Part shown: positions 1 to 64,000 of the stretch, one piece after another | Numbering within the stretch: position 1 is the first letter of the stretch | How the letters are laid out: each line of letters starts with the position of its first letter | The notes under the pieces: generated by a model | Database searches by the model: none | What the model was told of the DNA's origin: nothing | Seen by the model: only the letters and a program-made list of their open reading frames with translations | Sequence record: KM672662.1 | DNA from: Acinetobacter phage YMC13/03/R2096 | DNA: 64,000 bases | Reading direction: 5' to 3' (one strand) | Translations under genes and position numbers: made by a program

Positions 1-45
1 CAAGCCAAATATCTTTAGGTATATACATTATTTACTCCAAGAGTT

Positions 46-744
46 TTAATTTAAGTAAGTTTTTATTAGCTCTTCTGCGCTAACTACACACATACCATAA
101 CCGAAGCAACCACCATAGTCAATAAAAAGTTGGTTACCTCTTAAAATTTTTCTTCCTCTGGTTACAGAATGACCATGTATCATCAAATCTACACCAGAAA
201 TTGGTTGAATTTCCTCCAAAGATTGAATTGTTGAACGCTCCCACATTAAAATATCCTGTAGTTCTCGTCCACATACCTTATGTTTTGCCTTGAGGTGGTA
301 AACCCCCTCATGGTATTCATTGTAAGGGTAATCTGCATGAGTTACTACAAACCGTTTACCGTGCACATCTATCTCAATGATCAAAGGTAGCTCAGCAAAG
401 ACTTTAGCAATGTTATACATAGCTTGACCATCTAATTGGTAAAACCAAGCACCACCATTATCAATATGGCATCGTGCATAACTCTCATTGTATAAACCTT
501 GAATGGCTAAGTCTTCATGGTTACCCCTTACAGATTCAAACCAATCCTCTTTTAATAATTGGATAACCTCTAGGTTTTGCTTCCCACGATCCACCAAATC
601 ACCAGTACAAATTAAGAGGTCTTCCTCAAAATTAAAGCCTTTTGACTGAAGAACTCCCATTAAAAGGTCCAAACACCCATGAATATCCCCACAGAACCAC
701 ACCTTACCCTTGCGAGGTTTCACTACTTTAACCAAATCAACCAT
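46..744 (-). CDS. Ser/Thr protein phosphatase (calcineurin-like metallophosphoesterase)
   Basis: Translated motifs GDIHG, GDLVDRG, GNHE and VTHADYP match the PPP-family phosphoesterase signature. T5-like phages carry a homolog. Confidence 0.85.
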   Translation of the reverse strand: MVDLVKVVKPRKGKVWFCGDIHGCLDLLMGVLQSKGFNFEEDLLICTGDLVDRGKQNLEVIQLLKEDWFESVRGNHEDLAIQGLYNESYARCHIDNGGAWFYQLDGQAMYNIAKVFAELPLIIEIDVHGKRFVVTHADYPYNEYHEGVYHLKAKHKVCGRELQDILMWERSTIQSLEEIQPISGVDLMIHGHSVTRGRKILRGNQLFIDYGGCFGYGMCVVSAEELIKTYLN

Positions 745-1180
745 TCAAGAACTCCTGATTTACTCGTTCGTCTTCACTCTTATAAGTAATAACTTCAACA
801 TGGTCATAAAAACCCCATTGCATCATAGTTTCAAGTTGATATTCACCAAATCCCGAATAACTATCTTCAAAAGAAACTATGGCAGAAAGTCTTTCTTTAA
901 ATTTCTTAAAATTTTCATCCCAGCCTATTTTTTGACGTATCATAACAGTCCGTGCTGAGATATACTCCATAACATCTTTATATTTATGTCTCTCCTCTTC
1001 GAAGTCTTTCATCATAGCGCACTCCACTCTTCTGTAATCATGAGAGAATATCTCAATCTCTTTGATTATAGGTTCAAGTGCCTCTTTCACCTTCTCAGCA
1101 ACCTCTCGATCACTCACAATGACAACGCTGACAGTATCTGGACCACTTCCTGACAGTAAAACCTCATGAATTTCACTCAT
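737..1180 (-). CDS. hypothetical early protein
   Basis: Intact 147-aa ORF that overlaps the neighbouring gene by a few nt, as in compact operons. Confidence 0.5.
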   Translation of the reverse strand: MSEIHEVLLSGSGPDTVSVVIVSDREVAEKVKEALEPIIKEIEIFSHDYRRVECAMMKDFEEERHKYKDVMEYISARTVMIRQKIGWDENFKKFKERLSAIVSFEDSYSGFGEYQLETMMQWGFYDHVEVITYKSEDERVNQEFLNG

Positions 1181-1479
1181 TTTTCACCTCTTTTAAATTT
1201 GTTAAAGATAGCTTGTTTATTCTCTAGGAAGAAACACACTAGAAATATCATTAAAAATGCAATTATTGGAACTAAAACAACACCACGAGATGCAATTATA
1301 AGACCAATTATGGCTAAAACAAAAGTTACTCCAAAAAAACTAATCGCAAAAATTGCAAAAGCCTTACTTAAAGGACCTTCTACATCCATAAACACCTCCA
1401 AAACATAAAATTTAAGTAATAAAAAACCCTGAAGGATTACCTTCAGGGTTAATTTACCAGTTATCTTATTCAGAGTCAA
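1177..1479 (-). CDS. small membrane protein
   Basis: 100-aa ORF with two or three hydrophobic helices. Confidence 0.45.
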   Translation of the reverse strand: MTLNKITGKLTLKVILQGFLLLKFYVLEVFMDVEGPLSKAFAIFAISFFGVTFVLAIIGLIIASRGVVLVPIIAFLMIFLVCFFLENKQAIFNKFKRGEK

Positions 1480-1882
1480 CTGATTTTGCTTTAGAAGCTC
1501 GTTTTGGTTGAGATTTTGTAGCTACTTCTGCTGGTTTTTGTTTTTCAACTTCCACTTCAACTTCTTTAGGAATCTCAGCTTGTTTTACTGGTTCTTCTTT
1601 TGGTTGTTCACCAACTTTGAATGCAGCATAAGCTAATGGAAAGTGTTTACTTACAAGATCATCTGTACCATTAACAAAAACAATGAAACGTGCACTAGAA
1701 CCTAATGCGATATTTCCTTGTGTTCTTGAAAGCACAGTTTCAGACAATTCAAATCCCCACTTGCTAAGCACAAGAAGATTCTGATTACTCTTGTGAAAAG
1801 AGTTTGAATAGACACTTACTTCGATTTTACCATCTTCAAGTCGTCTAAGTTTTGGTGCAAATGTTGTATTTAATTCGGACAT
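1466..1882 (-). CDS. hypothetical protein with K/E-rich C-terminus
   Basis: 138-aa ORF tightly packed against its neighbours. Confidence 0.5.
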   Translation of the reverse strand: MSELNTTFAPKLRRLEDGKIEVSVYSNSFHKSNQNLLVLSKWGFELSETVLSRTQGNIALGSSARFIVFVNGTDDLVSKHFPLAYAAFKVGEQPKEEPVKQAEIPKEVEVEVEKQKPAEVATKSQPKRASKAKSVDSE

Positions 1883-1892
1883 TAAGAACTCC

Positions 1893-2081
1893 TTAACCTT
1901 CTAATCCTTCACGTTTATTACTTCGCTTACTTTTTCGATCTAAAGTACGGGCTTTATCATTAAGTTTTCTCTGAAGTTTATCGCCAAGACCATAACCATC
2001 AGACATCTCAACACTAAGACCAAGACCATAACCATCTTTATAAGCTTTGCGTTTAGCCACGAATACACTCCTATGTGACAA
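1893..2081 (-). CDS. small hypothetical protein
   Basis: 62-aa ORF in the same operon. Confidence 0.3.
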   Translation of the reverse strand: MSHRSVFVAKRKAYKDGYGLGLSVEMSDGYGLGDKLQRKLNDKARTLDRKSKRSNKREGLEG

Positions 2082-2137
2082 ATAAGTTACTTTACTACTT
2101 AAATAAGTTTACCACGTTTTAACAATGTGTCAACTAT

Positions 2138-2374
2138 TTATTCCTCTTCATCATCTCCACCGTATCCAAATCTTGAATTAAAGAAACATTCTACAAGTGT
2201 GCATATGATGTTGTATATGATAATTGAGAGAATTCCCACTGTCAAGATACTTTGATCAAATCCCCACCCAACGAAATCCAAGGCAAAGAGTAAGCACTTA
2301 GTTATAACAGCAGATAAAAATATAATACAAAAGTTTAAAACCAAATAGAGTAGTTGCAAACTAGACTCACTCAT
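2138..2374 (-). CDS. small membrane protein
   Basis: 78-aa hydrophobic ORF. Confidence 0.4.
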   Translation of the reverse strand: MSESSLQLLYLVLNFCIIFLSAVITKCLLFALDFVGWGFDQSILTVGILSIIIYNIICTLVECFFNSRFGYGGDDEEE

Positions 2375-2397
2375 AACACCTCCTTGTGAGGATAACC

Positions 2398-2634
2398 TCA
2401 GATCTCTTCCAAGTCATCATAGCCTGTTAGGAGTTTCTCAGATGGCATTTCTTCCACAGATAACTCCCCACATTTTGAACATTCTAAGGTTATTACAGGC
2501 ATCTCTATCCCAAATAACTCATTGAATTCCTTACCACTTTCCTTAAAAATCAAAACACCAGAACCTTTACAGGACCCATTGGTGTGTTTTACAGGTTTAT
2601 CTTTCATAAACACCATCCATGAAAAAGAGGGCAC
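2398..2634 (-). CDS. small hypothetical protein
   Basis: 78-aa ORF. Confidence 0.4.
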   Translation of the reverse strand: MPSFSWMVFMKDKPVKHTNGSCKGSGVLIFKESGKEFNELFGIEMPVITLECSKCGELSVEEMPSEKLLTGYDDLEEI

Positions 2635-2652
2635 TAAGCCCTCAATTTTTAA

Positions 2653-3075
2653 TTAAATATCATACCGAACTCTAATTATCTCACGCTTATCAAGATCTGT
2701 CAAGATACCATAAGCATAACAATTATTCTGTATGTAATTGTCAACAGTTTGAATATTGAAGGATACCCACCTTGGTGACTTACCCTCACTAATTGTACAC
2801 AATAAGCAACTACCATTTCGTATGTGTAGAACAGTCAACATTCCTTCAATACTAACCATCCAGTGTGTAGCAGATTCTAAGTGCTCTTTACGACCCACAA
2901 ATGTTCGAACAACAGATGAATGGACACTTTTCATCTGAATGGCACCTAGAAAGCTGTTGTGCATGACTAATCTAGGTTTCCCACACTGGTATTGACCATT
3001 GTTATAGCTAGTTACACCCTTTAAAGCCATCATCCACCCCAAATTGTTATACAAACCATAAGGACAGTATAACAA
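2653..3075 (-). CDS. hypothetical protein
   Basis: 140-aa ORF. Confidence 0.45.
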   Translation of the reverse strand: MLYCPYGLYNNLGWMMALKGVTSYNNGQYQCGKPRLVMHNSFLGAIQMKSVHSSVVRTFVGRKEHLESATHWMVSIEGMLTVLHIRNGSCLLCTISEGKSPRWVSFNIQTVDNYIQNNCYAYGILTDLDKREIIRVRYDI

Positions 3076-3230
3076 ACAATTCCTGTACAGACAACAAGAG
3101 CAGTATATTTATTCAAAATAAAAACCCCCACATTAGTTGAAGTAGTTTAAACCCAACAAAGGCAAAACCTCCCATAATAACCGATATCACAAGCATACCT
3201 ATAATCATCACAACTATTTTCCAGTTCATG

Positions 3231-3464
3231 TTAATCCCCTTTAGTTGTACCTACATTCTTACCACATAAGAATGCATAAAGCATGACAGGTGCCCAGAAG
3301 AACATAACAAATATGATTATCAGTGATAAAGCAAATGAATTAACAGCTTGTTTTTTCTGTGCTCGATCCAACTTAATCATAACTGCCAGCTTACCAGCAT
3401 TAAAGCAACCGTACATCAGATATAAAGAAACTAAAAAACTTAACGTGTCAGTATTGATCATCAA
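3231..3464 (-). CDS. small membrane protein
   Basis: 77-aa ORF with two TM helices. Confidence 0.4.
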   Translation of the reverse strand: MMINTDTLSFLVSLYLMYGCFNAGKLAVMIKLDRAQKKQAVNSFALSLIIIFVMFFWAPVMLYAFLCGKNVGTTKGD

Positions 3465-3478
3465 TTATCTCCAAAAGA

Positions 3479-3775
3479 TTAATGTTTATGTATGAAGTTT
3501 AAATCACCTAGATTTTTAATGCAAGCATCAATTGTAGCTTGTACACGCTTGTCTAAGGCTTCTAAATCATTTAAGTCACTAGATATTACCTCCATGAACT
3601 TAACACGCTCTAAACAAGCCTTAACAGTCGAGAAATAACCTATAGGTGTTCTTCGAATTTCACCCTCTTGCTTTCCACTTTTTGCAATACTTAAGCTGTA
3701 CAAGATGAAATTCATATCATCCGAACCTAAAGCATAACCTACTTGATCTTTTGTAGGTTCTTTTAACACCTTCAT
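3479..3775 (-). CDS. hypothetical protein
   Basis: 98-aa ORF. Confidence 0.45.
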   Translation of the reverse strand: MKVLKEPTKDQVGYALGSDDMNFILYSLSIAKSGKQEGEIRRTPIGYFSTVKACLERVKFMEVISSDLNDLEALDKRVQATIDACIKNLGDLNFIHKH

Positions 3776-3820
3776 CTTACTCTCCTTGTAAAAATCTTTC
3801 AGGCAGTTGATATGGAATCA

Positions 3821-4192
3821 TTATAAACCTCCAAGGTGTCCTGATTTATGAATTAATTCTGATACAAAACCTTTCAACTCTTCCGATACCTGACCAGACT
3901 CTAATCTCTTCTTATAAGAAACCTCAAGGTCAGAAATAGTGACTCTATGTAAATCTTTATACACTGTGTCATGTTCTCCATAATAACCATACCACAATCT
4001 ACAAGCATATACTATAAAGAAATCTACATCTGTTTTTTTAGATATCTCAACATTGTTTCCATCTCTTGGTTGCGCCCACTTCCAACCAAGACCATGAATT
4101 AATGCAAGTATGTAAAGCTTTTCACTAGGTTTCATACCCTGAACAACAATTAATTGATCATCATTCACACAACTTCTCCCAACAAGAATCAA
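3821..4192 (-). CDS. hypothetical protein
   Basis: 123-aa ORF. Confidence 0.45.
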   Translation of the reverse strand: MILVGRSCVNDDQLIVVQGMKPSEKLYILALIHGLGWKWAQPRDGNNVEISKKTDVDFFIVYACRLWYGYYGEHDTVYKDLHRVTISDLEVSYKKRLESGQVSEELKGFVSELIHKSGHLGGL

Positions 4193-4487
4193 ACCACTCA
4201 GACTTAGCTACAAAGTAACCTTTTCCATCATACATAATGTAATCACCCATATTAGCAATCTGTAATCCATACTCTGGATCAGTGAATTCAAACTCACGTA
4301 TATCACATGTGGTTATTGCCGAAGGCTTATATACACCACCAACTTCCATCCAAAGTGCTAGAGTAGCAATGTCGGTGGAGGAACCACCAAACATTACCGC
4401 AATAACAACCTTACCACTTACCTTGTTCTTACAACGTTTGGCAGTTCTCATTATTAAGCTCCAGATACTTGGTTTTCGGTGCACCAC
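4161..4487 (-). CDS. hypothetical protein
   Basis: 108-aa ORF. Confidence 0.45.
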   Translation of the reverse strand: MVHRKPSIWSLIMRTAKRCKNKVSGKVVIAVMFGGSSTDIATLALWMEVGGVYKPSAITTCDIREFEFTDPEYGLQIANMGDYIMYDGKGYFVAKSEWFDSCWEKLCE

Positions 4488-4726
4488 TCTTTCATGTCAG
4501 TTTTGGTAATAGTTGCACTATCCACATCAATCGTAATCAGGTCGTAACCTTCAGGCTCATTTCTGGTGTACTGTTCTTTGTAAACACCATCACGGAATAG
4601 TCGATTTAACTGTAGGGCATTTTTCAGTGCACCCAAAGAGGTCCAGCATTTACCATTTTTTGTCACAGTCATACCAGCAGCTAGGTACTTACCGTTCTTT
4701 TTACCACGAATCATGTAAATTTTCAT
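4454..4726 (-). CDS. hypothetical protein
   Basis: 90-aa ORF. Confidence 0.45.
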   Translation of the reverse strand: MKIYMIRGKKNGKYLAAGMTVTKNGKCWTSLGALKNALQLNRLFRDGVYKEQYTRNEPEGYDLITIDVDSATITKTDMKEWCTENQVSGA

Positions 4727-4741
4727 AATTACTCCAAAATA

Positions 4742-5206
4742 TCAATGAAAAATAACTGCTACTAACCCTATTACCAACAGAACTGACATACATATTGCAA
4801 AAATCTGGAATGCATCAGTTCTACAATAGTATCCTAACACACCCTTCCATCCACGAGCAAGAGCAACATCAAAGTTTTTAACTTGAAACTTGCACTTGTA
4901 TGCATCATTTCTACGAACCGTACATGAACCATAGCTATAATCGATGTCGTAATCTTTGAGAGGTGAATTTCCAACATCTCGATAGAGATCCCTCCCATCA
5001 TAACTTTCAAAGTCAAAACGAACATTCATCAGGTCTTCAAACTCAATGACATGCTTAATGAACTGCTTTTTAAGGAAAGCTTTTTTATCCTCTTCATCTT
5101 GCTGGACCTTTTTCTCAGTAGCTACCTTTTGCATGTGTTCATGATACCACTCAGGTTTTTGTTCCTCTTCTTTCATCTTTTTCTTCACAAGATTCTTGAT
5201 CATCAA
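4742..5206 (-). CDS. hypothetical protein with C-terminal TM anchor
   Basis: 154-aa ORF with a hydrophobic C-terminus. Confidence 0.45.
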   Translation of the reverse strand: MMIKNLVKKKMKEEEQKPEWYHEHMQKVATEKKVQQDEEDKKAFLKKQFIKHVIEFEDLMNVRFDFESYDGRDLYRDVGNSPLKDYDIDYSYGSCTVRRNDAYKCKFQVKNFDVALARGWKGVLGYYCRTDAFQIFAICMSVLLVIGLVAVIFH

Positions 5207-5341
5207 GTGCTTCCTCCAAATCCTGTCTTACAATACCCTCATCATAACCCAGCTTAACATCTTTCTTTTTATCCCGAAAGGTCTTAGGCTGGTTAAATTT
5301 GTGAAGATTTTTCGCTACAGGGTTCCTATAACCTTTAGCCA

Positions 5342-5554
5342 TTAGATTAAGTGCTCAAATCTAAGGTATTCATAAACCTTTTCACCATTTAGTGTAACTT
5401 CACCAACACTACCAACAATTTCAATCTGAAGGACATTATCACCTTTACTCAAGGTGTGCACCTCCATCTTACCACAACGTACAGACTGGATGTTGTCTGC
5501 ACTTTTAAACTCATCAATCAAACCGAAAAGTTTATATTCATCATAAGTTTGCAT
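5342..5554 (-). CDS. small hypothetical protein
   Basis: 70-aa ORF. Confidence 0.4.
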   Translation of the reverse strand: MQTYDEYKLFGLIDEFKSADNIQSVRCGKMEVHTLSKGDNVLQIEIVGSVGEVTLNGEKVYEYLRFEHLI

Positions 5555-5689
5555 AGATAGTTATTAACTCCAAAATAATAATAAAAATAAACATCATAAG
5601 TAAAAACTGTTTGAAATTCCTACTTACCATAATAGCCATACCAAAAAAGCAAGCATTTAAGGCCAACATCAATACAAAACCTAAAAGTG

Positions 5690-6178
5690 TCATTTCTTGT
5701 ATTCCTCTATAGCCTCCTGAAGTGTTGGGTATACAATGTAGTAAATATACTGAGAGAAACTTCTAAAGTCATCGTACCACTCTTGAAATGACTCTTCTTT
5801 ATAATTGAACCATTTATCAAGAACTCGCTTAGCTTCTAAACTAACATAAACACTTGACGATACCCCTGAAGTATCTAACAACTCCAAAACCTTCATGTCT
5901 TGCTCATACTTAACACGTTTAGCTTTAGCATATTGTCGAAACCGAGATTGTTGACCCGTGTAAATTTTCAAACGCTTCAAGGATTTCTTACCCCACTCAA
6001 TACCTAAGAAGCTATGTTGGTAAACAGCACATTCTTCATATGACAACTTTTCCATCACCTCAAAGAACTTTGCACGATCCTCAAGGTACTTCTTGAGGTT
6101 TTTTATCGCTTCTTTCTGCATGTAGCTAATACTAGTGCTTGTCAAATTGACAAACCCTACAGGATTAAATTCAGACAT
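5690..6178 (-). CDS. hypothetical protein
   Basis: 162-aa ORF. Confidence 0.5.
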   Translation of the reverse strand: MSEFNPVGFVNLTSTSISYMQKEAIKNLKKYLEDRAKFFEVMEKLSYEECAVYQHSFLGIEWGKKSLKRLKIYTGQQSRFRQYAKAKRVKYEQDMKVLELLDTSGVSSSVYVSLEAKRVLDKWFNYKEESFQEWYDDFRSFSQYIYYIVYPTLQEAIEEYKK

Positions 6179-6191
6179 CTAAACTCTCCTA

Positions 6192-6572
6192 TTATTTATA
6201 ATTAACTTTAGTTACTTCAACCTTTTCAATATCGCCACCAGCACCATGAGTGTAGAAATCACTAATGGTAACAGCGAGTTGCACAATATCCGAAAGTTTT
6301 CCTTGATATACACCAAGTTTTGGACGATGGTGATAACCACCAAAATCACAGTTTGGGTCCTCTCCATACACAGTCCACAAACCTTCTTCATCCAGAGAGT
6401 GCTTCTTTAACAACCTTTTCCCAGCATAACTACCAAGCCAACCTTTTGCTTTCTTGTCATGCTTATACTTCTCAGATTCCTCATATCTAAGAGCTTCTTC
6501 AGGCGTGCTAAACTCTTTACCATCATCTGCAACATAAATAGTTTTAACGTGCATTTTATCCTCACTAATCAA
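6192..6572 (-). CDS. hypothetical protein
   Basis: 126-aa ORF. Confidence 0.5.
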   Translation of the reverse strand: MISEDKMHVKTIYVADDGKEFSTPEEALRYEESEKYKHDKKAKGWLGSYAGKRLLKKHSLDEEGLWTVYGEDPNCDFGGYHHRPKLGVYQGKLSDIVQLAVTISDFYTHGAGGDIEKVEVTKVNYK

Positions 6573-6582
6573 TATCTTTCAA

Positions 6583-7809
6583 CTAATCTTTGTTTAACCA
6601 ATCTCTAAACAAACTATACATACGTTTTGATGCTATTGCAAGCACAATTTTCTCACCTTTACGTATTCTTGAACGCCAAACCCATTGAAGCATCTCCGAC
6701 AAGGCAAAAACCTCACGGGAAATCGGATATCCATAATCTTGGAGGTATGACTCCACACTAACCATCGGGTAACGATCATAACAGTGCACTAAAACTGACT
6801 TGTCAGCATAATCATTAGTTGCTCTTGTCTGAACAGGTAACCAACAGTAACTCCAAGAGCCATCGTTACTTCTTTTACGGTAATAACCTTTTGGTTTAAC
6901 TAAGTTTTTACTTCCAACATGTCTTTCTTTTGGTATTGTGTACATTAAATCATCTGGTGTGGCTTTATACTTCATGGCAACACTTCTAATGTATTTACCA
7001 ACCACATCAAGTTGAGCCTGACTAGCTCTTTTATACCAACTACTTGACAAACCAGTGGAAATTGACAAGTCAGCCCTAGGTTCAACCAATTCAATTAAAT
7101 CACGAATGGTGTCTTTAGATGTCTTCGTTACCTCAATTTCTCTAAAAGGTTTAGATTCAACACCCTTCAACCTTAAGAAACGATCTAAAATGTTACCTTC
7201 AAACATATAAGTGAGGATAACCACCCTTTTAGCCACTGTCATTAACCTGATAGGTAGTTGAGTCACCATCATTAAATTACTTCTCTTGGCAACATAAAGG
7301 CACTGACTATCACAATACTGCTTCAACATGTAATATTTATGAGCTTTCCCAACTGGCTGGTCGCACACCCAAGATAGCATACCATCATGTGGATCTACTG
7401 AAACTTTCTCATTCGAGTACAACCACTTATAATCATCTATGGAATACTTATCAAAACCTTCGATAACATTGATCTCCTCGTCAATCACAACGGTGTAGCC
7501 ATGATATTCAACAAGGTCTAAGTGCTCGTTGGTCAGGGACATGTACAGGCTATGCGTACAAGCAATATTTTCACCATTACTTAGAAGTTCAAGTAAGTGC
7601 TCCGATTTAGTATCATGATCTTCAGTGGTTGGGTAGGAGAATGATATACGGCTAACCGCTTGGGATAACCTTCCACCATCACCCACCTCAGAGAGTAAAG
7701 GAGAAACATAAATATATTTCTCTTCATGGTACTTTTCCATCCACTTAATAATTCCAGTGGTTTTATGTGAACCCATAATAGAATCAAGAACTTCAATTAC
7801 CTCAGCCAT
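6583..7809 (-). CDS. hypothetical protein with degenerate P-loop-like N-terminus
   Basis: 408-aa ORF. It carries a GSHKTTG segment followed by a hydrophobic-DEE segment (VVIDEE) that resemble deviant Walker A/B motifs. The nearby genes give no hint of its family. Confidence 0.5.
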   Translation of the reverse strand: MAEVIEVLDSIMGSHKTTGIIKWMEKYHEEKYIYVSPLLSEVGDGGRLSQAVSRISFSYPTTEDHDTKSEHLLELLSNGENIACTHSLYMSLTNEHLDLVEYHGYTVVIDEEINVIEGFDKYSIDDYKWLYSNEKVSVDPHDGMLSWVCDQPVGKAHKYYMLKQYCDSQCLYVAKRSNLMMVTQLPIRLMTVAKRVVILTYMFEGNILDRFLRLKGVESKPFREIEVTKTSKDTIRDLIELVEPRADLSISTGLSSSWYKRASQAQLDVVGKYIRSVAMKYKATPDDLMYTIPKERHVGSKNLVKPKGYYRKRSNDGSWSYCWLPVQTRATNDYADKSVLVHCYDRYPMVSVESYLQDYGYPISREVFALSEMLQWVWRSRIRKGEKIVLAIASKRMYSLFRDWLNKD

Positions 7810-8043
7810 TTAATCTCCAAAATATTCACGTAGTGTATCTATCCAATACTGATTATACTTCAAGTCATACTCTATTTCTGCAACCTCACGGGCAGTAAAC
7901 CACCAAACACCATTCTCATTACATGTGTTTTCTACAACAAAATCACCATCCGAGTTTTTATAACAAATAAAAATTAAATCTAAACCTTCGTGATAAAAGG
8001 CATGTTTCTTAGCTTTTTCCATCACACATCCTCCACTTTGCAA
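7810..8043 (-). CDS. small hypothetical protein
   Basis: 77-aa ORF. Confidence 0.4.
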   Translation of the reverse strand: MQSGGCVMEKAKKHAFYHEGLDLIFICYKNSDGDFVVENTCNENGVWWFTAREVAEIEYDLKYNQYWIDTLREYFGD

Positions 8044-8300
8044 TTCGGTGAAATGTGGTTTTCTAGTTTGTCTAGTGTTTCCAATTCGCCCAAATCCGAG
8101 GGTTTATCAATACAGCCAATGAGGTTTTCTGTGTTGGAATCGTCACTTATCAACTCTAAAAAGTTCTCATTAAGAACTTTTTCAAACTCTGGATGCAATT
8201 CTTGCAAACTCCCAATTGGCTTGGGCATAGTGGGCATGTCAATATCACTAAACTCACTCATGGCTGGCTCCTTCCAAACTTTCCAAGTTCTTTTCTTCAA
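8022..8300 (-). CDS. acidic hypothetical protein
   Basis: 92-aa ORF. Confidence 0.4.
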   Translation of the reverse strand: MKKRTWKVWKEPAMSEFSDIDMPTMPKPIGSLQELHPEFEKVLNENFLELISDDSNTENLIGCIDKPSDLGELETLDKLENHISPNCKVEDV

Positions 8301-8517
8301 CCCAGATTAGGCCTTCTCCAGTTTCAACCTGCCAAGAATCATCATTGTGTGGATGCGGTCTAACAGCAGTAACTACATTTCCTGCAAACTCTAATGTGCC
8401 GCGCGATTTAAGGACCTCATCGACTTCAACCAAGCGGTATTGCTTCATTGATTTGATTGATGAGCCGTCTTTGTCTTGTGCTAGCAAGTGAATTGTTTTA
8501 TGTGTATTTGATTTCAT
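8254..8517 (-). CDS. hypothetical protein
   Basis: 87-aa ORF. Confidence 0.4.
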   Translation of the reverse strand: MKSNTHKTIHLLAQDKDGSSIKSMKQYRLVEVDEVLKSRGTLEFAGNVVTAVRPHPHNDDSWQVETGEGLIWVEEKNLESLEGASHE

Positions 8518-8774
8518 TTTTTTATCGTCCGAATCATGATTGCAAAGGGAATTAGGAATGGAGCCACAATCAGGCAGATAATTCCAAGCACCCCAATCAG
8601 TAAAAGTTTTGTGGCGTATGCAAAGTCACGGAATGCTTGTTTATAGAACTGCCCCGCATTGCTAAACTCATGCCATTCATGTGTATAAAGCTCTTTAAAA
8701 TCCTTTAGTGTGGCTTTCACCTCATTCTTGAATTTACTCATCCCCGCCTCCGTATATTGATTCGTATGCTGCAA
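8514..8774 (-). CDS. small membrane protein
   Basis: 86-aa ORF with a C-terminal TM helix. Confidence 0.4.
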   Translation of the reverse strand: MQHTNQYTEAGMSKFKNEVKATLKDFKELYTHEWHEFSNAGQFYKQAFRDFAYATKLLLIGVLGIICLIVAPFLIPFAIMIRTIKK

Positions 8775-9114
8775 TAGCTGCTAGCAATGGCTGGTTATAT
8801 ACAAAACAATCTTTATGAGCTTCTGAACGTGCTGCTTTTAATCCACCTAAGCTATTTACTAAATCAACCGACTCCACCAGACGCTTGAGTTCGGAAAGTG
8901 GTTTAATTACCTCACTGGTAAATATCTGATATGGAACAACGCTTCTTCTCCAATGCTTATTGGTCCACACATAGCATTCAGTTTCAGAAACATTCTTTGT
9001 GTATCTAGTTCCGCAACTTAAATCCCTATAGTGAGTTGCATCTTCTGGCGCCATTTCTAAAATTTGCTTAGCCTCTGGCAACCCCTGCTCACGAATAAAC
9101 TGTTCTGGTTTCAT
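8734..9114 (-). CDS. hypothetical protein
   Basis: 126-aa ORF. Confidence 0.45.
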   Translation of the reverse strand: MKPEQFIREQGLPEAKQILEMAPEDATHYRDLSCGTRYTKNVSETECYVWTNKHWRRSVVPYQIFTSEVIKPLSELKRLVESVDLVNSLGGLKAARSEAHKDCFVYNQPLLAAIAAYESIYGGGDE

Positions 9115-9363
9115 TTAGGAACTCCTTTACTGATCATTGGACAGTATATCGCATGTTCTTTAATACTTCTACCACAAAATTGACATTTTACCATATTAGT
9201 TCTCCATGCACCATTTAAGTGCACATTCCAAGCTTTCTGCTTCAGCAACCTGCCGACCATCAATTTCAGAAATGTAAAATGCTAAAGCTCCCTCTTCAAT
9301 TTCATAACCATTGCATGAAATATAGTCACCATCAACTATCACAACAGCTTCTAAAGTCATGCA

Positions 9364-9570
9364 CTAACCCTCAAAAATGTTATTATCCATGATATCAGAA
9401 ATAACTTCATCAATCTCTAAATTTGTTTCTTCGATAAGTTTATCGTACTTTTCTTTTTCCGCAAATACATCCCTCTCAGTCTTCAACTTCTCAAGACGAA
9501 CATGAAGAGAGTGTAACTGAGTGTGAAGCCTTGCGAGATTACCTGTGGTTTCTAAGTCAAACATTGTCAT
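9364..9570 (-). CDS. small hypothetical protein
   Basis: 68-aa ORF. Confidence 0.4.
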   Translation of the reverse strand: MTMFDLETTGNLARLHTQLHSLHVRLEKLKTERDVFAEKEKYDKLIEETNLEIDEVISDIMDNNIFEG

Positions 9571-9871
9571 CCTCCATTAAATTGTAGGCAGAAATTAGGC
9601 TAGTTATCAACTGATCCAACTCACTCTTCGAGAGAATTCCAACTTTTTGACATGAAACTTCATCAAGCATATTTCTTCTTGTATCATAGAAGTTAATACT
9701 ATTATCTTCTTGCACACTGATTAAATCTTGCTCACACAGGAAGTTTGGTTTGAAGTCGTCACTTATAACAATTCTCAAACCATTAGCATCACCATCACTA
9801 TCAAGAAAAGTGTAGACAAACACCCCTTTCTCTTTACCGATACCTCTTTTATCATTGGTAGTTATTTTCAT
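9557..9871 (-). CDS. hypothetical protein
   Basis: 104-aa ORF. Confidence 0.45.
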   Translation of the reverse strand: MKITTNDKRGIGKEKGVFVYTFLDSDGDANGLRIVISDDFKPNFLCEQDLISVQEDNSINFYDTRRNMLDEVSCQKVGILSKSELDQLITSLISAYNLMEDDNV

Positions 9872-10142
9872 AAGATCTCTGACTCCCTAAATAACTTTCT
9901 AAAATAACATCATATAAATCATCTTGGTTATTTATGTAGTAGCTATTGTAAGGGCTTAGCACCAAGATTTCAGATGGTCTATATGCCCTACCTTCTTCAG
10001 TGACTATTGTGGATTTTTCACTGTTGTAATACTCACTATTAAGTTTCAGCTTACCAACCAAAACCCTACCACAATCTCTGGGTATAAACTGTACTAGATC
10101 ACCATCTCTGTATGAACTCACCCATTTTCCATAAATGATCAT
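9852..10142 (-). CDS. hypothetical protein
   Basis: 96-aa ORF. Confidence 0.45.
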   Translation of the reverse strand: MIIYGKWVSSYRDGDLVQFIPRDCGRVLVGKLKLNSEYYNSEKSTIVTEEGRAYRPSEILVLSPYNSYYINNQDDLYDVILESYLGSQRSYENNYQ

Positions 10143-10423
10143 TCTTCATCCCCCATAGAAACCAACCAAGATATATGAGTTTTCCCAGTAAGTACAAATG
10201 CTGTATAACCAGACTTCCTTAACTCCTCCAAGGTTCTTTTTGTAACTTTTTTGTCAAGCGATATACTGAACGCACCTGAACTTGCTGCACTCTTAATCTT
10301 TTTATAGCACTCTTCAAGATCTTCTTCTGTGTTACCCTCATCAAAACTATCAGCCATCTTTCTAGCTTCTTTTGCAGTTATCTTTTCCATTTTTATCTCC
10401 TTAAGATAATTCATTAAGTGCAT
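10139..10423 (-). CDS. hypothetical protein
   Basis: 94-aa ORF. Confidence 0.45.
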   Translation of the reverse strand: MHLMNYLKEIKMEKITAKEARKMADSFDEGNTEEDLEECYKKIKSAASSGAFSISLDKKVTKRTLEELRKSGYTAFVLTGKTHISWLVSMGDEE

Positions 10424-10607
10424 CTACAGCAAAGCGATGCGGGTTATTGAGAGTAAGCAAGCCAATAAAAAACATAAGGATGTACATTACCGGTGCAAAC
10501 AAGAACCAAATTACAAAAGCCATCCAAATCAGCTTTACTCTTTTTTCTGGATATTCTTTCCACTGGTGCTTAAATGACTTAAGCTGCCTAGTTGCATATT
10601 TTCTCAT
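10401..10607 (-). CDS. small membrane protein, first gene of the leftward early operon
   Basis: 68-aa ORF with a TM helix. It is the gene nearest the divergent promoter region. Confidence 0.45.
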   Translation of the reverse strand: MRKYATRQLKSFKHQWKEYPEKRVKLIWMAFVIWFLFAPVMYILMFFIGLLTLNNPHRFAVDALNELS

Positions 10608-10782
10608 AAAACCTCCTAAAAATTTTGTTTATTTTAGCACTAAAAATCACCAAATACAAGCACCATAAAAATCACCTTTGGAAACCTCACTTCCAGAAAT
10701 TAAAAAACGGCAAAAAATTTAACTTAAAAAACAAGAACTTGTAGCACTAAAATTTATCGTCCCTTGAGAAAAGAAACATCGA

Positions 10783-10950
10783 AAAGGATACCTTAAAAAG
10801 AAAATAAAAGAGCACATAAAAACTTACCTAAAAGGATAACCTAAAGGTTAAATTTGGTGGGTGGGTAATTTTTAAAACAAACAACCCAAACAAAGGAAAA
10901 ACCTAAAGGTTAAAACTTAAGAAGATCCCTAAAGGATACCTAAAGGTACA
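10783..10950. promoter_or_regulatory. cluster of operator-like inverted repeats in the divergent control region
   Basis: Four copies of TAACC/TACC-TAAA-GGTTA/GGTA at 10837-10850, 10900-10912, 10928-10935 and 10937-10948. AAAGGATACC half-sites lie at 10785 and 10931. Confidence 0.5.
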
Positions 10951-10965
10951 TCTTAAAGAAACAAC

Positions 10966-10993
10966 TTGACAAAGAGATAAACTGTGCTATTGT
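10966..10993 (+). promoter_or_regulatory. sigma70-like promoter (TTGACA, 16-nt spacer, TATTGT)
   Basis: Consensus -35 element plus a plausible -10 element lie 80 bp upstream of the first rightward gene. Confidence 0.5.
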
Positions 10994-11076
10994 AATTAGT
11001 ATAGGATAACCACAATAAGTAAACATATTGATCACTAGGATGTGATTGTCCCAATAACTTACAAGGAAGGTTTCAT

Positions 11077-11376
11077 ATGCGTAAAAGCAAAAAGAAATCT
11101 GGTAAAATTTCCTTCAGTATTGTTCCTAAAGAAGCTGTTCAAGCAAAACCTTTAAAAATAACATGTTCAGAGTGCTCCAGTCATAATGTAATTATCGATA
11201 CTGGTGTGTGCTCTTTACCTAAAGGAAATAATCCAGAAAAACAAGTAATCCACCAGACCATTTGTCTCGATTGCAGTCATGTTGGTGGGGTTTGTCTAAC
11301 CAGTGAACAAGTAGAACAACTCATTAGAGATGAAGAGGAGTTAGCTGAAGTAATGATTGTTGCTGGAAAACTTTAA
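11077..11376 (+). CDS. zinc-ribbon protein
   Basis: 99-aa ORF with two Cys pairs (CSECS...CSLP...CLDCSHV). Confidence 0.5.
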   Translation: MRKSKKKSGKISFSIVPKEAVQAKPLKITCSECSSHNVIIDTGVCSLPKGNNPEKQVIHQTICLDCSHVGGVCLTSEQVEQLIRDEEELAEVMIVAGKL

Positions 11377-11386
11377 CAGAATATAG

Positions 11387-12028
11387 GTGAATGGCATGTT
11401 AGTCTTTAAAACACTTGTCTTGGATTTCCTGACAGGTTTAGTTGGTTCTTTACTTAAAAACTGGAAGTTAGCCTTAATTAGTTTCTTGATTTTATTCTCA
11501 GTGCTTTATACCAGTCACCTTAAAGGTGAGTTAAAAGATGCTAAAACTGATTTGGATACTCAAAAGGCATATCACAGTGCATACGTACAGGCATATGAAA
11601 AGGAATTCCAGAAGAGATATGCAGAGGTCGTGCACATAAACAAACGATTAGTAAAAGATTTGGAGGAAGTCAATGGACAAATTGAAAGGAAAAATCAAGA
11701 AGTTGAAGCTACTTATGCCGATAACCGTGCTCTTCTTGATGAGCTTACTCGTAGGTTGTCAAAGCAGCAAGATTCAGGAACCAAAGGTGGGGGTTGGGTC
11801 ACTACCGATTCCAGTGTACCAGCTACCAAAGCTACAGAACCCGAATCCACAAGCAGATCATTCATCGAATGTGCACAAGAGCTTACAGAAATGGGTCGGG
11901 AAGCAGACTCCTTAGCAATTGACCTACAGGCAGTTATCCAAAGTCACAATAATTATTTAACTGAGATAGAGATTTTAAACTCAAGTAACTTAAATGGAAA
12001 TTCCAAGGAATTAGATAAGAGGGATTAA
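11387..12028 (+). CDS. membrane-anchored coiled-coil protein (Rz-like spanin or fibre-assembly candidate)
   Basis: 213-aa ORF with an N-terminal TM helix followed by heptad-rich sequence. Confidence 0.45.
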   Translation: MNGMLVFKTLVLDFLTGLVGSLLKNWKLALISFLILFSVLYTSHLKGELKDAKTDLDTQKAYHSAYVQAYEKEFQKRYAEVVHINKRLVKDLEEVNGQIERKNQEVEATYADNRALLDELTRRLSKQQDSGTKGGGWVTTDSSVPATKATEPESTSRSFIECAQELTEMGREADSLAIDLQAVIQSHNNYLTEIEILNSSNLNGNSKELDKRD

Positions 12029-12031
12029 GTA

Positions 12032-14794
12032 ATGGCTGATGTATTAGTCACAGGTATTAAAATTGGGGATATGCCCCTTAAAGGTACTGTTTCAGGAAAT
12101 GAAAAGCTACCTACTGGAGATGTAGGAGACTTAGCTGTTACTCCTAATCAAATTAAAGACTTCACGATTCAAGAAGGTAACCTTGTAAATCAAGAACAAC
12201 TTGATGATGCAATAGAGTCAGTAGAACAAACCTCTTCAGGGCTTGCTGGCAGGGTGCAGACACTAGAAAGTAGAACTTCTAATGTCGATAATACGGCTGA
12301 CCTAGATAAACCCATCAGCAATGCTACACAAGCTGCTTTAGATGCTAAGGCAGATAAGGTAGATGTAGACGCAAAATTAGATCTCAAAGCTGACAAAGAT
12401 AAAGTAGTTTCTTCTTTTAATGGTCAAACTGGTGCAGTTACACTGGATCAATCCGATCTTATTGATGTTGGTGGTGATTTCACTGCAACACCAATTTTTC
12501 AAAACGTACCTAAATTAACAAAACCTGATGGTAGCTCTATACCAGAGATTGATTCTCAAATTCAACCATTAGTAAATAGTATAGCAGTCCATAGACAAGG
12601 ATTAACCCCGACATTTGATCAAGCATTTGCTGAGGCAATTGGTGGCTACCCATTAAATGCCAGACTAATGCTCGATAATGGGGATATTGTTAAATCAACA
12701 ATTCCTAATAACGTTAACAATCCTAATGCAAATATGAATGGTTGGAGTGTTATTAAAAACTCCATTCCTTTTGTAGACTCTATCTCCGATCTATCAAGTA
12801 TTAATAATCCAAAACATGGAGAAATTATTGTTGTACGACACTTTGATAAACCTAGCAACCGCTTAAATGGTGGTGGTGAATTTTATTATGACTCTTCTAA
12901 ATCAAGTGTAAATGACGGTGTTTTGTGCTTCAACGGATGGGTTAGAGAAGTTCCATTTAATATCTATACACCCTATATGTCTGGTTGTTATGGAGATGGA
13001 GTTACTGATGACACACTTAATTTTGACAAGCTTATGTATGCATTGGAAGTCAATTCATTAAGTGGAACTGTTGTTTGTGATGGTGTTTTTTATTTTAACA
13101 GTCAATGTCCTCGAACTGGAAAAATGATTGACCCTGTTCAGTTCAATGAAAAAAATGCTATTCGTTTAGTATCAAATGTTGATCTGGTTATTCAACCAAA
13201 TTCAGTATTAAAATTTGGCTCATTTTACAGGGGTACTGCCGAACAACCAAAGTGCAACATTCTTAGTGCTATGTATCGAGAAGATTCAAATGATTGGTAT
13301 GGAAGAAGTAAACATAAAAACATTAATATCTATGGAGGGGGAAAATTAGACTTTTCTGAAACATCAAGTCCAGATGCTCCACAGGACGGCTACAGATGGG
13401 CTATAAAAGCATCAATTGATAATATGAAAGTTTACGGCTTGACTTTTGAAGGGGGTGATTTTGCAAATGCCTTTCAATCTTCAAAAACATCAACAAATAT
13501 TGAAATATTTGGAAATACATTTATCAATTTGATGTCTGATACATCATTATTTCATGATCATTCTACTATTTATTGTATCGGTAAGAATATAAAAGTGCAT
13601 GATAACGATTTTATATTTACAACAGTTAAAGGTAAATTAAACTCTTGCGCTTGTGAATTGCACGGATCAAACCAGTGGTTTTACAATAACCGCATAAATG
13701 GGTATCCAAATATGCTATTTAGTGCAATTTTACGGACAGATCAATCTTTAGATTCTAACGAAATAGTTTATGATCAAAAAGCGTACAACAATACTGCAAC
13801 CATATCAAGATCGGCTCTTGGATTCTGGTCGATACCAAATCAAACTGCAAAATTAAATGATCTTGAGTTTTATGATAATAATGTAACTTTTATTGAAGCG
13901 CCAACTTTACAAGAGTATACAAATTCAGGAGTTAGAGGATTAAGCTACCCATCCGATCTTAGCGCATCCGTATTTACCGTATGGCCTGAAGGAGATACTG
14001 TTCCTAACATTACTTATTCTGCTGAAGTTTTGGATCATATTTTAATTCGTGACAATACATTCAGCGCTACTGATGAAATTCTAAATAATCAGATTGTCAG
14101 TGCTGTTAGATTTGTTGGTAGTTATGTTCGTGAGAATCTTAAATTTCTAAACAACTCGATGAAATTGAATACGATTCTGAATCGTGACGTTAGCACAAGC
14201 ACTGCAAATGATTATTTTAAGGGGTGGGAGTTCTCTGGAAATGAGTATGACTTTTCTAAATTTATTAATCGGCGACACGGTATGTTGATGTATCTGGAAT
14301 ACATGCAAGACTGCTTGTTTGACTTCAATATCAACTCTAAATTTCCCGCAATTGATAAGACTTATAGCTTACTAAACTTTGTGTTTAGTGATGACTCTAA
14401 GGTATTAAATAATACCATTAAAATCAAACCAAACGGTTCATATCGTGTTTTTAATTCATGGCTTGGTGGTGACTTTAACACATACTCAGACGCCAATATT
14501 GGTGGAAAAGGAAATTATATCGAATCTGTTTCATATGTTTATATTCAAGAAAGCAGGAAAAGTGGCGGTACTGTTTCAAAAATGGGAGTGCAAAGTGGAT
14601 CAATTCCCTCTGCTGCAAAACTGGGCATGGTTTTAGAGTATACCGAAACCATGCTTTCTACTGTTATTTACTCTCCCTCGTATACTACTGATTATTCAGG
14701 AACATACAAACTTGTATCGCTAGGAATATCTGAAACACCTTTTTCAATCACAGATACATCTGACAGGTTTGCTTTTATGAAATATTCAACGTAA
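12032..14794 (+). CDS. tailspike protein with pectate-lyase-like beta-helix depolymerase domain
   Basis: 920 aa. The motif GCYGDGVTDDTLNFDKLMYAL matches the pectate_lyase_3 hallmark G-x-GDGxTDDT. The N-terminus MADVLV-GIKI is shared with the ORF at 45750. Confidence 0.7.
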   Translation: MADVLVTGIKIGDMPLKGTVSGNEKLPTGDVGDLAVTPNQIKDFTIQEGNLVNQEQLDDAIESVEQTSSGLAGRVQTLESRTSNVDNTADLDKPISNATQAALDAKADKVDVDAKLDLKADKDKVVSSFNGQTGAVTLDQSDLIDVGGDFTATPIFQNVPKLTKPDGSSIPEIDSQIQPLVNSIAVHRQGLTPTFDQAFAEAIGGYPLNARLMLDNGDIVKSTIPNNVNNPNANMNGWSVIKNSIPFVDSISDLSSINNPKHGEIIVVRHFDKPSNRLNGGGEFYYDSSKSSVNDGVLCFNGWVREVPFNIYTPYMSGCYGDGVTDDTLNFDKLMYALEVNSLSGTVVCDGVFYFNSQCPRTGKMIDPVQFNEKNAIRLVSNVDLVIQPNSVLKFGSFYRGTAEQPKCNILSAMYREDSNDWYGRSKHKNINIYGGGKLDFSETSSPDAPQDGYRWAIKASIDNMKVYGLTFEGGDFANAFQSSKTSTNIEIFGNTFINLMSDTSLFHDHSTIYCIGKNIKVHDNDFIFTTVKGKLNSCACELHGSNQWFYNNRINGYPNMLFSAILRTDQSLDSNEIVYDQKAYNNTATISRSALGFWSIPNQTAKLNDLEFYDNNVTFIEAPTLQEYTNSGVRGLSYPSDLSASVFTVWPEGDTVPNITYSAEVLDHILIRDNTFSATDEILNNQIVSAVRFVGSYVRENLKFLNNSMKLNTILNRDVSTSTANDYFKGWEFSGNEYDFSKFINRRHGMLMYLEYMQDCLFDFNINSKFPAIDKTYSLLNFVFSDDSKVLNNTIKIKPNGSYRVFNSWLGGDFNTYSDANIGGKGNYIESVSYVYIQESRKSGGTVSKMGVQSGSIPSAAKLGMVLEYTETMLSTVIYSPSYTTDYSGTYKLVSLGISETPFSITDTSDRFAFMKYST

Positions 14795-14902
14795 TAGAAT
14801 CATTAATGTTATCTTGTGTGCAGCACTTTCAACCCCAAAGGTTTTGTACCACTCCTCTAGACAATTTGACAAACTAACTTTCTGTGATAAAATGAATAGT
14901 TT

Positions 14903-15307
14903 TTGATCAAGGAGTTAGTTTTGTCTAGTTTAATGTGTATGGCATTGGTTATCTTTTCAGAAGCTCGTGGTGAGCCACTTAAAGGTAAACAAGCTGTTGC
15001 AGAAGTGGTAGCAACACGATCTATTGAATGGAACAAGGATGTATGTGGTGTGATTTACCAGAAAGGTCAATTTACAGGAATTAGAAATGTAAAGCCACCT
15101 AAAGAGGGGACACCAGCACGAAAAGAATGGGAAGATTGTCATGCAATTGCCAAAAAGTATGTTCATGATGAGAAAGCCGTTACTAAATATAAAGTAAAAA
15201 GACCTACAAACTTCACCAATAGGGCACTCTACTTCAATCGAGGCAGTAGTTGCTCTAACGGTAATTATAAGATAACCAAGATAGGAAATCATGTTTTTTG
15301 TAGGTGA
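14903..15307 (+). CDS. SleB/CwlJ-like cell-wall hydrolase
   Basis: Contains the hydrolase_2 signature FSEARGEP...AVAEVVATR. The true start may be the TTG/ATG at about 14921-14930, downstream of an AAGGAG site. Confidence 0.6.
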   Translation: MIKELVLSSLMCMALVIFSEARGEPLKGKQAVAEVVATRSIEWNKDVCGVIYQKGQFTGIRNVKPPKEGTPARKEWEDCHAIAKKYVHDEKAVTKYKVKRPTNFTNRALYFNRGSSCSNGNYKITKIGNHVFCR

Positions 15308-15331
15308 TTTTAATATTTAAAGGAGTTAAGT

Positions 15332-15847
15332 ATGTCACAGGAACGTGAAGACTTAGAAGTTTCTTCTCAAGATACTCCAATTGGCTCTGAGTTAATGACT
15401 AATGCTCAGAAAAAACTTAAAGAAGCCCAAAAGAAAAGAGTATCTTTAGAAAAAATTATTGCTTTAACAGACGATGCTATGATTGACTCTATTCAGTACA
15501 TGCACCAAACAGTAAATAATCCTAAAGTAAGTCCAAATGCTCGTGTTGTTTGTGCGAATAACTTGGTTGCAATCAACCTTAAAGCTAAAAAACAACTTAC
15601 AGAAGAGAAAATGGCTGAACAAATGTACAGACACAAGGAACTTGTTATCCGTGCTGAAGCTATGAAGATTGCCCAATTGTCTGGTATAGGTCAAGAAGGT
15701 GGAGGATATGCTTCAGAAAGAACTGGGACTTTACAGTTAGAGTATGTAGAGAATCCAGAATATGCCGATGTTCCTACAGACCCAACATTAGCTGATGGAT
15801 ACGTTCCTGAATCTGGTGAAGGTCTGGGTGAGTATGAGATAAATTAA
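15332..15847 (+). CDS. hypothetical acidic protein
   Basis: 171-aa ORF. The RBS is AAGGAG. Confidence 0.5.
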   Translation: MSQEREDLEVSSQDTPIGSELMTNAQKKLKEAQKKRVSLEKIIALTDDAMIDSIQYMHQTVNNPKVSPNARVVCANNLVAINLKAKKQLTEEKMAEQMYRHKELVIRAEAMKIAQLSGIGQEGGGYASERTGTLQLEYVENPEYADVPTDPTLADGYVPESGEGLGEYEIN

Positions 15848-15930
15848 CCTTATTTTGTACAATAAATATACAACTAAGTAATATTTTTATGGTTTTTATG
15901 AAAAATTTATGAAAATATCAAATTTAGGTG

Positions 15931-15959
15931 TTGACAATGTATAAAAATCTGGTAATCTT
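15931..15959 (+). promoter_or_regulatory. promoter upstream of tRNA cluster (TTGACA, 17-nt spacer, TAATCT)
   Basis: Sequence inspection only. Confidence 0.4.
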
Positions 15960-16050
15960 AAATACATAGCGCTGATAAACATATTGATTATTTGTTTTTC
16001 ATAGTTATGTCCTTATCGGTAACCAAGAGTAAAAGCCCTCTTGGTTATTT

Positions 16051-16136
16051 GGGTGATGTTGGGGTGTTGGTCAACCCCATCAGACTGTAAATCTGACGTG
16101 AAAGCTGTCTAGGTTCGAATCCTAGATCACCCACCA
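16051..16136 (+). tRNA. tRNA-Tyr (GTA)
   Basis: Acceptor GGGTGAT/ATCACCC. Anticodon loop is ctGTAaa. Long variable arm. T-arm is GGTTCGAATCC. CCA is encoded. Confidence 0.8.
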
Positions 16137-16139
16137 AAT

Positions 16140-16214
16140 AGTACCTTAGTTCAGGGGTAGAACGCAGAACTGATAATTCTGAGGTCGATGGTTCGAAACC
16201 ATCAGGTACTACCA
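16140..16214 (+). tRNA. tRNA-Ile (GAT)
   Basis: Acceptor AGTACCT/AGGTACT pairs perfectly. Loop is ctGATaa. CCA is encoded. Confidence 0.8.
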
Positions 16215-16243
16215 ATTTAAAAGTTTTTAAAAGTTTATTCAGG

Positions 16244-16315
16244 TCTAGTGTAGCACAACGGTAGTGCAGCAGACTGTTAATCTGTTGGTTGTTGGTTCGA
16301 ATCCAGCCTCTAGAG
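16244..16315 (+). tRNA. tRNA-Asn (GTT)
   Basis: Loop ctGTTaa, D-stem GCAC/GTGC and G73. The acceptor has one mismatch and no CCA is encoded. Confidence 0.55.
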
Positions 16316-17057
16316 CCTGAGTAAATTAAGAATTACCCTTCGGGGTATGGGTCGTGTATAACCCTTAGATAAACTGCAAAACAGTATAAAGTCGTAACGG
16401 CAGTTATGGCGCAGAGTAAAAATCTGTCAAGTACACACTCAAGGTATCATACTTATGTGGCGTAGAGCCAATCGGTGTAAACCATTTAAGTATGGGGGTG
16501 TAATGCTCCTGAGTCGATAGGCAATAAGAGAACTTGAAGGTATCTAGCGAAGTTGATTGTCAAGTCAAAACGCTGTTTACCATTGTGAGAGGTATATAGA
16601 GTTTAACAGGTGGTGCTGAATCTCGTAGTCCTAAACCAAGTGGACAATATATGCTTGAAACATCGTGCATGGTAAAGCACATTAGGTAGTGTGGTATTGA
16701 TGGGTTCAAAAGATCTGTTAGCCACAGAGAAACCACTATCTATGCAATACAAATTTCATTTTAGGAAAAAATTAAATTCAAAAGTGTTTCTCACGTTGGC
16801 ATGAAAGGTGCTTACATAGTAATGGGTTGTCCATTGCACATTTAACCTGAAAGGTTATTTGTATTTTCATGAAAGGATTATGTTTGGTAGGCATACTAGC
16901 ATAGTTTGAGTATTGGGAGAGTAGTTCCAACGTCTAAGAGTGGTTAGCTATACTGACCAGCACTGATCACTACTATATAAAGTATAGTGGATAATGAGGG
17001 AAAAGATAATCCTCTCAAGGTGGTCATTTAAACGTGTAATCTCAGCGTTTTACTTGT

Positions 17058-17132
17058 GGCTCTGTAGCATAGTGGATTATGCGCCTCCCTGTCTAGGAGA
17101 AAAACGCCAGTTCGAGTCTGGTCAGAGTCGCC
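17058..17132 (+). tRNA. tRNA-Asp (GTC)
   Basis: Acceptor GGCTCTG/CAGAGTC. Loop is ctGTCta. G73. CCA is encoded. Confidence 0.75.
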
Positions 17133-17136
17133 AGTA

Positions 17137-17211
17137 TTGTCGTATAGTGTAATGGTTAGCACAGAAGACTTTGACTCTTCTAGTTTAGGTTCGAGTCCTA
17201 ATTCGACTACC
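17137..17211 (+). tRNA. tRNA-Gln (TTG)
   Basis: Anticodon stem GAAGA/TCTTC pairs perfectly. Loop is ctTTGac. T-arm is TTAGG-TTCGAGT-CCTAA. The acceptor has one mismatch. Confidence 0.6.
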
Positions 17212-17214
17212 AAA

Positions 17215-17290
17215 TGGGTCACTAGCACAATGGTAGTGCAGTTGCTTTGCAAGCATCAGGTTAAGGGTTCGAGTCCCTTGTGTATCCACC
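17215..17290 (+). tRNA. tRNA-like element, anticodon probably TGC (Ala). Acceptor pairing is poor.
   Basis: D-stem GCAC/GTGC, loop ttTGCaa, T-arm AAGGG-TTCGAGT-CCCTT and a CCA end. Only 5 of 7 acceptor base pairs could be formed by hand. Confidence 0.35.
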
Positions 17291-17292
17291 AA

Positions 17293-17368
17293 TATTCCAT
17301 TCGACTAGCGGTTAGGTCGCTTCCCTTTCAAGGAAGTAGCACGAGTTCGAATCTCGTATGGAATACCA
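17293..17368 (+). tRNA. tRNA-Glu (TTC)
   Basis: Acceptor ATTCCAT/ATGGAAT pairs perfectly. Stem CTTCC/GGAAG. Loop ctTTCaa. CCA is encoded. Confidence 0.8.
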
Positions 17369-17370
17369 AT

Positions 17371-17447
17371 AGGACGTTAGCTCAGTTGGTTAGAGCAAGA
17401 GCCTTTTAAGTTCGAGGTCATAGGTTCAAATCCTATACGTCCTACCA
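17371..17447 (+). tRNA. tRNA-Lys (TTT)
   Basis: Acceptor AGGACGT/ACGTCCT pairs perfectly. D-arm is GCTCAGTTGGTTAGAGC. Loop ctTTTaa. CCA is encoded. Confidence 0.8.
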
Positions 17448-17452
17448 ACAAT

Positions 17453-17526
17453 GGTGACTTTGGTGTAATGGTTTGCATCACTCCCTGTGAAGGAGAAGGT
17501 CAGGGTTCAAATCCCGAAGTCACACC
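17453..17526 (+). tRNA. tRNA-His (GTG) with G-1
   Basis: Loop ctGTGaa. Acceptor GTGACTT/AAGTCAC is preceded by an extra G. CCA is encoded. Confidence 0.65.
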
Positions 17527-18225
17527 AAGAATTTTAAGAATTTCAAACGAGTAGAGGTACAGTCCTGAAAGTTTGAAAGTGGGGCGACACCTGCCTGAAG
17601 TAGTAGCTAATAATGGCCTGTTAGTGAATCTAAGTGGTGTGACTTAACTGACTTGGAGAGAAAGGTCGGGGCAGAGCACAAGTAGCTGAGATGGATTAGC
17701 GCTACCCTGAAGAGGTTGAGAGGTTGGATCGTTACCAACATTGTGCACCAAATTTTTAAAAGAAGAATTATTTTAGGATTACCATAACCTAAAGGCTCGA
17801 AGGGGCGGTCTGCAACATCGTTGTTGGTGAGTTGAAGTCTCACATGGTAATCCAAAGTGATTTTTATAGAGGTTAAACCAGATAGGTTCTGGGACACCCT
17901 GCTAAGGTGATCGTGTTAGAAATAGCATTCGGATCGAGACCGATGGCCTCTGCCAAATTTGTTGTGCGCTCCACAGGTTGATCCTGTTACGGTTATCCTC
18001 AAGACCAGACCGCAACAAAGCAACATCAATGGCTTGTCTAAAGTAACGCTGTTGATGGGGCAAATGCAGACACCGATTCGCCTCTGACCTAGTTAAGCAC
18101 ACTAATCGGTTTTTTCTTAGGGCTATTGGACAGGTAATTACCCCTCCTTTAGTTACGACAAGATATCTTCGTGGCTCGCTACCTTGAAGGCATCCCAGTT
18201 AGGGTTCTGGTTAAAAACTCACTAC

Positions 18226-18300
18226 AGTCCCTTAGCTCAATCGGGAGAGCAACACTCTTACAAGGTGAAGGTAGTAGGTTCGAAACCTACAGGGACTACC
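18226..18300 (+). tRNA. tRNA-Val (TAC)
   Basis: Acceptor AGTCCCT/AGGGACT pairs perfectly. Loop ctTACaa. T-arm is GTAGG-TTCGAAA-CCTAC. CCA is encoded. Confidence 0.75.
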
Positions 18301-18301
18301 A

Positions 18302-18391
18302 AGGTGGGTAGCGTCAAGGTGACAAAGCGGGCTTGAACCCCGTGCCAATTGTGATGAGCAGTTGAGAGTTCGATTCTTTTACCCATCGCCA
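18302..18391 (+). tRNA. tRNA-Ser (TGA), class II
   Basis: Acceptor GGTGGGT/ACCCATC. Stem GCGGG/CCCGT. Loop ctTGAac. Long variable arm. G73 and CCA. Confidence 0.6.
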
Positions 18392-18392
18392 A

Positions 18393-18466
18393 GCGTTTAT
18401 AGTGTAGTGGTAACACCCTGTACTTCCAATTCAGTATCTTCGGTTCGAATCCGAATAGACGCTCCA
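18393..18466 (+). tRNA. tRNA-Gly (TCC)
   Basis: Acceptor GCGTTTA/TAGACGC. Loop ctTCCaa. T-arm is TTCGG-TTCGAAT-CCGAA. U73 and CCA. Confidence 0.75.
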
Positions 18467-18477
18467 GATTATGTTTA

Positions 18478-18600
18478 TGGACACTTCCTAAGGTTCTTTC
18501 TACAGGTTCGAAACTGTTTTAAGAATTGCTGGTGCTAGGTTTAGCGTCAAGAATCATTCGAAGGGTTCTTGGGGTGGTGAGTTCGATTCTCACAGTGTTC
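18478..18600 (+). ncRNA. aberrant 123-nt tRNA-like element
   Basis: GGACACT pairs with AGTGTTC on 7 of 7 positions, enclosing about 110 nt. Inside are two T-arm-like hairpins (ACAGG-TTCGAAA-CTGT and GTGAG-TTCGATT-CTCAC) and a 6-bp stem CAAGAA/TTCTTG. There is no canonical anticodon arm and no CCA. Confidence 0.3.
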
Positions 18601-18619
18601 CCCCTATTTTAAAGTTTAT

Positions 18620-18696
18620 CTCTGTGTAGCTCAGTTTGGTAGAGCACTCGCTTTGGGAGTGAGGGGTCGTAAGTTCAATTCTTACTACAGAGACCA
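18620..18696 (+). tRNA. tRNA-Pro (TGG)
   Basis: Acceptor CTCTGTG/TACAGAG. Stem CTCGC/GTGAG. Loop ttTGGga. T-arm is GTAAG-TTCAATT-CTTAC. CCA is encoded. Confidence 0.7.
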
Positions 18697-18783
18697 GTTA
18701 TGAAGTGTTTGTACAGCTATCAGCTCACCGTTTAAAGGATACGGACAAGTCGGCTCGACTAAAGACTCACTTCATATGTTTTT

Positions 18784-18860
18784 GGGTAGTTGAAGGGAAT
18801 GGCATACCTTTCACGCTTAGAACGTGAAGTTTCTGAGTTCGAGTCTCAGACTACCTACCA
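18784..18860 (+). tRNA. class-I tRNA with anticodon TAG, presumably Leu (CUA/CUG)
   Basis: Acceptor GGGTAGT/ACTACCT. Stem TCACG/CGTGA pairs perfectly. Loop ctTAGaa. Variable loop is 5 nt. A73 and CCA. Confidence 0.6.
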
Positions 18861-18866
18861 AATTCT

Positions 18867-18942
18867 GGGGATATAGCCCAACGGCAGAGGCAAGAGGTTT
18901 AAACCCTCTCAAGTTTCAGTTCGAATCTGAATATCCCTACCA
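18867..18942 (+). tRNA. class-I tRNA with anticodon TAA, presumably Leu (UUA/UUG)
   Basis: Acceptor GGGGATA/TATCCCT. Stem AGAGG/CCTCT pairs perfectly. Loop ttTAAac. Variable loop is 5 nt. T-arm is TTCAG-TTCGAAT-CTGAA. A73 and CCA. Confidence 0.6.
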
Positions 18943-18957
18943 GTTTAGGAGTGCTAC

Positions 18958-19239
18958 ATGGAAGTATTACTTGTTAGTGATTGTAGATGCCAAGAGCGTT
19001 ATGACTTTGCAGATATTGTAAAGGATGCTCAAGAACAAGGTATCAAAATTAAGTACACATTAGTTCCTAAGAAGATATCCTATGAAGATAGAACTTACAC
19101 ATTTGTTAATGTTGAAGATCTCACTAAGGATAAAAGTTGTATTGTTGGTAAGAAGTTTGATGATGTCTATTTGACACCAGAAGCTAAAGATGCTATACCT
19201 TTAGGGTTGCTATCATTTATACTTACAAGAATACGTTAA
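18958..19239 (+). CDS. small hypothetical protein embedded in tRNA cluster
   Basis: 93-aa ORF. An AGGAG site lies 8 nt upstream of the ATG. Confidence 0.5.
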   Translation: MEVLLVSDCRCQERYDFADIVKDAQEQGIKIKYTLVPKKISYEDRTYTFVNVEDLTKDKSCIVGKKFDDVYLTPEAKDAIPLGLLSFILTRIR

Positions 19240-19246
19240 GTTTTAA

Positions 19247-19334
19247 GTCCCTACACCCTCCAAGAGCCTTCTAAGCTCTCGACATTAAATAGGGGGAAGG
19301 TAGTCAGAGTGTTCGATTCACTGTGGGGACTCCA
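19247..19334 (+). tRNA. atypical tRNA-like element, anticodon TCT (Arg?). It has a rudimentary D-arm and a 27-nt variable region.
   Basis: Acceptor GTCCCTA/TGGGGAC and stem AGAGC/GCTCT pair perfectly. Loop ctTCTaa. T-arm is GAGTG-TTCGATT-CACTG. CCA is encoded. Confidence 0.4.
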
Positions 19335-19335
19335 A

Positions 19336-19411
19336 GCCGAATTAGCTCAGTTGGTAGAGCAGCGCACTTGTAATGCGAAGGTCGTAGACTCGGATTCTAC
19401 ATTCGGCACCA
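19336..19411 (+). tRNA. tRNA-Thr (TGT)
   Basis: Acceptor GCCGAAT/ATTCGGC pairs perfectly. D-arm is GCTCAGTTGGTAGAGC. Loop ctTGTaa. T-loop is CTCGGAT. CCA is encoded. Confidence 0.75.
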
Positions 19412-19417
19412 TATTTA

Positions 19418-19507
19418 GGTCGTGTAGCTTAAAGAAAGCAAGAGGATTTATAAACCTTTTCACTAGATAAGTGCTTGATGTGGGGGCAGTACCCACCACG
19501 ACTACCA
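19418..19507 (+). tRNA. class-II tRNA-like element with a 9-nt anticodon loop (AUUUAUAAA); identity unresolved
   Basis: Acceptor GGTCGTG/CACGACT. D-stem GCTT/AAGC. Stem AGAGG/CCTTT encloses the 9-nt loop. Long variable arm. T-arm is GTGGG-GGCAGTA-CCCAC. A73 and CCA. Confidence 0.4.
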
Positions 19508-19509
19508 AT

Positions 19510-19579
19510 AAGTCCCCCTCTGGGAGGGAAGAGGTCTCCAAAACCACTTAGCTGTGTTCGATTCACAGGGGATTTGCCA
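19510..19579 (+). tRNA. tRNA-Trp (CCA), short 70-nt form
   Basis: Acceptor AAGTCCC/GGGATTT. Loop ctCCAaa. T-arm is CTGTG-TTCGATT-CACAG. G73 and CCA. The D-arm is compact. Confidence 0.55.
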
Positions 19580-19729
19580 AATTAGATTAAGATGTTGGTG
19601 CGTGACAACCTTAATCGGCATGATTTTAGTTTATGTCGATGTGATAAACATGGCTAGATAGATATGTCGATAAAAACTAGAAATTAAAACACGTAGTATT
19701 GAAATGTTAAAAATAATTAAACAAAACAC

Positions 19730-19758
19730 TTGACAAATAGATTTTTAGTGTTATATAT
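19730..19758 (+). promoter_or_regulatory. promoter (TTGACA, 16-17-nt spacer, TATATA/TATAAT) upstream of tRNA-Met and thioredoxin
   Basis: Near-consensus -35 and -10 elements. Confidence 0.5.
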
Positions 19759-19783
19759 AATATATAAGCAATTAAGTTTTCAT

Positions 19784-19858
19784 AGCGAGGTAGTGTAACG
19801 GTTTGCACAGGGGACTCATAATCCTCTGGTTTGGGTTCGAATCCCAACTTCGCTTCCA
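19784..19858 (+). tRNA. tRNA-Met/fMet or Ile2 (CAT)
   Basis: Acceptor AGCGAGG/CTTCGCT. Stem GGGGA/TCCTC. Loop ctCATaa. T-arm is TTGGG-TTCGAAT-CCCAA. CCA is encoded. Confidence 0.7.
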
Positions 19859-19878
19859 GTTTCGGAGGATCAATTATC

Positions 19879-20193
19879 GTGTATTTAGAACTAGTAGAAA
19901 ATGAAGCATTTAGCCAGATTGGTACAAACCGAAAGGTTATCTTCAAATTTGGTGCAAAATGGTGCTCTGGTTGTAAAGCGATAACTCCAGTCCTCAAAAA
20001 ATTATCTGAACAAAATCCTGATATTGTCTTTGTAGATATCGATATTGAGCAATCGAAAGGACTAGCTGAAAGATTTAATGTTCAGACCTTACCAACTTTC
20101 ATATCTTTCCAAGAGTCCTTAAAGAAGGATACCATTGTAGGTACTCCTAAAATTACTCAGTTGAAAGAAATGATCACAAATATGCAAAAATAA
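19879..20193 (+). CDS. trx: thioredoxin
   Basis: Active site WCSGCK within a Trx fold. GTG start at 19879 lies 8 nt after GGAGGA. The track ORF starts earlier and overlaps the tRNA. Confidence 0.75.
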   Translation: MYLELVENEAFSQIGTNRKVIFKFGAKWCSGCKAITPVLKKLSEQNPDIVFVDIDIEQSKGLAERFNVQTLPTFISFQESLKKDTIVGTPKITQLKEMITNMQK

Positions 20194-20215
20194 TAAAGAT
20201 AAGCAAACACGTTTC

Positions 20216-20240
20216 TAAAACCTTTAGTTTAAGGTTTTTC
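20216..20240 (+). terminator. rho-independent terminator after trx
   Basis: Hairpin AAACCTTT-agttt-AAGGTTT followed by TTTCTCC. Confidence 0.45.
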
Positions 20241-20408
20241 TCCAACCCCACTAACCAAATAACTGTTATGGATGACACAAGTCAATAATAGGGAATAATT
20301 AAGGTTAGTGGGTTTTCTTATTTATAATGACATTTCGTGTAGATTTAAGAGGTGGTGCTTACTTGTCCTAGGCATCACCCCTTAAGTTATCAACATAGAG
20401 GACAAGCT

Positions 20409-20903
20409 ATGGAAGAAATTTGGAAGCCTGTTGAAGGTTTTGGTGGCTATGAAGTTAGTGATTTGGGTCGTGTACGTAAGGTTGACGGAACTATTGTTAA
20501 TCTATTCAACCATCCGCAAGGATACCTAAAAGTAGCCCTTAAGGTTGCTGGCCAAAAGGTTAGTAAGAAGTACGTGCATAGGCTTGTAGCTGCTGCATTT
20601 ATACCTAACCCAGACAACCTTCCTTATGTAAATCATAAGAATGGCAAGCAGTGGTGTAATGAGGTTGATAACCTTGAGTGGATATCCTCTAAAGATAACC
20701 ATACACATGCTCGTGAGACTGGTCTTATTGACTATTACAAGTCACACCGAGTAGTTTCTGTCGAGGATGTACGATACATACGTAAGCATATAAAACCTTA
20801 CGATAAAGAATTCGGTAATGGTGCTATTGCAAAGCGATTGGGCTTAAGCCGAGACCAAGTTACTGACATTGCCCTGTACCGGAATTACAAAGACGTGATA
20901 TAG
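20409..20903 (+). CDS. free-standing HNH homing endonuclease
   Basis: EVSDLGRVR..., a NUMOD4-like N-terminus, and YVNHKNGKQWCNEVDNLEWISSKDNHTHA (HNH_3). ATG at 20409 follows AGAGGA. It sits immediately upstream of the intron-containing terminase gene. Confidence 0.7.
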   Translation: MEEIWKPVEGFGGYEVSDLGRVRKVDGTIVNLFNHPQGYLKVALKVAGQKVSKKYVHRLVAAAFIPNPDNLPYVNHKNGKQWCNEVDNLEWISSKDNHTHARETGLIDYYKSHRVVSVEDVRYIRKHIKPYDKEFGNGAIAKRLGLSRDQVTDIALYRNYKDVI

Positions 20904-20912
20904 GAGGTATTA

Positions 20913-20990
20913 ATGTCGAATATATTTGCACCGTGTAGTCCAGTGCAAGCAAAGTTACTGCAAAGTGATGCAACAATTACAGTTTATGGT
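20913..20990 (+). CDS. terL: terminase large subunit, exon 1 (MSNIFAPCSPVQAKLLQSDATITVYG)
   Basis: ATG follows AGGAGG. The frame hits TGA right after ..VYGG and a group I intron follows. The exon end is approximate, 20990 or 20994. Confidence 0.6.
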
Positions 20991-21312
20991 GGGTGAATAT
21001 AGGCTCCTTTAAGTAGTAATACTTATCGAATAACCTTGTGAAATGCTGGAAACCCCTTAGAGCCTTGAGTACCGAAGTGTAACAACCTTAAGGATTGGGC
21101 AATCAGCAGGGAAGCCTCTTATTAGAGGAACCCTCAACGACTATCGAAAGGGTAACGAACCGAGTAGAGTAGGGGCAAGTGTCCCGAAGTGCAAGGCACC
21201 TCAAGTAGGTGAAGATATAGTCTGGACTCATGGGAAACCTTGAGCATGCAATTGGCTAATGTGCTGTTGCATGGGTTGGCTCTAACGAAGCCTTCTTAAC
21301 ACAATCACTATG
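20991..21312 (+). ncRNA. group I intron 1 in terL (ORF-less, about 320 nt)
   Basis: Contains conserved group I core elements: an R-like element CAACGACTAT and an S-like element GAAGATATAGTCTG. It also has the blocks CCTTTAAGT..ACTTATCGAATAACC, GAAATGCTGGAAACCCC and CAATCAGCAG, which are shared with intron 2 and with the nrdB intron. It ends ..CACTATG (omega-G). Confidence 0.65.
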
Positions 21313-21382
21313 GGGTCTGCGAAAACCTATGGAGGTCTACTAAGACACCTTCAATATGTAAATAGTCCTCATTATGTTGGGT
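21313..21382 (+). CDS. terL: terminase large subunit, exon 2 (GSAKTYGGLLRHLQYVNSPHYVG, P-loop region)
   Basis: A 23-codon open frame lies between the two introns. GSAKT preceded by exon-1 YG gives a Walker-A-like segment. Confidence 0.55.
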
Positions 21383-21631
21383 GAAAATACATGCCCCTTT
21401 AAGTGGTGACACTTATCGAATAACCCCTCTAATTGCTGGGAACCCTCTTTGAGGCAATCAGCAGCCAAGCCCAGCAGGGAAGGTTCAACGACTATTCCGA
21501 CAGGAAGTACACTCAAGTGAGTGGAAACGGGGGGCATCTCGCAGAGATGATGATATAGTCTGATCTACATGGTGACATGTAGCAAGGTTAAAACCTTGGA
21601 GTTAGCTTAACGAGCTAACACTAACAAAATG
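21383..21631 (+). ncRNA. group I intron 2 in terL (ORF-less, about 250 nt)
   Basis: Begins GAAAATACATGCCCCTTTAAGTGG..ACTTATCGAATAACC. Contains GCTGGGAACCC, CAATCAGCAG, CAACGACTAT (R) and GATGATATAGTCTG (S). A terminal hairpin is followed by ..AACAAAATG (omega-G at 21631). Confidence 0.65.
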
Positions 21632-22905
21632 ATGTTATCCGTAAAAATGAAGTAGTTCTGAGGGCTGGTGGTGGTGCTTTTGAAGAAGCCAAAGCTTTAT
21701 ACAAGGCATTTGAGCCGAGAGTTAAAATCACAGAGAAACCTATGAGGTTTCGCTTTCCTTCTGGTGCTGTAATTAACTTTGCAGGTGCTGAAGATGAGAA
21801 AGCTATGGAAAAATATCGTGGTCTTAACTTGACTGGCGTGATGGTCGATGAAGGTACACAGTTATCAGAAAGACAAATTTGGTTCTTGATCTCTCGTTTG
21901 CGTAACGGTAAAGATCCAAACATTATGCCAAATATATGGATTACATGTAACCCTGACCCTGATAGTTATTTGTTTGAATGGGTTAAGTGGTATTTATATC
22001 CTGTAGGGCATCCTCTTGCTGGAAGACCTGATAAAGATAAGAATGGATTAAAAAGATATTTCGTATCGACTCCAGAAGGTTTAGTTTGGAGTGATAATGA
22101 ACAGGAATTACTTGATAAGTATCCGCATTTATTTACAAAAGGGACTAGACCACTAAGCTTTAGATTTATTGGTGGTACAGTTTACGATAACCCACCTCTT
22201 CTTAAGAACTCACCTCAATATCTTCAAAACCTACTCCAACAGAAAGACCGAGTAGTGCGAGAACGTGAGTTGTACGGCAACTGGTTTGCACGTAGGGAAG
22301 ATTCAAGTTACTTCAACAGGTCTTGGTGTGAGATAGTTGATAAGCCTCCTGAAAGGGTCCGTAAAAGGGTTCGTTCTTGGGACTTGGCTTTCACATTACC
22401 AACTGAGACAAACCCAAACCCCGATTATACCTGTGGTGTTCGTCTGAGTAAAGATGATGAAGGTACAATCTATGTTGAAGACATGGTTCTTGAAAGGGTT
22501 GGTTCTGGGCAAATTATTGAGTTAATTGCAAAGACTGGTCTAGAAGATGCTGAGATGTTTGGTGTTGTTGAAACAACAATCCCTCAAGATGCTGGTGGTA
22601 TGGCTAAATTTGCAGCTAGGGATATGGCCTCTAAGCTAAGAGAGCATGGTGTATCTCCTATTGTAGTTCCTGTAGGTAATAAAGGCAAGCTCGTTCGTTT
22701 TATTCCATTCTCAGGTGCAGCACAAAATAAACATGTGAAGATTGTACGTGGTGATTGGAATGCAGCCTTCTTTCATCAGTTAGAAGCTTTTGGAAGTGGA
22801 AATAAGGCTGTGCACGATGATGCTGTCGATGCTGTTGCTGATGCTTATAAAAGAGTAGCAGAAAATAGAACGATTGACTATGCCATCGACTTAGCAGTTT
22901 TATAA
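21632..22905 (+). CDS. terL: terminase large subunit, exon 3 (ATPase Walker B and nuclease domain)
   Basis: ..VIRKNEVVLRAGGGAFEE..LTGVMVDEG (Walker B), plus a C-terminal RNaseH-like nuclease region. The frame is open only from 21625. The spliced product would be about 473 aa. Confidence 0.75.
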
Positions 22906-22916
22906 AGGAGTAGTCA

Positions 22917-23009
22917 TGGCTATAAATGAAGTACAAACAGTTTCTGGTTTCAGTGATACTGGGATGGTTGTTAAAAAACGTGTTAGAAGAAAAAACTCGA
23001 CCCATTAAA
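22917..23009 (+). CDS. small ORF (30 aa) between terL and portal
   Basis: AAGGAG RBS, then an ATG. Very short. Confidence 0.25.
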
Positions 23010-23055
23010 CGTTGAGTTAGGTGTTCATGGTAATACCTTCAAGGATTTAACTGAA

Positions 23056-24417
23056 ATGAATTGGGATGCTCTAACATACCCAACAAGCCTTGAAACATAC
23101 AAATTAATGGGCAAACATTTAGTTATCTCTTCAGCACTTAATCTAATTTCAACCATGATGGCTAGGGTTCCTTGGAGAATTGAAGCTTACGAGCCTAAAG
23201 AGGCTGATATGAAGAATGCTAAATTTATCACTGAAGTGTTTAATGACATGGATGAAGGTTGGCAGACTTTTATTTCAGAAGTATCAACAATGAACCAATA
23301 TGGACATTCTGTTCATGAGATTGTTTTAAGATACAGAAGATTTGAGGAAGGTTCACGATACAATGATGGTAAGATTGGCCTAAAATATTTACCAATCAGA
23401 TCACAACACAGTATTGCTGAATGGGTTTATGACCCTAATGGTAGAACCTTGCTAGGTATCACTCAGAAGATTCCTCAAACTAAAAAATATATGGGTTATA
23501 AAGAAAAAGAGATCTTTATTCCTATTGAAAGTCTCTTAATTTTCAGAGTCAATCCTCAAGATGGTAGCCCTATTGGGACAAGCCCTTTAGATGGATGTTA
23601 TAGTGCTTGGAGATACTTGGTAACTTATCAAGAAATTGAAGGTACAACTGTTAGTAAAAACCTTAACGGTGTGGGTATTTTTAAAATCCCATCTAAGTAT
23701 ATGGCTGAGCATGCCACTCCAGCAGACCGAAAGGTTTATGAGAATGCAAAACGTATTGTTTCTAATGTGAACAATGGCGAGCAAGCTGGTATGGTTATCC
23801 CTTCAGATTTTGATGAACTTAGTGGTAAGCCTTACTTTGGTTTTGAAGTTATTAACTCTACAGCATCTAATACATCTGTTACAGGTGAGATTGTTAAAAG
23901 ATACACCAATGAAATTCTTCAATGCTTGAGTGCAGATTTATTACAACTTGGTTCTACCAATACTGGTTCTTACTCTCTTGCCGATAGTAAAACTTCTCTA
24001 GTAGAAACTGTAGTTGAATCTCGTATGATGGTTATTAAAGAATTAATGAATAGGAAGTTAATTCCAATCATTGCAGAAGCTAATGGTATGGATTTAGAAA
24101 GACTACCTAAATTTGAATTTGGTGATATCTCTAGACCAGACCTTGAGACTTTCGCTAAGGCAATCCAACAACTTACTGCTGTTAATATGGTATATCGCTC
24201 AGCACGTAATGTCAACAGAATTGCAGAGATTCTAAGTCTTCCTGACATGGTTGACCCTGATATCTCTAAAGAGGAACTTGACAAGTTACTTGGTGTTGAC
24301 CAAGAAATGCAAAGTAAGAGTGGTAAAGGTTACGCTTCTGATACTGGTGGACTTAATGGAACATCAAATAAAGTAGCTAAGAAGGATAACTCAGCAAATA
24401 ATTTACAAAATAAGTGA
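23056..24417 (+). CDS. portal protein
   Basis: 453 aa. It lies directly after terL and before the protease. Call rests on position and size. Confidence 0.6.
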   Translation: MNWDALTYPTSLETYKLMGKHLVISSALNLISTMMARVPWRIEAYEPKEADMKNAKFITEVFNDMDEGWQTFISEVSTMNQYGHSVHEIVLRYRRFEEGSRYNDGKIGLKYLPIRSQHSIAEWVYDPNGRTLLGITQKIPQTKKYMGYKEKEIFIPIESLLIFRVNPQDGSPIGTSPLDGCYSAWRYLVTYQEIEGTTVSKNLNGVGIFKIPSKYMAEHATPADRKVYENAKRIVSNVNNGEQAGMVIPSDFDELSGKPYFGFEVINSTASNTSVTGEIVKRYTNEILQCLSADLLQLGSTNTGSYSLADSKTSLVETVVESRMMVIKELMNRKLIPIIAEANGMDLERLPKFEFGDISRPDLETFAKAIQQLTAVNMVYRSARNVNRIAEILSLPDMVDPDISKEELDKLLGVDQEMQSKSGKGYASDTGGLNGTSNKVAKKDNSANNLQNK

Positions 24418-24424
24418 GGTACTA

Positions 24425-25999
24425 ATGTCAAGAGCACACAGTATTATGCGCTTGAGTGAATCTGTTTTCAATACCCCACAATACATGCTTCCAGAGCACT
24501 TTGAAAAGCTTACCAGTTATATGATTGATCGTAACACTGGTAAGTTAGCTTGGCAAGTAGATATTGGTGCTGAAAAAGAAAGAGCAGCAAAAGAAAAAGC
24601 TGAAAAGGATAAAGATAAGGTTTTAGCCTTAGATCCAGTTAAAGCAAATTCATTCAAACGACCTGACTTCTCACAGTATCCTGAAGATGTTCGTGAGCAA
24701 GCTCGACAAGATTATTATGACTTCATTCAATATGACCCTAAGAATAAATTAGGTGTTTTAAATATTGAAGGTACGACTGTTTACAGAAGTACCCCCTTCG
24801 AGGCTATGTGTGGGATGACCTCTTACCAAAGACTCGAACGTACTATCAAGGCACAAATAGCAGAGGGTGCTAAAACCATCCTCATGTATGTTGATAGTGG
24901 AGGTGGTGAAGCATTCGGAAATATTGAAACAGCAGTTAACTTGAGAAATATTGCAGATGCATCTGGGGCTAAATTAATAGCCTATATTGATGGTAAATCT
25001 GCTTCAGCAGCTTATGCTTTATCAGCAGTTGCTCATACAGTGGTAGCAAATCCAGACTCAGAAGTGGGTTCAATTGGGGTTGTTGCTTCACTGATTGAGG
25101 ATACCTCAAAAGAAGAAGGTATACAAACAATCACACTATTTAGAGGTGATAACAAAGTAGCAACTGATGATGAAGGACGTTTTAAAGAAGGCTTCATTCA
25201 AAGAATCAACAACACACTTGATCGTTTATATGGTGTATTCACAGGCCACGTTGCCAAATACAGAAATATGGATGTCAAGGATGTTGTAGGAACACAAGCT
25301 TCTATGTATACCGCAGAGAAAGCCCTAGAGGTTGGCTTGGTGGATGTATTAATGACTCGTGCAGATTTCTTTGGTGATTACCTTCCAAGACAAACCCAAA
25401 GAGTTAACTCTTTAAGTTTCAGTCCGTTTGCTGAAACTGCCAAGTTCAAAACAACATGTGAGGATGTAAAACAAATGGACGTAAAAGATTTAGATTTAAA
25501 CCAAAAAGATAATCCAGAAGTGGTAACCCTGCAAAAATCTGAATATGAAGATTTGATGACTAAGGTTTCTGCTACTGATGAACAAATTAAATTGGCTATT
25601 GATGCTGCATTGGCTGAACAAGCTGATACACACCAACAAGCACTTCAAGCATTACAAGCTGATATTGCACAAAAAGAAGTTGACTTACAAGCTTTAACTG
25701 AACGTGCACAACTAGCTGAACAAAGTTTAATTGATCTAAAACATGAAACTTTAATGGCTGACCGCAGAGAAAAACTTGAGAAAGTTCTTGCAGTTGACCA
25801 AGTAGAAGGTGCAATGCAACTGGCTGCTACATTTAGTGATGAGCAATTCGAAGCTTATCATGCAACACTTTCAAGTGTTTACCAAAAATCAAAAGACAGT
25901 CTTAAAGAGAAGGGTACAAAGGCAAATGATGAAGAGCCTACCAAAGATTATTCTTCTATTTTAGGTGCTGCAATTCAAAAACACAATCAATCTCGATAA
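24425..25999 (+). CDS. prohead protease (S49/ClpP-like) fused to a scaffold-like coiled-coil
   Basis: ILMYVDSGGGEAFGNIE..YIDGKSASAAYALSA is a ClpP/SppA serine protease fold. The C-terminal 200 aa is an alanine- and glutamine-rich coiled coil. Confidence 0.7.
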   Translation: MSRAHSIMRLSESVFNTPQYMLPEHFEKLTSYMIDRNTGKLAWQVDIGAEKERAAKEKAEKDKDKVLALDPVKANSFKRPDFSQYPEDVREQARQDYYDFIQYDPKNKLGVLNIEGTTVYRSTPFEAMCGMTSYQRLERTIKAQIAEGAKTILMYVDSGGGEAFGNIETAVNLRNIADASGAKLIAYIDGKSASAAYALSAVAHTVVANPDSEVGSIGVVASLIEDTSKEEGIQTITLFRGDNKVATDDEGRFKEGFIQRINNTLDRLYGVFTGHVAKYRNMDVKDVVGTQASMYTAEKALEVGLVDVLMTRADFFGDYLPRQTQRVNSLSFSPFAETAKFKTTCEDVKQMDVKDLDLNQKDNPEVVTLQKSEYEDLMTKVSATDEQIKLAIDAALAEQADTHQQALQALQADIAQKEVDLQALTERAQLAEQSLIDLKHETLMADRREKLEKVLAVDQVEGAMQLAATFSDEQFEAYHATLSSVYQKSKDSLKEKGTKANDEEPTKDYSSILGAAIQKHNQSR

Positions 26000-26017
26000 T
26001 TAGAGGAAGTTCAACAT

Positions 26018-26482
26018 ATGGCAACTTTAGATTTAAATGCATTGTTTAATCTTGGTCACACCGAGTTTTCTGATGTTTTCCAGACTGAAGCTGGTACAAC
26101 TATTGGTTATGTTCGTAAGAACATCACAGTAACAGGTACGGCTGGTACAACTTTACAAATCGGTCACATCTTACAAGATAATGGAGATGGTACTGCCACA
26201 ATCCCTGCAACTACAGCTTCAATTACAAACCCTGTAATTTACTGTGGTGATGACCCTTACAAACAACAAGCTGATGGTAAGCGTGACTGGAATTCAAATA
26301 CAACTGTATTCACAGCAGATAACCTTACACAAGATGTTGTAGTTGTTTATCGTGGTCGTGTTGGTGTAGGTACATCTTACCTAGTATTCCCTGCCGATGT
26401 AACTCCAACTACTCGTGCAGCAGTTTACAAAGCTCTTGACGACAAAGGCTTCAAGATCATCAGACAAATCGCTAAATACTAA
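26018..26482 (+). CDS. putative head decoration or structural protein
   Basis: 154 aa. It sits between the protease and the capsid gene. Confidence 0.4.
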   Translation: MATLDLNALFNLGHTEFSDVFQTEAGTTIGYVRKNITVTGTAGTTLQIGHILQDNGDGTATIPATTASITNPVIYCGDDPYKQQADGKRDWNSNTTVFTADNLTQDVVVVYRGRVGVGTSYLVFPADVTPTTRAAVYKALDDKGFKIIRQIAKY

Positions 26483-26587
26483 TTTTAAGATATTTACGAA
26501 AAATAGTCAAAAGGAATTGATGGTGGGTGGGATGAATTTGTTTCGCCACTCATCCCATAACACTTTCAAATATGAGGAATTTATAAT

Positions 26588-27658
26588 ATGCCAACTATTC
26601 GCAATCCATTAGATTTCAGCACTACTCTTGATCTTACTGATGCTATTAATGAGATCGTACCAGAGTATGGTGCTTTTAACAACTCTGGATTATTTAATAA
26701 ACGTGGTACAACTCAGGAAGCTGTACTTTACGAAATCAACCAAGGCGCTCGTAGCTCAATGGTTGGTACAACTTCTCGTAGAGAACGTAACACTGTTAAA
26801 GACGCTCGTGGGCGTGTTAAACAACAAGCTCTCTACATTCCTTACATCAAACACAGCGCACAAATCGCTCGTGAAGATGTAGCGTATGTTGTACGTGACT
26901 GGAAAGAGCTTACTGTTGAATCAGTAACAGAGTTATACGTAGACAAGCTTGCAAGCTTACGTAGAAACTTAGAGCAATCTCATGAATATATGGCTGTAAC
27001 AGCTACACAAGGTATCACTCGTGATCCTCTAGATGGTTCTGTGATTGTTGACATGTTCGCTATCAATGGCGTTACACAAACAGTTCATACTTGGAACTTC
27101 ACTGACCCTAACTTCGACCTTATTGGTGCGATTCGTAAGTTAAAAACTGACTTAACTCGTGCCAACCTTTGGGGTGGTGTGATTCAGTCAGTGGACGTAC
27201 CAGTAGGTGAAGCGTTGTTTAATGCTATCGTAACACACCCTCAATTAGCTGAACTTTATGTTCTTGCTATGACTGGTCGTGGTCAAGAAGCAATCAACAA
27301 CTCTCGTCCTTGGGCAACAGAAACAATGACTCGTTACGGTATTGCTTCTACGTTTACATTTGATGGTGTACGTTTCATGACTTACCCTTCAACATTCCGT
27401 ACAGAGCAAGGTGACTTGATTGAACCTATCGCTAATAACGAAGGTCATACAATTGTACGTGGTTTATCTGGTATGTATGAAGCTCGCTTCGCTCCAGACA
27501 ACAACCTTGACACAATTGGTCAAGTAGGTCAAGAGATTTTCGCATGGCGTACTCCATTGATCGAACGTCACCACTTCGAAATCATCACTGAAACAAGCCC
27601 AATCTACTTCGCTACACATCCTGAATTAATCTTCAAGATCGTAGGTACATTGGCTTAA
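26588..27658 (+). CDS. major capsid protein
   Basis: 356 aa. It follows the protease-scaffold, has a strong RBS, and is followed by a hairpin. Confidence 0.6.
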   Translation: MPTIRNPLDFSTTLDLTDAINEIVPEYGAFNNSGLFNKRGTTQEAVLYEINQGARSSMVGTTSRRERNTVKDARGRVKQQALYIPYIKHSAQIAREDVAYVVRDWKELTVESVTELYVDKLASLRRNLEQSHEYMAVTATQGITRDPLDGSVIVDMFAINGVTQTVHTWNFTDPNFDLIGAIRKLKTDLTRANLWGGVIQSVDVPVGEALFNAIVTHPQLAELYVLAMTGRGQEAINNSRPWATETMTRYGIASTFTFDGVRFMTYPSTFRTEQGDLIEPIANNEGHTIVRGLSGMYEARFAPDNNLDTIGQVGQEIFAWRTPLIERHHFEIITETSPIYFATHPELIFKIVGTLA

Positions 27659-27671
27659 TCAGTCAAATGAA

Positions 27672-27700
27672 TAACCTTCTAGGCTATCTTTCTAGGTAGC
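27672..27700 (+). terminator. hairpin after capsid gene (CTAGGCTA...TAGCCTAG)
   Basis: 8-bp perfect stem. The downstream sequence is not T-rich. Confidence 0.3.
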
Positions 27701-27775
27701 CTAGATAACTTTATCTAAAGGCATTTCATAAGGTTTAGAGATGTTTTTACATAAAGTTATTTCTAGGAGAATGTA

Positions 27776-28324
27776 ATGACATTTACATATACAGGCGATC
27801 CATCAAACAACAAAATCGATGAGCTTAGATTACTCTTAGGTGACTTAGATGAAAGACAACCAATCTACCAAGATGAAGAGATTCAATACTTTTTAAATCA
27901 AGCTGATGGTAACGTAAAGGTAGCCTTCTACTTAGCTATTGGCGCTATGATTCCAAAGTTTACTCGAATGGCAAGAGAAAGGGCTGGACAAATCGAAGTC
28001 TATGCTGGTGATTACTTCAACCACTACTTACAGTGGATTAAAATGTTAATGAAGCCTACTTCACCATCATTCCAGTTAAGAGAAGACGCTCTTTTCTATG
28101 GTGGTATTGAGAAGGCTCAGTCACAACAATACTTCCTAGACCCTTCTATTGTTGCACAACCATTCTATAGAGGCCAATTCTTCAGAATGCCAACTATGAT
28201 GGGATATCGTAGATTAACCCCTACAGGATTCGCTGAGGTTGATGAAAGTGGAAGACTTTTAGGTTTTGTGAGAGATGTGGCACTACCAGCAGTTATTGAT
28301 GACTCTGATGTGCCAAATCCTTAA
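27776..28324 (+). CDS. head completion or adaptor protein candidate
   Basis: 182 aa. Call is by position. Confidence 0.35.
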   Translation: MTFTYTGDPSNNKIDELRLLLGDLDERQPIYQDEEIQYFLNQADGNVKVAFYLAIGAMIPKFTRMARERAGQIEVYAGDYFNHYLQWIKMLMKPTSPSFQLREDALFYGGIEKAQSQQYFLDPSIVAQPFYRGQFFRMPTMMGYRRLTPTGFAEVDESGRLLGFVRDVALPAVIDDSDVPNP

Positions 28325-28333
28325 GGAGTAAGT

Positions 28334-28939
28334 ATGGCTAGGGGTGGATTACCTGAATGGCAAAAGGCCAGATATAGAACAACATATGCTGGAAAGAAAG
28401 CCTATACGGTTAGACATAAGAACCTAACCATGCATGTGAATACTGAAAAGTTAGAAGCCTTGAAAGGTGAACTTGTTAACCTATCTCTTCAACATGTACG
28501 TTATGGTATTGTAGATGACAATAGATATCCTACAAGTGACCCTAGAGGTAGAGGTGGGATGTATGTAGCAACCATTTGGAAGCGTCTTGAGTTTGGTTCA
28601 GTGGATGAGATCAATGGTAAAGCCAGAGTTATTCCACCACGACCAACATTTACACAACATGTGCACACTGGTGGTAAAGGTACAGCAAAACTTGTAATGA
28701 TGGATATCATGCACGATGTCTTTACAGGTAAATCTGTTAGGGATAAAGCATGGGTGAAGTTAGGTTTAGCAATGCAATCTCGTCTTAAATTCGATGTAAT
28801 GACTCAGAAAGGTTTTGTTCCATTGAAGTTACCTAGTTGGTCCGATAGATCCCCAACAGACTTCTATAATGATACAGGTCATTTAATTAGAAGTATTTCT
28901 TATCGAATTATGCCTATAGGTTTAGATTTTAGCAAGTGA
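28334..28939 (+). CDS. structural protein
   Basis: 201 aa. Confidence 0.35.
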   Translation: MARGGLPEWQKARYRTTYAGKKAYTVRHKNLTMHVNTEKLEALKGELVNLSLQHVRYGIVDDNRYPTSDPRGRGGMYVATIWKRLEFGSVDEINGKARVIPPRPTFTQHVHTGGKGTAKLVMMDIMHDVFTGKSVRDKAWVKLGLAMQSRLKFDVMTQKGFVPLKLPSWSDRSPTDFYNDTGHLIRSISYRIMPIGLDFSK

Positions 28940-28957
28940 TTTAGTGGAGATTAAAAT

Positions 28958-29368
28958 ATGGAAATTATGCCACTATCATCACCTACGGGGCGTGTCAATT
29001 TAAAAGTATTGAGACATGTTGGTGGGTATTACGATGAAGATGGGATGTGGGTTGGTGGTCAATATCAAGAGATCTCTGTTATTGCCAATGTTCAACCAGC
29101 TAACAGATGGAACGTACAACAACAATTAAAAGAAGGGGACAGACAGAAAGATACAATCTTAGTTCTCTGTTACGACAATCTTGTCAAGGCAGATGATAGG
29201 GCTGATCCTTCAGGGAATCCTCAAGTTAAAACCAAAGCTGATATTGTTGTCTGGAAAGATAAATACTATGAGGTAAAAACAGCAGAACCTTATGAAATGG
29301 GTGTGCTCAATCACTGTGAATGTATTTGTGTAAGGCTAGATGATGAATCACCATTTATTGGAGGTTAA
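28958..29368 (+). CDS. head-tail joining protein candidate
   Basis: 136 aa. Confidence 0.35.
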   Translation: MEIMPLSSPTGRVNLKVLRHVGGYYDEDGMWVGGQYQEISVIANVQPANRWNVQQQLKEGDRQKDTILVLCYDNLVKADDRADPSGNPQVKTKADIVVWKDKYYEVKTAEPYEMGVLNHCECICVRLDDESPFIGG

Positions 29369-29370
29369 TC

Positions 29371-29937
29371 ATGCAAGACAGAAGACAATTCTCAAGAGCA
29401 TTTAGAGAGTTGATGCCAGATGTACAGTTCTACTGGTCTGGACAAGAAGGTGTAAAACTAACTCCACCAATGGTTCTATTTGATGTTTTAGCCGATGAAA
29501 TTGTTGGTATGGGTGAAAAACCAACCTCAACCGCACCAAGAGATGTAGCTGGTGATACTGACTATGTTGGACGTTATGGGGAAACTAGAGAGGTAGTCGT
29601 TCGGGTTTCCTTTATAGGTAAATTTACTGATAGCACATATGCTAATTCCAGAAAGTTTATGGCAATCGTAAAAAGTTTTCAAGGAAGAAGTGCATTTTAC
29701 CGACAGGGATTGTCTTTAGCAGGTGTCTCTCCGATGAGGCCAGTTGATGTTTCTACAGAGACTACAGCCTATACAAACAACTATGTGGATCTTACCCTTA
29801 GATATAAATCAATCTTTGAATTTAATTTAGAGCCTATTGAAGAAGTAGAAGTGAGCCATGTTCTCACTATTGACGAAGATTTAGGGACTCCAGAACCTGA
29901 CTACACAATAACAGGTACAAACACTATCACCAGATAA
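29371..29937 (+). CDS. tail completion or structural protein
   Basis: 188 aa. Confidence 0.35.
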   Translation: MQDRRQFSRAFRELMPDVQFYWSGQEGVKLTPPMVLFDVLADEIVGMGEKPTSTAPRDVAGDTDYVGRYGETREVVVRVSFIGKFTDSTYANSRKFMAIVKSFQGRSAFYRQGLSLAGVSPMRPVDVSTETTAYTNNYVDLTLRYKSIFEFNLEPIEEVEVSHVLTIDEDLGTPEPDYTITGTNTITR

Positions 29938-29950
29938 AAGAGGAAGAAAA

Positions 29951-30979
29951 ATGGCTTCAAAACTTTCTGAAGTAGTGAATGTTGTTATTAGAAGAGAGAC
30001 TAGTTTCATCCGTGAAGCTGATTTAAACACAATGGCTATTGTCTCAAATAACACAACATTTACAGATGCATACCGCATCTACACTAATATTGATCAAATT
30101 TTAGATGATGGCTTTGATACAGATTCTTATGTTTATAAAGCAGCAGCAATGGCTTTTGGACAAGAAATTAAACCAGCTAAGATTGTTGTTACAGGTGGTG
30201 CTGTTGCAACTGGCGAGTATGTTACAAAGCTTACAAGTACATTAAGTGCATATAACCAATTTTTATTCGTTGTCACAGATGCTACAGCAGATGCAGATAT
30301 TCTTGCAATTGCAGCTTATGTGGAAACACAAGAGTTATTTTATGGAGTTACTATGACTGATATTACAGCACAAGGCAACTTGATGACTCAGCTAAAAACT
30401 CTTGGCTACGATCGTACACTTGTTTTATTCAATGAAAATACTACAGGAACTATCCCAGAAGCTGGATGGATTGCTAGATTCGGTTCTGAGCAAGCTGGAA
30501 GTATCACTTGGGTTCTTAAACCAGTTAAAGGTCTTTTACCATCAAAACTTTCTGAAACACAGAAAACATTCTTAGAGACCAACAACGTTTCATGGCTAGA
30601 CAGTTATGAAGACGATGCAGTTATCTCTAATCGTGGTGGTAAGGTTGCTTCTGGTGAGTGGATTGATGTAATGCTTGGGGTTCAGTGGATTATCACTCGC
30701 TTGAGAGAAGCAGTTTACAACGTTCTAAGAAACCAACGTAAAGTAGGTATGAGTAATGAAGGGGTTGCTTTAATTGAGGCACCGATTCGTAGAGTTTTAG
30801 AACAAGCTATCCTGTTTGGTATCTTGGCAAGAGAACCACAATATTCTCTTATCATGCCTGATGTTCTAGCATTGACACCAGCAGAACGTAACTCTCGTAA
30901 ACTTAAAGGCATCACTTTCAGAGCTAGACTTGAAGGTGCTATTCACTATGTTGACATTGAAGGCACTGTTTACCCTTAA
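29951..30979 (+). CDS. major tail protein (sheath-like candidate)
   Basis: 342 aa. It sits upstream of the tube-like paralogs. Confidence 0.4.
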   Translation: MASKLSEVVNVVIRRETSFIREADLNTMAIVSNNTTFTDAYRIYTNIDQILDDGFDTDSYVYKAAAMAFGQEIKPAKIVVTGGAVATGEYVTKLTSTLSAYNQFLFVVTDATADADILAIAAYVETQELFYGVTMTDITAQGNLMTQLKTLGYDRTLVLFNENTTGTIPEAGWIARFGSEQAGSITWVLKPVKGLLPSKLSETQKTFLETNNVSWLDSYEDDAVISNRGGKVASGEWIDVMLGVQWIITRLREAVYNVLRNQRKVGMSNEGVALIEAPIRRVLEQAILFGILAREPQYSLIMPDVLALTPAERNSRKLKGITFRARLEGAIHYVDIEGTVYP

Positions 30980-31016
30980 TCTGAGGGTAAACTTACTTAA
31001 AATAAGGAGAGTTTAG

Positions 31017-31544
31017 ATGGCTGAACAAAACTTAGGTACATACAGTGCTGAAGAAGTTCAAGTAATTTTAGAGCAAGAAAGTACAGGTCTAGTTTATAGG
31101 GTTGTAGGTTTCATGGAAGATTCTATGGTTACTATAACACCTTCAGTAGATACATACACACCATACAATGGTGCAGATAATACTGGTGCCCGTATTCATA
31201 ATGGTAACAGAAGTGCAAACGTGGTTTTATCTCTACAACAAACTTCACCTTCGAACGATGTCTTAACAAGACTACTTCAAAAGGATGTTCGTTCACGTAG
31301 AAATGAAGGTCTCTTCTCAGTAATGATTAAGGATGCTTCTGGACGTACTGTTGCGACAGCACGACAAGCATACATTACAAGACTACCAGAAATCACTTAC
31401 ACAAACAACATGTCAGTGCGTGAATGGAATATTTATGCATACAACTCAGAAATCTTCGTTGGTGGTAACGCTATGTTAGAACCAGAAGTTGTAGATGCTT
31501 TAACAACACTTGAAGCACCTATCGACAACACTTGGGTTGACTAA
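31017..31544 (+). CDS. tail tube-like protein, paralog 1 (LSLQQTSP family)
   Basis: 175 aa. Motif VVLSLQQTSPSNDVL. A strong terminator follows. Confidence 0.45.
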   Translation: MAEQNLGTYSAEEVQVILEQESTGLVYRVVGFMEDSMVTITPSVDTYTPYNGADNTGARIHNGNRSANVVLSLQQTSPSNDVLTRLLQKDVRSRRNEGLFSVMIKDASGRTVATARQAYITRLPEITYTNNMSVREWNIYAYNSEIFVGGNAMLEPEVVDALTTLEAPIDNTWVD

Positions 31545-31549
31545 TGCTT

Positions 31550-31588
31550 GGGAGGGTTGGGTTTTCCTTCCCTCCCTTTTTGTTTCTT
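31550..31588 (+). terminator. rho-independent terminator (GGGAGGG...CCCTCCC then T-run)
   Basis: 7-bp GC stem followed by TTTTTGTTTCTTT. Confidence 0.6.
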
Positions 31589-31600
31589 TGAGAGGATATT

Positions 31601-32167
31601 ATGATCAATGAATTGATGTATTACTCACCAATGGATGTGCAATTCACCATTCTTGGAAAAACCATTTCAGGTTATGCTGAAGACAACTTCATTGTGATTG
31701 AGCCTCAAAATGACACATCAACCATGAAGGATTCTCTTGATGGTAGAGTGCAAATAACACATAAACCTAATGCAATGTATACTGTAACTCTTTCATTGCA
31801 GCAGACATCACCAGATAACACCTTATTGAGTGCACTACATACAATCTACAAGAGATTTGGTTCAACACTAAAACTACCATTGATTATTAAAGATCATAAC
31901 ACAGGGACCACAATGTATGCAACTGATGTTTTCTTTAGAAGGGAACCTACAGTTACTTTTGGCTCAGGTATGAATGTACTTAATTGGGAGTTTAATGTAA
32001 AGAATCCTTCTTTTGTCATTAGTGGTAACCCTATAGGTGATAATGATGATATTGAAAGAATGATCAACCAAGCTATTCAAATAGCTGGTTATTTAGATAT
32101 TGACCTATCTTCAATTTTAGGAACTGTTAATAATCTTTTTGAAGATGTTAGAGACATATTTGTCTAG
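31601..32167 (+). CDS. tail tube-like protein, paralog 2
   Basis: 188 aa. Motif VTLSLQQTSPDNTLL. Confidence 0.45.
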   Translation: MINELMYYSPMDVQFTILGKTISGYAEDNFIVIEPQNDTSTMKDSLDGRVQITHKPNAMYTVTLSLQQTSPDNTLLSALHTIYKRFGSTLKLPLIIKDHNTGTTMYATDVFFRREPTVTFGSGMNVLNWEFNVKNPSFVISGNPIGDNDDIERMINQAIQIAGYLDIDLSSILGTVNNLFEDVRDIFV

Positions 32168-32170
32168 GGA

Positions 32171-32785
32171 GTGAATTATATGGCTGATCTTGATTTTGAT
32201 CAATACATCAAAGAAAACCCCGACATCTTAGGTCAAACAGTTGATAGAGATTCCTTACTAGGTCCACAAGCTACAAATACTGTTTTAAAGTCATCAACAA
32301 AGGCTTCTGAGAGCTTTGGTAACTTTGTTAAGCAAACCCAAAGTGTTCTTAACAGCAGAGTTTTTACAACCCTTAAGAGGATTGCTGGAAAGATTATCTC
32401 TAATGGTGAGGGTTCTTATGACCCTTCAAAGCATATCTTTTATGTTGGTGATTTAAAATTAGAGGGTGTTGTTGAATGTAGAATCAACTACCCCGATGTT
32501 TTCAAAACTTACGAAAGTATGGCAATTGGTGGAAACCCTGTAACCAGAAAAAGAAATGGTGTCATTACTATGGAGATTGTACTACAAAGAACCTCTCCTA
32601 GTTGTAATGCACTTAATCAAGCATGGGATATCATGTATAGAACTGGTAGGGGAAAACTTAAAATCCACATTGTCGATAATGGTGGTATTGGCCTAGATGG
32701 TGATGCCATTATTGTTAAAAAACCAGACAATACAATGGATATTGATGGTGCAGATTTTACATATACCTTTCAATTATTTAGATAA
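32171..32785 (+). CDS. tail tube-like protein, paralog 3
   Basis: 204 aa. Motif IVLQRTSPSCNAL. Confidence 0.4.
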   Translation: MNYMADLDFDQYIKENPDILGQTVDRDSLLGPQATNTVLKSSTKASESFGNFVKQTQSVLNSRVFTTLKRIAGKIISNGEGSYDPSKHIFYVGDLKLEGVVECRINYPDVFKTYESMAIGGNPVTRKRNGVITMEIVLQRTSPSCNALNQAWDIMYRTGRGKLKIHIVDNGGIGLDGDAIIVKKPDNTMDIDGADFTYTFQLFR

Positions 32786-32804
32786 TATCTTTGTTATATA
32801 AGGA

Positions 32805-33236
32805 GTGAATATGACACAAGAACTACAACGAGTTGTTACTGTTAACGACAAAGAATACACAATTCAAATCTTCAAGGGTGAAACCTCAATGGTTATCTTC
32901 CATGAGTTAAGCCGTGTAATCATCCCCTTCATTAAGGATTTACAGGATGCCTTCACAACTGAAGATGAAGCAGAAAAAAGTAAAATGATTTTAAGTGCTC
33001 TAGAGAAAGTATTCACTACAGTGGATTATAACACAGCACTCAAACTCTTAAAAACTCTGGTAAGTCAAGTATATGGTGCCAATGGCCGTGTAATTGTTCC
33101 TAATGATGAATTCGCTAAGAACATTACTTCATGGTACTTGTTAGCTTGGGAAGTTATCTCATTCAACTACGCTGATGTTTTTTCCTTTCTCGGTTCAGGA
33201 GAGACAGCAGCAGACCTGAAACGAGACTTAATCTAA
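32805..33236 (+). CDS. tail assembly chaperone (G-like)
   Basis: 143-aa acidic protein immediately upstream of the tape measure gene. Confidence 0.5.
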   Translation: MNMTQELQRVVTVNDKEYTIQIFKGETSMVIFHELSRVIIPFIKDLQDAFTTEDEAEKSKMILSALEKVFTTVDYNTALKLLKTLVSQVYGANGRVIVPNDEFAKNITSWYLLAWEVISFNYADVFSFLGSGETAADLKRDLI

Positions 33237-33447
33237 AATTAAGGGCTGAACTTGACAAATTAGATGAAGAGTTCAGCATGCCTCATGAATGGCTGCAAAT
33301 ACTTAGTGCTAAAAAACCTTTGGTTACCTATATGGAATTAAGGAATATGACATGCTCTGAAGTATACGATATTCTTGAGTTGCAAGATAGTTTAGACCTC
33401 TACAGGGATGTTGCTGAATATATCCAAGAGCAAAATAAAAAATAATT
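33176..33447 (+). CDS. -1 frame extension of the chaperone (GT-like product via programmed frameshift)
   Basis: The -1 frame is open from 33176 to 33447 with no credible own start. The overlap contains GTTTTTTCC (33177-33185). Confidence 0.4.
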
Positions 33448-33460
33448 GTGAGGTAATATA

Positions 33461-35584
33461 ATGGAAATTGCTAAGCTGTTTGCCTCTGTCGGCTTCCGAG
33501 TTGACACAACAAACCTTGAAAAGTTCGAAAGCAAATTGGGCCAAGTACAGACTAAGTTTGTAGGTTTTAGCCAAACAATTAGTGCTGTTGGTACACAAGC
33601 ATCTACAGCAATTGTCCCTGTAAATAACTTACTTAAAGCTTTAGATTTTAAAGGTAAAAGTACAGGTATTACCCCTTTAGTTACTGCTTTAGGGAGATTA
33701 TCTACCACAGTAAATGCAATGAATACTTCTGAGTTCCACTCAAAGATTCAAAAAATTACATTAGCACTAGAAGAATCTAGACCTAGTATTTGGAAAAGTA
33801 AAAATGCTTGGGAAGCATACGCTAAAGCTGTAGCAGAAGCAAGGGCTGCCTTAACAGGAAACTGGGGAAGAATGCCCCCTAGCCCAAGAACTGCTGCTAG
33901 TGGTGCTGCTGGGGTAGCTGGAGGTATGGCTTTAGGGTCAACTATGAGAGGAGGTGGTGGTTATGTATCATCACCTCACTACACACCAGCAAGTAGACTT
34001 TTAGCACCAATGGTTGGCTCTCACTTAGCTTATTTAGGTTCTGGTGGCGTTATGGCTGGGGTTGGTGCTATCTATGCCACTAAAGCCACTCTAGATAGAG
34101 CACAAGAGAACGTAACCGCAGAGAACTTTGTAAAGATGGCCTCTAAAGATGATGCCGAGTTCAAACAAAACCGAGATTGGTTGTGGGAAAGATCACAGTA
34201 CTATGGTACTGACATCAATGCCAACATGGAAGGTTTTGGTAAAATCTACATGAACACCATTGATTCTCTAGGAAGAAAAGCTTCTTTAAATGTTATTGAA
34301 GACATTATGAAGTATAACACTGCTATGCACACTTCTAGGGAAGCTCAGAAGTTTATTAACAAGTCATTGTACCAAATGGCAGGTACAGCCCAAGTAAACG
34401 CTCAAGACTATAACCAATGGGAAGAACACGTAGCTGGTGGTAACAAAGTGGCTTCTGCTGCTCTTGATATCTTAGCACGACAAGGTAAAATCCAAAAAGA
34501 TTGGAGAGAATTAGGAACCGCCAAAAAAGCTATTTCCGAATTAAAACTCCAAGGTAAGGATTTAGTACCAGCCTTGACACAAGCTATGGCTAATGCTTCT
34601 GCTAAAGGTCTAGAAACTGGTCGTACTGGTTACCAAGCCCAACAAACAAGATTCCAAAACCAAGTAACACAATTTGCTAGGGATCTTGCTGATGGTGGCT
34701 TGTTCGATATGGCTAAGAATTTCTTTAAGTTACTATCAACCATTATGGATGTCATGAAGGCAATGATGCCAATATGGACTGGTTTAGCTAAGGTTATGGG
34801 ATTCTTCTTTGAGAATTTCGCTTTAGGCATTGAAGCCATTAAGGAATTTTTGAAGTATGGTCTAGATTTTATATCATTCTTATATGAAACACGTACTGGT
34901 GCTCTTATTGCCAATGCTGGTATTGCTTTACTTCTTATTGGACTTTGGAGATTCTTCAATGGCTTCAAGAAGTTTATGACTGCTGTTAAATTATTAATGG
35001 CTTCAAACCCAATCCTATTAGCATTAATGGCAATCATTACTATTCTAGGTTTCCTATATGGTCAATGGAAAGCACAACAAGAAGGTTTAGATAACTGGTT
35101 AGATGTCTTTACGGATGTTCTAACAATTGCCAAATATTCATTCTTAGAGTTTGTCTACAATGTACAATCATACTTCTTTATGATGATTTCGTCAATTGTC
35201 TCTAAAGGCATGGAAATCAAAACTTGGTTGTCTGATGTAATTGAAGAAATGAGGGAGATGAGTAAAGTTGTTGACTTGATTGTTACTGGTTTTGAGAAAG
35301 TTGAAGAGTTGAGACAAAGAAACAAAAAGAACCGAGAGGAACTTGATGGAGTATTTGAAAAATATGGAATCAACAGAAATAGTTTCTGGTCACCAATGGC
35401 TAAACCTATTCAACAACCAACTACACCAAGTCCTTCTAAGAATGCTTTTGGTAATGGCTTAAGTGGCTTTACTGGTGCTGACTTCAGAATCAAAACTGAA
35501 GGTCAATTCACACTGGTTGACCAAAAAGGAAAACCTCTGGGTAATGCTGAGAATATTAATTCTCAAGTTGCTTATGGTGTTTAG
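33461..35584 (+). CDS. tail tape measure protein
   Basis: 707 aa. Alanine-rich helical N-terminus with central TM segments. It lies downstream of the chaperone pair. Confidence 0.75.
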   Translation: MEIAKLFASVGFRVDTTNLEKFESKLGQVQTKFVGFSQTISAVGTQASTAIVPVNNLLKALDFKGKSTGITPLVTALGRLSTTVNAMNTSEFHSKIQKITLALEESRPSIWKSKNAWEAYAKAVAEARAALTGNWGRMPPSPRTAASGAAGVAGGMALGSTMRGGGGYVSSPHYTPASRLLAPMVGSHLAYLGSGGVMAGVGAIYATKATLDRAQENVTAENFVKMASKDDAEFKQNRDWLWERSQYYGTDINANMEGFGKIYMNTIDSLGRKASLNVIEDIMKYNTAMHTSREAQKFINKSLYQMAGTAQVNAQDYNQWEEHVAGGNKVASAALDILARQGKIQKDWRELGTAKKAISELKLQGKDLVPALTQAMANASAKGLETGRTGYQAQQTRFQNQVTQFARDLADGGLFDMAKNFFKLLSTIMDVMKAMMPIWTGLAKVMGFFFENFALGIEAIKEFLKYGLDFISFLYETRTGALIANAGIALLLIGLWRFFNGFKKFMTAVKLLMASNPILLALMAIITILGFLYGQWKAQQEGLDNWLDVFTDVLTIAKYSFLEFVYNVQSYFFMMISSIVSKGMEIKTWLSDVIEEMREMSKVVDLIVTGFEKVEELRQRNKKNREELDGVFEKYGINRNSFWSPMAKPIQQPTTPSPSKNAFGNGLSGFTGADFRIKTEGQFTLVDQKGKPLGNAENINSQVAYGV

Positions 35585-35621
35585 GTAGCAGAATACAGGA
35601 GAATAAAATGAGGGATCATGA

Positions 35622-36515
35622 ATGAGATATCACCTATATTCAATCAACACGGGAGAGGTAATCTCTCTCGATGCTACCACAAGCTTTAGTGAAAGCCATA
35701 AGGCCAATGTCACAGAGCATCCTGTGGAAATGGGCACACCAATTAGTGACCATGTGTTCTTATCCAACCCAACACTTAACCTGAAGGGTATCGTGACAGA
35801 TTATGATGTAGTTAATAGTGAATATATTGACTTGTCAAGCTTCTCGGTATCCTCAATAGTTCAAGATGTAATTAGTCTTTTTAAGGACCCTACAGATGTT
35901 GATAATATTTCAACACAGGATGACACTAAGTTAGACTTTAGGTCAATTGCTGTTGCAAACGCCTTAAAGAAAGCTTTCTATGATCGCCATGTTTTCTCTT
36001 TGTTTGTTTTAGATGACACAGAAGATGCACCACCTATTGATCACTACAACACAGTGGTAATCGATGGTCTAACCTTCACTAGAAGTGCTGACAATGGTGG
36101 TGAAATGATTGAGGTTGATATTGCACTCAAGCAAATACGATTAGCCAAAATCAGAAGATCTGAAGTGACAAAAGCCGAGAAGGATGCCTTAGATAAAGCT
36201 GTTTCTCAGACAGCTAAATCAAACGCTACTAAAGATAGTACTAGTGGTTCATCTAAGAGTACTAAAGATGGTAAAGGGACTAAAACAAGTGGTGATGGTG
36301 CCTTTTCAGATCCTTCAGATATTAGCAAACAATTTGATGTTGGTGCTAAAGAAGGTGAAGGTGCTGGAAGTTTAGTTGGTAAGGTTAGATCCAAGACAGC
36401 AGCTATGGCTAAACAAAAGATGGTAGATGCAGAAGATGCTAGAAAGTTAGCCGAAAGAAACCGAGCAGGTATCTCTGAAGGTAAAACTTACGGAACTACT
36501 TATGGTGGTAGATAA
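35622..36515 (+). CDS. distal tail or baseplate protein
   Basis: 297 aa. Confidence 0.4.
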   Translation: MRYHLYSINTGEVISLDATTSFSESHKANVTEHPVEMGTPISDHVFLSNPTLNLKGIVTDYDVVNSEYIDLSSFSVSSIVQDVISLFKDPTDVDNISTQDDTKLDFRSIAVANALKKAFYDRHVFSLFVLDDTEDAPPIDHYNTVVIDGLTFTRSADNGGEMIEVDIALKQIRLAKIRRSEVTKAEKDALDKAVSQTAKSNATKDSTSGSSKSTKDGKGTKTSGDGAFSDPSDISKQFDVGAKEGEGAGSLVGKVRSKTAAMAKQKMVDAEDARKLAERNRAGISEGKTYGTTYGGR

Positions 36516-36529
36516 TTTAAGGAGTATGT

Positions 36530-36877
36530 ATGGAGCAATTAAAATATTATGGTTGTAGGGTAGCACTTTATAACGATAAAAACTACACATGCTTTATCAA
36601 GCTCTCAGATTTTACTTACCACTTAGCCTTTAGGTACAACACCTTTGCTGGTGCATATATGTTAACTGTATATGATGCCAATGGTAATACTCTGATATCA
36701 AACAAAATGGTCAAACCTGACAGGATGTTTGATATTAGACCTAGAGAGAATTCTGTAGAATCTTTGAACTTGGTATTTAATAAAATATTCCCAAATGCTG
36801 ATGTAAATTATGACAAATGGGATGACAACATGATGTGCACAGCCTATCTTACACGATGGGAGAATGTAGAGCAATAG
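36530..36877 (+). CDS. baseplate-associated small protein
   Basis: 115 aa. Confidence 0.35.
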   Translation: MEQLKYYGCRVALYNDKNYTCFIKLSDFTYHLAFRYNTFAGAYMLTVYDANGNTLISNKMVKPDRMFDIRPRENSVESLNLVFNKIFPNADVNYDKWDDNMMCTAYLTRWENVEQ

Positions 36878-36889
36878 GAAGGAGGGTTT

Positions 36890-38086
36890 ATGTCTGAATA
36901 TTTATGGGACAGGAAGATCAGGGTTACAGTTTACAAACAAGGCTTGACAACTGATGAAATCACCCAAATCCTTGCAAGCACAGATGATGGCCTTGAAGAG
37001 GGTTTCGATAGAAGCCCAACTCAGACAGGTATTTTAAAGTTTGAAATTGATCAAGAGTTACCTATTGAGTTTGAGATTACGAAAACTCTAGACAATAGTG
37101 GAAAGAATAACTCTGCAAGTTTAAGAATATACAATATTAGTGAAGATACTGCAAAAACTATGGGCCACCAAATGCTCACAGTTAAAATTGAAGTAGCTTA
37201 TAGAGGTATGCCTCTTACACCAATCTTCTTAGGGGATGTTATTAGTGCATCCTACAAAAGAGGTAAAGAAGGAAACTATGCTGACTTTGAAATGAGTCAA
37301 TCATACCTAATACAAAATACAGGAATCAAGTTCTCTGCTACATTCCCTGCTGGGATGACCTATGCGGAAGCTGTGTTTTTTGTTTTAGATTTTTACAGTT
37401 TTGCTGGTGAGTTTTACTCTGCCAAAGAAGATGAAATTGCCATGTTCCAAAAGCCATTACCTTATGGGTTAAGCTTAGAGGGAAACATGGCTGAATGTTT
37501 AGCAAAGCTTTTAAAGCCTATAGGTATGAATTGGCACATTACTCAAGCTAACACTATTCAAATTTTTACTGATAGGGTTTTTGAGGAAGGTGGCACTAGT
37601 GGAACAATCTCAAAACAAGGTCTAGTTCCCAATAAAACACAATCAAGTGATGTTACAACAAGCACTGGTTTAACAATATACTCATTCGATGCTGATAGTG
37701 GTTTGATTGAAAAACCATACCTAAAAACTGAGACAGTTACGAAAAGAATGGGTGAGGTCGCTAACAACGAAACATTCATTGCAGTAAAACCTACAAAGTC
37801 AAAAGCTAAATCTACAAGTGAAGCGGTTGGTACAAATAAAAAGAAAACCAAAAAAGCTGTAAAGACACCAAACAAACCGAAGATCACTGTAGCTCGACAA
37901 GTTGTTGAGTTTAAAACCTTACTATTACCTCAGATAGAACCAAAAACGGTTGTTGATATTGTTTCCAAAACACAGGAAAACATTAGTGGTCGTTACGGAA
38001 TCTTAGAGGTTAAATATACAGGTGCCAGCTATGATGATAAATGGTACTGTGAATGCATCGGAGTTGCAACCAGTAAGATAGATTAA
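36890..38086 (+). CDS. baseplate hub-like protein
   Basis: 398 aa. Confidence 0.4.
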   Translation: MSEYLWDRKIRVTVYKQGLTTDEITQILASTDDGLEEGFDRSPTQTGILKFEIDQELPIEFEITKTLDNSGKNNSASLRIYNISEDTAKTMGHQMLTVKIEVAYRGMPLTPIFLGDVISASYKRGKEGNYADFEMSQSYLIQNTGIKFSATFPAGMTYAEAVFFVLDFYSFAGEFYSAKEDEIAMFQKPLPYGLSLEGNMAECLAKLLKPIGMNWHITQANTIQIFTDRVFEEGGTSGTISKQGLVPNKTQSSDVTTSTGLTIYSFDADSGLIEKPYLKTETVTKRMGEVANNETFIAVKPTKSKAKSTSEAVGTNKKKTKKAVKTPNKPKITVARQVVEFKTLLLPQIEPKTVVDIVSKTQENISGRYGILEVKYTGASYDDKWYCECIGVATSKID

Positions 38087-38090
38087 AGGA

Positions 38091-38840
38091 GTGAACATGA
38101 ATACAGATTTTATCACAGCACTAAAGAAAGGTGCACAAACCCAGACTGAGAACAGGTACTATTGTTTACCAGCCGAGGTTGTTGGTGTTGCCAATCTTGA
38201 TAAGGGTGTAATTGATGTAAAACCAATTATTGAACGAGTGTATGATGATGGATCTGTAAATGAAGTTCCTACCATATTATCTGTGCCAATAGCACACCCA
38301 CACACAAGAAATAGTGCCATAATGTTGCCAGTAAATCAAGGTGACAGTGTACTTTTAGTTTTCTCTCAAAGGGATATTTCTGCATTTAAAGGTGGAGCAA
38401 GAAGTTCTCATGAACCAGAAACAAGAAGAGTTCATGATTTAAATGATGCCTTTGCCATTCTTGGAATTAGTCCCCTAGAGGAAAGCCCTTATGCATCACA
38501 GCAGCATTCCTTGCCACACTCCACAAGTGATGTTGTTGTGGTGCATAATTTAGGTTCTTCAAATGAAAATGAAGTAAGACTAAAACGCAATGGAGACATT
38601 GAGTTAACTACACCAAATAATTTCGTAGTTAATGCAAAAACAGCACAATTTAATGTTGACAAATTGATAAATACGGGTGATAATATTGTAGAGGGAGACT
38701 CTACTGTAAATAGCAACCAGACAGTTAATGGAATGACTAATCTTGTTGGTGGTGGTGTTGCCAAGGGAATCTCTCTAGAACAACATAGACACCATTACAC
38801 CGATGATGGTAATGATATGATTACAGACCCTCCACAATAG
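38091..38840 (+). CDS. baseplate spike-like protein
   Basis: 249 aa. Confidence 0.4.
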   Translation: MNMNTDFITALKKGAQTQTENRYYCLPAEVVGVANLDKGVIDVKPIIERVYDDGSVNEVPTILSVPIAHPHTRNSAIMLPVNQGDSVLLVFSQRDISAFKGGARSSHEPETRRVHDLNDAFAILGISPLEESPYASQQHSLPHSTSDVVVVHNLGSSNENEVRLKRNGDIELTTPNNFVVNAKTAQFNVDKLINTGDNIVEGDSTVNSNQTVNGMTNLVGGGVAKGISLEQHRHHYTDDGNDMITDPPQ

Positions 38841-38860
38841 TGAGGGTTTATTTTTAAGGG

Positions 38861-39277
38861 GTGTATATGGACATACTATTAGTAAATGGGAAGGTTTCCA
38901 TTACAGGAAATCAACTCCATCCAACAACAGACCTTGCCAGTAAAGTTTCCCAAAGAATCTACGTAAGACTTAAAAGCAACAAAGGTTACTGGTTTCTTGA
39001 TACTACCTTTGGGGTTGCTTGGCTTGATGAAATCTTTGGAAAAAGAAGAACTAAAGCTGCAATTGATACTCGACTTCAACAAGAAGTCTTGAAAGACACT
39101 TATATTGAAAGAATTAGTTCTTGGTCATCTAACATTGATGGCCGTTCCTATAGTTGTCAATTTACCATACAGGTTATAAGAAGTCAAGATGAGGATAACA
39201 CAATTACCATGAGGTTAGTTGGTAACGAATCTGGTCTTATCCTTCAAGATAGTCTAGGTAATGTATATGAAATATAG
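38861..39277 (+). CDS. gp25/GPW-like baseplate wedge protein
   Basis: 138 aa. Its size and sequence pattern fit the GPW/gp25 family. Confidence 0.5.
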   Translation: MYMDILLVNGKVSITGNQLHPTTDLASKVSQRIYVRLKSNKGYWFLDTTFGVAWLDEIFGKRRTKAAIDTRLQQEVLKDTYIERISSWSSNIDGRSYSCQFTIQVIRSQDEDNTITMRLVGNESGLILQDSLGNVYEI

Positions 39278-39286
39278 GAGGCTTAA

Positions 39287-40750
39287 ATGGCTAGAACTGT
39301 AAATGGAGTTTTACAAAGAGATTCTTTATCAGATATTAGAACAAAGCTAAGAACCAAAGCTGTTGAGATTTTCCAAGAAGTTACACCTTATGGTCAATCA
39401 GTTGATACAGACCCAGCTTCTATTTTAGGTAGATGGATTGATATTAATGCTGAAGCAAAATACGACCTTGAAGAAATAACTGAGTATCTTATTAATATGG
39501 CTGACTTAGACACAGCCGAAGGTAACAAACTTGAAGACATTACCAGTTTAGGTGGTATTGATAGACTACAGTCAACAGCTTCTCAGGTTTTACTTGTTGT
39601 TGTAGCTAAACCATATACAGTTATCCCAGCAGGTTCATTCATTAAGAGTGCTTACACTAACGACACTTTCTCAACCGACTATGAAATTCAAATCCAATCG
39701 ACACAAGGAGAAGGCGGTGTTTTTGGTTATGACCTCAATGTTGCTGACTCTAGTGATCCAAACTTTAACTACGTCTTCACATGGCAACGAGATTCATCTC
39801 CGAGCACAAACATTAATGTTAATGTACAACGTGGCACTGGTTCTTTTGACTCTTTTCTACAACTACTTGTAGATACAATCAATCAAACAACCAATGATGT
39901 ATTTGCTGAGATATCTTCAGATGGCTATCTTAAGATCACTACAACAGATTACAATGAGACAATATCATTGAGATTAACAGCAAGTCAAGTTGTTAATGTT
40001 TACCAAGGTGTTGAAGCAACCTGTACTAACTTAGGTGCTGTATCGGCTGATGCTGGTACTTTAACTTCAATTCAAAGTCCTGTTAATGGTTGGTTGTCAG
40101 TTAATAACCCTTTTGATGCTTCTATTGGTTCAGAAATTCAAACCGATGAAGAATTGAGAGATTACTATAAATCAGCTAAAAACTTTGGTGGGTCAAGTAC
40201 TTTGAATGCTCTTCAAGCTTCCTTGTACAGAGTCTCAGGAGTTAAATACGTCTATATCAGTGAGAACACCTCTAACATTACCACAACAATGCCTTCACAC
40301 TCATTCAGTGCTGTAGTTCTTGGCGGAAGAAGAGATGATATCGCACAGGTTATCTTCGAAAATAAACCTCTAGGTATTAACTCTTTTGGTTCTTCTGAAG
40401 GTAATGCTGTTGATATCAACGGAAACAACTACACTGTTAATTTTAGTCGGCCTGAGTTTGTTCCTATTGCTATCAGAATCAGTCTTACACAACAAGCTGG
40501 TTTCGAAAATAGTAACTACGATCAAATTAGACAGAATATTATCAACTATCTAAACAGTATGCAATATGGTGGAGGGGTTGTTTCAATATCAAGACTTTAT
40601 ACACCAATTAATGCGGTGCCAAACCACTATATTAATAGTTTGGAAATTGGTCGAATAGTGAATGGTGTACCTGAATATGGAACATCAAACATTACCCTTC
40701 AATATAATGAGATACCAACAATCAATCCAGAAAACATCCAATTCTACTAG
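39287..40750 (+). CDS. baseplate J-like protein
   Basis: 487 aa. It lies directly after the gp25-like gene. Confidence 0.5.
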   Translation: MARTVNGVLQRDSLSDIRTKLRTKAVEIFQEVTPYGQSVDTDPASILGRWIDINAEAKYDLEEITEYLINMADLDTAEGNKLEDITSLGGIDRLQSTASQVLLVVVAKPYTVIPAGSFIKSAYTNDTFSTDYEIQIQSTQGEGGVFGYDLNVADSSDPNFNYVFTWQRDSSPSTNINVNVQRGTGSFDSFLQLLVDTINQTTNDVFAEISSDGYLKITTTDYNETISLRLTASQVVNVYQGVEATCTNLGAVSADAGTLTSIQSPVNGWLSVNNPFDASIGSEIQTDEELRDYYKSAKNFGGSSTLNALQASLYRVSGVKYVYISENTSNITTTMPSHSFSAVVLGGRRDDIAQVIFENKPLGINSFGSSEGNAVDINGNNYTVNFSRPEFVPIAIRISLTQQAGFENSNYDQIRQNIINYLNSMQYGGGVVSISRLYTPINAVPNHYINSLEIGRIVNGVPEYGTSNITLQYNEIPTINPENIQFY

Positions 40751-40758
40751 GAGGTTAT

Positions 40759-41385
40759 ATGATAGATCATAGCTTCACAGAAAAAGCTCGATCAAGATAT
40801 ACAGGAACCTTTAAGGGTGATGGTGTTTTTGATTGTGCAGTTAGAACTGGTATTGCATATGAACAAGATTGCTTAGATCAGTTTGATGACTTTGTTGATA
40901 AGCTTTTCAACATTGACAAATCTTCTGGTTTGATGTTGGACCTTATAGGTAAAATTGTAGGTCAGGATAGGGTTTTAATTTCTTACACTGACCAGACAAA
41001 CTTTGGTTTCTTAGGTCACCCCTTGGCAGAATCCTTTGGTACAAAAGCAAATCCAAATATTGGTGGTTATTGGAAGAGTTCTTCGTCTTCCAGCACTATT
41101 TATAGAAAGATGGCTGATGACACTTACAGGACTGTCTTAAAGGCAAGAATTGCATCAAACATCTCTAGAGGAACTATCAATGACTTCCTCAGAGTTATAA
41201 ATATTCTTACTGGTCACACTAGATCTCAAATTATTGAGGGTCCTGAAAGTGGTAGTGTCACTTTGGTAATCCCTTCAGGTAATGCAACATTAGTTCAATA
41301 TTATTATACACGTATAGGACAGCCAGATCAAATTCTGCCAATTCCTGTAGGTGTTAGTTTAAAAGTTATTATTGTAGAGGAATAA
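40759..41385 (+). CDS. baseplate or tail fibre-associated protein
   Basis: 208 aa. Confidence 0.4.
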   Translation: MIDHSFTEKARSRYTGTFKGDGVFDCAVRTGIAYEQDCLDQFDDFVDKLFNIDKSSGLMLDLIGKIVGQDRVLISYTDQTNFGFLGHPLAESFGTKANPNIGGYWKSSSSSSTIYRKMADDTYRTVLKARIASNISRGTINDFLRVINILTGHTRSQIIEGPESGSVTLVIPSGNATLVQYYYTRIGQPDQILPIPVGVSLKVIIVEE

Positions 41386-41386
41386 A

Positions 41387-42466
41387 ATGGCAAGAATTAA
41401 CAAGCCCAACGACTACAATGTTATTTGGGCACAATCAGGTGGTAAATCTGATATTACAGCTAAGATTCCTGAAGGTTGGGTTGTTGAGATTCCTGACTTT
41501 GAAGATATGAATGCCCTTCAGTACAGACAAGATAGAGCCATTGCTTATCTTCTACAAGCTGGTGTTCCTGAGTGGGATTCTAGTAGTGTTTACTATGTAA
41601 ACCAAATTACAAACAGAAGTGGTGTATTGTACAGAGCTATTCAAGAAAACCAAGGAAGAGACCCTTCGACCTCAGTTGCTAATGGTTATTGGGAAAAATT
41701 ATCACCTTCTTATGCTGAGTTCATAACACTTCAAAATAGGATAAACTCAACAGATCCCTTCTCACAGTATATTCTTAAAACTCAACCAGTAGTTTCTGTA
41801 TCTATGGGTGCCACTGGTTATCGGTCTAACATTGAGCCGACCACAGGTATGTTCTTTAACGGTACTGAGATGGAGTTTAGAAAATCAGGTGCAACTACAG
41901 CAGTTATCCCTCCAGAAACATTGAGTATTGAGGATAATAGCAAATATTTAGCAACAACTGCTTGGGTAAAATCTTTAATTGCAGACGAGATTGCTAAAGT
42001 TACAACTAAGTTCCAAATTGGGATTGGTGAATCAATTATCAGTAACAACCCACAAAATCCAGCTACAACTAAAGGGTATGGTGTTTGGGCTTTAGATTGC
42101 CAAGGTAGAACCATTGTTGGTGTTTCACAAAATACAACAGATCCTACTTGGACGAAAACTGTAAATAGTTTGTTTGGTGCTTATACACATACATTGAGTA
42201 CCGCAGAAATGCCTAGCCACAACCACTATACTGATCAAAGGTTCAATAAGTTATCTGCGATGGCAGAAGATGTTTATGATGATCCTGCTATTAGGACTTC
42301 TACTCCAAGCGGATTCGACTACAACAATATGTGGGAAGAGTTAGGTACTGGACGGATCACAGCTCAGGCTAAAGTCCTCATGCAGATCAAAGATGTTGGT
42401 GGTAACCAAGCACATAATAACGTACAGCCATCACAAACCAAGTATATCTGGACAAGAATCGCTTAA
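41387..42466 (+). CDS. tail fibre-like protein
   Basis: 359 aa. Confidence 0.45.
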   Translation: MARINKPNDYNVIWAQSGGKSDITAKIPEGWVVEIPDFEDMNALQYRQDRAIAYLLQAGVPEWDSSSVYYVNQITNRSGVLYRAIQENQGRDPSTSVANGYWEKLSPSYAEFITLQNRINSTDPFSQYILKTQPVVSVSMGATGYRSNIEPTTGMFFNGTEMEFRKSGATTAVIPPETLSIEDNSKYLATTAWVKSLIADEIAKVTTKFQIGIGESIISNNPQNPATTKGYGVWALDCQGRTIVGVSQNTTDPTWTKTVNSLFGAYTHTLSTAEMPSHNHYTDQRFNKLSAMAEDVYDDPAIRTSTPSGFDYNNMWEELGTGRITAQAKVLMQIKDVGGNQAHNNVQPSQTKYIWTRIA

Positions 42467-42478
42467 TTAGGAGTAGGA

Positions 42479-42865
42479 GTGATGGAGATATTTTCAATTA
42501 GTACAGCTATTGCCTTCATCAAACCTATAATTCCAAATATCATCGGTGGTGCTTTATCCATTAAGGATGAGATAACAAGTGGTGCTAAAGAACAATCTTT
42601 CAAGAGGTATTTTGTTCTTTTCACCATGTTTATCTTGGCAGTATCTTTTGGGTACTACCTTGGTGGCTTTATTATTGAGTATTTGAAGATAGAGAAATGG
42701 AGTGGTGACTTGCCCACATTCTCTTATGCAATGATCATGATATTAGCCACAGCATCAAGTCTAAGGTTTATTAAGAAATTCACAAGCCGTATCGAAGAAA
42801 TATTGGATTTAATCTTTGATGGTTTTATCGGCTTGATCAAAACCATATTTAAGATGGATAAGTGA
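42479..42865 (+). CDS. membrane protein
   Basis: 128 aa with two or three TM helices. Confidence 0.4.
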   Translation: MMEIFSISTAIAFIKPIIPNIIGGALSIKDEITSGAKEQSFKRYFVLFTMFILAVSFGYYLGGFIIEYLKIEKWSGDLPTFSYAMIMILATASSLRFIKKFTSRIEEILDLIFDGFIGLIKTIFKMDK

Positions 42866-42886
42866 TAGCCATGAAGGAGTTATCGA

Positions 42887-43213
42887 ATGAATAACATTAT
42901 CGACAGTATTACTGCATCTTTTGTTGGAATAGCTTTGTTGCTAACCCCAACAGTTGTATTCCAAGGGGTGATGGTTGCACTTGTCGCCTTTTTCATTTGG
43001 ATTGAGTATTTCTCAAAGAAATTTGATAAGAATGGTTTTATGTATGTGATGTTCACATTTATAGGAATGTCAGCATCCATACTCTATTACTATGCCCCTA
43101 GTATTCAGACCGATTTTGGTTGGACTATAGCGTTAATTACATTTAGTTTATACACAATATACTTCTTAAAGTATATCTGGAGAATGAGAAAAGATAATCG
43201 CACAGGAGATTAG
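42887..43213 (+). CDS. membrane protein (holin-like candidate)
   Basis: 108 aa with three TM helices and a charged C-terminus. Confidence 0.35.
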   Translation: MNNIIDSITASFVGIALLLTPTVVFQGVMVALVAFFIWIEYFSKKFDKNGFMYVMFTFIGMSASILYYYAPSIQTDFGWTIALITFSLYTIYFLKYIWRMRKDNRTGD

Positions 43214-43214
43214 A

Positions 43215-44459
43215 ATGGAACAACTTGTTTTAAATATTAATAAAGTCCCTGTTGTGGAAGCATCTCAATTTAAATACTCAGACCATATTTTTGTTTCAGT
43301 TAATGGTCAATTTAAAAGAATGAAAAGAACCGATCTCATTACCTTATTGAGTGCTGATGTTAAAGGTGAAAAAGGTGATAGAGGTCCGATTGGTTTACAA
43401 GGTAGGACTGGAGCTACAGGTGCAACTGGTGCCACAGGAGCTACAGGTGCAACTGGAGATAAAGGCGATAAGGGAGATCGTGGAGATCGTGGTTTCCGAG
43501 GATGGTCACCAGTCTTCAAATCAGTGGCTGAAGATGGTTCTATTTACCTATACTTAAGTGATTGGGTTGGTGGTGAAAATACAAAACCTAATGTTCTGGG
43601 TTATATCTCACCTACAGGGATTGTAAACTATATCACTGAGGGCGCAACTGCAATCAACACTGACTTTGCACCACAGATCAATGACCTTCAAGCAAATAAA
43701 CTAGACGTTGGCTCTACAACTAGTGCTATCCCTGAAGGTTCAAACCTATATTATACAGATGAACGAGTTCGTGCTGCAACCCTTACAGGTCTTTCTACAG
43801 CGACCTCTACAGCTATTGTAGCGACCGATACTGTATTAAGTGCATTTGGCAAGGCACAGGCTCAACTTAACCTTAAACAGAACAGTGCAAGTTTAGGAAC
43901 AGATGTACAAGCTACAGTTCTATCTACTTACACCGTTGGTGGTAATACAGCAATTGCCAACACTGATACCATAGCAGCAGCTTTTGGTAAAGCTCAAGGG
44001 CAAATTAATGCTAGACAACTTTCAGCCAATCTTTCATCTGATGTTCAGGCGTTAGTACTTTCAAGTTATGTTGTTGGTTCTAACACAGCTTTAGCCAATA
44101 CAGATACTTTCATTGCTGCTCTTGGCAAGTTGCAAGGTCAGATCAATGCTAGAGAGGTAGCTGCTAATGTACCAGCAGATGTTAGGGCAACAGTTCTTAC
44201 AGGTCTTTCTACAGCGAGTTCTACAGCAATTACTGCTACAGATACTGTCTTGTCAGCCTTCGGGAAATTACAAGCCCAAGTCAACTTGAAACAAGACTCA
44301 TCTACTCTAGCTGCAAGTGTAAGATCAACAACCCTTACAGGTTTCTCTGCAACACCAAACTCAGCAGTAGTGGCAGCAGATACACTATTGGCAGCAATAG
44401 GAAAATTACAGGCTCAAGTTGATAGTTTATCTTCTAGAGTAACAGCACTAGGAGGATAA
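43215..44459 (+). CDS. collagen-like tail fibre protein with tandem 35-aa repeats
   Basis: A Gly-X-Y tract (GEKGDRGPIGLQGRTGATGATGATGATGATGDKGDKGDRGDRGFRG) is followed by four repeats of the form TLTGLSTA.STAI.ATDTVLSAFGK.QAQ.NLKQ.S. Confidence 0.7.
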   Translation: MEQLVLNINKVPVVEASQFKYSDHIFVSVNGQFKRMKRTDLITLLSADVKGEKGDRGPIGLQGRTGATGATGATGATGATGDKGDKGDRGDRGFRGWSPVFKSVAEDGSIYLYLSDWVGGENTKPNVLGYISPTGIVNYITEGATAINTDFAPQINDLQANKLDVGSTTSAIPEGSNLYYTDERVRAATLTGLSTATSTAIVATDTVLSAFGKAQAQLNLKQNSASLGTDVQATVLSTYTVGGNTAIANTDTIAAAFGKAQGQINARQLSANLSSDVQALVLSSYVVGSNTALANTDTFIAALGKLQGQINAREVAANVPADVRATVLTGLSTASSTAITATDTVLSAFGKLQAQVNLKQDSSTLAASVRSTTLTGFSATPNSAVVAADTLLAAIGKLQAQVDSLSSRVTALGG

Positions 44460-44460
44460 T

Positions 44461-45027
44461 ATGGCAACAACTTTTCTAGAGGAAACTGTAGAAGTTTCAA
44501 TTTCTCGTGAAGAGGCACCAACAACCTCTTCAGGGGTTGACCTAAGAAATATTTTAATTGTTAGCAACAACCCTAGATATTCAGATAGTCATCGAACTTA
44601 CTCATCTGTTTCTGAAATGAAAATGGATGGTTTTACCAGTGATGACTTCGCTTTAAAATTTGCTGCTCTTTACTTCCCAAACACAGCAATACCCTACGAT
44701 AGACCAAAGCTTATTGTATCTGGTGGTGCTCTTCTAACGGATTACCATGAGTATGTTAACAAGATATCTCAAGTATTGCAATCAACAGATAACTTTGGAT
44801 TGATTGTTACTGATGGTTTATATAGAGGCTTGACTGAGGAACAAGGTGCCAACTTTGTAATTAATGTTGCCCAGTATGTTGAAACTACTGAGAAGTTTTA
44901 TGCAGTTTTTCTCGACAATAGATTTATGCCTGAATACAAACAATTCATCCATGCAGCTAGTGACAATGTTGTACTAACAGAATCACCTGAAGGATTATTG
45001 ACAGAGAGTTCCTTTGTCAAAGAGTAA
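44461..45027 (+). CDS. hypothetical protein (fibre-associated?)
   Basis: 188 aa. Confidence 0.45.
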   Translation: MATTFLEETVEVSISREEAPTTSSGVDLRNILIVSNNPRYSDSHRTYSSVSEMKMDGFTSDDFALKFAALYFPNTAIPYDRPKLIVSGGALLTDYHEYVNKISQVLQSTDNFGLIVTDGLYRGLTEEQGANFVINVAQYVETTEKFYAVFLDNRFMPEYKQFIHAASDNVVLTESPEGLLTESSFVKE

Positions 45028-45053
45028 TTCAAGGCAGTTAAAAGGAGTTTAAC

Positions 45054-45728
45054 ATGGACATTTTAAAATTTAACTCTCGTGGTGATTTAGTAGTTCACCT
45101 ACAGAAAAAACTTGCATCATTAGGCTATAAGTTAAACCCAGATGGCATCTTTGGAAAGGACACTCAAGAAGCTGTTATTCATTTCCAAAGACAAAATGGC
45201 TTAACTTCTGATGGTATCGTTGGCAAGTTAACTTGGTCTATGTTGGACTCTAAAACTTCATCAATAGGTAAAACTAGAACAATTAGCCAAAACGGTATTG
45301 ACTTTATAAAAAGTTTTGAGGGTTTAAGGCTACGTGCTTATGACGATGGTGTTGGGGTTATAACTATTGGTTATGGCACAACTCGTTATCCAAATGGTCA
45401 TAAAGTTCAATTAGGCGATACCTGCACTGAAAAACAGGCAGAACAGTACTTAGCCAATGATTTAGTCAAGTTTGAAAAGGCTGTTAATGAACTAGTAAAA
45501 GTCCCAGTCAATCAAAATCAATATGATGCACTTGTTAGCTTCACATACAATGTTGGAGTAGGTGCATTATCAACAAGTAAGGCTTTAAAGCTTTTAAATG
45601 CTGGTGATTACACTGGTTGTGCTAAAGCTATGCTTTCTTGGAATAAAGGTCGTGTTGGTGGAAAACTTGTTGAAATCGGTGGTCTAACCAGAAGAAGAAA
45701 TGCAGAAAAAGATTTATTTTTAAAATAA
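45054..45728 (+). CDS. endolysin: N-terminal peptidoglycan-binding domain plus GH24 (T4-type) lysozyme
   Basis: The N-terminus is a PG_binding_1 repeat (LQKKLASLGY..DGIFG..T..AV..FQ). The catalytic part FIKSFEGLRLRAYDD..ITIGYGTT carries the catalytic Glu and the GH24 signature. Confidence 0.85.
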   Translation: MDILKFNSRGDLVVHLQKKLASLGYKLNPDGIFGKDTQEAVIHFQRQNGLTSDGIVGKLTWSMLDSKTSSIGKTRTISQNGIDFIKSFEGLRLRAYDDGVGVITIGYGTTRYPNGHKVQLGDTCTEKQAEQYLANDLVKFEKAVNELVKVPVNQNQYDALVSFTYNVGVGALSTSKALKLLNAGDYTGCAKAMLSWNKGRVGGKLVEIGGLTRRRNAEKDLFLK

Positions 45729-45749
45729 AAAGGATACAAGGAGAGATTT

Positions 45750-46031
45750 ATGGCTGATGTTTTAGTATCAGGTATCAAAATTTCAGAAATGGAATTAGTT
45801 AACGATGTAACAGGAGCTGAGAAAGTACCTACAGATCAAACAGGTGATAAAGCTATTAATATTGACCAGATATTAGCTTATGTTAATAGCAAGGTGAAAC
45901 CTGTTTGGGGAAACATTCAAGGTGATATTGATCAGCAAACTGACTTGATTGACATCATAACTGCTCAAAATGCCACATTGATAAATGAAATTGAACAGCT
46001 TAAACTTAGAGTTACACAACTAGAAACTTAA
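45750..46031 (+). CDS. small protein sharing the N-terminal module of the tailspike, with a coiled-coil C-terminus
   Basis: MADVLVSGIKISEMEL... matches MADVLVTGIKIGDMPL... of the 12032 product. The RBS is AAGGAGAG. Confidence 0.5.
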   Translation: MADVLVSGIKISEMELVNDVTGAEKVPTDQTGDKAINIDQILAYVNSKVKPVWGNIQGDIDQQTDLIDIITAQNATLINEIEQLKLRVTQLET

Positions 46032-46036
46032 AAAGA

Positions 46037-46086
46037 AACCCCTGAAGGAATTCCTTCCCCTGAAGGAATTCCTTCAGGGGTTTTTC
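46037..46086. terminator. bidirectional rho-independent terminator (24-bp perfect palindrome with EcoRI core, plus T-run)
   Basis: AAACCCCTGAAGGAATTCCTTC is partly duplicated, then CCCTGAAGGAATTCCTTCAGGGG followed by TTTTTC. Confidence 0.6.
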
Positions 46087-46106
46087 TATGGCTAAAAATT
46101 TATGAT

Positions 46107-48878
46107 TTATTGACAGTTATCACATTCTTCATGTCGCTTAATATCACCAGATCCCCTCATAGAGTAGATGTAATATAAAGCTAAGATACCTGCATTTTCC
46201 AAAGCATATTTGTGAACCTTCATAATATACTCTGGAGTGTCATTACTTGTAAAATACAAGTTGATTGACTGTTGCTGATCAATATATTGTTGTCGTTGTG
46301 CACACAAATCCAAATGTTTGATCATGTCAATCTCAAAGGCAGTTCTAAAGACATCCTTCTCATGCTGAGTCAACCAGTGAACATGTTGTACAGAACCTTT
46401 ATGCTTATTGATGTCATTGATTACGTCTTCATTGTAAACACCACGTTCCTTCATGATCTCTAGAAGGACCTTATTAACCCTCCAGATATCCCCTCCAGCA
46501 CTCTGCTTAACGAACACCATTGCAACATCCAGACCAATACCTTCAGAAGCACCAGCCATAATCTCTGCTGTTGACTTTGTAGGTGGCATCATCATGGTAG
46601 TGGCATTACGGATTCCTAAATGAGCACACCCTTCAGGCATACCAACTTCACGAGCTAGCCACTTAGAAGCAGCTAAGGTTTGGTCTCTCATACCCTTAAA
46701 GATTTCTTCATTTAACCAGAAGCTCTCAAGGCTACCTACCACAATTCTACGTTTTTGTAGTAGTGTGTGGAAACCTAGTACACCTGTACCAACTGCACGG
46801 AATCTCTTGGTGAAGGCTAAGATTTTTCTAAATGCCAAGGCATCCTCTTTATCTTGAGCCATTCTCGTTTCCATGAACTCAATGTAGTCACTCACATTAC
46901 AGTCTTGCATAACATGCGCAATAAATGCTAAGTGAGGACATCTTGATTTCCACTCATCGTATAAGTCAAGGTTCAAGTTTAGAATTACACAAGAGAATGT
47001 ATGCTTCTCATCACTACCAAGTAACACTTCTTGGCAATTCATTGTATTCAAACCATTGAACATCAACATGTTACGTTTTGGCTCAAGTGCACAATATGTA
47101 TCATCAAATCTTCCTTGGTCGATCACTTCATCAACACATACAAATCTTTCAGCAGAACGTTGAGGTTTTCTTTCACTCCATTTTAGGCGGTGTGTTTTTA
47201 AACCTAACTGACTCAACTTAAAGAGACCTGTACTCGATACAAGAAGACGATAAGCATCTTGGCATTCATACAGTCCTTTATCACCTGTACCATTATTGAG
47301 AGGTAATTCTTTTAGACCACCTACATCCCTCAAGACAACCTTTGAAGAAACACCAAGTGTTTGTAACATCAATTGCACATCTTGTAAGAATGTCTTGTGA
47401 ATGCTTACCACTTGGATAGATTCATTTTCACCATTACGAGCAATAGTTCCATCTGAATCTAGGAGTCCAGCAAACCATTCCAATCGGCTTTCAACAGTGT
47501 ACTCAGATGTTGGTACAAAGAATTTATCCTTAAGCCCTTCACTGTGAGTAAGCTTAATACGATCACCACCTTGAAGTCCTGACACTGAAGAAACGCAAGT
47601 TATATTTTCAAGTAACTCCTTCTTCTTACCATACAAGTATGTGTGTTTTTTACCTTTGTATTCAAAACCATCACCAGTGAAGAATCCATTAGTGTAAGCA
47701 TGTCCGAGGGTCTTGTCACCTAAAATAACTGGTAGATCAAATTTAGATAGTCGATCACCAGACTTCAACTCGTAGGCACGTTTAATGACCTCATTGCCAT
47801 CCTCACCAACAACCTTAAAGCGGTGATACTCTGTGCAATCTAATTCATACCCTGAATCAGTTACCACTTTAACTAACTTCTGATTTTCACCAGTTTTGAT
47901 AATTGTCACTTCAGACCATTCAAAACCATTCCACACCTCGACCTGTTGTCCCTCAAGGTCAGAAATCGTTTGATATCCACCTTTAGTTAAGATTAATGTC
48001 TCAGGTGCAACACACAAATTAGAAGCTTTCGCTGTCATACCTGCATCTTTAAATGCCTGAGCTAAGTGGCGGTTCATTTCATCAATCTTAGTGAAGTAAC
48101 CCTTACCACGCTGCATCTTGATAGCAATAGCTTTAGCTAATAGGGCAACTGCTTCTGGGTCATCCTTGACTAACTTCTCAATGTACTCGTCCTTACATAA
48201 CCATGCTGGGTTATTACTTTCAGGTCGTTTGAATAGGTACTTTAAAACTTCCTCAAACTCAGGATGTTCAATACTAACAGCATAAGATAAACTACCTCTA
48301 CGGCTACCTTGAACAACCTCATCCATACAATTAATCAAGTCACGAATGACAGGCATCACCCCACCACCATAACCACCTCTAGGCAGTTTCTTACCTTTAT
48401 AGGCCCAGTCATCAACTGAGTAAGATGTACCATGCGAGTGCTTAGTCAAGATACCTGCTTCAGTCACACAATCGTAACGAGAGAACAAGTTGTCACCAAC
48501 ATAACCACCAGCACAACTTACTGTTGACCCCCTTTCAGGTAAACCACTGTTCGCCAATAAAGGAGTTGAACAAGACACATAACCATCCCAAAGTACGTCA
48601 AAAAACACTTCCTCCCAAGTTTTACCAGCCGTATAAGTATCCACATTCCACCAAGAAGGGTACTTATCTGGTGCATGTTTAGCTAAAGTCTTAGCAATCA
48701 TTTTATAGCGAGATTTTACAGTCTCACCATTCCAAGAATATTTTTCAAAGAACAATTGAGTACCACCAGTGGTAAACCATTTAGGGATCTCTCCATGTTC
48801 TTGTAGTTTTTTTCTGAGTTGACTGTAACTATCAACCCCGTATAATTCCAATGTTTCTAAATAAGATAAAACAGCCAC
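46107..48878 (-). CDS. nrdA: ribonucleotide reductase large subunit (class I NrdA/NrdE-like) containing an intein
   Basis: N-terminal ATP-cone-like region. The active-site motif ASNLC is interrupted after the Cys and resumes as CQEVLL. The C-terminus carries the CxxC tail ECDNCQ. Confidence 0.85.
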   Translation of the reverse strand: MAVLSYLETLELYGVDSYSQLRKKLQEHGEIPKWFTTGGTQLFFEKYSWNGETVKSRYKMIAKTLAKHAPDKYPSWWNVDTYTAGKTWEEVFFDVLWDGYVSCSTPLLANSGLPERGSTVSCAGGYVGDNLFSRYDCVTEAGILTKHSHGTSYSVDDWAYKGKKLPRGGYGGGVMPVIRDLINCMDEVVQGSRRGSLSYAVSIEHPEFEEVLKYLFKRPESNNPAWLCKDEYIEKLVKDDPEAVALLAKAIAIKMQRGKGYFTKIDEMNRHLAQAFKDAGMTAKASNLCVAPETLILTKGGYQTISDLEGQQVEVWNGFEWSEVTIIKTGENQKLVKVVTDSGYELDCTEYHRFKVVGEDGNEVIKRAYELKSGDRLSKFDLPVILGDKTLGHAYTNGFFTGDGFEYKGKKHTYLYGKKKELLENITCVSSVSGLQGGDRIKLTHSEGLKDKFFVPTSEYTVESRLEWFAGLLDSDGTIARNGENESIQVVSIHKTFLQDVQLMLQTLGVSSKVVLRDVGGLKELPLNNGTGDKGLYECQDAYRLLVSSTGLFKLSQLGLKTHRLKWSERKPQRSAERFVCVDEVIDQGRFDDTYCALEPKRNMLMFNGLNTMNCQEVLLGSDEKHTFSCVILNLNLDLYDEWKSRCPHLAFIAHVMQDCNVSDYIEFMETRMAQDKEDALAFRKILAFTKRFRAVGTGVLGFHTLLQKRRIVVGSLESFWLNEEIFKGMRDQTLAASKWLAREVGMPEGCAHLGIRNATTMMMPPTKSTAEIMAGASEGIGLDVAMVFVKQSAGGDIWRVNKVLLEIMKERGVYNEDVINDINKHKGSVQHVHWLTQHEKDVFRTAFEIDMIKHLDLCAQRQQYIDQQQSINLYFTSNDTPEYIMKVHKYALENAGILALYYIYSMRGSGDIKRHEECDNCQ
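47037..48014 (-). other. intein (326 aa) with LAGLIDADG homing-endonuclease domain inside nrdA
   Basis: Starts with Cys289 (CVAPETLILT). Two dodecapeptide motifs: YTNGFFTGDGF and EWFAGLLDSDGT. Ends ..LMFNGLNTMN, with Cys as the +1 residue. The joined extein reads ASNL-CQEVLL. Confidence 0.75.
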
Positions 48879-48888
48879 AAATACCTCC

Positions 48889-49395
48889 TTACTTACTTCC
48901 TTGTAATCCTTTATTATCTTCTGAATCTTCCATGATCAGATTCAAGAGTTCTTCTTGTTCCTCTTGTTCTTTCTTCCTCATATTATTCCAAGCTTCTACA
49001 AACATAGCCTCAGACCAGTTACTTTCATACTCTCGGTTTTGACCCTTAGTGAAGAAATCTGGCATCTGGTAACCGTATGTATTTAAGTTAAACATCTTAG
49101 CCACTTTAGAATCCTTCTGAGTAACTTGGAACTCTTTAGGGATTTTATCTACAGGAACCTGCAAACGAGTCAAGAAAGTAAAGATTCGGAAGCGCACAAA
49201 ATCAATGTACTCGGCTGTTGTATACCCATTGAGTGAACCTGAAGGGATTGCCATATCAATGATTCGCTTCTCATGCTCTAACACGTAGTGGCAAGCTTGT
49301 AGTAACTTTCCAAACATTTCTTCATGCTCATGTAGAGGTTTTCCTACTTCATGGAAATAGGTGTTAAAATGTTCTGCGGCGTAAATTCCATGCAA
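48889..49395 (-). CDS. nrdB: ribonucleotide reductase small subunit, exon 2
   Basis: LHGIYAAEHFNTYFHEV...GSLNGYTTAEYIDFVRFRIFTFLTRLQVP aligns with the C-terminal half of R2. It supplies H241-equivalent and the acidic C-terminus. The exon starts after omega-G of ..CCCATG. Confidence 0.65.
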   Translation of the reverse strand: MHGIYAAEHFNTYFHEVGKPLHEHEEMFGKLLQACHYVLEHEKRIIDMAIPSGSLNGYTTAEYIDFVRFRIFTFLTRLQVPVDKIPKEFQVTQKDSKVAKMFNLNTYGYQMPDFFTKGQNREYESNWSEAMFVEAWNNMRKKEQEEQEELLNLIMEDSEDNKGLQGSK

Positions 49396-50251
49396 CATGG
49401 GTTGTTCAGGTGTGCTCGTTACACACACCCCGTAGAGTACTTCACCACTCAAGTACTCACAGCTTACACTTTCATGTAAGATCAGACTATATCATCACCA
49501 CAAGGTTTTACTTGTTGTGGTGCTTCCCACTTCGGTCTTACTTAAGACCTACTCCCCGAAGGGATAGTCGTTGAGGATTCTAAACCTAATTCCAACCACA
49601 AAGCTTTCCAACGTTTTTTATGCCTAATTAACGAAACATATCTACTGTGTATTCCAAAAACTCTAGAGATCTGTTTGTTAGTAAAACCTGCTAAGCACAT
49701 ACGAATAACCTTTTCAGCATCATCCTTTGTCAGTTTAACAGTCGAGTTCCTATATCTAGCACCACTTAACGAGACATTTTTATTGGGATTTTCCCAAAAA
49801 TTACGATAGTGGTGATGCACATTATCCTCTTGTTTTACAACCTCTAAATTTTCTATACAATTGTTTAGCTTGTTAGCATCAATATGATTTATTACAAATC
49901 CCTTTGGTATAACACCTTTGATGCACTCCCAAACGAATCTGTGACCATTTTCAGTCACACCATTGAATTCATATTGCCGATAACCTGTAGTTGATAAACA
50001 GCCTCTCATAAGCTGTCCTCTCTTTCCATACACATTTCCAAATACATCGCAACTGTATCCAGAAAATTTTGGATGTTTAAATTTTTCCATAATTACCTCC
50101 ATAATAAGAGGTTGGAATTAGGTTTAGCTTTCCTGCTGATTGCCCAATACTTTAGATTTTTACTCAGTGTTTAAATTTTTCAACACTTCAGTACTAAAGT
50201 CTCTAAGGGGTTTCCAGCATTTCAAGAAGTTTATTGAGGACTTGCAAATTA
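49396..50251 (-). ncRNA. group I intron in nrdB (about 856 nt) carrying an HNH homing endonuclease ORF
   Basis: On the - strand it begins TAATTTGC.. right after exon codon GAT. It contains GAAATGCTGGAAACCCCTTAGAG and GGGCAATCAGCAGG. After the ORF come CAACGACTAT (R), GATGATATAGTCTGATCTTACATG (S) and 3' hairpins. Confidence 0.65.
49542..50102 (-). CDS. intron-encoded HNH homing endonuclease
   Basis: 186 aa. Contains ..GYRQYEFNGVTENGHRFVWECIKGVIPKGFVINHIDANKLNNCIENL, an HNH motif with N and H residues, plus a C-terminal helix-turn-helix-like region. It lies between intron core elements. Confidence 0.7.
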   Translation of the reverse strand: MEVIMEKFKHPKFSGYSCDVFGNVYGKRGQLMRGCLSTTGYRQYEFNGVTENGHRFVWECIKGVIPKGFVINHIDANKLNNCIENLEVVKQEDNVHHHYRNFWENPNKNVSLSGARYRNSTVKLTKDDAEKVIRMCLAGFTNKQISRVFGIHSRYVSLIRHKKRWKALWLELGLESSTTIPSGSRS

Positions 50252-51016
50252 ATCCTCATCTAGTGCACTCTGATTAGCAATTTGGGCAATAACTTTAATT
50301 AAGTTAAAACCGTTTGTCTGGAAGCTCTTAAGGATAGCAAAGCTAGAGAATAACAAAGCTGTCTCTGTTAAAGAGAAGCACAAGCATGCAAGCATCTTGT
50401 TTTCATCTCGCATTAACCCATCTAACCATTCCATACGTTCATTGAGCACAGGGTCATCAATGTATGATGTGTAGTAATCATCGGTATCTAGTCCAAGTAC
50501 AATGTTAATCTCATTGTATGTTCGTGCATGGACCATCAACTCAATCATTGCTAAGGCAGAAGCACCAGCACGGGATTCATGTCGAGGGAATACTTTAATG
50601 AATAATCCATTCCAGAATTCATCACCAACAATTAATTCATACTGTAAGAATAAGTGTAGAACTGTTTTTACTGCATGTAGTTGCTCTTTAGTTAGCACAT
50701 ACTCAAGTTCCATCTGGTCATTCTTGACTTCCATTTCACTCTTAAACCACATCTGCTCTTCAAGCTGCTGGTCAGCAATCTCAAGAATCTTTGGGTACTT
50801 AATCTCATAGCCACTATTGGGTGATGTAATACGGGTTTGCACTAACCCAGTTTTCTCTGAATTTAGTGTTTTGTTTATTGTCACATAAACGAATTTCCCT
50901 TCAGGGTTTTTCTCATCCTTGACATTGATGATTACCTTTCCAGTTGGTGGTGGTAAAAATCCAATCTTCTCAACCTGACCTTCGGTTAAATCTACCTCAA
51001 TATTAATTTTAGACAT
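50252..51016 (-). CDS. nrdB: ribonucleotide reductase small subunit, exon 1
   Basis: VGDEFW.., ALAMIELMVHARTY (E115/H118 equivalents), SLTETALLF (E204 equivalent) and ..SALDED. Splicing to exon 2 recreates DED-LH (the E238-x-x-H241 pattern). About 100 aa of the N-terminus is non-homologous. Confidence 0.65.
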
Positions 51017-51042
51017 CTTAACTCCTTTTAATTTATAAAATT

Positions 51043-51066
51043 ATAAATCATAAACTCCATGTAAAA
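51043..51066 (-). terminator. hairpin terminator (GGCCAC-TCAATG-GTGGCC) between upstream gene and nrdB
   Basis: Perfect 6-bp GC stem. A T-rich tract follows on the - strand. Confidence 0.45.
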
Positions 51067-51095
51067 GTAAGGCCACTCAATGGTGGCCCCTTCTG

Positions 51096-51572
51096 TTATT
51101 TACGTTTAATTCTTGCACTGGTAATTCGAGGTTTGTCTGAAGAGCGATGATACTCAATTTCAAAACCCAAATCATTTAAGATGTCTGAAAATTCACGAGA
51201 GGTTAAATTGGAGTCAAACAATGGTACATCCTCACCATAATTCTTGACAACTTTAATACCTTGAATTTCCTTACGAGATACCTTTTCCAAGATTTCTTCA
51301 CAAAATAACTTAGCGAATAAGTCACACAGTGTTTGTACTGCTGGTCGTTTCTCTGGGGTTCGAAAACCGTTCTGGTCCTCTAATGAGTGCCAACCCCACC
51401 AACGACCTTCACCAATGTCAGTCTGTGCAAATAAACTTCGAGTATTTCTTTTGTGATCCTGATAATGCCCAAGTCGAACAATAAAGTTATCTAGAGTATT
51501 CCCTGTCATGTCTACATAATTAGGACGTTTGGTAGGGTCTTTCTCTTGGACTTGGTTTACTGTTTCAATCAT
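51096..51572 (-). CDS. hypothetical protein
   Basis: 158 aa. First gene of the leftward nrd operon. Confidence 0.5.
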   Translation of the reverse strand: MIETVNQVQEKDPTKRPNYVDMTGNTLDNFIVRLGHYQDHKRNTRSLFAQTDIGEGRWWGWHSLEDQNGFRTPEKRPAVQTLCDLFAKLFCEEILEKVSRKEIQGIKVVKNYGEDVPLFDSNLTSREFSDILNDLGFEIEYHRSSDKPRITSARIKRK

Positions 51573-51970
51573 ATAGTCTCCTTATGAATTGTTTACATAA
51601 TATGTAGGGATGATTTCTGGCACCACTACAAGTTGCAGGTATTGTAGTATGAATTAAATTTATAAAACACCCCACACCTTTAGAAATTCTTAAAAGTTTA
51701 CCTTGTTTGGTTGTTTGTTATACACAACACAAAGTTAAGGTATCCTCTTGATAAAACTTTTAGAGAATAAAAAAGGGCACCACCTTGAAGTAGTGCCCTA
51801 AAAGTTACCCTAGGAAATATTACTATAATAACCCCTGAGGCAAATTTTTTAAGTTTCCCTTATATTTATAGTACCCCAAAAAGCAATTTTGTCAATATGT
51901 AAACCACAAATATACTGATTGGAAATTTCGATTAAAAATTAAATATTAGTAAATTCTGTAAAAAATACAT

Positions 51971-52053
51971 CAGACTGATTTGATCAAATGCATTTTTTAA
52001 AAGTGAACATAACCAGTTCAAAATGGTTTTAACCAGACCGATTTGATCATATG
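51971..52053. repeat. direct repeat CAGAC(T/C)GATTTGATCA(A/T)ATG x2 containing TGATCA palindromes, plus AACCAG repeats
   Basis: Copies at 51971-51990 and 52034-52053. They sit in a 560-bp AT-rich intergenic region with divergent promoters. Confidence 0.45.
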
Positions 52054-52100
52054 TTCTAATAAGGTAATAAATAGGGTTTTAAATATGTTTCTTTTTTAAG

Positions 52101-52127
52101 TTGACAGAGAAAAAAATTTTTTATAAA
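52101..52127 (+). promoter_or_regulatory. promoter (TTGACA, 15-nt spacer, TATAAA)
   Basis: Upstream of 52177. Confidence 0.4.
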
Positions 52128-52176
52128 GTTATCCACATCCAAAGATGGTTGATTGGTATAAGTAAGGAGAATTTTC

Positions 52177-52911
52177 ATGTTTAAAGGTTTTTTAACAGAT
52201 GTGGCAAAAGAAGCTGGTGTTGGTCCTGCAATTCTTTTAAATCAGTTGCACCAATGGGTTAAGTCTACTGGAAACCAGAAGATTTATAGATCAAACGCCC
52301 AACTACATGAAGACCTTGATGGAGTTCTTTCAGTAGCAGCTATTCAACGTCATAAGGTAAAACTTATCGAATGTGGATACATTATCGTTTCTCACGATAA
52401 AGGAACTATTCGTACTACTACTTACCAATTAACTGAGAAGGCTTTGAAATCTTTAGGTGCTTTCTTTGACAAAGCTAAAGACAAAGTTAAACAAGCCTTC
52501 CAACCTAAGAAGCCTAAAGAAAATAAACAACCTAAACAACAAGTTCCAGCACAACTTAAAGAGGAACCAGTAAAGCAAAGCACTGAGAAACCAACCTCTA
52601 TGGAAGAAGAGTTTAAGAAAGCTGGTCAAGAACGTAAGGACCGCCCTAGAGGTTGCCCTAAAGAACTTCTTAAAGGTATCTTTATGGGTGCTAAGAAAGA
52701 AGAGGAAAAACAAGAAGATGTTGTTTATGAAGACAATTCTGAAGAACTCTTTGGAAATAAATTTGAAGATCAAGACTTGAGTGATGAAGAGATCTTTGAT
52801 AAAATGAGTAAAACTCTTGGTGGTTTATTTAAGACTATCCCTAATGTGGATAAAAGAAATTCAAACCTTCAATCTATGACTAACTTTGGTAACTTCAGAG
52901 AAGAGTACTAA
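52177..52911 (+). CDS. hypothetical K/E-rich protein (possible DNA-binding or replication organiser)
   Basis: 244 aa. Strong RBS AAGGAGA. Confidence 0.5.
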   Translation: MFKGFLTDVAKEAGVGPAILLNQLHQWVKSTGNQKIYRSNAQLHEDLDGVLSVAAIQRHKVKLIECGYIIVSHDKGTIRTTTYQLTEKALKSLGAFFDKAKDKVKQAFQPKKPKENKQPKQQVPAQLKEEPVKQSTEKPTSMEEEFKKAGQERKDRPRGCPKELLKGIFMGAKKEEEKQEDVVYEDNSEELFGNKFEDQDLSDEEIFDKMSKTLGGLFKTIPNVDKRNSNLQSMTNFGNFREEY

Positions 52912-52937
52912 GGCTTGTTGATTAATAATCGGAGAAA

Positions 52938-53567
52938 TTGATAATGACTAAACATAAAATCGGAAAACCTGATTTCTGTCAGAATTATCCTGAATTAAAT
53001 AAAGCTTTTGATGAAGAGCTTCAGAGTCTATGCCGTGAAGAAGACGAAAAGACTGTGAACATTAGGAAAGCTTTCGAAAATTTCAAACCATTCCTAACAC
53101 AAGCTATTTATGGGACCACTGAGTGTGTAGACCCTAGAGTCCGTGTGTTGGCACAGGCTGGATATGGTTTTGGTACTAAGAATTGGCGTTTTTATTATGA
53201 AGATATTTTAGAAAATGCTCTTGAGTATGCCAGTGAAAAACTGAGTGCTGATGAGTATGAAGATGTTCGTGCAATGAAGGAAACTTTCTTAGGTGAGGAC
53301 TTGATAGAGCAGCACTGTCAAGATATGCTAAGAGAATTTTACGGATATGATTACAAAGTTTATTGTTCAGAGTTTTACCGCTACTTTATACGAGATATGA
53401 GTTTAGTTGAAGAGGCTTATTTCTTTACTTTTGCAAATGTTGCTGGTTGGGGTGTTTGGTTTATTGTTAAATTACTTATTGGTATTCCTTGGGCAATTCT
53501 AGTTTTTGTACTTTATGTAGTTTTTGGAGGCTTGGAAAGAATTTATAATATTATTTTTAAAAAGTAG
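52938..53567 (+). CDS. hypothetical protein with C-terminal TM helices
   Basis: 209 aa. Confidence 0.5.
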   Translation: MIMTKHKIGKPDFCQNYPELNKAFDEELQSLCREEDEKTVNIRKAFENFKPFLTQAIYGTTECVDPRVRVLAQAGYGFGTKNWRFYYEDILENALEYASEKLSADEYEDVRAMKETFLGEDLIEQHCQDMLREFYGYDYKVYCSEFYRYFIRDMSLVEEAYFFTFANVAGWGVWFIVKLLIGIPWAILVFVLYVVFGGLERIYNIIFKK

Positions 53568-53596
53568 TTGACATTGTTTTCTACCTTATCTAATAT
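53568..53596 (+). promoter_or_regulatory. promoter with conserved AAAGTAGTTGACAT motif (TTGACA, 17-nt spacer, TAATAT)
   Basis: Near-consensus elements. The motif is shared with the promoters at 59398 and 61258. Confidence 0.55.
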
Positions 53597-53658
53597 ACAC
53601 ACATCAGGTAGAGATACCTACCTAATTAATAAACAAGATATCCTAAGAGGAAACTTAA

Positions 53659-54150
53659 ATGAAAGCGATTGTTAGTTCATCTTTAAAAGCACAAGAAGTT
53701 CGTTCTAAGCGTGAAAACTTAGAGTTTAAATCAAATGGGACTAAGTTGTATCGTTCACTTGAAAAAATGTTTAAGGTTCGTGATGCACTTGCTGATGCTA
53801 AAGCAACTATTGCTGAAGTAACTGGTGAGAAATACATGATCGTTACAGCCGATGAAGCGATCCGTATTTATGAAAATAACAAATCATCATTTACAAGTTT
53901 TACTTTTGTCAAAATTTCTGATTGCACATTGCGTACAATTTCTACTCGACAAACTGATATTGGTGTGTCTGGCACTGCTTGTCCAAGTAAAAACAAAGAT
54001 CAATATAATGTCTTTGATACAAATTTGGCTAAGAAAATGATCAAAGAAGGTCGTAAAGAAGAAGTTGAAAGTGGTGGTGCATGGCGTTCATTTAACAAGA
54101 AATCACTTGTTAGTATGCGACACAATGGTACAACTTATTTGATTGCTTGA
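53659..54150 (+). CDS. hypothetical protein
   Basis: 163 aa. RBS AGAGGAAAC. Confidence 0.5.
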   Translation: MKAIVSSSLKAQEVRSKRENLEFKSNGTKLYRSLEKMFKVRDALADAKATIAEVTGEKYMIVTADEAIRIYENNKSSFTSFTFVKISDCTLRTISTRQTDIGVSGTACPSKNKDQYNVFDTNLAKKMIKEGRKEEVESGGAWRSFNKKSLVSMRHNGTTYLIA

Positions 54151-54157
54151 GGTATTT

Positions 54158-54427
54158 ATGGACTATTCAAACACTAAGTTTCAACTTGCAAAAGAAATAG
54201 TGCAAAAATTTAACCTGAATGGTAAAGATTCCGTATTTGTTTGTAACTCAATACAGAAACATATGGATTTGTATTTTTCAGAAATGCCACAAGTAAAGAA
54301 GTTTTCAAGTATGACTGGTTGTCAAGATGTTAGGCAAGCAGTTTATTGCTTAGATATGCACTCTTGGAATACTGGAATGGCCGTAAAATACTTTCAGGAG
54401 AATGCTGTAAAGGTAAATTTACAATAG
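54158..54427 (+). CDS. hypothetical protein
   Basis: ATG at 54158 lies after GAGG. The track ORF starts at 54143. Confidence 0.4.
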   Translation: MDYSNTKFQLAKEIVQKFNLNGKDSVFVCNSIQKHMDLYFSEMPQVKKFSSMTGCQDVRQAVYCLDMHSWNTGMAVKYFQENAVKVNLQ

Positions 54428-54497
54428 TAATTAAAACTTATAAATTAATTTAACAAGAGTCATCCAATAGGGTGCTCTTGTTTTTCGTCTTTATAAA

Positions 54498-54797
54498 ATG
54501 GAGAAAAAGATGGTATTTGAAATTGGAATTCTTAGAGAAGCTTTGCAAGGTATCAGGAAGGCAAAAATGAAAGTGAGACTTGACCCGTATATTGGCGAGG
54601 AAGAGTGCATCGAAATTCTTGAGGAACTTAATCTTGCAGAGATGGTGCACATGTCTCTCATTGCAACAATGTATGAGCAGCAACAAGTTGTGTCTGGAAA
54701 AGGAATTATAAAAGGGACTAAGACACCAAAAGAAATTTTAGATCAACTTCGAGAGAAATCACCAGAGGATTCTAAAGTAATTTTACCAGATAATTAA
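54498..54797 (+). CDS. hypothetical protein
   Basis: 99 aa. Confidence 0.45.
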   Translation: MEKKMVFEIGILREALQGIRKAKMKVRLDPYIGEEECIEILEELNLAEMVHMSLIATMYEQQQVVSGKGIIKGTKTPKEILDQLREKSPEDSKVILPDN

Positions 54798-54810
54798 AAG
54801 GAGGAAAACT

Positions 54811-56847
54811 GTGCAATATGAAGGATTCAAAATAAAAGGTGGAACTTACCAAAATTTTGATGTGAGTGATTTAGATTTTAGCCATGAACACAAAACAACC
54901 TGCCCTAAATGTGAATCTAAAGGTAAGGACCGTTCTGGAAATAACTTTCATATTTACTCTCCAGATGAATTAGGTAGACCTAGTGGTGGTAAGTGTTGGG
55001 CTGCTGGTTGTGGATTCCGTATCTTAAGCGCTGAAATTATCGGTGAGCTAGAGGCTACAGGAAATGGTCATGGTAAATATGAGTTAACAGAAGAGGAAAA
55101 AGCTGAATTAAAGACACAACAGCTTTTAAGGAAATCTCAAAGGAATAAGGAGAAGGCATTGGAAAAGGCATTATCTAGGGAAGATTTTTTGTCGATTTGG
55201 CAAAGCACTGGATCTGACCCTAAAGGTTGGAGAGGTTTGACAAAAGAAACCTGTGATGATTTAAAAATCCGATTCCGATATAATGAGGATGATGGTAAGC
55301 CAAACTCAATGTTGGTCCCAACCTTTATGCCTATGGAGGATGGCGCTAAGGCTGTACCAGTGGGTTATAAGATTCGAGTATTCCCTAAAGACTTCTCTCA
55401 TTCAGTTGGTGCTTTTGGTAAAGCTACTGATTTGATTGGTATGGCAAAATTCCACAGCCATAACAAAACTTTAGTGATTACTGCTGGTGAAGTTGACTGG
55501 GCTTCAGCTTATCAGATGTACAAGGCTAAGAAACCTGAACGTTATATTCCAGCTATTGTAACCTCACCACTGGGTGAAGAGGGAACCTTACAGCACTTCT
55601 TGGAGAACCCTAGAAACTACGAGTTCTTCATGCAATTTGATAAGGTTATCTTGTGCTTAGACTCTGATGATGCTGGATTAAAGGCTATGGAATCATTTGC
55701 CGAGAAGATGCCTAGAGAGAAACTTTGGAAGGTTCAACTACGCTACAAAGATGTAAATGAGTATCTTGTACAAGGTAAATACCAAGAATTTGTCGATGAT
55801 GTTGAGTTTAAGGCCAAACCATGTCATGATTCCTTGATCATTGGTTCTGGTGGTTGGCAAGTTGCCATTAAGCGTGAAATTAGTGTGGAGAAGTTGCAAT
55901 TACCTCCAATGTTGTGTAGACTAGAGAAATCTATAAAAGGTGGTTTCCCAATGGGTCGTATTGTAACCATTGGTGCAGCAAGTTCTGCTGGTAAAACCAC
56001 CTTAGTAAACTCAATGATTTATTACTGGTTGGGTTTAAGAACACATAAAATCGGTATTGTATCTTTGGAGTTAACCTTTGGTCAATACTGTATGGATATG
56101 CTGTCACGACATGTTGGTAGAAAAATTGATGCATTTGAGACAGTTAAGGAACAACAAGATTTCTTAAATCGTCCAGATGTGATCGATGCTGCAAATGATT
56201 TCTTCTACAATGAAGATGGAAGTGATAGATTCTGGGTGGTTGATAACCGAGATTCAAACATTGCAGAGATTCAACGCCTGTGTGAACAGATGGTTATCCA
56301 ACATGGAATTAATGTTCTTATCTTAGACCCAGTTTCAGACTTAACACAAAAACTTGATAAGGAAAAACAAGTTGAGTTTGCTTCTTGGCAAAAGAGCTTT
56401 GTTAAGAAACATAATGTCTTGATGATTCAAATTTCACACGTTCGTAAAACAGGAAATGGTCAAAAGAGTTATGCTGAAGGTGCTGTCCCTACAGAAGATG
56501 ACTTGATCGGTTCATATGCTGTTGGTTCATCTAGTGCGTGTACCATTATGCTTGCACGTAATAAGATGAGTGATAACCCACGTGTACGTAATACTACAGG
56601 TGTTTATGTTCCGAAGTGTCGTTGGAGTCCAGTTACAGGTCACTTAGATGATATTTACTACGATCTAGAGACACACCGATTGCACAATCTAGAGCAATGG
56701 GATTTAGGTATTGTCGATACTGGACAGAAGCTCTTGTTAGATGAAGACTTAGATACAAAAGGTGATGATCAAGATCATGTTTGTGCTGATGAACAGGAAT
56801 CTGTATATGCATCATCAAGTGACGTAACTCAATTGTTTAGTGAGTAG
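54811..56847 (+). CDS. bifunctional DNA primase-helicase (T7 gp4-like)
   Basis: Zn-ribbon CPKCES...CWAAGC, a TOPRIM segment LCLDSDDAG, and a DnaB-like helicase with Walker A GAASSAGKTT. GTG start lies after AAAGGAGG. Confidence 0.85.
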   Translation: MQYEGFKIKGGTYQNFDVSDLDFSHEHKTTCPKCESKGKDRSGNNFHIYSPDELGRPSGGKCWAAGCGFRILSAEIIGELEATGNGHGKYELTEEEKAELKTQQLLRKSQRNKEKALEKALSREDFLSIWQSTGSDPKGWRGLTKETCDDLKIRFRYNEDDGKPNSMLVPTFMPMEDGAKAVPVGYKIRVFPKDFSHSVGAFGKATDLIGMAKFHSHNKTLVITAGEVDWASAYQMYKAKKPERYIPAIVTSPLGEEGTLQHFLENPRNYEFFMQFDKVILCLDSDDAGLKAMESFAEKMPREKLWKVQLRYKDVNEYLVQGKYQEFVDDVEFKAKPCHDSLIIGSGGWQVAIKREISVEKLQLPPMLCRLEKSIKGGFPMGRIVTIGAASSAGKTTLVNSMIYYWLGLRTHKIGIVSLELTFGQYCMDMLSRHVGRKIDAFETVKEQQDFLNRPDVIDAANDFFYNEDGSDRFWVVDNRDSNIAEIQRLCEQMVIQHGINVLILDPVSDLTQKLDKEKQVEFASWQKSFVKKHNVLMIQISHVRKTGNGQKSYAEGAVPTEDDLIGSYAVGSSSACTIMLARNKMSDNPRVRNTTGVYVPKCRWSPVTGHLDDIYYDLETHRLHNLEQWDLGIVDTGQKLLLDEDLDTKGDDQDHVCADEQESVYASSSDVTQLFSE

Positions 56848-56887
56848 TTAAATGCATATTTATTAAAGGATTAATTAGGAGGTAATT

Positions 56888-59392
56888 TTGACAGACCAAA
56901 AGAAATATCACGTTTTTGCAGCCGACTTGGAAAGTACAGGTTTGCTTCATCATCTTGAAGAGCAGGGTGAGAATGCCCGATTACACAACTTTGGTCTGTT
57001 ATCTACCAAAAGTGATTCTTATGCCATTCTACATCCAATGGAACAAGGTGACCGTGAGAAACTTCAAAAGGTTTTAGATCGTGAAGATACTGTTTTGGTT
57101 ATCCATAATGGTATCTGCTATGATATAGAAGCTTTAAAACATTTTAAATTTGATACTTCAAAAGTTAAAGTAATTGATACTTTATATCTTGCTTGGTACT
57201 TAGATTTCTTTAAGGAAGGTCGTTATGGCTTAGAGGCTTATGGTGAGTTGTTAGGCTTTCCTAAGCCACCTATTGAAGACTGGGAGAATCTAACTCAAGA
57301 GGATTATGACCACCGTGTTTATGGGGATATTAAAATCCAGAAAGCACTTTGGTTAAAGCTTTGTAAGCAGTTTGCAGAACTGTACAACATTCCAAATGAT
57401 GAGTACATGGAGTCCCGTGTCATTGATCATTATGCAATGAAGTACATTATGTGGAAGGGTGAACAGATGCGTATTCAACAAGAGAATATGTGGAAGTTCG
57501 ACTATGAAAAAGCTGCACCAATGCTTAAGAAGATTGAGTTTCAAATCAATGAAAAGATTGAAGCTCTCACAAGTGTAATGCCGAAGGTTCCAGTCTATGC
57601 AACAAGAAAGCGTCCAGCTAAACCTTTCAAGCAAAATGGGGAGTTGAGTGCTACTGGTTTAAAATGGAAGGAACTCACAGAGGAAATGAACCTGCCTTTT
57701 GAACATGCTGATGAAATCCGAATGATTACTAAGTATAATCCACCAAACCCAGCTTCACCAGCACAGGTTAAGGATTGGCTGTTTGATTTAGGGTGGGTGC
57801 CACAAACCTACGAGTTTAAGAAAGATGATAGTGGTGAAAGGAAAATCCCTCAGATTTATGTAAAAGGATCTGGTGGTGAGGTTTGCCCATCTGTACAAGA
57901 GCTTGCAGAGCGATACCCAGAGGTTGGTCACTTGGTTGGCCTTGGTGTGTTAAAGCACCGAAAAGGAATGGTAGCTAACTGGCTCAACAACCATAGAAAT
58001 GGATACCTAACAGCCCGTGCTGCTGGGTTCACTAACACCTTACGCTTGAAGCATGCAGAGTTGGTAAATATCCCTTCAGGTCGTGTTTTCTTGGGTTCGC
58101 AAGTACGTGCACTATTAACGGTGCGTGATGATGCTAACATTTTGTTAGGTTCAGACTTGAGTTCTTTAGAAAACCGATTGAAGTTCCACTTCCAGATGCC
58201 TCTTGACCCTGACTATGTTAAGGCCCAGATGTCTAAAGACTTCGATCCTCACTTATCCCTAGCTCTTCTTGCTGGACTACTCACAGAGGATGAAGTCAAC
58301 TTCTACAAGATAGAAGAAAAAGGCTTTGACATGCCTGATGAAGTGTACACTGATGATCTCAAGGAGATGCTTGCTAAGAGTGATGATTGGAAGCATACTG
58401 AATTAGCTCGTATTGAGAAGATACGTGGTATGGGTAAAGCTGGTAACTATGCTTGTTTGCCAATGGATACTCAAGTTGCAATTATTGATACAAATAATTT
58501 TGGTTATGTGAAGTACGTCACATTTGATGATTTAAAAGATACGGACCGAATTGTTCAGTATTGGTCTGATTCTGGAGAATATACAGCAAGTCCTTATAAG
58601 TACAAACACTTCTATAAGGATGCAGAGGTTGTGACTGTAAAAATTAAACCTGATGGGATTGTGACATTTAAATGCACTATGAACCACCGTTGGTTGGTGA
58701 GGTTTGATAATGGTCGTGAAGGTTTTGCTGAACTTTCAGATATCATTTCAAATAACTACGAAATGAATTATGCTGGCGTGTGGGTAAAGGGTTCCGACTT
58801 AGAAATTATAGAAGTTACAAAAGAGGACGTTTTTTGTTTAACTACTGAAAGTTCATCATTCTTGATTAAACAGGGTAGGTATTATTCGATTACTGGTAAC
58901 TGTCAGTATGGCGCTGGAGCTAAAACTGTGGCACGTACAGCGAAGGTATCTTTAGATGTTGGTCAACAGATTGTTGAAGGTTATCGAATGATGAATTGGT
59001 CCATTGATGTTATTGCTTCTAATACATCAATTAAAAAGACATCCTTTGGTGATTTCCAGTTAAACCCAATCAATAAGATGTACTATCCTCTCAAGACAGC
59101 TAAGGATAGATTCTCAACATTAATTCAAGGTAGTGGTGCCTATGTACTTGATCTTTGGTTGATGTTTATTTTTAAACGCTTGAAGTTAGCTCATCAAGTT
59201 GGTATTATGAAGGATGTTAAACTTCTAGGACAATTTCATGATGAAATAATCTTAGAATTCAATGAGTTACAGAAAGCAGAAGTTGAAAAGTTGGTTAATG
59301 ACGCTATGGGTGATGTTAATAACGCTTTAAAACTTCATGTAGATTTAGCATGTGATATCAAGTTTGGTAAAAACTATTCAGATATTCACTAA
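56888..59392 (+). CDS. family A DNA polymerase with 3'-5' exonuclease domain, containing a mini-intein
   Basis: Exo I FAADLESTG. Motif A is DLSSLENR. Motif B R..GKAGNYA/CQYGAGAKT is split by the intein. Motif C is GQFHDEIILE. TTG start lies after AGGAGG. Confidence 0.85.
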   Translation: MTDQKKYHVFAADLESTGLLHHLEEQGENARLHNFGLLSTKSDSYAILHPMEQGDREKLQKVLDREDTVLVIHNGICYDIEALKHFKFDTSKVKVIDTLYLAWYLDFFKEGRYGLEAYGELLGFPKPPIEDWENLTQEDYDHRVYGDIKIQKALWLKLCKQFAELYNIPNDEYMESRVIDHYAMKYIMWKGEQMRIQQENMWKFDYEKAAPMLKKIEFQINEKIEALTSVMPKVPVYATRKRPAKPFKQNGELSATGLKWKELTEEMNLPFEHADEIRMITKYNPPNPASPAQVKDWLFDLGWVPQTYEFKKDDSGERKIPQIYVKGSGGEVCPSVQELAERYPEVGHLVGLGVLKHRKGMVANWLNNHRNGYLTARAAGFTNTLRLKHAELVNIPSGRVFLGSQVRALLTVRDDANILLGSDLSSLENRLKFHFQMPLDPDYVKAQMSKDFDPHLSLALLAGLLTEDEVNFYKIEEKGFDMPDEVYTDDLKEMLAKSDDWKHTELARIEKIRGMGKAGNYACLPMDTQVAIIDTNNFGYVKYVTFDDLKDTDRIVQYWSDSGEYTASPYKYKHFYKDAEVVTVKIKPDGIVTFKCTMNHRWLVRFDNGREGFAELSDIISNNYEMNYAGVWVKGSDLEIIEVTKEDVFCLTTESSSFLIKQGRYYSITGNCQYGAGAKTVARTAKVSLDVGQQIVEGYRMMNWSIDVIASNTSIKKTSFGDFQLNPINKMYYPLKTAKDRFSTLIQGSGAYVLDLWLMFIFKRLKLAHQVGIMKDVKLLGQFHDEIILEFNELQKAEVEKLVNDAMGDVNNALKLHVDLACDIKFGKNYSDIH
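58454..58900 (+). other. mini-intein (149 aa, no endonuclease domain) in DNA polymerase motif B
   Basis: Begins CLPMDTQVAIID (block A). Has TMNHRWLV (block B, TxxH). Ends ..GRYYSITGN, followed by Cys +1. The joined exteins give KAGNYACQYGAGAKT. Confidence 0.7.
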
Positions 59393-59397
59393 AGTTG

Positions 59398-59426
59398 TTG
59401 ACATGGTGTTATTGTTGTTATACATT
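59398..59426 (+). promoter_or_regulatory. promoter with AAAGTTGTTGACATGGTGTT motif and downstream ATTAGCACCATAA box
   Basis: Shares both extended blocks with the promoter at 61258. Confidence 0.5.
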
Positions 59427-59463
59427 AGCACCATAACTTAGTTAAAGCTTAAAAGGAGCTTAT

Positions 59464-60723
59464 ATGTATAACGTAAGTGGTAATACTTATCGTCCGTGTA
59501 ACACCAGTGTTCAGCAAGAAAAATTAGAGATTGCAACTTATAAGATTGGATTGGATGATTTTGGTTACAAGCTTATACGTGTTGAAAACATGAAGTTACC
59601 TGAAAAGGTTTATGGAAGTAACACGGAGATTAGTGAAAAGATTATTCGTCTTTTTGAAGATAATGTTGGTGAGACAAGTGGTGTAATGCTTAGTGGTTTC
59701 AAAGGAACTGGTAAGACATTGACAGCAATTGAGTCATGTCAACTTGCGATTTCTAAAGGTTATCCAGTGTTGTTGCTTCAAGATAAACAATATGGCCCAA
59801 ATTTCAACTCGTTTTTAGAAAGTATTAAACAGCCTTGTGTTGTATTTATCGATGAATTTGAAAAGCTTTTTGATGACAATGAATCTATGAAGTCAACTAT
59901 TATGTTGCTTGATGGTGCAATTAAGTCTCATAAACTTTTCTTGTTGACTTCAAATACTGCTCTTGGAAACCGTAGTAACTTAGAGTTTTTGCACAACCGA
60001 CCAAGCCGTGTATTTTATTGCTTTGAATATGGTGGTCTTGAAGATGAAGTTGTGGTTGAATACTGTGAGGATAAGCTGGAAGAAAAATCCTACTTGTCTG
60101 AAATCTTAGCATTCAAGCGCTGCTTCAAAACCTTCTCTATTGATATCTTGAAGGCAATTGTTTCAGAGTTGAATCGATACAAAGGTCAACCTTTTTATTT
60201 GGTTATGCAACACCTGAATGTAACACCTGACCGTACAGTTAAAGATTATGACTTTAATGTTGAATTAAATGTATTTGGACAGAAGTTTGACGCACGTAAA
60301 GTTGTTCAACGTGATTATTCATATCGATTAGGTTCTTACCAGTTGAATGAAATTTTGAATGATGGTGATAGTACAGTAATTAGATTTACAATCCCTACTG
60401 ATGGCATTGATGGGAAGGCTTTGGAAGATGCTTTACGATCTTGTGGTCATTTATTTGATGAAAATGAAACACCAATCTCTAAAGAAGAGCAAGAAGAATT
60501 AACTCGACAAGGTGTTGAGTGGATGAAATCACGAGAGCTTCGTATGAAGGTGACAGATTATGATCTCACTATTAATTTGCGATTGGATTCTCATTCAGAG
60601 GTTTCTAATGTAACACAAGATGAAAAAACTCGTGCAATTACATTCCAGCTTGCTGATGGTGTGACACTGACATATACACCAATTTTAGTCGGTATGAAAT
60701 CGGTTCAGAAGTTCTACATCTAA
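59464..60723 (+). CDS. P-loop ATPase (AAA-like), replication-associated
   Basis: Walker A GFKGTGKT. Walker B VVFIDEFEK. Confidence 0.55.
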   Translation: MYNVSGNTYRPCNTSVQQEKLEIATYKIGLDDFGYKLIRVENMKLPEKVYGSNTEISEKIIRLFEDNVGETSGVMLSGFKGTGKTLTAIESCQLAISKGYPVLLLQDKQYGPNFNSFLESIKQPCVVFIDEFEKLFDDNESMKSTIMLLDGAIKSHKLFLLTSNTALGNRSNLEFLHNRPSRVFYCFEYGGLEDEVVVEYCEDKLEEKSYLSEILAFKRCFKTFSIDILKAIVSELNRYKGQPFYLVMQHLNVTPDRTVKDYDFNVELNVFGQKFDARKVVQRDYSYRLGSYQLNEILNDGDSTVIRFTIPTDGIDGKALEDALRSCGHLFDENETPISKEEQEELTRQGVEWMKSRELRMKVTDYDLTINLRLDSHSEVSNVTQDEKTRAITFQLADGVTLTYTPILVGMKSVQKFYI

Positions 60724-60765
60724 TTTTTAAAGAGACCTTTATGGGTCTCACTTTTTGGAGGTTGT

Positions 60766-61002
60766 ATGAGAGATTTTTTAGGTGATACTTTAGAGGTTGG
60801 TGATAATGTTGTTTTTCTCAAAACACCTATTGTTGGTGAACACACTTTCTGCATAGGAAAAGTTGCAAAGATTTCTAAAAAGAAAGTCTTTGTTGAATTT
60901 AAAAGAGATTGGGGTGATAAAGAAGTTTTTTGGGATTGTTGGCGATACCCTGAACAACTTATCAAAACAAATGTGGAGTTTATTGAAGATGAAAAGCATT
61001 AA
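60766..61002 (+). CDS. small protein, tandem paralog A
   Basis: 78 aa. Pattern LEVGDNVVF...GKVAKISKKKVFVE. Confidence 0.45.
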   Translation: MRDFLGDTLEVGDNVVFLKTPIVGEHTFCIGKVAKISKKKVFVEFKRDWGDKEVFWDCWRYPEQLIKTNVEFIEDEKH

Positions 61003-61228
61003 TGGTTATGAACTGAAGGTTGGTCAATTGGTTATCTGTGCAGAACAGAAGACAGCAGATTTCTTTCATGGTAAAATTACACAGATCAACGAAAAGACTG
61101 TTATTGTGGAAACACATAGGGAAAACTACAAGTACCACAAATACTCTAAACCAGTGACTGGCTATGTAACTCACCCAAGACGACCTGAACAAGTATTTGT
61201 TTTAGGAAGCCCTAAAGAATTGAATTAA
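60987..61228 (+). CDS. small protein, tandem paralog B
   Basis: ATG overlaps the upstream stop (ATTAATGG). Pattern LKVGQLVIC...GKITQINEKTVIVE. Confidence 0.45.
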
Positions 61229-61257
61229 AAATTCTTTAAAATATTTTATAAAAGTAG

Positions 61258-61290
61258 TTGACATGGTGTTTTAATTATGATTTAATTAGC
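61258..61290 (+). promoter_or_regulatory. promoter with AAAGTAGTTGACATGGTGTT motif and ATTAGCACCATAA box
   Basis: Same two blocks as at 59398. Confidence 0.5.
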
Positions 61291-61484
61291 ACCATAAATT
61301 AATAATCAATATATTACCTACCTTAGATGTGCAACACATCATATTTTTAGGAAGCCTCTAGGCAAGCCAGAAAGAAAAATGGAGAAGACAAGTTTTATTT
61401 AAGTCAGGACGACTATAATTAAGCGACTTTACGTCTTTTTCGCAAAACATATCTTAAAAGTATTTACTAAAAGGAGTTTACTAA

Positions 61485-62144
61485 ATGGCTAATACAAGTC
61501 TAGTTGATGGTGTTGTTTTATTTAATTCTTTAAAAAACCCAAAGTTTAAATTCGAAAGTCAAACTCGCCGAGAGTTTACAATTGATTTAGTTGTGAGTAA
61601 GAAAGATGCTATTGCTTGGAATAAACGTTTCAAGAAACAGCAAGCTGAAATTATTGACAACCAAGACTTTGTGGCAAAGTTTGAGATGGAAGTACCGTTC
61701 CCTGAACAAGATGAACAGTACAAAATCAAAGTAAAACGCCCAGCAGACTATGAAGAAAAAGATCCAACAACCCTTCAGAAAACTGGTCGAATCTTACCAA
61801 TTCCAGATAAGTATCGCCCTCGTGTTCTACAGTTGGTTGACCCAGAAACACGTAAATGTGTTGATATCACCTTCAAGGATTTTGGTGTAGGTCGTGGATC
61901 TAAAGTAACCGTTCAGTATGAAGAACGTGATAATGGTTCTTTTGGGACTACAGCACGTTTATCTAACGTTCGTGTTAACGAGTTGGTGAAGTTTGAGACA
62001 GGAAACTCATTTGATCAACTTGGTGAGGTGGAAGAGGTTATGGAAAACCCTTACGCACAAAAAGCAACTCCAGCGCCAGCAGCTAATGAAGGCGGTGCCA
62101 CTGGTGGTGACCCAAGCCAATCAGAAGTTGAAGATCTCTTTTAA
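61485..62144 (+). CDS. single-stranded DNA-binding protein candidate (T7 gp2.5-like)
   Basis: 219 aa with an OB-fold-like body and an acidic C-terminal tail (..SEVEDLF) typical of phage SSBs. Confidence 0.45.
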   Translation: MANTSLVDGVVLFNSLKNPKFKFESQTRREFTIDLVVSKKDAIAWNKRFKKQQAEIIDNQDFVAKFEMEVPFPEQDEQYKIKVKRPADYEEKDPTTLQKTGRILPIPDKYRPRVLQLVDPETRKCVDITFKDFGVGRGSKVTVQYEERDNGSFGTTARLSNVRVNELVKFETGNSFDQLGEVEEVMENPYAQKATPAPAANEGGATGGDPSQSEVEDLF

Positions 62145-62158
62145 TTGGTGAGGTAGAT

Positions 62159-62704
62159 ATGAGTGCAAGAAATCCGAAAAGGAAAGTTTATAAAACAAAC
62201 CCAAAAATAACAATTTCTGTAGAGAAGGACCTTCGTTGGAGAGATGTTAAGGATATGGTTTTTGATTCGATAGAACAGGGAGTTCCTTCGGATTTTGAAT
62301 CTAAAAAACTTGCACAACTATCTATCAAGTTACTAGCTGAGAAACAAGGATGTTCTCAGTTAAACTTGAGTTTTTATCCAGTTGTTCGTAGTACCCTTGA
62401 ACATTTAACCCCTGATGAACTTAGAAAGATAGCCATTCAGTGTATTGTGAAATGTACTGAGACAGAAGAAACCAGTGAGAACATTGTACCTATTGCTAAT
62501 AAGGTTGGTGTTATTTATGGTCGATTCTTTGATTATCGCTATAAGGGCAAACCTTATGTGGTATCTAAGCAAGCTGATCTTTTAGAAGAAGAAGTGGGTG
62601 TTGCTAATTTACCTAAAGATGGTGATCTGGAAGAAAACCAACTGGAGGAAGATGAGCAGTATGACATCATGGGGGCATTAGGACATATCCCTATAGATTT
62701 GTAG
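62159..62704 (+). CDS. hypothetical acidic protein
   Basis: 181 aa. Confidence 0.45.
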   Translation: MSARNPKRKVYKTNPKITISVEKDLRWRDVKDMVFDSIEQGVPSDFESKKLAQLSIKLLAEKQGCSQLNLSFYPVVRSTLEHLTPDELRKIAIQCIVKCTETEETSENIVPIANKVGVIYGRFFDYRYKGKPYVVSKQADLLEEEVGVANLPKDGDLEENQLEEDEQYDIMGALGHIPIDL

Positions 62705-62744
62705 TTCATAGGTTTTTACAAGGAATTTGCATAAGGAGTTGTGC

Positions 62745-63980
62745 ATGAGTAAGTATGATGGAATTGGTGAGAAGTTGCCAATTGTCACGGACTTAGGTGT
62801 TATTGAATATGAATTACCAGTTTATAGCTCTAAGGATGTTGTTGCAGTTTTTGACTTAGACTTTATTGTGTACTCTTCTGCATGTATGGCTGATCACACA
62901 TCAATTAAGGTGACATCGAAAAAGAAAGGTGTTGTCAAGTACTTCAAAAGTAGGACTGAATTTAATGAATTGCTGAGAGGGTTTAATGAAAAAAACCCTG
63001 ATGGTAAACTCACTAAAGCGGATTTTATTATTGAAGATATTGTTGTTCCCCAGCCTGTATCACATGCCTTAAGAAGTATTAAAGCACGAATTCAAGGTAT
63101 TATGGAAGTACTTGGTGCAAATAAAGCTGAGTATTATGTTGGTGGTGAGAATAATTTCAGGATGAGATTGCCATTGCCAGTACCATACAAAGGTAACCGA
63201 AAGGAAATGCGGAAGCCTACTCATTTAGCAGAAAGTAAAAAGTATGCTATTGAGGTTATTGGTGCCAAGAGTGTCTATGGTAGGGAAGCTGACGATGTGG
63301 TAACACAACGGGCCGTTCAGATTAGAAAGCAAGGAGCTAAAGCTATTCTGATTGGCGAGGATAAAGATGCTTATGGCACATTTAATATCTACACTTATAA
63401 CCCTAAAAAGGATTTTGAGCCTTTCTTCATAGGTGAATCCCCTTCTGTTTGGAGCACAAGTTTCATTGGTCACATAGACACAATTGAAAAGGTATCCATA
63501 GATAAGAATACAGGGAAAGAAAAAGTCACTTATGATTATAAAGGTTGTGGCCTAGCATGGAAATGCTATCAGATTGCCACAGGGGATGATGCAGATGGTT
63601 ACCACTTTTTAGATATTGCCAAGAGATTGTATTGTGATAAACATGGAGTCAGTCTGATGGCAGCAGCTAAGAAGATTCAACTCGATAGGGTAGGTTTAGT
63701 GGAAAAACTAAACAATGCCAAGGAAGAAAAAGAGTTGTGGGAAATTCTCTTAGAGCATTCAAAAAAATATTATGGGGAAGAACCTTTCGAATATACAGAC
63801 CACAATGGTATTAAACACACAACAGATTATATAGGTGTTCTTAACTTATACTATCACTGTGTGCATATGCGGTTGTCAGTCGCTGATGACAATACCTTCT
63901 ACACCATCTTGAGAAAACATGGATTGTATGATGGTGCGTTTAATCCAGAAGTTGAGTATTGTTATTTGTTCGAAAAGTAA
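62745..63980 (+). CDS. 5'-3' exonuclease / flap endonuclease (T5 D15-like, FEN family)
   Basis: VFDLDFIVYSS (N-terminal acidic pocket), YGREADDVV and LIGEDKDAYG (EADD and GDKD motifs). ATG at 62745 lies after AAGGAG. The track ORF starts at 62727. Confidence 0.65.
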   Translation: MSKYDGIGEKLPIVTDLGVIEYELPVYSSKDVVAVFDLDFIVYSSACMADHTSIKVTSKKKGVVKYFKSRTEFNELLRGFNEKNPDGKLTKADFIIEDIVVPQPVSHALRSIKARIQGIMEVLGANKAEYYVGGENNFRMRLPLPVPYKGNRKEMRKPTHLAESKKYAIEVIGAKSVYGREADDVVTQRAVQIRKQGAKAILIGEDKDAYGTFNIYTYNPKKDFEPFFIGESPSVWSTSFIGHIDTIEKVSIDKNTGKEKVTYDYKGCGLAWKCYQIATGDDADGYHFLDIAKRLYCDKHGVSLMAAAKKIQLDRVGLVEKLNNAKEEKELWEILLEHSKKYYGEEPFEYTDHNGIKHTTDYIGVLNLYYHCVHMRLSVADDNTFYTILRKHGLYDGAFNPEVEYCYLFEK

Positions 63981-64000
63981 TCTTTCAGTAATTATTCAGT

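Follow-up and report, generated by a model that had tools for sequence, protein, structure and literature searches.

A cluster of five to seven CCTAAAGG-type copies, all in the same direction, lies just upstream of a strong promoter at positions 10783-10960 of the Acinetobacter phage YMC13/03/R2096 sequence. In sister genomes, the terminal repeat has arrays of the same unit, GATAACC-TAAA-GGTT, immediately outside each of its two edges, and this is the new element of the analysis. Tentatively, we read the cluster as operator-like: a set of sites for a putative DNA-binding protein that would modulate the rightward promoter, P_R, and possibly the balance between P_R and a leftward promoter, P_L. 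This is the most economical account and a real possibility, if short of probable.

The window, by which we mean the whole 64-kb stretch of DNA analysed, is part of a genome and stops short of the genome ends. Hence, the whole Bestia record and the ends of AM24 and Ab15 were compared as well. Five A. baumannii myophages (Bestia, Herod, AM24, Ab15 and Mithridates, 97-102 kb each) match the region of interest at 93-95% nucleotide identity, and the source of the window is an Acinetobacter myophage of the AM24/Bestia group. In a review, the five are listed as 'cluster 13' of the unclassified Caudoviricetes (PMC11126041). The next relatives by major capsid protein, which are BS46/TaPaz-like, Saclayvirus-like and Felix O1-like phages, are only ~33% identical. 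Searches for diverged relatives of the intergenic spacer, or of the 99-amino-acid and spanin proteins encoded beside it, returned the same five phages at 94-98% identity (blastn in distant mode, tblastn). For the spacer, IMG/VR yielded one partial contig only, and a search of 5.8 billion proteins with the products of the flanking genes found near-identical proteins only. An informative comparative test is therefore impossible. Our literature search found no paper on the cluster repeats or on the termini of AM24-group phages.

We next describe the cluster itself; the coordinates are collected in Table 1. A preliminary description had reported an array of near-identical sites at 10783-10950, between divergent operons, and both points hold. 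Three exact 12-mers of the form WACCTAAAGGTW, a fourth CCTAAAGG core and degenerate copies are present, between a first leftward gene that starts at 10607 and a first rightward gene that starts at 11077. With up to one mismatch allowed, WACCTAAAGGTW has 17 matches in the 64-kb window, against 2.15 ± 1.5 expected. The motif search across the window was similarly clear for the CCTAAAGG core: nine occurrences in 64 kb against 1.76 expected, four of them clustered (at 10840, 10902, 10928 and 10939). Four same-strand copies of this core within 120 bp are far outside what shuffled sequence produces; none of 500 Markov-1 shuffles reached even three, and the maximum, two, was seen once. Words of the form CC-N-AAGG are enriched genome-wide (85 in the window, 23 expected). 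Two other counts were set aside. Enrichment of GGATAACC (11 against 1.3 expected) falls, outside the spacer, mostly antisense in coding sequence and is probably a coding bias. A scan of IMG/VR for CCTAAAGG-N2-8-CCTAAAGG matched at least 120 unrelated contigs, which is about chance by a rough estimate.

Table 1. Repeat copies, promoters and genes in and around the intergenic cluster (positions in the window).
Feature	Position	Strand	Details
Small ORFan gene block	46-10607	leftward	early genes, all ORFans
Non-coding spacer	10608-11076		469 bp, between divergent transcription units
Candidate leftward promoter P_L	10631-10659	-	TTGTAT, 17 nt, TGc-TAAAAT; found by eye, -35 matches only 3/6
Weak promoter-like site	10724-10753		9/12 consensus matches
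Distal degenerate copy AAAGGATACCTTAAAAAG (GGATACC + CCTTAAAAAG)	10785-10800	+	family D1, 73% identity to reference copy
Double unit TACCTAAAAGGATAACCTAAAGGTT	10825-10849	+	degenerate TACCTAAAAGGA at 10825-10836, then exact 12-mer AACCTAAAGGTT at 10838-10849
CCTAAAAGG copy, 5-nt centre	10827-10835	+	inside double unit 10825-10849
GGATAACC	10834-10841	+	inside double unit 10825-10849
Exact 15-mer GATAACCTAAAGGTT	10835-10849	+	inside double unit 10825-10849
Exact WACCTAAAGGTW 12-mer	10838-10849	+	AACCTAAAGGTT
G-run GGTGGGTGGG	10856-10865	+	between distal and proximal copies
Unit AAGGAAAAACCTAAAGGTTA	10893-10912	+	contains exact 12-mer AACCTAAAGGTT at 10900-10911; 62 bp from 10838 copy; families D2-D4
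Exact WACCTAAAGGTW 12-mer	10900-10911	+	AACCTAAAGGTT
Proximal pair ATCCCTAAAGGATACCTAAAGGTA	10925-10948	+	CCTAAAGG at 10928 and 10939; 12-mer TACCTAAAGGTA at 10937-10948
Exact WACCTAAAGGTW 12-mer	10937-10948	+	TACCTAAAGGTA
Degenerate copy CATCTTAAAGAA	10949-10960	+	ends 6 bp before -35; CACC/CAAC-TTAAAG in relatives
Rightward sigma-70-type promoter P_R	10966-10993	+	TTGACA, 16 nt, TGc-TATTGT; 10/12 matches, TG before -10
GGATAACC half-unit	11004-11011	+	about +4 to +11 of P_R; family D7
First rightward gene, 99 aa	11077-11376	+	basic N-terminus, four Cys in zinc-ribbon-like pattern

The sites had been described as inverted repeats. Arms of 4 bp (WACC/GGTW) do form a palindrome, but the TAAA between them is not palindromic, and the recurrent unit is longer than first given (GGATAACCTAAAGGTT). 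Because this asymmetric centre lies between the arms, each copy has a direction, and all of the copies point one way. Identities of 15-16 nt link copies within the array, and AAAGGATACC is present at both 10785 and 10931. The centre is 4 nt long in some copies and 5 nt in others. Start-to-start gaps are 13, 62, 26 and 11 bp, so that the cluster is dispersed and not a head-to-tail tandem; Tandem Repeats Finder (TRF) detects only 2.1 copies of an 11-bp unit, at 10924-10946.

Directly downstream, the consensus promoter of the preliminary description is present as described, 6 bp beyond the end of the cluster. Apart from one base in its spacer, P_R is invariant in the six genomes. Downstream of it lie the small gene for the 99-amino-acid, Cys-rich and zinc-ribbon-like protein, the spanin pair (an Rz-like spanin and, embedded in its gene, a lipoprotein ORF), the tailspike, the endolysin, 17 tRNAs, the terminase and the structural genes. 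Transcription from P_R would start near 11000, and the centres of the sites would then be at about -45, -58, -69, -95, -157 and -169. None of them covers the -35 or -10 element; only the GGATAACC half-unit is found on the other side, at +4 to +11. Here the 9-mer AGGATAACC, present at 10833-10841, recurs at 11003-11011, just past the predicted start. The P_L candidate is upstream of an AGGAGG ribosome-binding site and the ATG at 10607. It is not listed by the consensus promoter scan because its -35 element is weak. The nearest full copy of the repeat is 166 bp upstream of the P_L -35 element and the distal degenerate copy is ~125-140 bp upstream. A scan for terminators between 10300 and 11400 found none.

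The 99-amino-acid protein is the nearest candidate for a binder encoded in cis. Its zinc-ribbon matches in Pfam are below threshold only, it belongs to phrog_31523, a family of unassigned function, and its AlphaFold model is unusable (pLDDT 50.5). The leader of this gene contains a perfect 5-bp inverted repeat, ATCAC-TAGGAT-GTGAT (11031-11046, + strand), ~30 nt before the ribosome-binding site. Invariant in the six genomes, it might fold into a hairpin in the leader or be an operator of a second kind. Two more repeats are found in the left half of the spacer, TAGCACTAAAA and TAAAAATCACC, each present twice (10635-10645 and 10742-10752; 10641-10651 and 10666-10676). The sequence GTGCTA recurs at the extended -10 of candidate promoters, and TAAAAATCACC is found too in an 870-bp non-coding stretch inside the Bestia terminal repeat.

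Conservation had been named as a check on the repeats. They are kept in the relatives, but these are ~97% identical everywhere and the result is uninformative. Thus, the alignment of the spacer from six genomes has a mean column identity of 97%, and identity per 100-bp window is 0.92-0.98 in the spacer against 0.96-0.98 in the flanking genes. Since the flanking genes are as similar as the spacer, conservation cannot discriminate function. All six genomes have the cluster in the same place against P_R. In Mithridates, precisely one 12-bp unit is missing, in the proximal pair. Among 20 positions in the CC/GG arms of the five clean copies there is one change, which only shifts the register. The centres have four changes in 21 positions, compared with 26 in 400 for the rest of the spacer (p = 0.05). 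This is a weak hint that the CC/GG arms may be the constrained part of the unit.

The Ab15 record contains an exact direct terminal repeat of 5,018 bp (1-5018 = 97287-102304, no mismatches). Just to the left of this repeat, GATAGCCTGAAGGTT, GATAACTTCTAGGTT, GATAACCTCTGGGTT and GATAACCTCTAGGTT follow one another with a 24-bp period (3.3 copies by TRF). The array ends ~23 bp before the left edge, and CCTGAAAGG and GTAAAGGC lead on to the boundary. Seven matches to the 15-mer of the window were found in 9 kb of Ab15, where 0.68 are expected. Beyond the right edge, GAACCTCCCTAAAGGTACAACCCCGAAGGATAACC begins after ~20-30 bp, as two 35-nt units in Bestia, one in AM24 and a degenerate remnant in Ab15. 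There is no recognisable promoter beside this right-flank array. The window array corresponds to Bestia 20378-20500, which is ~15 kb to the right of the repeat edge at ~5.5 kb. Even so far apart, the two Bestia arrays have an identical 14-mer, CCTAAAGGTACAAC, and the complement of the window G-run (ACCACCCACC) adjoins the right-flank array. On the sequences compared, the repeat family has three arrays with one polarity: one on each side of the terminal repeat and, internally, the window array as the third. A model of purely local operators, as in the preliminary description, agrees with the layout of the window but does not predict the same unit at the flanks of the terminal repeat in sister genomes.

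Some further properties of these genome ends were noted. The G-run (10856-10865, + strand) and its complement ACCACCCACCAG (Bestia ~5635-5647) are an inverted pair that brackets the 15-kb leftward block; the complement reads CTGGTGG and agrees with the E. coli Chi site at 7 of 8 bases. Only one copy of the terminal repeat seems to be present in the records of AM24, Bestia, Herod and Mithridates, and those of AM24 and Bestia start within ~50 bp of its edge. In phage Ab5, of cluster 14, there is also an exact direct terminal repeat (1-3864 = 92738-96601). The long terminal repeats of Ab15 and Ab5 carry the first rightward small genes and both are flanked by short-repeat arrays. At the 3,864-bp repeat of Ab5, these arrays consist of a different word (TAGTGT), and Ab5 has no internal array. 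The layout with two flanking stations and one internal station is thus not replicated there. Terminal repeats flanked by short repeats recur in these phages, but the three-station layout has so far been seen in the AM24 group only.

Direct observation covers the repeats with their statistics, orientation and position, the consensus of the promoter and the sister arrays. In the mechanism that we favour, one sequence-specific protein, most likely encoded by the phage, would bind the cluster at 10783-10960 and read the unit (G)GATAACC-TAAA-GGTT, or WWCC-N3-5-GGWW. The sites would cover the upstream face of P_R, a strong host-type promoter. Their occupancy would time rightward transcription by host RNA polymerase against the leftward early transcription. 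The sister arrays just outside the two edges of the terminal repeat would be further targets of this putative protein. It is protein binding, the identity of the binder and repression or activation as its outcome that we infer here.

We read the cluster as regulatory because the clustering is far beyond chance, the copies are co-oriented and they adjoin an extended -10 promoter with 10 of 12 consensus matches. Several other features are consistent with protein sites. The half-unit recurs just past the predicted start, the CC/GG arms are essentially unchanged in six genomes where the centres vary, the 15-mer is enriched genome-wide (with four copies at the Ab15 left flank) and explanations based on DNA or RNA structure gave no signal. 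The genome architecture, shared with cluster-14 phages at 33% capsid identity, is old. Taken together, this age and the near-identity of the copies (15-16 nt within the array, 14 nt to the distant Bestia array) argue for selection on the word and not decay. The clean loss of one unit in Mithridates is as expected for modular sites. Conversely, searches of 30 flanking ORFs against Pfam and PHROGs found no HTH, RHH or other DNA-binding domain, although a protein with no such annotation could still be the binder. The irregular spacing and the 4-5-nt centre are unusual for a fixed dimeric operator, and the P_R hexamers are free of sites. Furthermore, because the right-edge sister array has no promoter, control of transcription cannot be the common denominator of all three arrays. 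The preliminary description, in which the layout fitted operators for a repressor or activator, was right about the layout, and its reading is the one we prefer; a binder among the 30 flanking ORFs and an overlap with the -35 or -10 element were not found.

The window array might instead be an internal member of T7-type junction repeats that serve DNA handling and not promoter control. Such repeats could be recognised by the terminase or by end-processing factors, cause a pause or stop in packaging or genome entry, or act in replication of the ends. The place beside P_R would then be incidental, or would hold the late half of the genome out of play. The immediate proximity of the sister arrays to the terminal repeat is consistent with this: ~23 bp for the 24-bp-period GATAACCTCTAGGTT units of Ab15 and ~20-30 bp for GAACCTCCCTAAAGGTACAACCCCGAAGGATAACC in Bestia and AM24. 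So are the 11 CCTAAAG words at the T7 terminal repeat, with related words before its right copy, the single polarity of all arrays, which a directional process predicts, and a right-edge array with no promoter. However, the window array is ~15 kb from the repeat edge and not at the location that junction repeats occupy, and T7 and Ab5 have no internal array. We know of no established function for the T7 repeats themselves, and the terminal repeat here is known from one deposited record and a second phage from the same depositors. On balance, a role in DNA handling seems rather unlikely to us. Still, the link to the terminal-repeat flanks keeps it alive. The same link motivates an overlapping and improbable idea, that one DNA-binding factor, or one physical process of fixed polarity, reads the same CC-N-GG word at three places. 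Two of these stations lie to the left and right of the terminal repeat, and the third is the internal site between the early leftward promoter and the rightward promoter for lysis and structural genes. The internal station would be a checkpoint that links genome handling with the switch from early to late. If so, handling could mean stepwise DNA entry, similar to the first-step transfer of T5, or recognition of concatemer junctions when DNA is cut and packaged. If entry paused, for example, the cell would already contain P_L, with P_R and everything to the right of it still outside. It would also provide, by analogy, a function for the 40-year-old CCTAAAG repeats of T7.

There are three other explanations. 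Short repeats may have spread by slippage or recombination between the terminal-repeat flanks and the spacer, and been tolerated in a non-coding gap as neutral relics. In keeping with this, copy number and sequence of the sister arrays vary freely among near-identical phages (two units in Bestia, one in AM24, a remnant in Ab15), Mithridates has a deletion of one unit, the region is no more conserved than neighbouring genes and a cluster-14 phage has no internal array at all. We nevertheless regard a relic as unlikely; three exact 12-mers and identical units of 15-16 nt persist, substitutions spare the CC/GG arms, every copy keeps the single orientation and none of the six genomes departs from the placement against a strong promoter. 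Iterons of a replication origin had been offered in the preliminary description as the alternative to operators. The repeats would bind an initiator and the A/T-rich centre TAATTTTTAAAA (~10867-10878), between quasi-symmetric arms, would be where the DNA unwinds. Transcription from P_R or P_L might be needed for firing, as with T7-type origins. Among the phage genes are those for a T7-like primase-helicase and a family A polymerase, and replisomes of this type use promoter-linked origins. The G+C content of the region is 27-35%, with a strong excess of A on the + strand, the cumulative GC skew has its minimum at 10-12 kb, and 10838-10912 is an imperfect hyphenated inverted repeat around an A/T palindrome. 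Yet the skew follows gene direction throughout, is thereby confounded with transcription, and flips again at 46 and 52 kb. The units are short (12-16 bp) and irregularly spaced, whereas iterons are at least three regular units of 17-22 bp. Between 10608 and 11076 there is no DnaA box (up to one mismatch) or IHF consensus, GGTTATCC shares only TTATCC with the DnaA box and was rejected as one, no initiator-like gene was found nearby and a second divergent region at ~52 kb, beside replication genes, is a better candidate. The origin alternative is weakened to the point where we think it distinctly improbable. Finally, the effect could be independent of protein: bent, UP-element-like DNA that boosts P_R, or a structured or Shine-Dalgarno-rich RNA made from the weak promoter-like site. 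This is very improbable. The region is A-rich with A-tracts that recur at 11-13 bp within pairs, the 9/12 site at 10724-10753 could transcribe the array, AAAGG resembles a Shine-Dalgarno sequence and the exact 15-mer stands just before a start codon at Bestia 87049. In a wedge model, however, curvature over 10780-10960 is average, at 14-30 degrees against a window mean of 19 ± 10, and the end-to-end ratio is at the 22nd percentile. The copies overall are not in helical phase, and curvature alone does not need strictly conserved CC/GG arms. RNA folding z-scores for the array are -1.4 (+ strand) and -2.2 (- strand), and Rfam returned no family at the gathering threshold or at E<0.1, the only listed match having E=0.3.

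The second divergent spacer (51572-52177) is next to the primase-helicase and polymerase genes. Two 20-nt repeats, CAGACYGATTTGATCAWATG, occur 63 bp apart at 51971-52137, each with the palindrome ATTTGATCAAAT. Also in this spacer are a sigma-70-like promoter (52101) and a DnaA box without mismatches (52129). To judge from these motifs, 51971-52137 is more origin-like than the cluster at 10.8 kb.

Other elements of the window were recorded alongside. The 213-amino-acid protein encoded at 11387-12028 (+ strand) matches an Rz-like spanin family (phrog_2466, E=9e-7). Inside its gene, in another frame, is an ORF of 80 codons (11673-11915, + strand) with an LLVGC lipobox. The two resemble an i-spanin/o-spanin pair of the embedded type, and the annotation in relatives is 'hypothetical' only. 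Within the cluster of 17 tRNAs (16051-19858) there is a full-length match to GOLLD RNA (RF02032; 16682-17048, + strand, 217.6 bits, E=3e-60), which is not annotated in the sister records examined. A 700-bp stretch between tRNA genes (17527-18226) has no convincing ORF and no Rfam match at the gathering threshold, and might be a further non-coding RNA; it includes CATAACCTAAAGGCT at 17783, which nearly matches the repeat unit. Two group I introns (RF00028) were found at 20975-21244 and 21360-21582 (+ strand; 78.8 and 96.6 bits), between ORFs at 20352-20903 and 21742-22905. The Bestia terminase large subunit is uninterrupted at the matching place, and the terminase gene of this phage may be split by introns. 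Hairpins that resemble Rho-independent terminators, and are built from the same kind of word as the cluster, are CCCTGAAGG...CCTTCAGGG and CCCCTAAAGGAATTCCTTTAGGGG (1427-1450 and 46040-46080; Bestia 91339-91360).

AM24-group phages are under development against A. baumannii, and the array with P_R is the clearest cis-regulatory handle so far. Should the array be a plain operator cluster, the result would be ordinary, with a use in annotation and engineering. None of this is new in kind; of interest is a T7-like word family around a long terminal repeat and again at the divergence of early and late genes. A CCTAAAG-type word on both flanks of the 5-kb repeat of an unrelated myovirus, and internally, is a genetically tractable comparative route to the role of junction repeats.

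How does the cluster compare with known systems? As with lambda OR/OL, a region of divergent promoters contains several similar short sites that are partly dyad-symmetric, with a half-site just past the start. Unlike at OR/OL, no site here is over the -35 or -10 element, the arms of only 4 bp enclose an asymmetric centre whose length varies, and the spacing is irregular. No repressor-like gene was recognised nearby, and the phage is virulent. The iteron origins of lambda ori and plasmids are similar in having direct repeats in an A/T-rich non-coding gap, with divergent transcription and a skew switch. Their units are 17-22 bp, whereas those here are 12-16 bp and not regularly phased, and an initiator gene, DnaA box and IHF site are all missing. 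In phage T5, the inner end of the 10-kb terminal repeat carries an injection-stop region. The right-edge sister array is alike, as a repeat-rich non-coding stretch beyond a long terminal repeat with first-expressed genes; the window array differs in not being at a repeat edge.

The nearest parallel is in T7, where SRL and SRR, reportedly described by Dunn and Studier in 1983, are arrays of the heptamer CCTAAAG bordering the 160-bp terminal repeat. We know of no established function for these repeats, and the analogy therefore supplies no mechanism. In the T7 sequence, the 160-bp terminal repeat is exact. CCTAAAG occurs 11 times on the + strand at nt 17-338, three times inside the repeat and eight times just after it. 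Just before the right repeat copy are CCTAAAG, CCTAAGG and CCTATAGG. There is no internal CCTAAAG cluster. Measured against SRL and SRR, the window array is a co-oriented cluster of a short word (four exact CCTAAAGG and two to three degenerate copies, all on the + strand), but only the sister arrays are directly outside a terminal repeat. As the window is short of the genome ends, the exact terminal repeat is known from the Ab15 sister record. The systems differ in host, in virion type (a myovirus here) and in repeat length (5 kb here, 160 bp in T7), and the window array, ~15 kb away from the edge of the repeat, is an internal one. The constant part also differs, being the CC...GG arms here, around a varying centre, and the whole heptamer in T7. 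In both, the core word is the same, the copies are co-oriented, imperfect and 11-26 bp apart, and the unit is found, in the sister genomes, directly outside both edges of the terminal repeat. In both, moreover, the left array is upstream of strong promoters for the host polymerase, A1-A3 in T7 and P_R here.

Follow-up and report, generated by a model that had tools for sequence, protein, structure and literature searches.

The window analysed here is a stretch of 64,000 nucleotides of Acinetobacter phage YMC13/03/R2096 (KM672662.1). It carries 17 plus-strand tRNA genes within 16051-19858 (ARAGORN). The segment 16318-17057 exactly fills the gap between two of them, tRNA-Asn and tRNA-Asp, where an earlier note on this DNA, made from the letters alone, had placed an ORF-free, stem-rich segment. 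As we discuss below, the segment belongs to the GOLLD family of large phage RNAs. The main features are the following:

16244-16317, plus strand: tRNA-Asn(GTT), directly upstream of GOLLD (ARAGORN; Rfam, 66.3 bits)
16318-17057, plus strand: full GOLLD RNA unit, about 740 nt (tRNA borders, Rfam 3' domain and nhmmer profile), the exact ends being those that tRNA processing would leave
16318-16681, plus strand: GOLLD 5' domain, 364 nt, outside the Rfam model, with 50 pairs in 12 helices
16682-17048, plus strand: GOLLD 3' domain, RF02032, model positions 1-416, untruncated
17058-17133, plus strand: tRNA-Asp(GTC), starting 9 nt past the end of the GOLLD model (ARAGORN and Rfam)

Most of what had been said of the segment from its letters holds. 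None of its ORFs reaches 60 aa, the longest being a minus-strand ORF of 58 aa at 16560-16736. The segment contains no tRNA either: the earlier reader had been unable to fold one by hand, ARAGORN finds none in 16318-17057, and the Rfam tRNA model (RF00005) gives none there even at E up to 1. The strings quoted as typical of structured RNA are all present, GGTAGTGTGGTATTGATGGGTTCAAAAG at 16685-16712, GGCGCAGAG at 16408-16416 and GGCGTAGAGCC at 16460-16470. The description of the composition stands in part. The GC content is balanced (38.1%, against 37.5% for the whole window), and the shift towards G+T is real but weak (52.8% vs 49.4%). The segment has 23.1% G and 15.0% C; since a positive GC skew of like size spans the adjoining tRNA genes and the upstream coding DNA, composition alone is not diagnostic. 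The plus strand folds at -205.2 kcal/mol (z -3.0 vs shuffles) and the minus strand at -154.5 kcal/mol (z -2.3 vs shuffles).

A GOLLD RNA with two structured domains

A scan of Rfam with Infernal, which the earlier note had proposed as a check, gives a full-length GOLLD match far over the gathering score. The match of RF02032 to 16682-17048 on the plus strand scores 217.6 bits (E 2.5e-61; gathering score 150), and it is the sole non-tRNA match in a permissive Rfam scan of 15500-20500. The family name does not occur in that note; its reading of the segment as a structured non-coding RNA is borne out by this match and by the covariation described below. Homologues are found in other phages. In a BLAST search of phage genomes, the 742-nt query was matched whole in five Acinetobacter phages, with an identity of 99.1% in Ab15, 97.6-98.4% in Herod, Bestia and AM24, and 69.9% in vB_AciJM_313. 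The Rfam model finds the same match in Ab15 (218.9 bits) and in vB_AciJM_313 (207.2 bits). Eleven metagenomic or viral relatives carry GOLLD at 202-263 bits, with all representatives over the Rfam threshold. We therefore identify the segment as a GOLLD RNA with high confidence.

GOLLD RNAs have been known since 2009, the family reportedly going back to Weinberg et al. in that year. The structure of the GOLLD cage was published in 2025 (PMC12286853), and the present locus is part of the same work: the GOLLD Stockholm alignment of Kretsch et al. (Nature 2025; PMC12286853) lists both NC_027332.1:16682-17048 and KM672662.1:16682-17048, and AM24, Herod, Bestia and P577 are likewise rows of it. The first aligned block of the published row, the one block compared, is identical to window 16682-16718 (37 nt). 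The finding is thus real and already known. As a discovery it adds little, the family, the cage structure and the locus all having been published.

The likeness to the family is extensive. As in other GOLLD RNAs, the 3' domain model is matched over its full length, the linker is variable and the 5' domain is structured; the length of about 0.7-0.8 kb and the position inside a tRNA array are likewise shared. Like other members, the segment is phage-encoded and tRNA-adjacent, lying in the tRNA-Asn/tRNA-Asp gap of an Acinetobacter phage genome. We find no difference that affects membership. The published alignment delimits only the 3' domain at this locus. The other large phage RNA to be considered is ROOL, presumably Rfam RF03087, whose sequence and fold are unrelated to those of the GOLLD segment and which gives no match at E up to 1 in the Rfam scan of 15500-20500. 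ROOL likewise lies near tRNA islands and forms an RNA-only cage (PMC12286853).

Because Rfam models only the conserved 3' domain, 16318-16681 was tested separately. Full-length relatives were collected by pattern scans of viral and metagenomic contigs and filtered with nhmmer. Two elements of the 5' domain are useful for orientation:

16334-16347, plus strand: 5'-terminal hairpin with a UUCG tetraloop, UACCC-UUCG-GGGUA (sequence and alignment)
16464-16477, plus strand: conserved 5'-domain motif AGAGCCAATCGGTG, exact over 14 nt

A scan of viral contigs for the bare 14-mer AGAGCCAATCGGTG gives at least 119 loci, mostly by chance, and 22 of these are GOLLD after the nhmmer filter. In the 22 loci, most of them on independent viral contigs, the distance from the motif down to the GOLLD 3' end is 556-680 nt, and the 11 representative loci exceed the Rfam GOLLD threshold. 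The 5' motif combined with the AGGTGGTGC pattern returns zero matches in metagenomes; a looser metagenome pattern yields seven loci, three of them useful, and its match in genome_contigs proved not to be GOLLD. The relatives fall into the lineages L002/L046 (L002 being vB_AciJM_313), L093, L122/L123, L126, L127/L128 and L057. The all-clade MAFFT alignment of the 5' domain is unreliable, and the covariation test is for this reason limited to the 11 sequences that align well.

Both domains have homologues in env-38, one of the GOLLD RNAs whose cage has been solved. A whole-unit nhmmer profile built from window-like sequences aligns to env-38 over profile positions 34-732 (E 5.5e-31), and since it spans both domains of env-38, both domains are homologous. 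RNAalifold predicts 151 pairs in the 11-sequence alignment, 101 of which show at least one compensatory double change, so that the comparative analysis named in the earlier note as a further check also supports a structured RNA. In the 5' half, 93.6% of the cells are paired, compared with 77.0 +/- 1.1% in shuffles, and none of 500 shuffles reaches this value. Both partners are changed in 32 pairs of this half; sliding the partners by 1-3 columns lowers this number to 6-14. The 3' half has 14 helices (RNAalifold, 11 sequences, alignment columns 498-918), with most pairs changed on both sides. The UUCG hairpin near the 5' end is kept in relatives with other stems: UCUC/GGGA in L002, CUAC/GUAG in L122, CUCC/GGAG in L126 and ACUC/GAGU in L057. 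A terminal helix in the minimum free energy fold, GAGUAAA 16319-16325 with UUUACUU 17050-17056, is absent from the relatives and was treated as due to chance. The 5' domain is delimited neither by the Rfam model nor by the published alignment of the locus; its delimitation and its support by covariation are new here.

These patterns bear on two other accounts of the segment. One is that small minus-strand proteins are encoded here, following the GenBank annotation of Ab15, where two genes (CDS0071 and CDS0072) overlap the homologous region:

L001 4245-4421 and 4463-4615, minus strand, corresponding to window 16560-16736 and 16778-16930: Ab15 CDS annotated as 'hypothetical protein' (GenBank)

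Matching ORFs of 58 and 50 aa do exist in the window. In relatives of about 70% identity, however, the region of the 58-aa ORF changes in length by non-multiples of 3 and has several stops in nearly every frame, and, of the eight relatives other than the window/Ab15 pair, six have additional stops in the frame of the 50-aa ORF (16778-16930). The variation tracks RNA base-pairing instead, and four other GenBank records annotate nothing here. We regard a protein-coding function as exceedingly improbable, and the two hypothetical genes of Ab15, judged by these alignments, are almost certainly spurious. The five related GenBank records matching the segment all leave GOLLD RNA itself unannotated, and one of them places two spurious protein genes on it.

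The second account is that the segment consists of decayed tRNA genes or is a non-functional spacer left by rearrangement of the tRNA array. The array is plastic, with a tRNA order that varies among relatives and an HNH endonuclease in other gaps, and in other parts of the cluster several real tRNAs escape ARAGORN. Decay would have to be reconciled with the lack of any tRNA signal in 16318-17057 at E up to 1, and with the fact that the whole 740 nt is about 70% identical, with compensatory substitutions, across phages in which the flanking tRNAs differ. The covariation and the family match refute this account, whose probability we consider negligible.

Inter-chain contact motifs and missing hairpins

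Solved GOLLD cages are a 14-mer of env-38 (PMC12286853) and a 12-mer of Streptococcus agalactiae (Sag) GOLLD (PMC12990946). The GOLLD cage consists of RNA only, is 380 Å in diameter and forms at concentrations down to 12.5 nM RNA (PMC12286853). We mapped onto the window the bridges between chains of the env-38 14-mer that are given in Supplementary Table 2 of Kretsch et al. (PMC12286853). The env-38 sequence taken from the supplement PDF has 815 nt rather than 833, about 18 nt having been lost, and its 3' end is garbled relative to the reverse primer. As this text is incomplete, published residue numbers were mapped by sequence context and local offset; bridges B1 and B10 lie outside the confident mapping. 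The elements of the window that correspond to contacts, or lie next to them, are:

16553-16568, plus strand: hairpin P10 with loop UUGUCAAG at 16557-16564, one partner of the L10-L12 kissing loop (RNAalifold helix)
16665-16680, plus strand: hairpin P12 with loop AUGGUAAA at 16669-16676, the other partner of the L10-L12 kissing loop
16682-16743, plus strand: first hairpin of the 3' domain, with a conserved CAAAA loop at 16707-16711 (Rfam, RNAalifold)
16744-16792, plus strand: A/U-rich variable linker J13/15, aligned to the low-conservation linker of the Rfam model
16838-16862, plus strand: hairpin P20 with loop UGAAA at 16848-16852, partner of UUCA in J13/15 (bridge B7 type)
16879-16903, plus strand: the only P21 hairpin, whose GGCA tetraloop (16890-16893) corresponds to env-38 L21b (self-pairing kissing loop B9)
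17033-17047, plus strand: terminal hairpin with the conserved loop GUAAUCUCA (L27 region), which agrees letter for letter with the Rfam consensus GUAaUCUCA

The L10 and L12 loops are complementary over 4-7 pairs in nine of nine lineages, and the type of pairing differs by clade (UUAUCA/UGAUAA in L002, UUCCC/GGGAA in L128 and UAUCCCU/AGGGAUA in env-38). This kissing loop is the counterpart of bridge B4 in env-38 and of the L10-L12' kissing loop in Sag GOLLD. Residues A447 and A448 of env-38, which make the A-minor bridge B6, map to the CAAAA loop by sequence context. The J13/15 linker varies in length and sequence among the relatives; within it, UUCA at 16777-16780 can pair with the L20 loop. 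The four proposed linker-L20 pairs are formed in 72.7% of cells, compared with 53.8% in shuffles, and the three central pairs are compensatory, with GAA/UUC in the window and ACAA/UUGU in L002. Position 16848 is T in the window and C in Ab15 (UGAAA vs CGAAA), the T adding a fourth pair (U-A) to the putative linker-L20 interaction. The GGCA tetraloop is present in 10 of the 11 aligned sequences, and G675:C676 of env-38 (B9) falls within it. All relatives have the L27 core ATCTCA unchanged, apart from L093 (GTCTCA) and the garbled env-38 transcript. By these alignments, the B4, B6, B7 and B9 motifs are retained, with covariation for B4 and B7.

Two hairpins of env-38 are missing. The P21a hairpin (ACAC-CGCAAG-GTGT, with G656:C657 of bridge B8 in loop L21a) has no counterpart in the alignment of the window clade, the gap falling between 16878 and 16879. 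Likewise, the env-38 hairpin GGGG-AAA-CCCC has no counterpart in the aligned sequences of this clade; we take it as P11a because its loop contains the GAAA given for L11a (PMC12286853). In env-38, the two half-shells are joined by three contacts, of which B8 is one (PMC12286853). With B8/L21a and P11a missing, neither assembly nor stoichiometry is to be assumed.

Both domains of the window RNA are alignable with env-38 (833 nt, PDB 9MEE, a 14-mer with D7 symmetry), with which it shares L10/L12 (B4), CAAAA (B6), J13/15-L20 (B7), GGCA (B9) and the L27 loop. It is about 90 nt shorter than env-38 and lacks P21a and P11a; its 5' UUCG hairpin is absent from the env-38 construct. Sag GOLLD (700 nt, PDB 9L0R, a 12-mer), compared here by its description in a 2026 review, is compact, with a single P21 and no P11a-c, and its 5' cap is held by the L10-L12' kissing loop (PMC12990946). 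The P21 that it retains may differ from that of the window RNA, since by the same description Sag GOLLD is without P21b (PMC12990946). Solved GOLLDs that differ in these same peripheral hairpins still form cages, with different stoichiometry (PMC12990946). The Acinetobacter-phage clade is therefore a compact variant whose cage may differ in stoichiometry from that of env-38. For such a variant of 740 nt, with a 12-mer in Sag GOLLD and a 14-mer in env-38 as precedents, the oligomeric state is not predictable from sequence. That this clade lacks P21a and P11a, yet keeps the other contact motifs that can be mapped, is new here. As a natural compact variant, the window RNA suits experiments on which contacts set cage size.

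The missing hairpins are also an argument for a third alternative, in which the segment is a genuine GOLLD homologue that acts as a monomer, as a protein-bound RNA or as an element for processing or stability of the tRNA transcript, rather than as a cage. Besides the absence of P21a/L21a (B8) and P11a, this alternative draws on the tight embedding between tRNAs, which would fit a role in transcript processing as well. Against it, the loops through which chains touch in two independent cryo-EM structures show both conservation and covariation here, which is hard to reconcile with a monomer. Sag GOLLD, moreover, has a single P21 and no P11a-c, and still forms a 12-mer (as described in PMC12990946). 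A homologue that forms no cage is in our view quite unlikely. We hold with moderate confidence, on the strength of these motifs, that the window RNA would assemble into a cage.

Probable release from the tRNA transcript and possible role

The arrangement of the locus suggests how the RNA may be produced. GOLLD would be transcribed within a polycistronic tRNA transcript. A cut by RNase P at 17057/17058, the 5' end of tRNA-Asp, would generate its 3' end, and 3' processing of tRNA-Asn near 16317 its 5' end. By analogy with the solved cages, the released RNA would then self-assemble without protein into a closed homo-oligomeric cage of two half-shells. Family membership, secondary structure conserved in both halves and retained sequences of inter-chain contacts are observed at this locus; taken together with them, a plus-strand GOLLD gene of about 740 nt that is co-transcribed with tRNAs, released by their processing and self-assembling into a homo-oligomeric cage is very probably the correct reading.

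Release from a polycistronic tRNA precursor is suggested by the recurrence of the tRNA-abutting arrangement, in which tRNAs adjoin GOLLD in several independent lineages. The distance from the end of the GOLLD model to the next tRNA is 9 nt in the window, Ab15, L126, L031 and L095, and 15 nt in L122; tRNAs directly precede GOLLD in L093, L095 and L126. One promoter candidate, read by eye, lies upstream of the cluster:

15931-15958, plus strand: candidate promoter of the tRNA/GOLLD operon, with TTGACA as a perfect -35 hexamer, 13 nt, and TGgTAATCT as an extended -10

A consensus scan for promoters and terminators gave no signal above shuffled expectation; the candidate is not listed by it because its -10 hexamer matches the consensus at 3/6 positions. 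In one viral contig (L043), a minus-strand tRNA-Gly(TCC) at 2939-3014 lies inside the GOLLD linker (GOLLD at about 2588-3455), an arrangement that has been described for other GOLLDs (PMC12990946). No tRNA lies inside the linker of the window RNA (16744-16792).

What is known of GOLLD biology comes from other systems. GOLLD expression climbs during phage-induced lysis (PMC12286853). By the summary in PMC7567579, the L. brevis prophage GOLLD accumulates in lytic growth and is reported to be dispensable for phage production, so that any benefit of GOLLD may be conditional. Mycobacterial copies lie in horizontally transferred tRNA clusters. The role proposed for GOLLD is to encapsulate or sequester tRNAs, ribosomes or other macromolecules in lytic growth (PMC12286853; PMC12990946). 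Our confidence in any specific biological role for the window GOLLD is low.

One such role follows from the compact-variant reading when it is extended. If GOLLD were excised exactly by the enzymes of tRNA maturation, its production would be coupled to the supply of phage tRNAs, and this coupling would point to a tRNA-centred role. The compact, single-P21, P11a-less GOLLD, whose cage may be other than a 14-mer, might then shelter phage tRNAs or act as a decoy for host defences that target tRNAs. This combination of properties is unlikely as a whole. Were it true, a lytic phage of a culturable pathogen would be a tractable system for finding the function of GOLLD. With a GOLLD that is strictly phage-borne and a host, Acinetobacter baumannii, that can be cultured, these phages lend themselves to deletion and infection experiments on the family.

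Other features of the tRNA arrays

The cluster of the window holds further tRNA genes or candidates beside those listed by ARAGORN. The plus-strand sequence 17676-17747 is a tRNA that ARAGORN missed (Rfam, 38.6 bits), and its homologue is annotated as tRNA-Phe in Bestia, Mithridates, AM24 and Herod. Neither ARAGORN nor Rfam lists a likely tRNA-Cys (anticodon GCA) at about 17776-17853 on the plus strand. In an alignment with the annotated tRNA-Cys of Acinetobacter phage Ab_121, its T arm is identical, and its acceptor and anticodon stems show compensatory changes. At 19418-19504 (plus strand), Rfam gives a tRNA match of 32.3 bits (cut-off 29) that ARAGORN does not report. In the second ORF-poor gap of the cluster, about 135 nt on the plus strand (17824-17958) have no Rfam family match. 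With an identity of about 70%, they resemble a stretch in 76 Pseudomonas phages, which are Pakpunavirus where the taxonomy was checked. The counterpart in PAK_P4 overlaps the end of a tRNA-Lys and unannotated DNA beyond it.

Relatives of the locus show features of their own. In vB_AciJM_313 (L002), a plus-strand tRNA-like sequence at about 4755-4840, read from the alignment, directly follows GOLLD; it has a GTT anticodon loop and a GGTTCGATTCC T arm, and is annotated neither by ARAGORN nor in the record. The GOLLD-containing array of this phage also has a suppressor-type tRNA at 2959-3032 (anticodon CTA, reading UAG), and a second suppressor-type tRNA (anticodon TTA, reading UAA) starts 9 nt after GOLLD in L095 (4198-4275). 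Two other GOLLD contigs carry a group I intron (L046 1020-1236, 85.1 bits) and a phage-borne tmRNA (L057 11704-12037, 99.3 bits).

Follow-up and report, generated by a model that had tools for sequence, protein, structure and literature searches.

Predicted tRNA-Phe, tRNA-Cys and (8/4) tRNA-Ser genes between variable spacers in the tRNA array of an Acinetobacter phage

The gap between tRNA-His and tRNA-Val

The DNA analysed (hereafter the window; 64,000 nucleotides of Acinetobacter phage YMC13/03/R2096, record KM672662.1) carries a tRNA array on its + strand at positions 16051-19858. Over common stretches the window was 92-98% identical to the Acinetobacter phages Ab15, Bestia, Mithridates, AM24 and Herod; it derives from a myophage of Acinetobacter baumannii that belongs to the AM24/Bestia/Ab15 group. 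At default settings ARAGORN called 17 tRNAs in the array, none of which was tRNA-Phe, tRNA-Cys or tRNA-Ser(GCU), and the default boundaries of tRNA-His and tRNA-Val enclosed a gap of 698 nt (17528-18225), in agreement with an earlier note on this DNA, which had described a segment of roughly 700 bp between these two genes. When ARAGORN was relaxed (-ps80), all three missing tRNAs were called inside the gap, each on the + strand and ending in NCCA, an encoded end that the other tRNAs of the array also have. The gap and its boundaries are divided as follows.

17454..17527, + strand: tRNA-His(GUG), canonical, the left boundary; ARAGORN default; Rfam tRNA 46.1 bits
17528..17675, + strand: 5' spacer, 148 nt, lineage-specific
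17676..17750, + strand: predicted tRNA-Phe(GAA); RF00005 38.6 bits at 17676-17747; ARAGORN -ps80 only
17751..17778, + strand: Phe-Cys spacer, short and A/T-rich; conserved in five close relatives
17779..17854, + strand: predicted tRNA-Cys(GCA); ARAGORN -ps80 only
17855..17867, + strand: Cys-Ser spacer, short; identical in five close relatives
17868..17955, + strand: predicted tRNA-Ser(GCU), (8/4) type; ARAGORN -ps80 only
17956..18017, + strand: 3' spacer, first block; only in Ab15 and Bestia, 95-97% identity
18018..18162, + strand: orphan insert; no relatives among 50,697 phage records
18163..18225, + strand: trailer before tRNA-Val, overlapped by a dubious 'tRNA-Ala(CGC)'
18226..18301, + strand: tRNA-Val(UAC), the right boundary; ARAGORN default; Rfam tRNA 62.8 bits

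The segment had been described as free of ORFs, and indeed no ORF of at least 100 aa overlapped the gap; the longest, of 96 aa, is antisense (17607-17897). The accompanying claim that only antisense ORFs are present was incorrect, as sense ORFs of 42-50 aa overlap the gap too. That the gap encodes one or more small proteins is extremely improbable. ORFs of 33-96 aa do occur on both strands, and the automatic annotation of Ab15 puts short 'hypothetical protein' CDSs on the equivalent DNA; however, the + strand CDS of Ab15 is not preserved intact in the window, the longest gap ORF runs antisense to the three tRNA genes, the four longest were without a Pfam match, and the sole PHROG matches (E about 0.005) belonged to an ORF extending into tRNA-Val.

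The earlier note had further called the segment structured, which was borne out for the whole gap (z = -2.58 with 20 shuffles only; reverse strand, z = -0.75) but not for either of the two flanking spacers, whose folding was near that of shuffled sequence; the excess structure presumably resides in the central part, with its three tRNA genes. Within the array, the Rfam match to GOLLD (RF02032) was confined to 16682-17048, in the neighbouring gap, and the present gap lies in the same array, on the same strand, and is similar in size. Because tRNA arrays are also the typical setting of GOLLD and ROOL, the size, the setting and the whole-gap z score could together suggest that all 698 nt form a second such element, a single large ornate non-coding RNA. 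This reading is very improbable and is already contradicted by the data: the tRNA family was the sole Rfam family matched (E<=10, lax filters), the middle 280 nt consist of three independently conserved tRNAs, the flanks have no excess stability, and relatives retain the tRNAs without the flanks, with no unit of several hundred nucleotides conserved. The gap has no sequence or structure match to GOLLD, is not conserved as a unit, and resolves into tRNAs and spacers. The notion of a single segment likewise failed, since one or both of the two spacers are missing from close relatives, and a regulatory RNA, another of the identities proposed for it, found no support in a non-tRNA Rfam match at E<=10, in full-length conservation or in excess folding energy of the spacers. 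The Infernal/Rfam check that had been recommended, made first with gathering thresholds and afterwards at E<=10, matched tRNA-Phe and nothing else in the gap; matches to the group I intron family (RF00028) in the window lay only at 20975-21582. A large ORF-free gap adjoining a GOLLD RNA need not hold a second large RNA.

Cloverleaves of tRNA-Phe, tRNA-Cys and tRNA-Ser

On dinucleotide shuffles of the gap, relaxed ARAGORN returned a background of 0.19 calls per 698 nt. An independent search for acceptor stems of 7 bp that run into NCCA gave zero-mismatch matches solely at tRNA-Cys and tRNA-Ser and recovered tRNA-Phe with one mismatch (G7.A66); five other one-mismatch matches overlapped these genes or were weak. 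All three genes have an intact anticodon loop of 7 nt with U33, GG in the D loop, and a discriminator base that agrees with the anticodon, and in all three the T loop departs from the consensus (T54-Psi55-C56 ... A58).

The tRNA-Phe gene, which exceeded the Rfam tRNA cut-off (38.6 against 29 bits), has A73, an encoded CCA, the anticodon loop CUGAAGA, and an atypical T loop, AUCGUUA, with A at position 54. It was 100% identical to the annotated tRNA-Phe(gaa) of Mithridates; a tRNA-Phe is annotated at the equivalent position in the relatives' genomes, and the tRNA-Phe(GAA) genes of Mithridates, Bestia, AM24 and Herod are orthologous, lie in a syntenic array, and share 93-100% identity with the gene in the window. 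Two stem mismatches are present in the window, G7.A66 and U28.U42; the latter is common to the window, Ab15 and Mithridates, whereas A28 in Bestia, AM24 and Herod re-establishes the 28:42 pair. In Herod, A5-U68 is replaced by G5-C68, a compensatory change inside the close clade, and comparison with phiAbaA1 revealed a possible compensating 19:56 pair.

The tRNA-Cys gene folds as a standard 7/5 cloverleaf with a D stem of 3 bp, A13.A22 being unpaired, and carries U73, an encoded CCA and the anticodon loop CUGCAAC. Its T loop is UUGAAGU, in which G replaces the usual C56, and the Rfam tRNA model gave no match at E<=10. A candidate elbow pair, C19:G56, could accommodate this replacement; phiAbaA1 fits such a pairing (G19:C56), while Herod (A56) does not. 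Homologues are annotated as tRNA-Cys(GCA) in the Saclayvirus genomes Acibel004, Ab_121 and phiAbaA1, and these are orthologous and syntenic, with about 77-88% identity and compensatory stem changes. The gene is unannotated in the AM24-like clade, unlike in Saclayvirus.

In the tRNA-Ser gene, the acceptor stem has 8 bp and the T stem 4 bp, the variable arm of 5 bp is capped by a GAAA loop, and G73, an encoded CCA and the anticodon loop CUGCUAA are present; the T loop is AUCGAGA, with A at position 54, and Rfam again gave no match at E<=10. Unannotated DNA with ~70% identity to the gene occurred in 76 records of Pseudomonas phages, of which those inspected were Pakpunaviruses, and no GenBank record inspected carried an (8/4) tRNA-Ser annotation. 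A Ser(GCU) pattern search of IMG/VR retrieved solely isolate genomes that had already been found. Ab15 differs from the window by two substitutions in this gene, both of which convert G.U to a Watson-Crick pair.

In order to assess the stems, each of the three genes was aligned with its homologues in further phages of Acinetobacter and Pseudomonas; the alignments comprised 6-7 distinct sequences, which represent about 3-4 lineages. Overall, 92-96% of the cells were paired, compared with 30-46% in slid controls, and for each gene 0 of 500 shuffles was as good. Paired cells amounted to 92.1% for tRNA-Phe (slid controls 35-45%), 96.4% for tRNA-Cys (33-42%) and 94.9% for tRNA-Ser in the 8/4 fold (31-46%), and the pairs changed on both sides numbered 15 of 21, 15 of 20 and 18 of 26, respectively. 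The 8/4 geometry was further distinguished by pair 8:78, which was formed in all six tRNA-Ser sequences (A-U in five, G-C in one), whereas pair 62:78 of the 7/5 alternative was formed in none of the six. The 5-bp variable stem was 96.7% paired, with four of its five pairs changed on both sides, and G73 and the anticodon GCU were invariant in the six sequences.

The earlier suggestion of a degenerate tRNA came closest to the truth in naming a tRNA, but the segment holds three genes, and these are structurally conserved rather than degenerate. Given that every one of them has an off-consensus T loop or elbow and escapes default detection, and that the tRNA-Phe of the window has two stem mismatches, we considered whether these cloverleaves act as decoys or regulators that resemble tRNAs (sponges for host anticodon nucleases or for other defences directed at tRNAs), or are decaying pseudogenes. 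A non-adaptor role was proposed by its authors for the tRNA-like sRNA2 of PAK_P3 (PMC4933390). Neither alternative sits well with the anticodon loops described above, or with the encoded CCA and the fit of anticodon, discriminator and, for tRNA-Ser, variable arm to PheRS, CysRS and SerRS; moreover, the three genes fill the Phe and Cys gaps and the AGY gap left by the 17 default calls. Compensatory stem changes across genera would be unexpected for pseudogenes, and 8/4 tRNAs have been found functional in E. coli translation (PMC5389517). Both possibilities taken together are improbable.

Spacers that flank the tRNA genes

The flanking stretches were patchily distributed. In the 5' spacer (17528-17675), a hairpin whose interior varies (about 17541-17578) precedes a block of 97 nt (17579-17675). 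The spacer had relatives only in Ab15, Bestia and Mithridates (95-97% identity); it is missing in AM24 and Herod, and could not be aligned with the equivalent gaps of vB_AciJM_313 and phiAbaA1. All three G-rich strings that had been quoted as examples of complementary stretches are present and were assigned to this spacer: GGGGCGACACCTGCC at 17581-17595, GGTGTGACTT at 17636-17645 and GAAAGGTCGGGGCAGAGC at 17660-17677. Its folding was no better than that of shuffles (z = -0.93 and -0.55), and an exact word from it had 0 matches in IMG/VR.

The 3' spacer (17956-18225) is a 270-nt mosaic of three blocks, pieces of which folded at z = -0.95 to +0.25. The first block could form a small three-way junction, although its folding was not above chance, and it is missing in AM24 and Herod. 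The orphan insert that follows contains a loose hairpin and then six T (about 18075-18115), and folded at z = -0.95; an exact-word scan found nothing in reference genomes, and its hairpin pattern gave four matches in IMG/VR, unrelated and attributable to chance. In metagenomes, a first word from the 3' spacer had 0 matches and a second had one chance 21-mer. The trailer was 90.5% identical to the DNA directly 3' of a Ser(GCU)-like gene in vB_AciJM_313. The 'tRNA-Ala(CGC)' called at 18146-18218 is probably a chance call, having no CCA and two acceptor mismatches; its 5' part is absent from the vB_AciJM_313 homologue, and relaxed ARAGORN has the background of 0.19 calls per shuffled 698 nt given above. 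In AM24 and Herod, Phe, Cys, Ser and Val are nearly contiguous, with Val a few nucleotides 3' of Ser. AM24 carries an HNH gene immediately upstream of tRNA-Phe.

Several origins of the spacers were examined and rejected. As remnants of an HNH gene they gave nothing better than E = 1.3 when six proteins encoded nearby in relatives, five of which are HNH endonucleases, served as tblastn queries; as degenerate array tRNAs they scored inside the shuffle null in Smith-Waterman alignments, a His-like stretch reaching 28 where the 95th percentile of the null lay at 29.5; and their resemblance to PAK_P4 sRNA1 was confined to 9-mer matches. No Rfam family matched the spacers (E<=10, lax filters, 16200-19900 scanned), no repeats of them were found elsewhere in the window, and a scan for promoters and terminators reported no sigma-70-like promoter or terminator-like site within 17528-18225. 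A neighbour-protein search of IMG/VR for further relatives returned 1 and 2 poor loci.

Among the four phages with the 97-nt block, no more than 3-4 of its positions vary, while the hairpin upstream is rearranged, and the minimum-energy fold of the block is a four-way junction; this near-invariance is compatible with an undetected function. Such a block, or the 205-nt insert at 17958-18162 with its hairpin and T6, might encode an independent small RNA, for which the small RNAs in the tRNA regions of related phages provide a precedent. We think this unlikely. Folding energies could not be told apart from those of shuffles, AM24 and Herod do without the spacers, distant relatives are not alignable, no promoter-like site was reported, and neither PAK_P4 sRNA1 nor an Rfam family resembles them. 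Conservation of the spacers is itself of little information, because the relatives that carry them are 95-97% identical. Since conservation and structure appear to be lacking, the most likely reading of the two stretches, of 148 nt and 270 nt, is that they separate tRNAs and are discarded in processing. The processed spacer invoked by the earlier note is thus a fair default for these two stretches, with their poor conservation and little structure, but not for the tRNA genes between them.

Relation to known tRNAs and proposed use

Together these data make it likely that the segment is a continuation of the array, with functional, non-canonical tRNA-Phe, tRNA-Cys and (8/4) tRNA-Ser genes flanked by mosaic, lineage-specific and dispensable spacers. 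The tRNA-Ser is a further example of a described non-canonical class and not a new kind of element. The (8/4) tRNA-Ser form a subgroup of allo-tRNA that has been reported from tRNA clusters of phages (Mukai et al. 2017, Nucleic Acids Res 45:2776, PMC5389517). Like its published counterparts, the present gene divides a 12-bp acceptor/T branch into 8 + 4, has a long variable arm, G73 and a serine anticodon, lies within a phage tRNA gene cluster, and is missed by standard finders; it differs from them in its T-loop A54. The published sources are metagenomic alpha-proteobacterial phages, proteobacteria and rumen Clostridia, whereas here the gene was found in cultured Acinetobacter and Pseudomonas myophages, and it is conserved across two host genera. 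Default finders under-count the tRNAs of these myophages, which include several phage therapy candidates.

Small RNAs are also known from phage tRNA regions. In the related Pseudomonas phage PAK_P3, two phage tRNAs flank an unannotated RNA that is about 100 nt long (132 nt as listed), includes a motif resembling a T loop, and reaches high expression at late stages of infection (PMC4933390). Small RNAs named from such regions are PAK_P3 sRNA2, which has a T-arm-like motif, PAK_P4 sRNA1 and the band C/D RNAs of T4. In contrast to these, the three present genes have complete cloverleaves, anticodon loops and CCA, and are therefore tRNAs rather than small RNAs of unknown function.

The 8/4 form of tRNA-Ser, A54 of tRNA-Phe and tRNA-Ser, and the candidate swapped 19:56 pair of tRNA-Cys are common to Acinetobacter and Pseudomonas therapeutic myophages. 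As a speculation to which we give little credence, these deviations might evade host tRNA nucleases or other defences while charging is kept, and/or the 97-nt block at 17579-17675 might be a new small RNA derived from the precursor.

We infer that the three predicted tRNAs are transcribed, processed, charged and used in translation. The array would be transcribed as polycistronic precursors, from which host RNase P and 3'-processing nucleases would free the tRNAs; because CCA is encoded, its addition would be unnecessary. The combinations of anticodon and discriminator base that constitute the Phe, Cys and Ser identity sets are well established. U73 with GCA for CysRS, and G73 with the variable arm for SerRS, are also stated by Mukai et al. 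(PMC5389517). Host enzymes could accordingly recognize the three tRNAs, PheRS through GAA and A73, CysRS through GCA and U73, and SerRS through the long variable arm and G73, and the charged tRNAs may decode UUY, UGY and AGY codons during infection. Since tRNA-Ser(UGA), the other Ser tRNA of the array, reads UCN, and AGY makes up 34% of the Ser codons in the long ORFs of the window, tRNA-Ser(GCU) and tRNA-Ser(UGA) are complementary. Once tRNA-Phe, tRNA-Cys and tRNA-Ser(GCU) are added to the default calls, 18 amino acids are represented in the array and the serine codon boxes are both covered.

Three tRNA genes between tRNA-His and tRNA-Val

At its default threshold, ARAGORN placed 17 tRNA genes in 16051-19858, all on the + strand, leaving a gap of 698 nt from the end of tRNA-His (17527) to the start of tRNA-Val (18226); the interval described in the earlier note is therefore real. 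It had been called ORF-free, which holds for ORFs of at least 100 aa but not for shorter ones: the longest, of 96 aa, is antisense, and sense ORFs of 42-50 aa are also present, contrary to the claim that only antisense ORFs overlap the segment. Pfam gave no match for any of the gap's four longest ORFs, and PHROG matches in the gap were restricted to one ORF extending into tRNA-Val.

When the ARAGORN threshold was lowered to 80% of its default, three genes with NCCA ends were detected within the gap.

tRNA genes detected at 80% of the default threshold
17676-17750, +, tRNA-Phe(GAA), NCCA end
17779-17854, +, tRNA-Cys(GCA), NCCA end
17868-17955, +, tRNA-Ser(GCU), NCCA end

Dinucleotide shuffles of the region gave 0.19 relaxed calls per 698 nt, both strands summed, and three CCA-ended calls on the same strand therefore far exceed chance. 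In an Rfam search of a 3.7-kb slice with laxer filters, the tRNA model matched 17676-17747 with 38.6 bits (cut-off 29); the gathering-threshold scan of the whole 64 kb filtered this tRNA-Phe out despite its above-cut-off score. An independent scan for 7-bp acceptor stems with NCCA on their 3' side produced two zero-mismatch matches, the Cys and Ser genes. It also picked up Phe, whose one mismatch was the known G7.A66, and five further one-mismatch matches that were weak or overlapped the three genes. The relaxed run also reported a fourth gene, 'tRNA-Ala(CGC)' at 18146-18218, which lacks CCA, has acceptor mismatches and is retained only in its 3' part in vB_AciJM_313; it is probably a chance call.

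The three cloverleaf genes have the right combinations of anticodon and discriminator, an encoded CCA and the orientation of the array. They would be co-transcribed with the rest of the array, and their products released by RNase P and 3' trimming, charged by host PheRS, CysRS and SerRS, and used to decode UUY, UGY and AGY codons. Phe and Cys are the amino acids most obviously absent from the default ARAGORN list, and AGY accounts for 34% of the Ser codons in a set of 29 long ORFs from the window. Since the array's other Ser tRNA, tRNA-Ser(UGA) (18303-18391, +), covers UCN, the GCU tRNA would complete serine decoding. The transcriptome of the related phage PAK_P3 offers indirect precedent for expression of such unannotated tRNA-like genes: an RNA of ~100 nt, given as 132 nt in its listing and abundant late in infection, lies "between two phage-encoded tRNAs" and carries a T-loop-like 11-mer, the published sequence including GGAGGTTCGATTCCTC (PMC4933390).

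Conservation by compensatory change

Over shared stretches, the region is 92-98% identical to the A. baumannii myophages Ab15, Bestia, Mithridates, AM24 and Herod.

Stretches shared with relatives
17415-18017, common to Ab15 and Bestia
17562-17961, common to Mithridates
17675-17961 only, common to AM24 and Herod

In AM24 and Herod, tRNA-Val lies a few nt 3' of the shared core; tRNA-Phe(GAA) is annotated inside the core in these relatives' records. The Ab15 record (PP763259.1) contains no tRNA features in the inspected stretch, and short 'hypothetical protein' CDSs are drawn over its tRNA and GOLLD DNA, an annotation artefact in the public record.

The covariation alignments were small (6-7 distinct sequences from ~3-4 lineages per tRNA); the pairing signal was consistent in every stem of all three tRNAs, and the three genes are conserved by compensatory change. 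Substitutions among the close relatives likewise keep the structure.

Covariation in the three tRNA genes
tRNA-Phe: 92.1% of cells paired; 15/21 pairs altered on both sides; shuffles as good, 0/500; slid controls, 35-45% paired
tRNA-Cys: 96.4% of cells paired; 15/20 pairs altered on both sides; shuffles as good, 0/500; slid controls, 33-42% paired
tRNA-Ser: 94.9% of cells paired; 18/26 pairs altered on both sides; shuffles as good, 0/500; slid controls, 31-46% paired

tRNA-Phe has A73, the T loop AUCGUUA and a T arm identical to that of the Pakpunavirus Phe tRNA, with mismatches at G7.A66 and U28.U42; A28 in Bestia, AM24 and Herod restores the 28:42 pair, and A5-U68 is replaced in Herod by G5-C68. 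tRNA-Cys folds as a standard 7/5 cloverleaf; position 73 is U, and the D stem has 3 bp, A13.A22 being unpaired. Three Saclayvirus phages (Acibel004, Ab_121 and phiAbaA1) have homologues annotated as tRNA-Cys. The T loop of the window's tRNA-Cys, UUGAAGU, has G at position 56; in phiAbaA1 the loop is UUCGAGU and a D-loop C is replaced by G. These changes would be consistent with a swap of the 19:56 elbow pair, a tentative reading because Herod has A56 without a D-loop change. The Phe and Cys genes are unremarkable: relatives carry orthologues of both that are already annotated. The Cys acceptor helix can be extended by three pairs between leader GGA and U73-C74-C75 (GGATTACCAT...ATGGTAATCC; 17776-17788, 17845-17854); the precursor's 3' end would then be sequestered.

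A tRNA-Ser of the (8/4) class

The acceptor/T branch of tRNA-Ser is 8 + 4 rather than 7 + 5. Column pair 8:78 was formed in every one of the six sequences, as G-C in phiAbaA1 and as A-U in the other five, whereas 62:78, required for a 5-bp T stem, was formed in none of the six. The variable arm of this tRNA has 5 bp, position 73 is G and the T loop is AUCGAGA; in Ab15, both substitutions turn G.U into Watson-Crick pairs. An (8/4) tRNA-Ser has been described in bacteriophage tRNA gene clusters, and 8/4 tRNAs were shown to function in E. coli translation (Mukai et al., PMC5389517). Like the published form, the gene in the window combines an 8/4 branch, a long variable arm, G73 and a Ser anticodon; these are the testable defining features, and it therefore belongs to the known class.

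The stretch 17824-17958 (the Ser gene plus the 3' part of the Cys gene) was ~70% identical to 76 Pseudomonas phage records, the inspected ones being Pakpunaviruses. Their Ser-like homologue is unannotated, lies between tRNA-Lys and tRNA-Leu, and is likewise read as Ser(GCU) by relaxed ARAGORN. This new member of a published class is unannotated in the inspected records and common to cultured Acinetobacter and Pseudomonas myophages. Newness is low, given annotated Phe and Cys orthologues and a published Ser class; the chief remaining value is annotation correction in therapeutic-phage genomes. Between those two tRNAs, the Pakpunaviruses have a pair of Ser-type tRNA-like genes of 8/4 shape, one after the other and both unannotated (1534-1621 and 1707-1796 in locus L016, from Pseudomonas phage K5, with the same positions in three further loci, L006, L009 and L015): one is the Ser(GCU) homologue, and the anticodon of the second is AGA, A34 being unusual.

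The spacers and other elements of the array

The 5' spacer (17528-17675), found only in Ab15, Bestia and Mithridates (95-97% identity), consists of a hairpin with a rearranged interior, longer by 25 nt in Bestia and Mithridates, and a 97-nt block (17579-17675) that hardly varies and contains the G-rich strings pointed out previously. No alignment was possible between this spacer and the corresponding gap in vB_AciJM_313 or in phiAbaA1. The 3' spacer (17956-18225) has a mosaic make-up.

Stretches of the 3' spacer
17956-18017, common to Ab15 and Bestia
18018-18162, no match in 50,697 phage records
18163-18225, homologous to the trailer directly 3' of the Ser(GCU)-like gene of vB_AciJM_313

In metagenomes and reference genomes, exact words from 18018-18162 turned up a single chance 21-mer and nothing else; a loose hairpin pattern run against IMG/VR yielded four matches, all by chance. 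Neither spacer resembled PAK_P4 sRNA1 (a small RNA of another Pseudomonas phage), the array's own tRNAs or the rest of the window; no HNH remnant was found in the region, and no promoter-like or terminator-like site was reported by the scan.

The earlier note had envisaged a structured segment, possibly a degenerate tRNA, a regulatory RNA or a processed spacer. The whole region folded with z = -2.58 (20 shuffles), best attributed to the three tRNAs; both spacers folded no better than shuffles (z -0.95 to +0.25) and are patchy among relatives, which argues against a single, uniformly structured unit. No Rfam family matched either spacer. Neither a regulatory RNA nor a large structured RNA is supported, and the tRNA and spacer options came close: three conserved tRNA genes with, most economically, inter-tRNA spacers and insertion scars removed in processing. 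Genome comparison shows the spacers to be dispensable in sister phages. Given relatives that diverge by only 3-5%, a small RNA within 17579-17675 is a possible but unlikely reading; this small unexplained conserved block also keeps some interest. An 11-mer of the 5' spacer (17636-17646, TGGTGTGACTT) is a perfect complement of the tRNA-His 3' end (17517-17527, AAGTCACACCA); with a BLAST E of 3.7 this may be chance, or it could reflect precursor pairing.

Other elements of the window include further sub-threshold tRNA-like elements in other array gaps.

Other elements
16682-17048, +, GOLLD RNA (Rfam RF02032), 217.6 bits, E = 3e-60, full model length
18525-18602, tRNA-like; 18523-18601, weakly tRNA-Sec-like, 18.8 bits
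19256-19334, tRNA-like
19418-19504, +, tRNA-like, Rfam tRNA 32.3 bits, long extra arm, CCA end, missed by ARAGORN
19510-19579, Trp(CCA)-like
20975-21244, +, group I intron (RF00028), 78.8 bits
21360-21582, +, group I intron (RF00028), 96.6 bits

GOLLD RNA occupies the array's first large gap (16318-17057, tRNA-Asn to tRNA-Asp), presumably the reason why the present segment had been labelled "second". In Mithridates the gap from tRNA-Asn to tRNA-Phe is just 177 nt, and this phage thus appears to lack GOLLD RNA and the Asp-to-His tRNA block. Both group I introns are found a short way downstream of the thioredoxin gene (19879-20193), at the position equivalent to that of the terminase large-subunit gene in relatives; this gene is therefore probably interrupted twice in the window.
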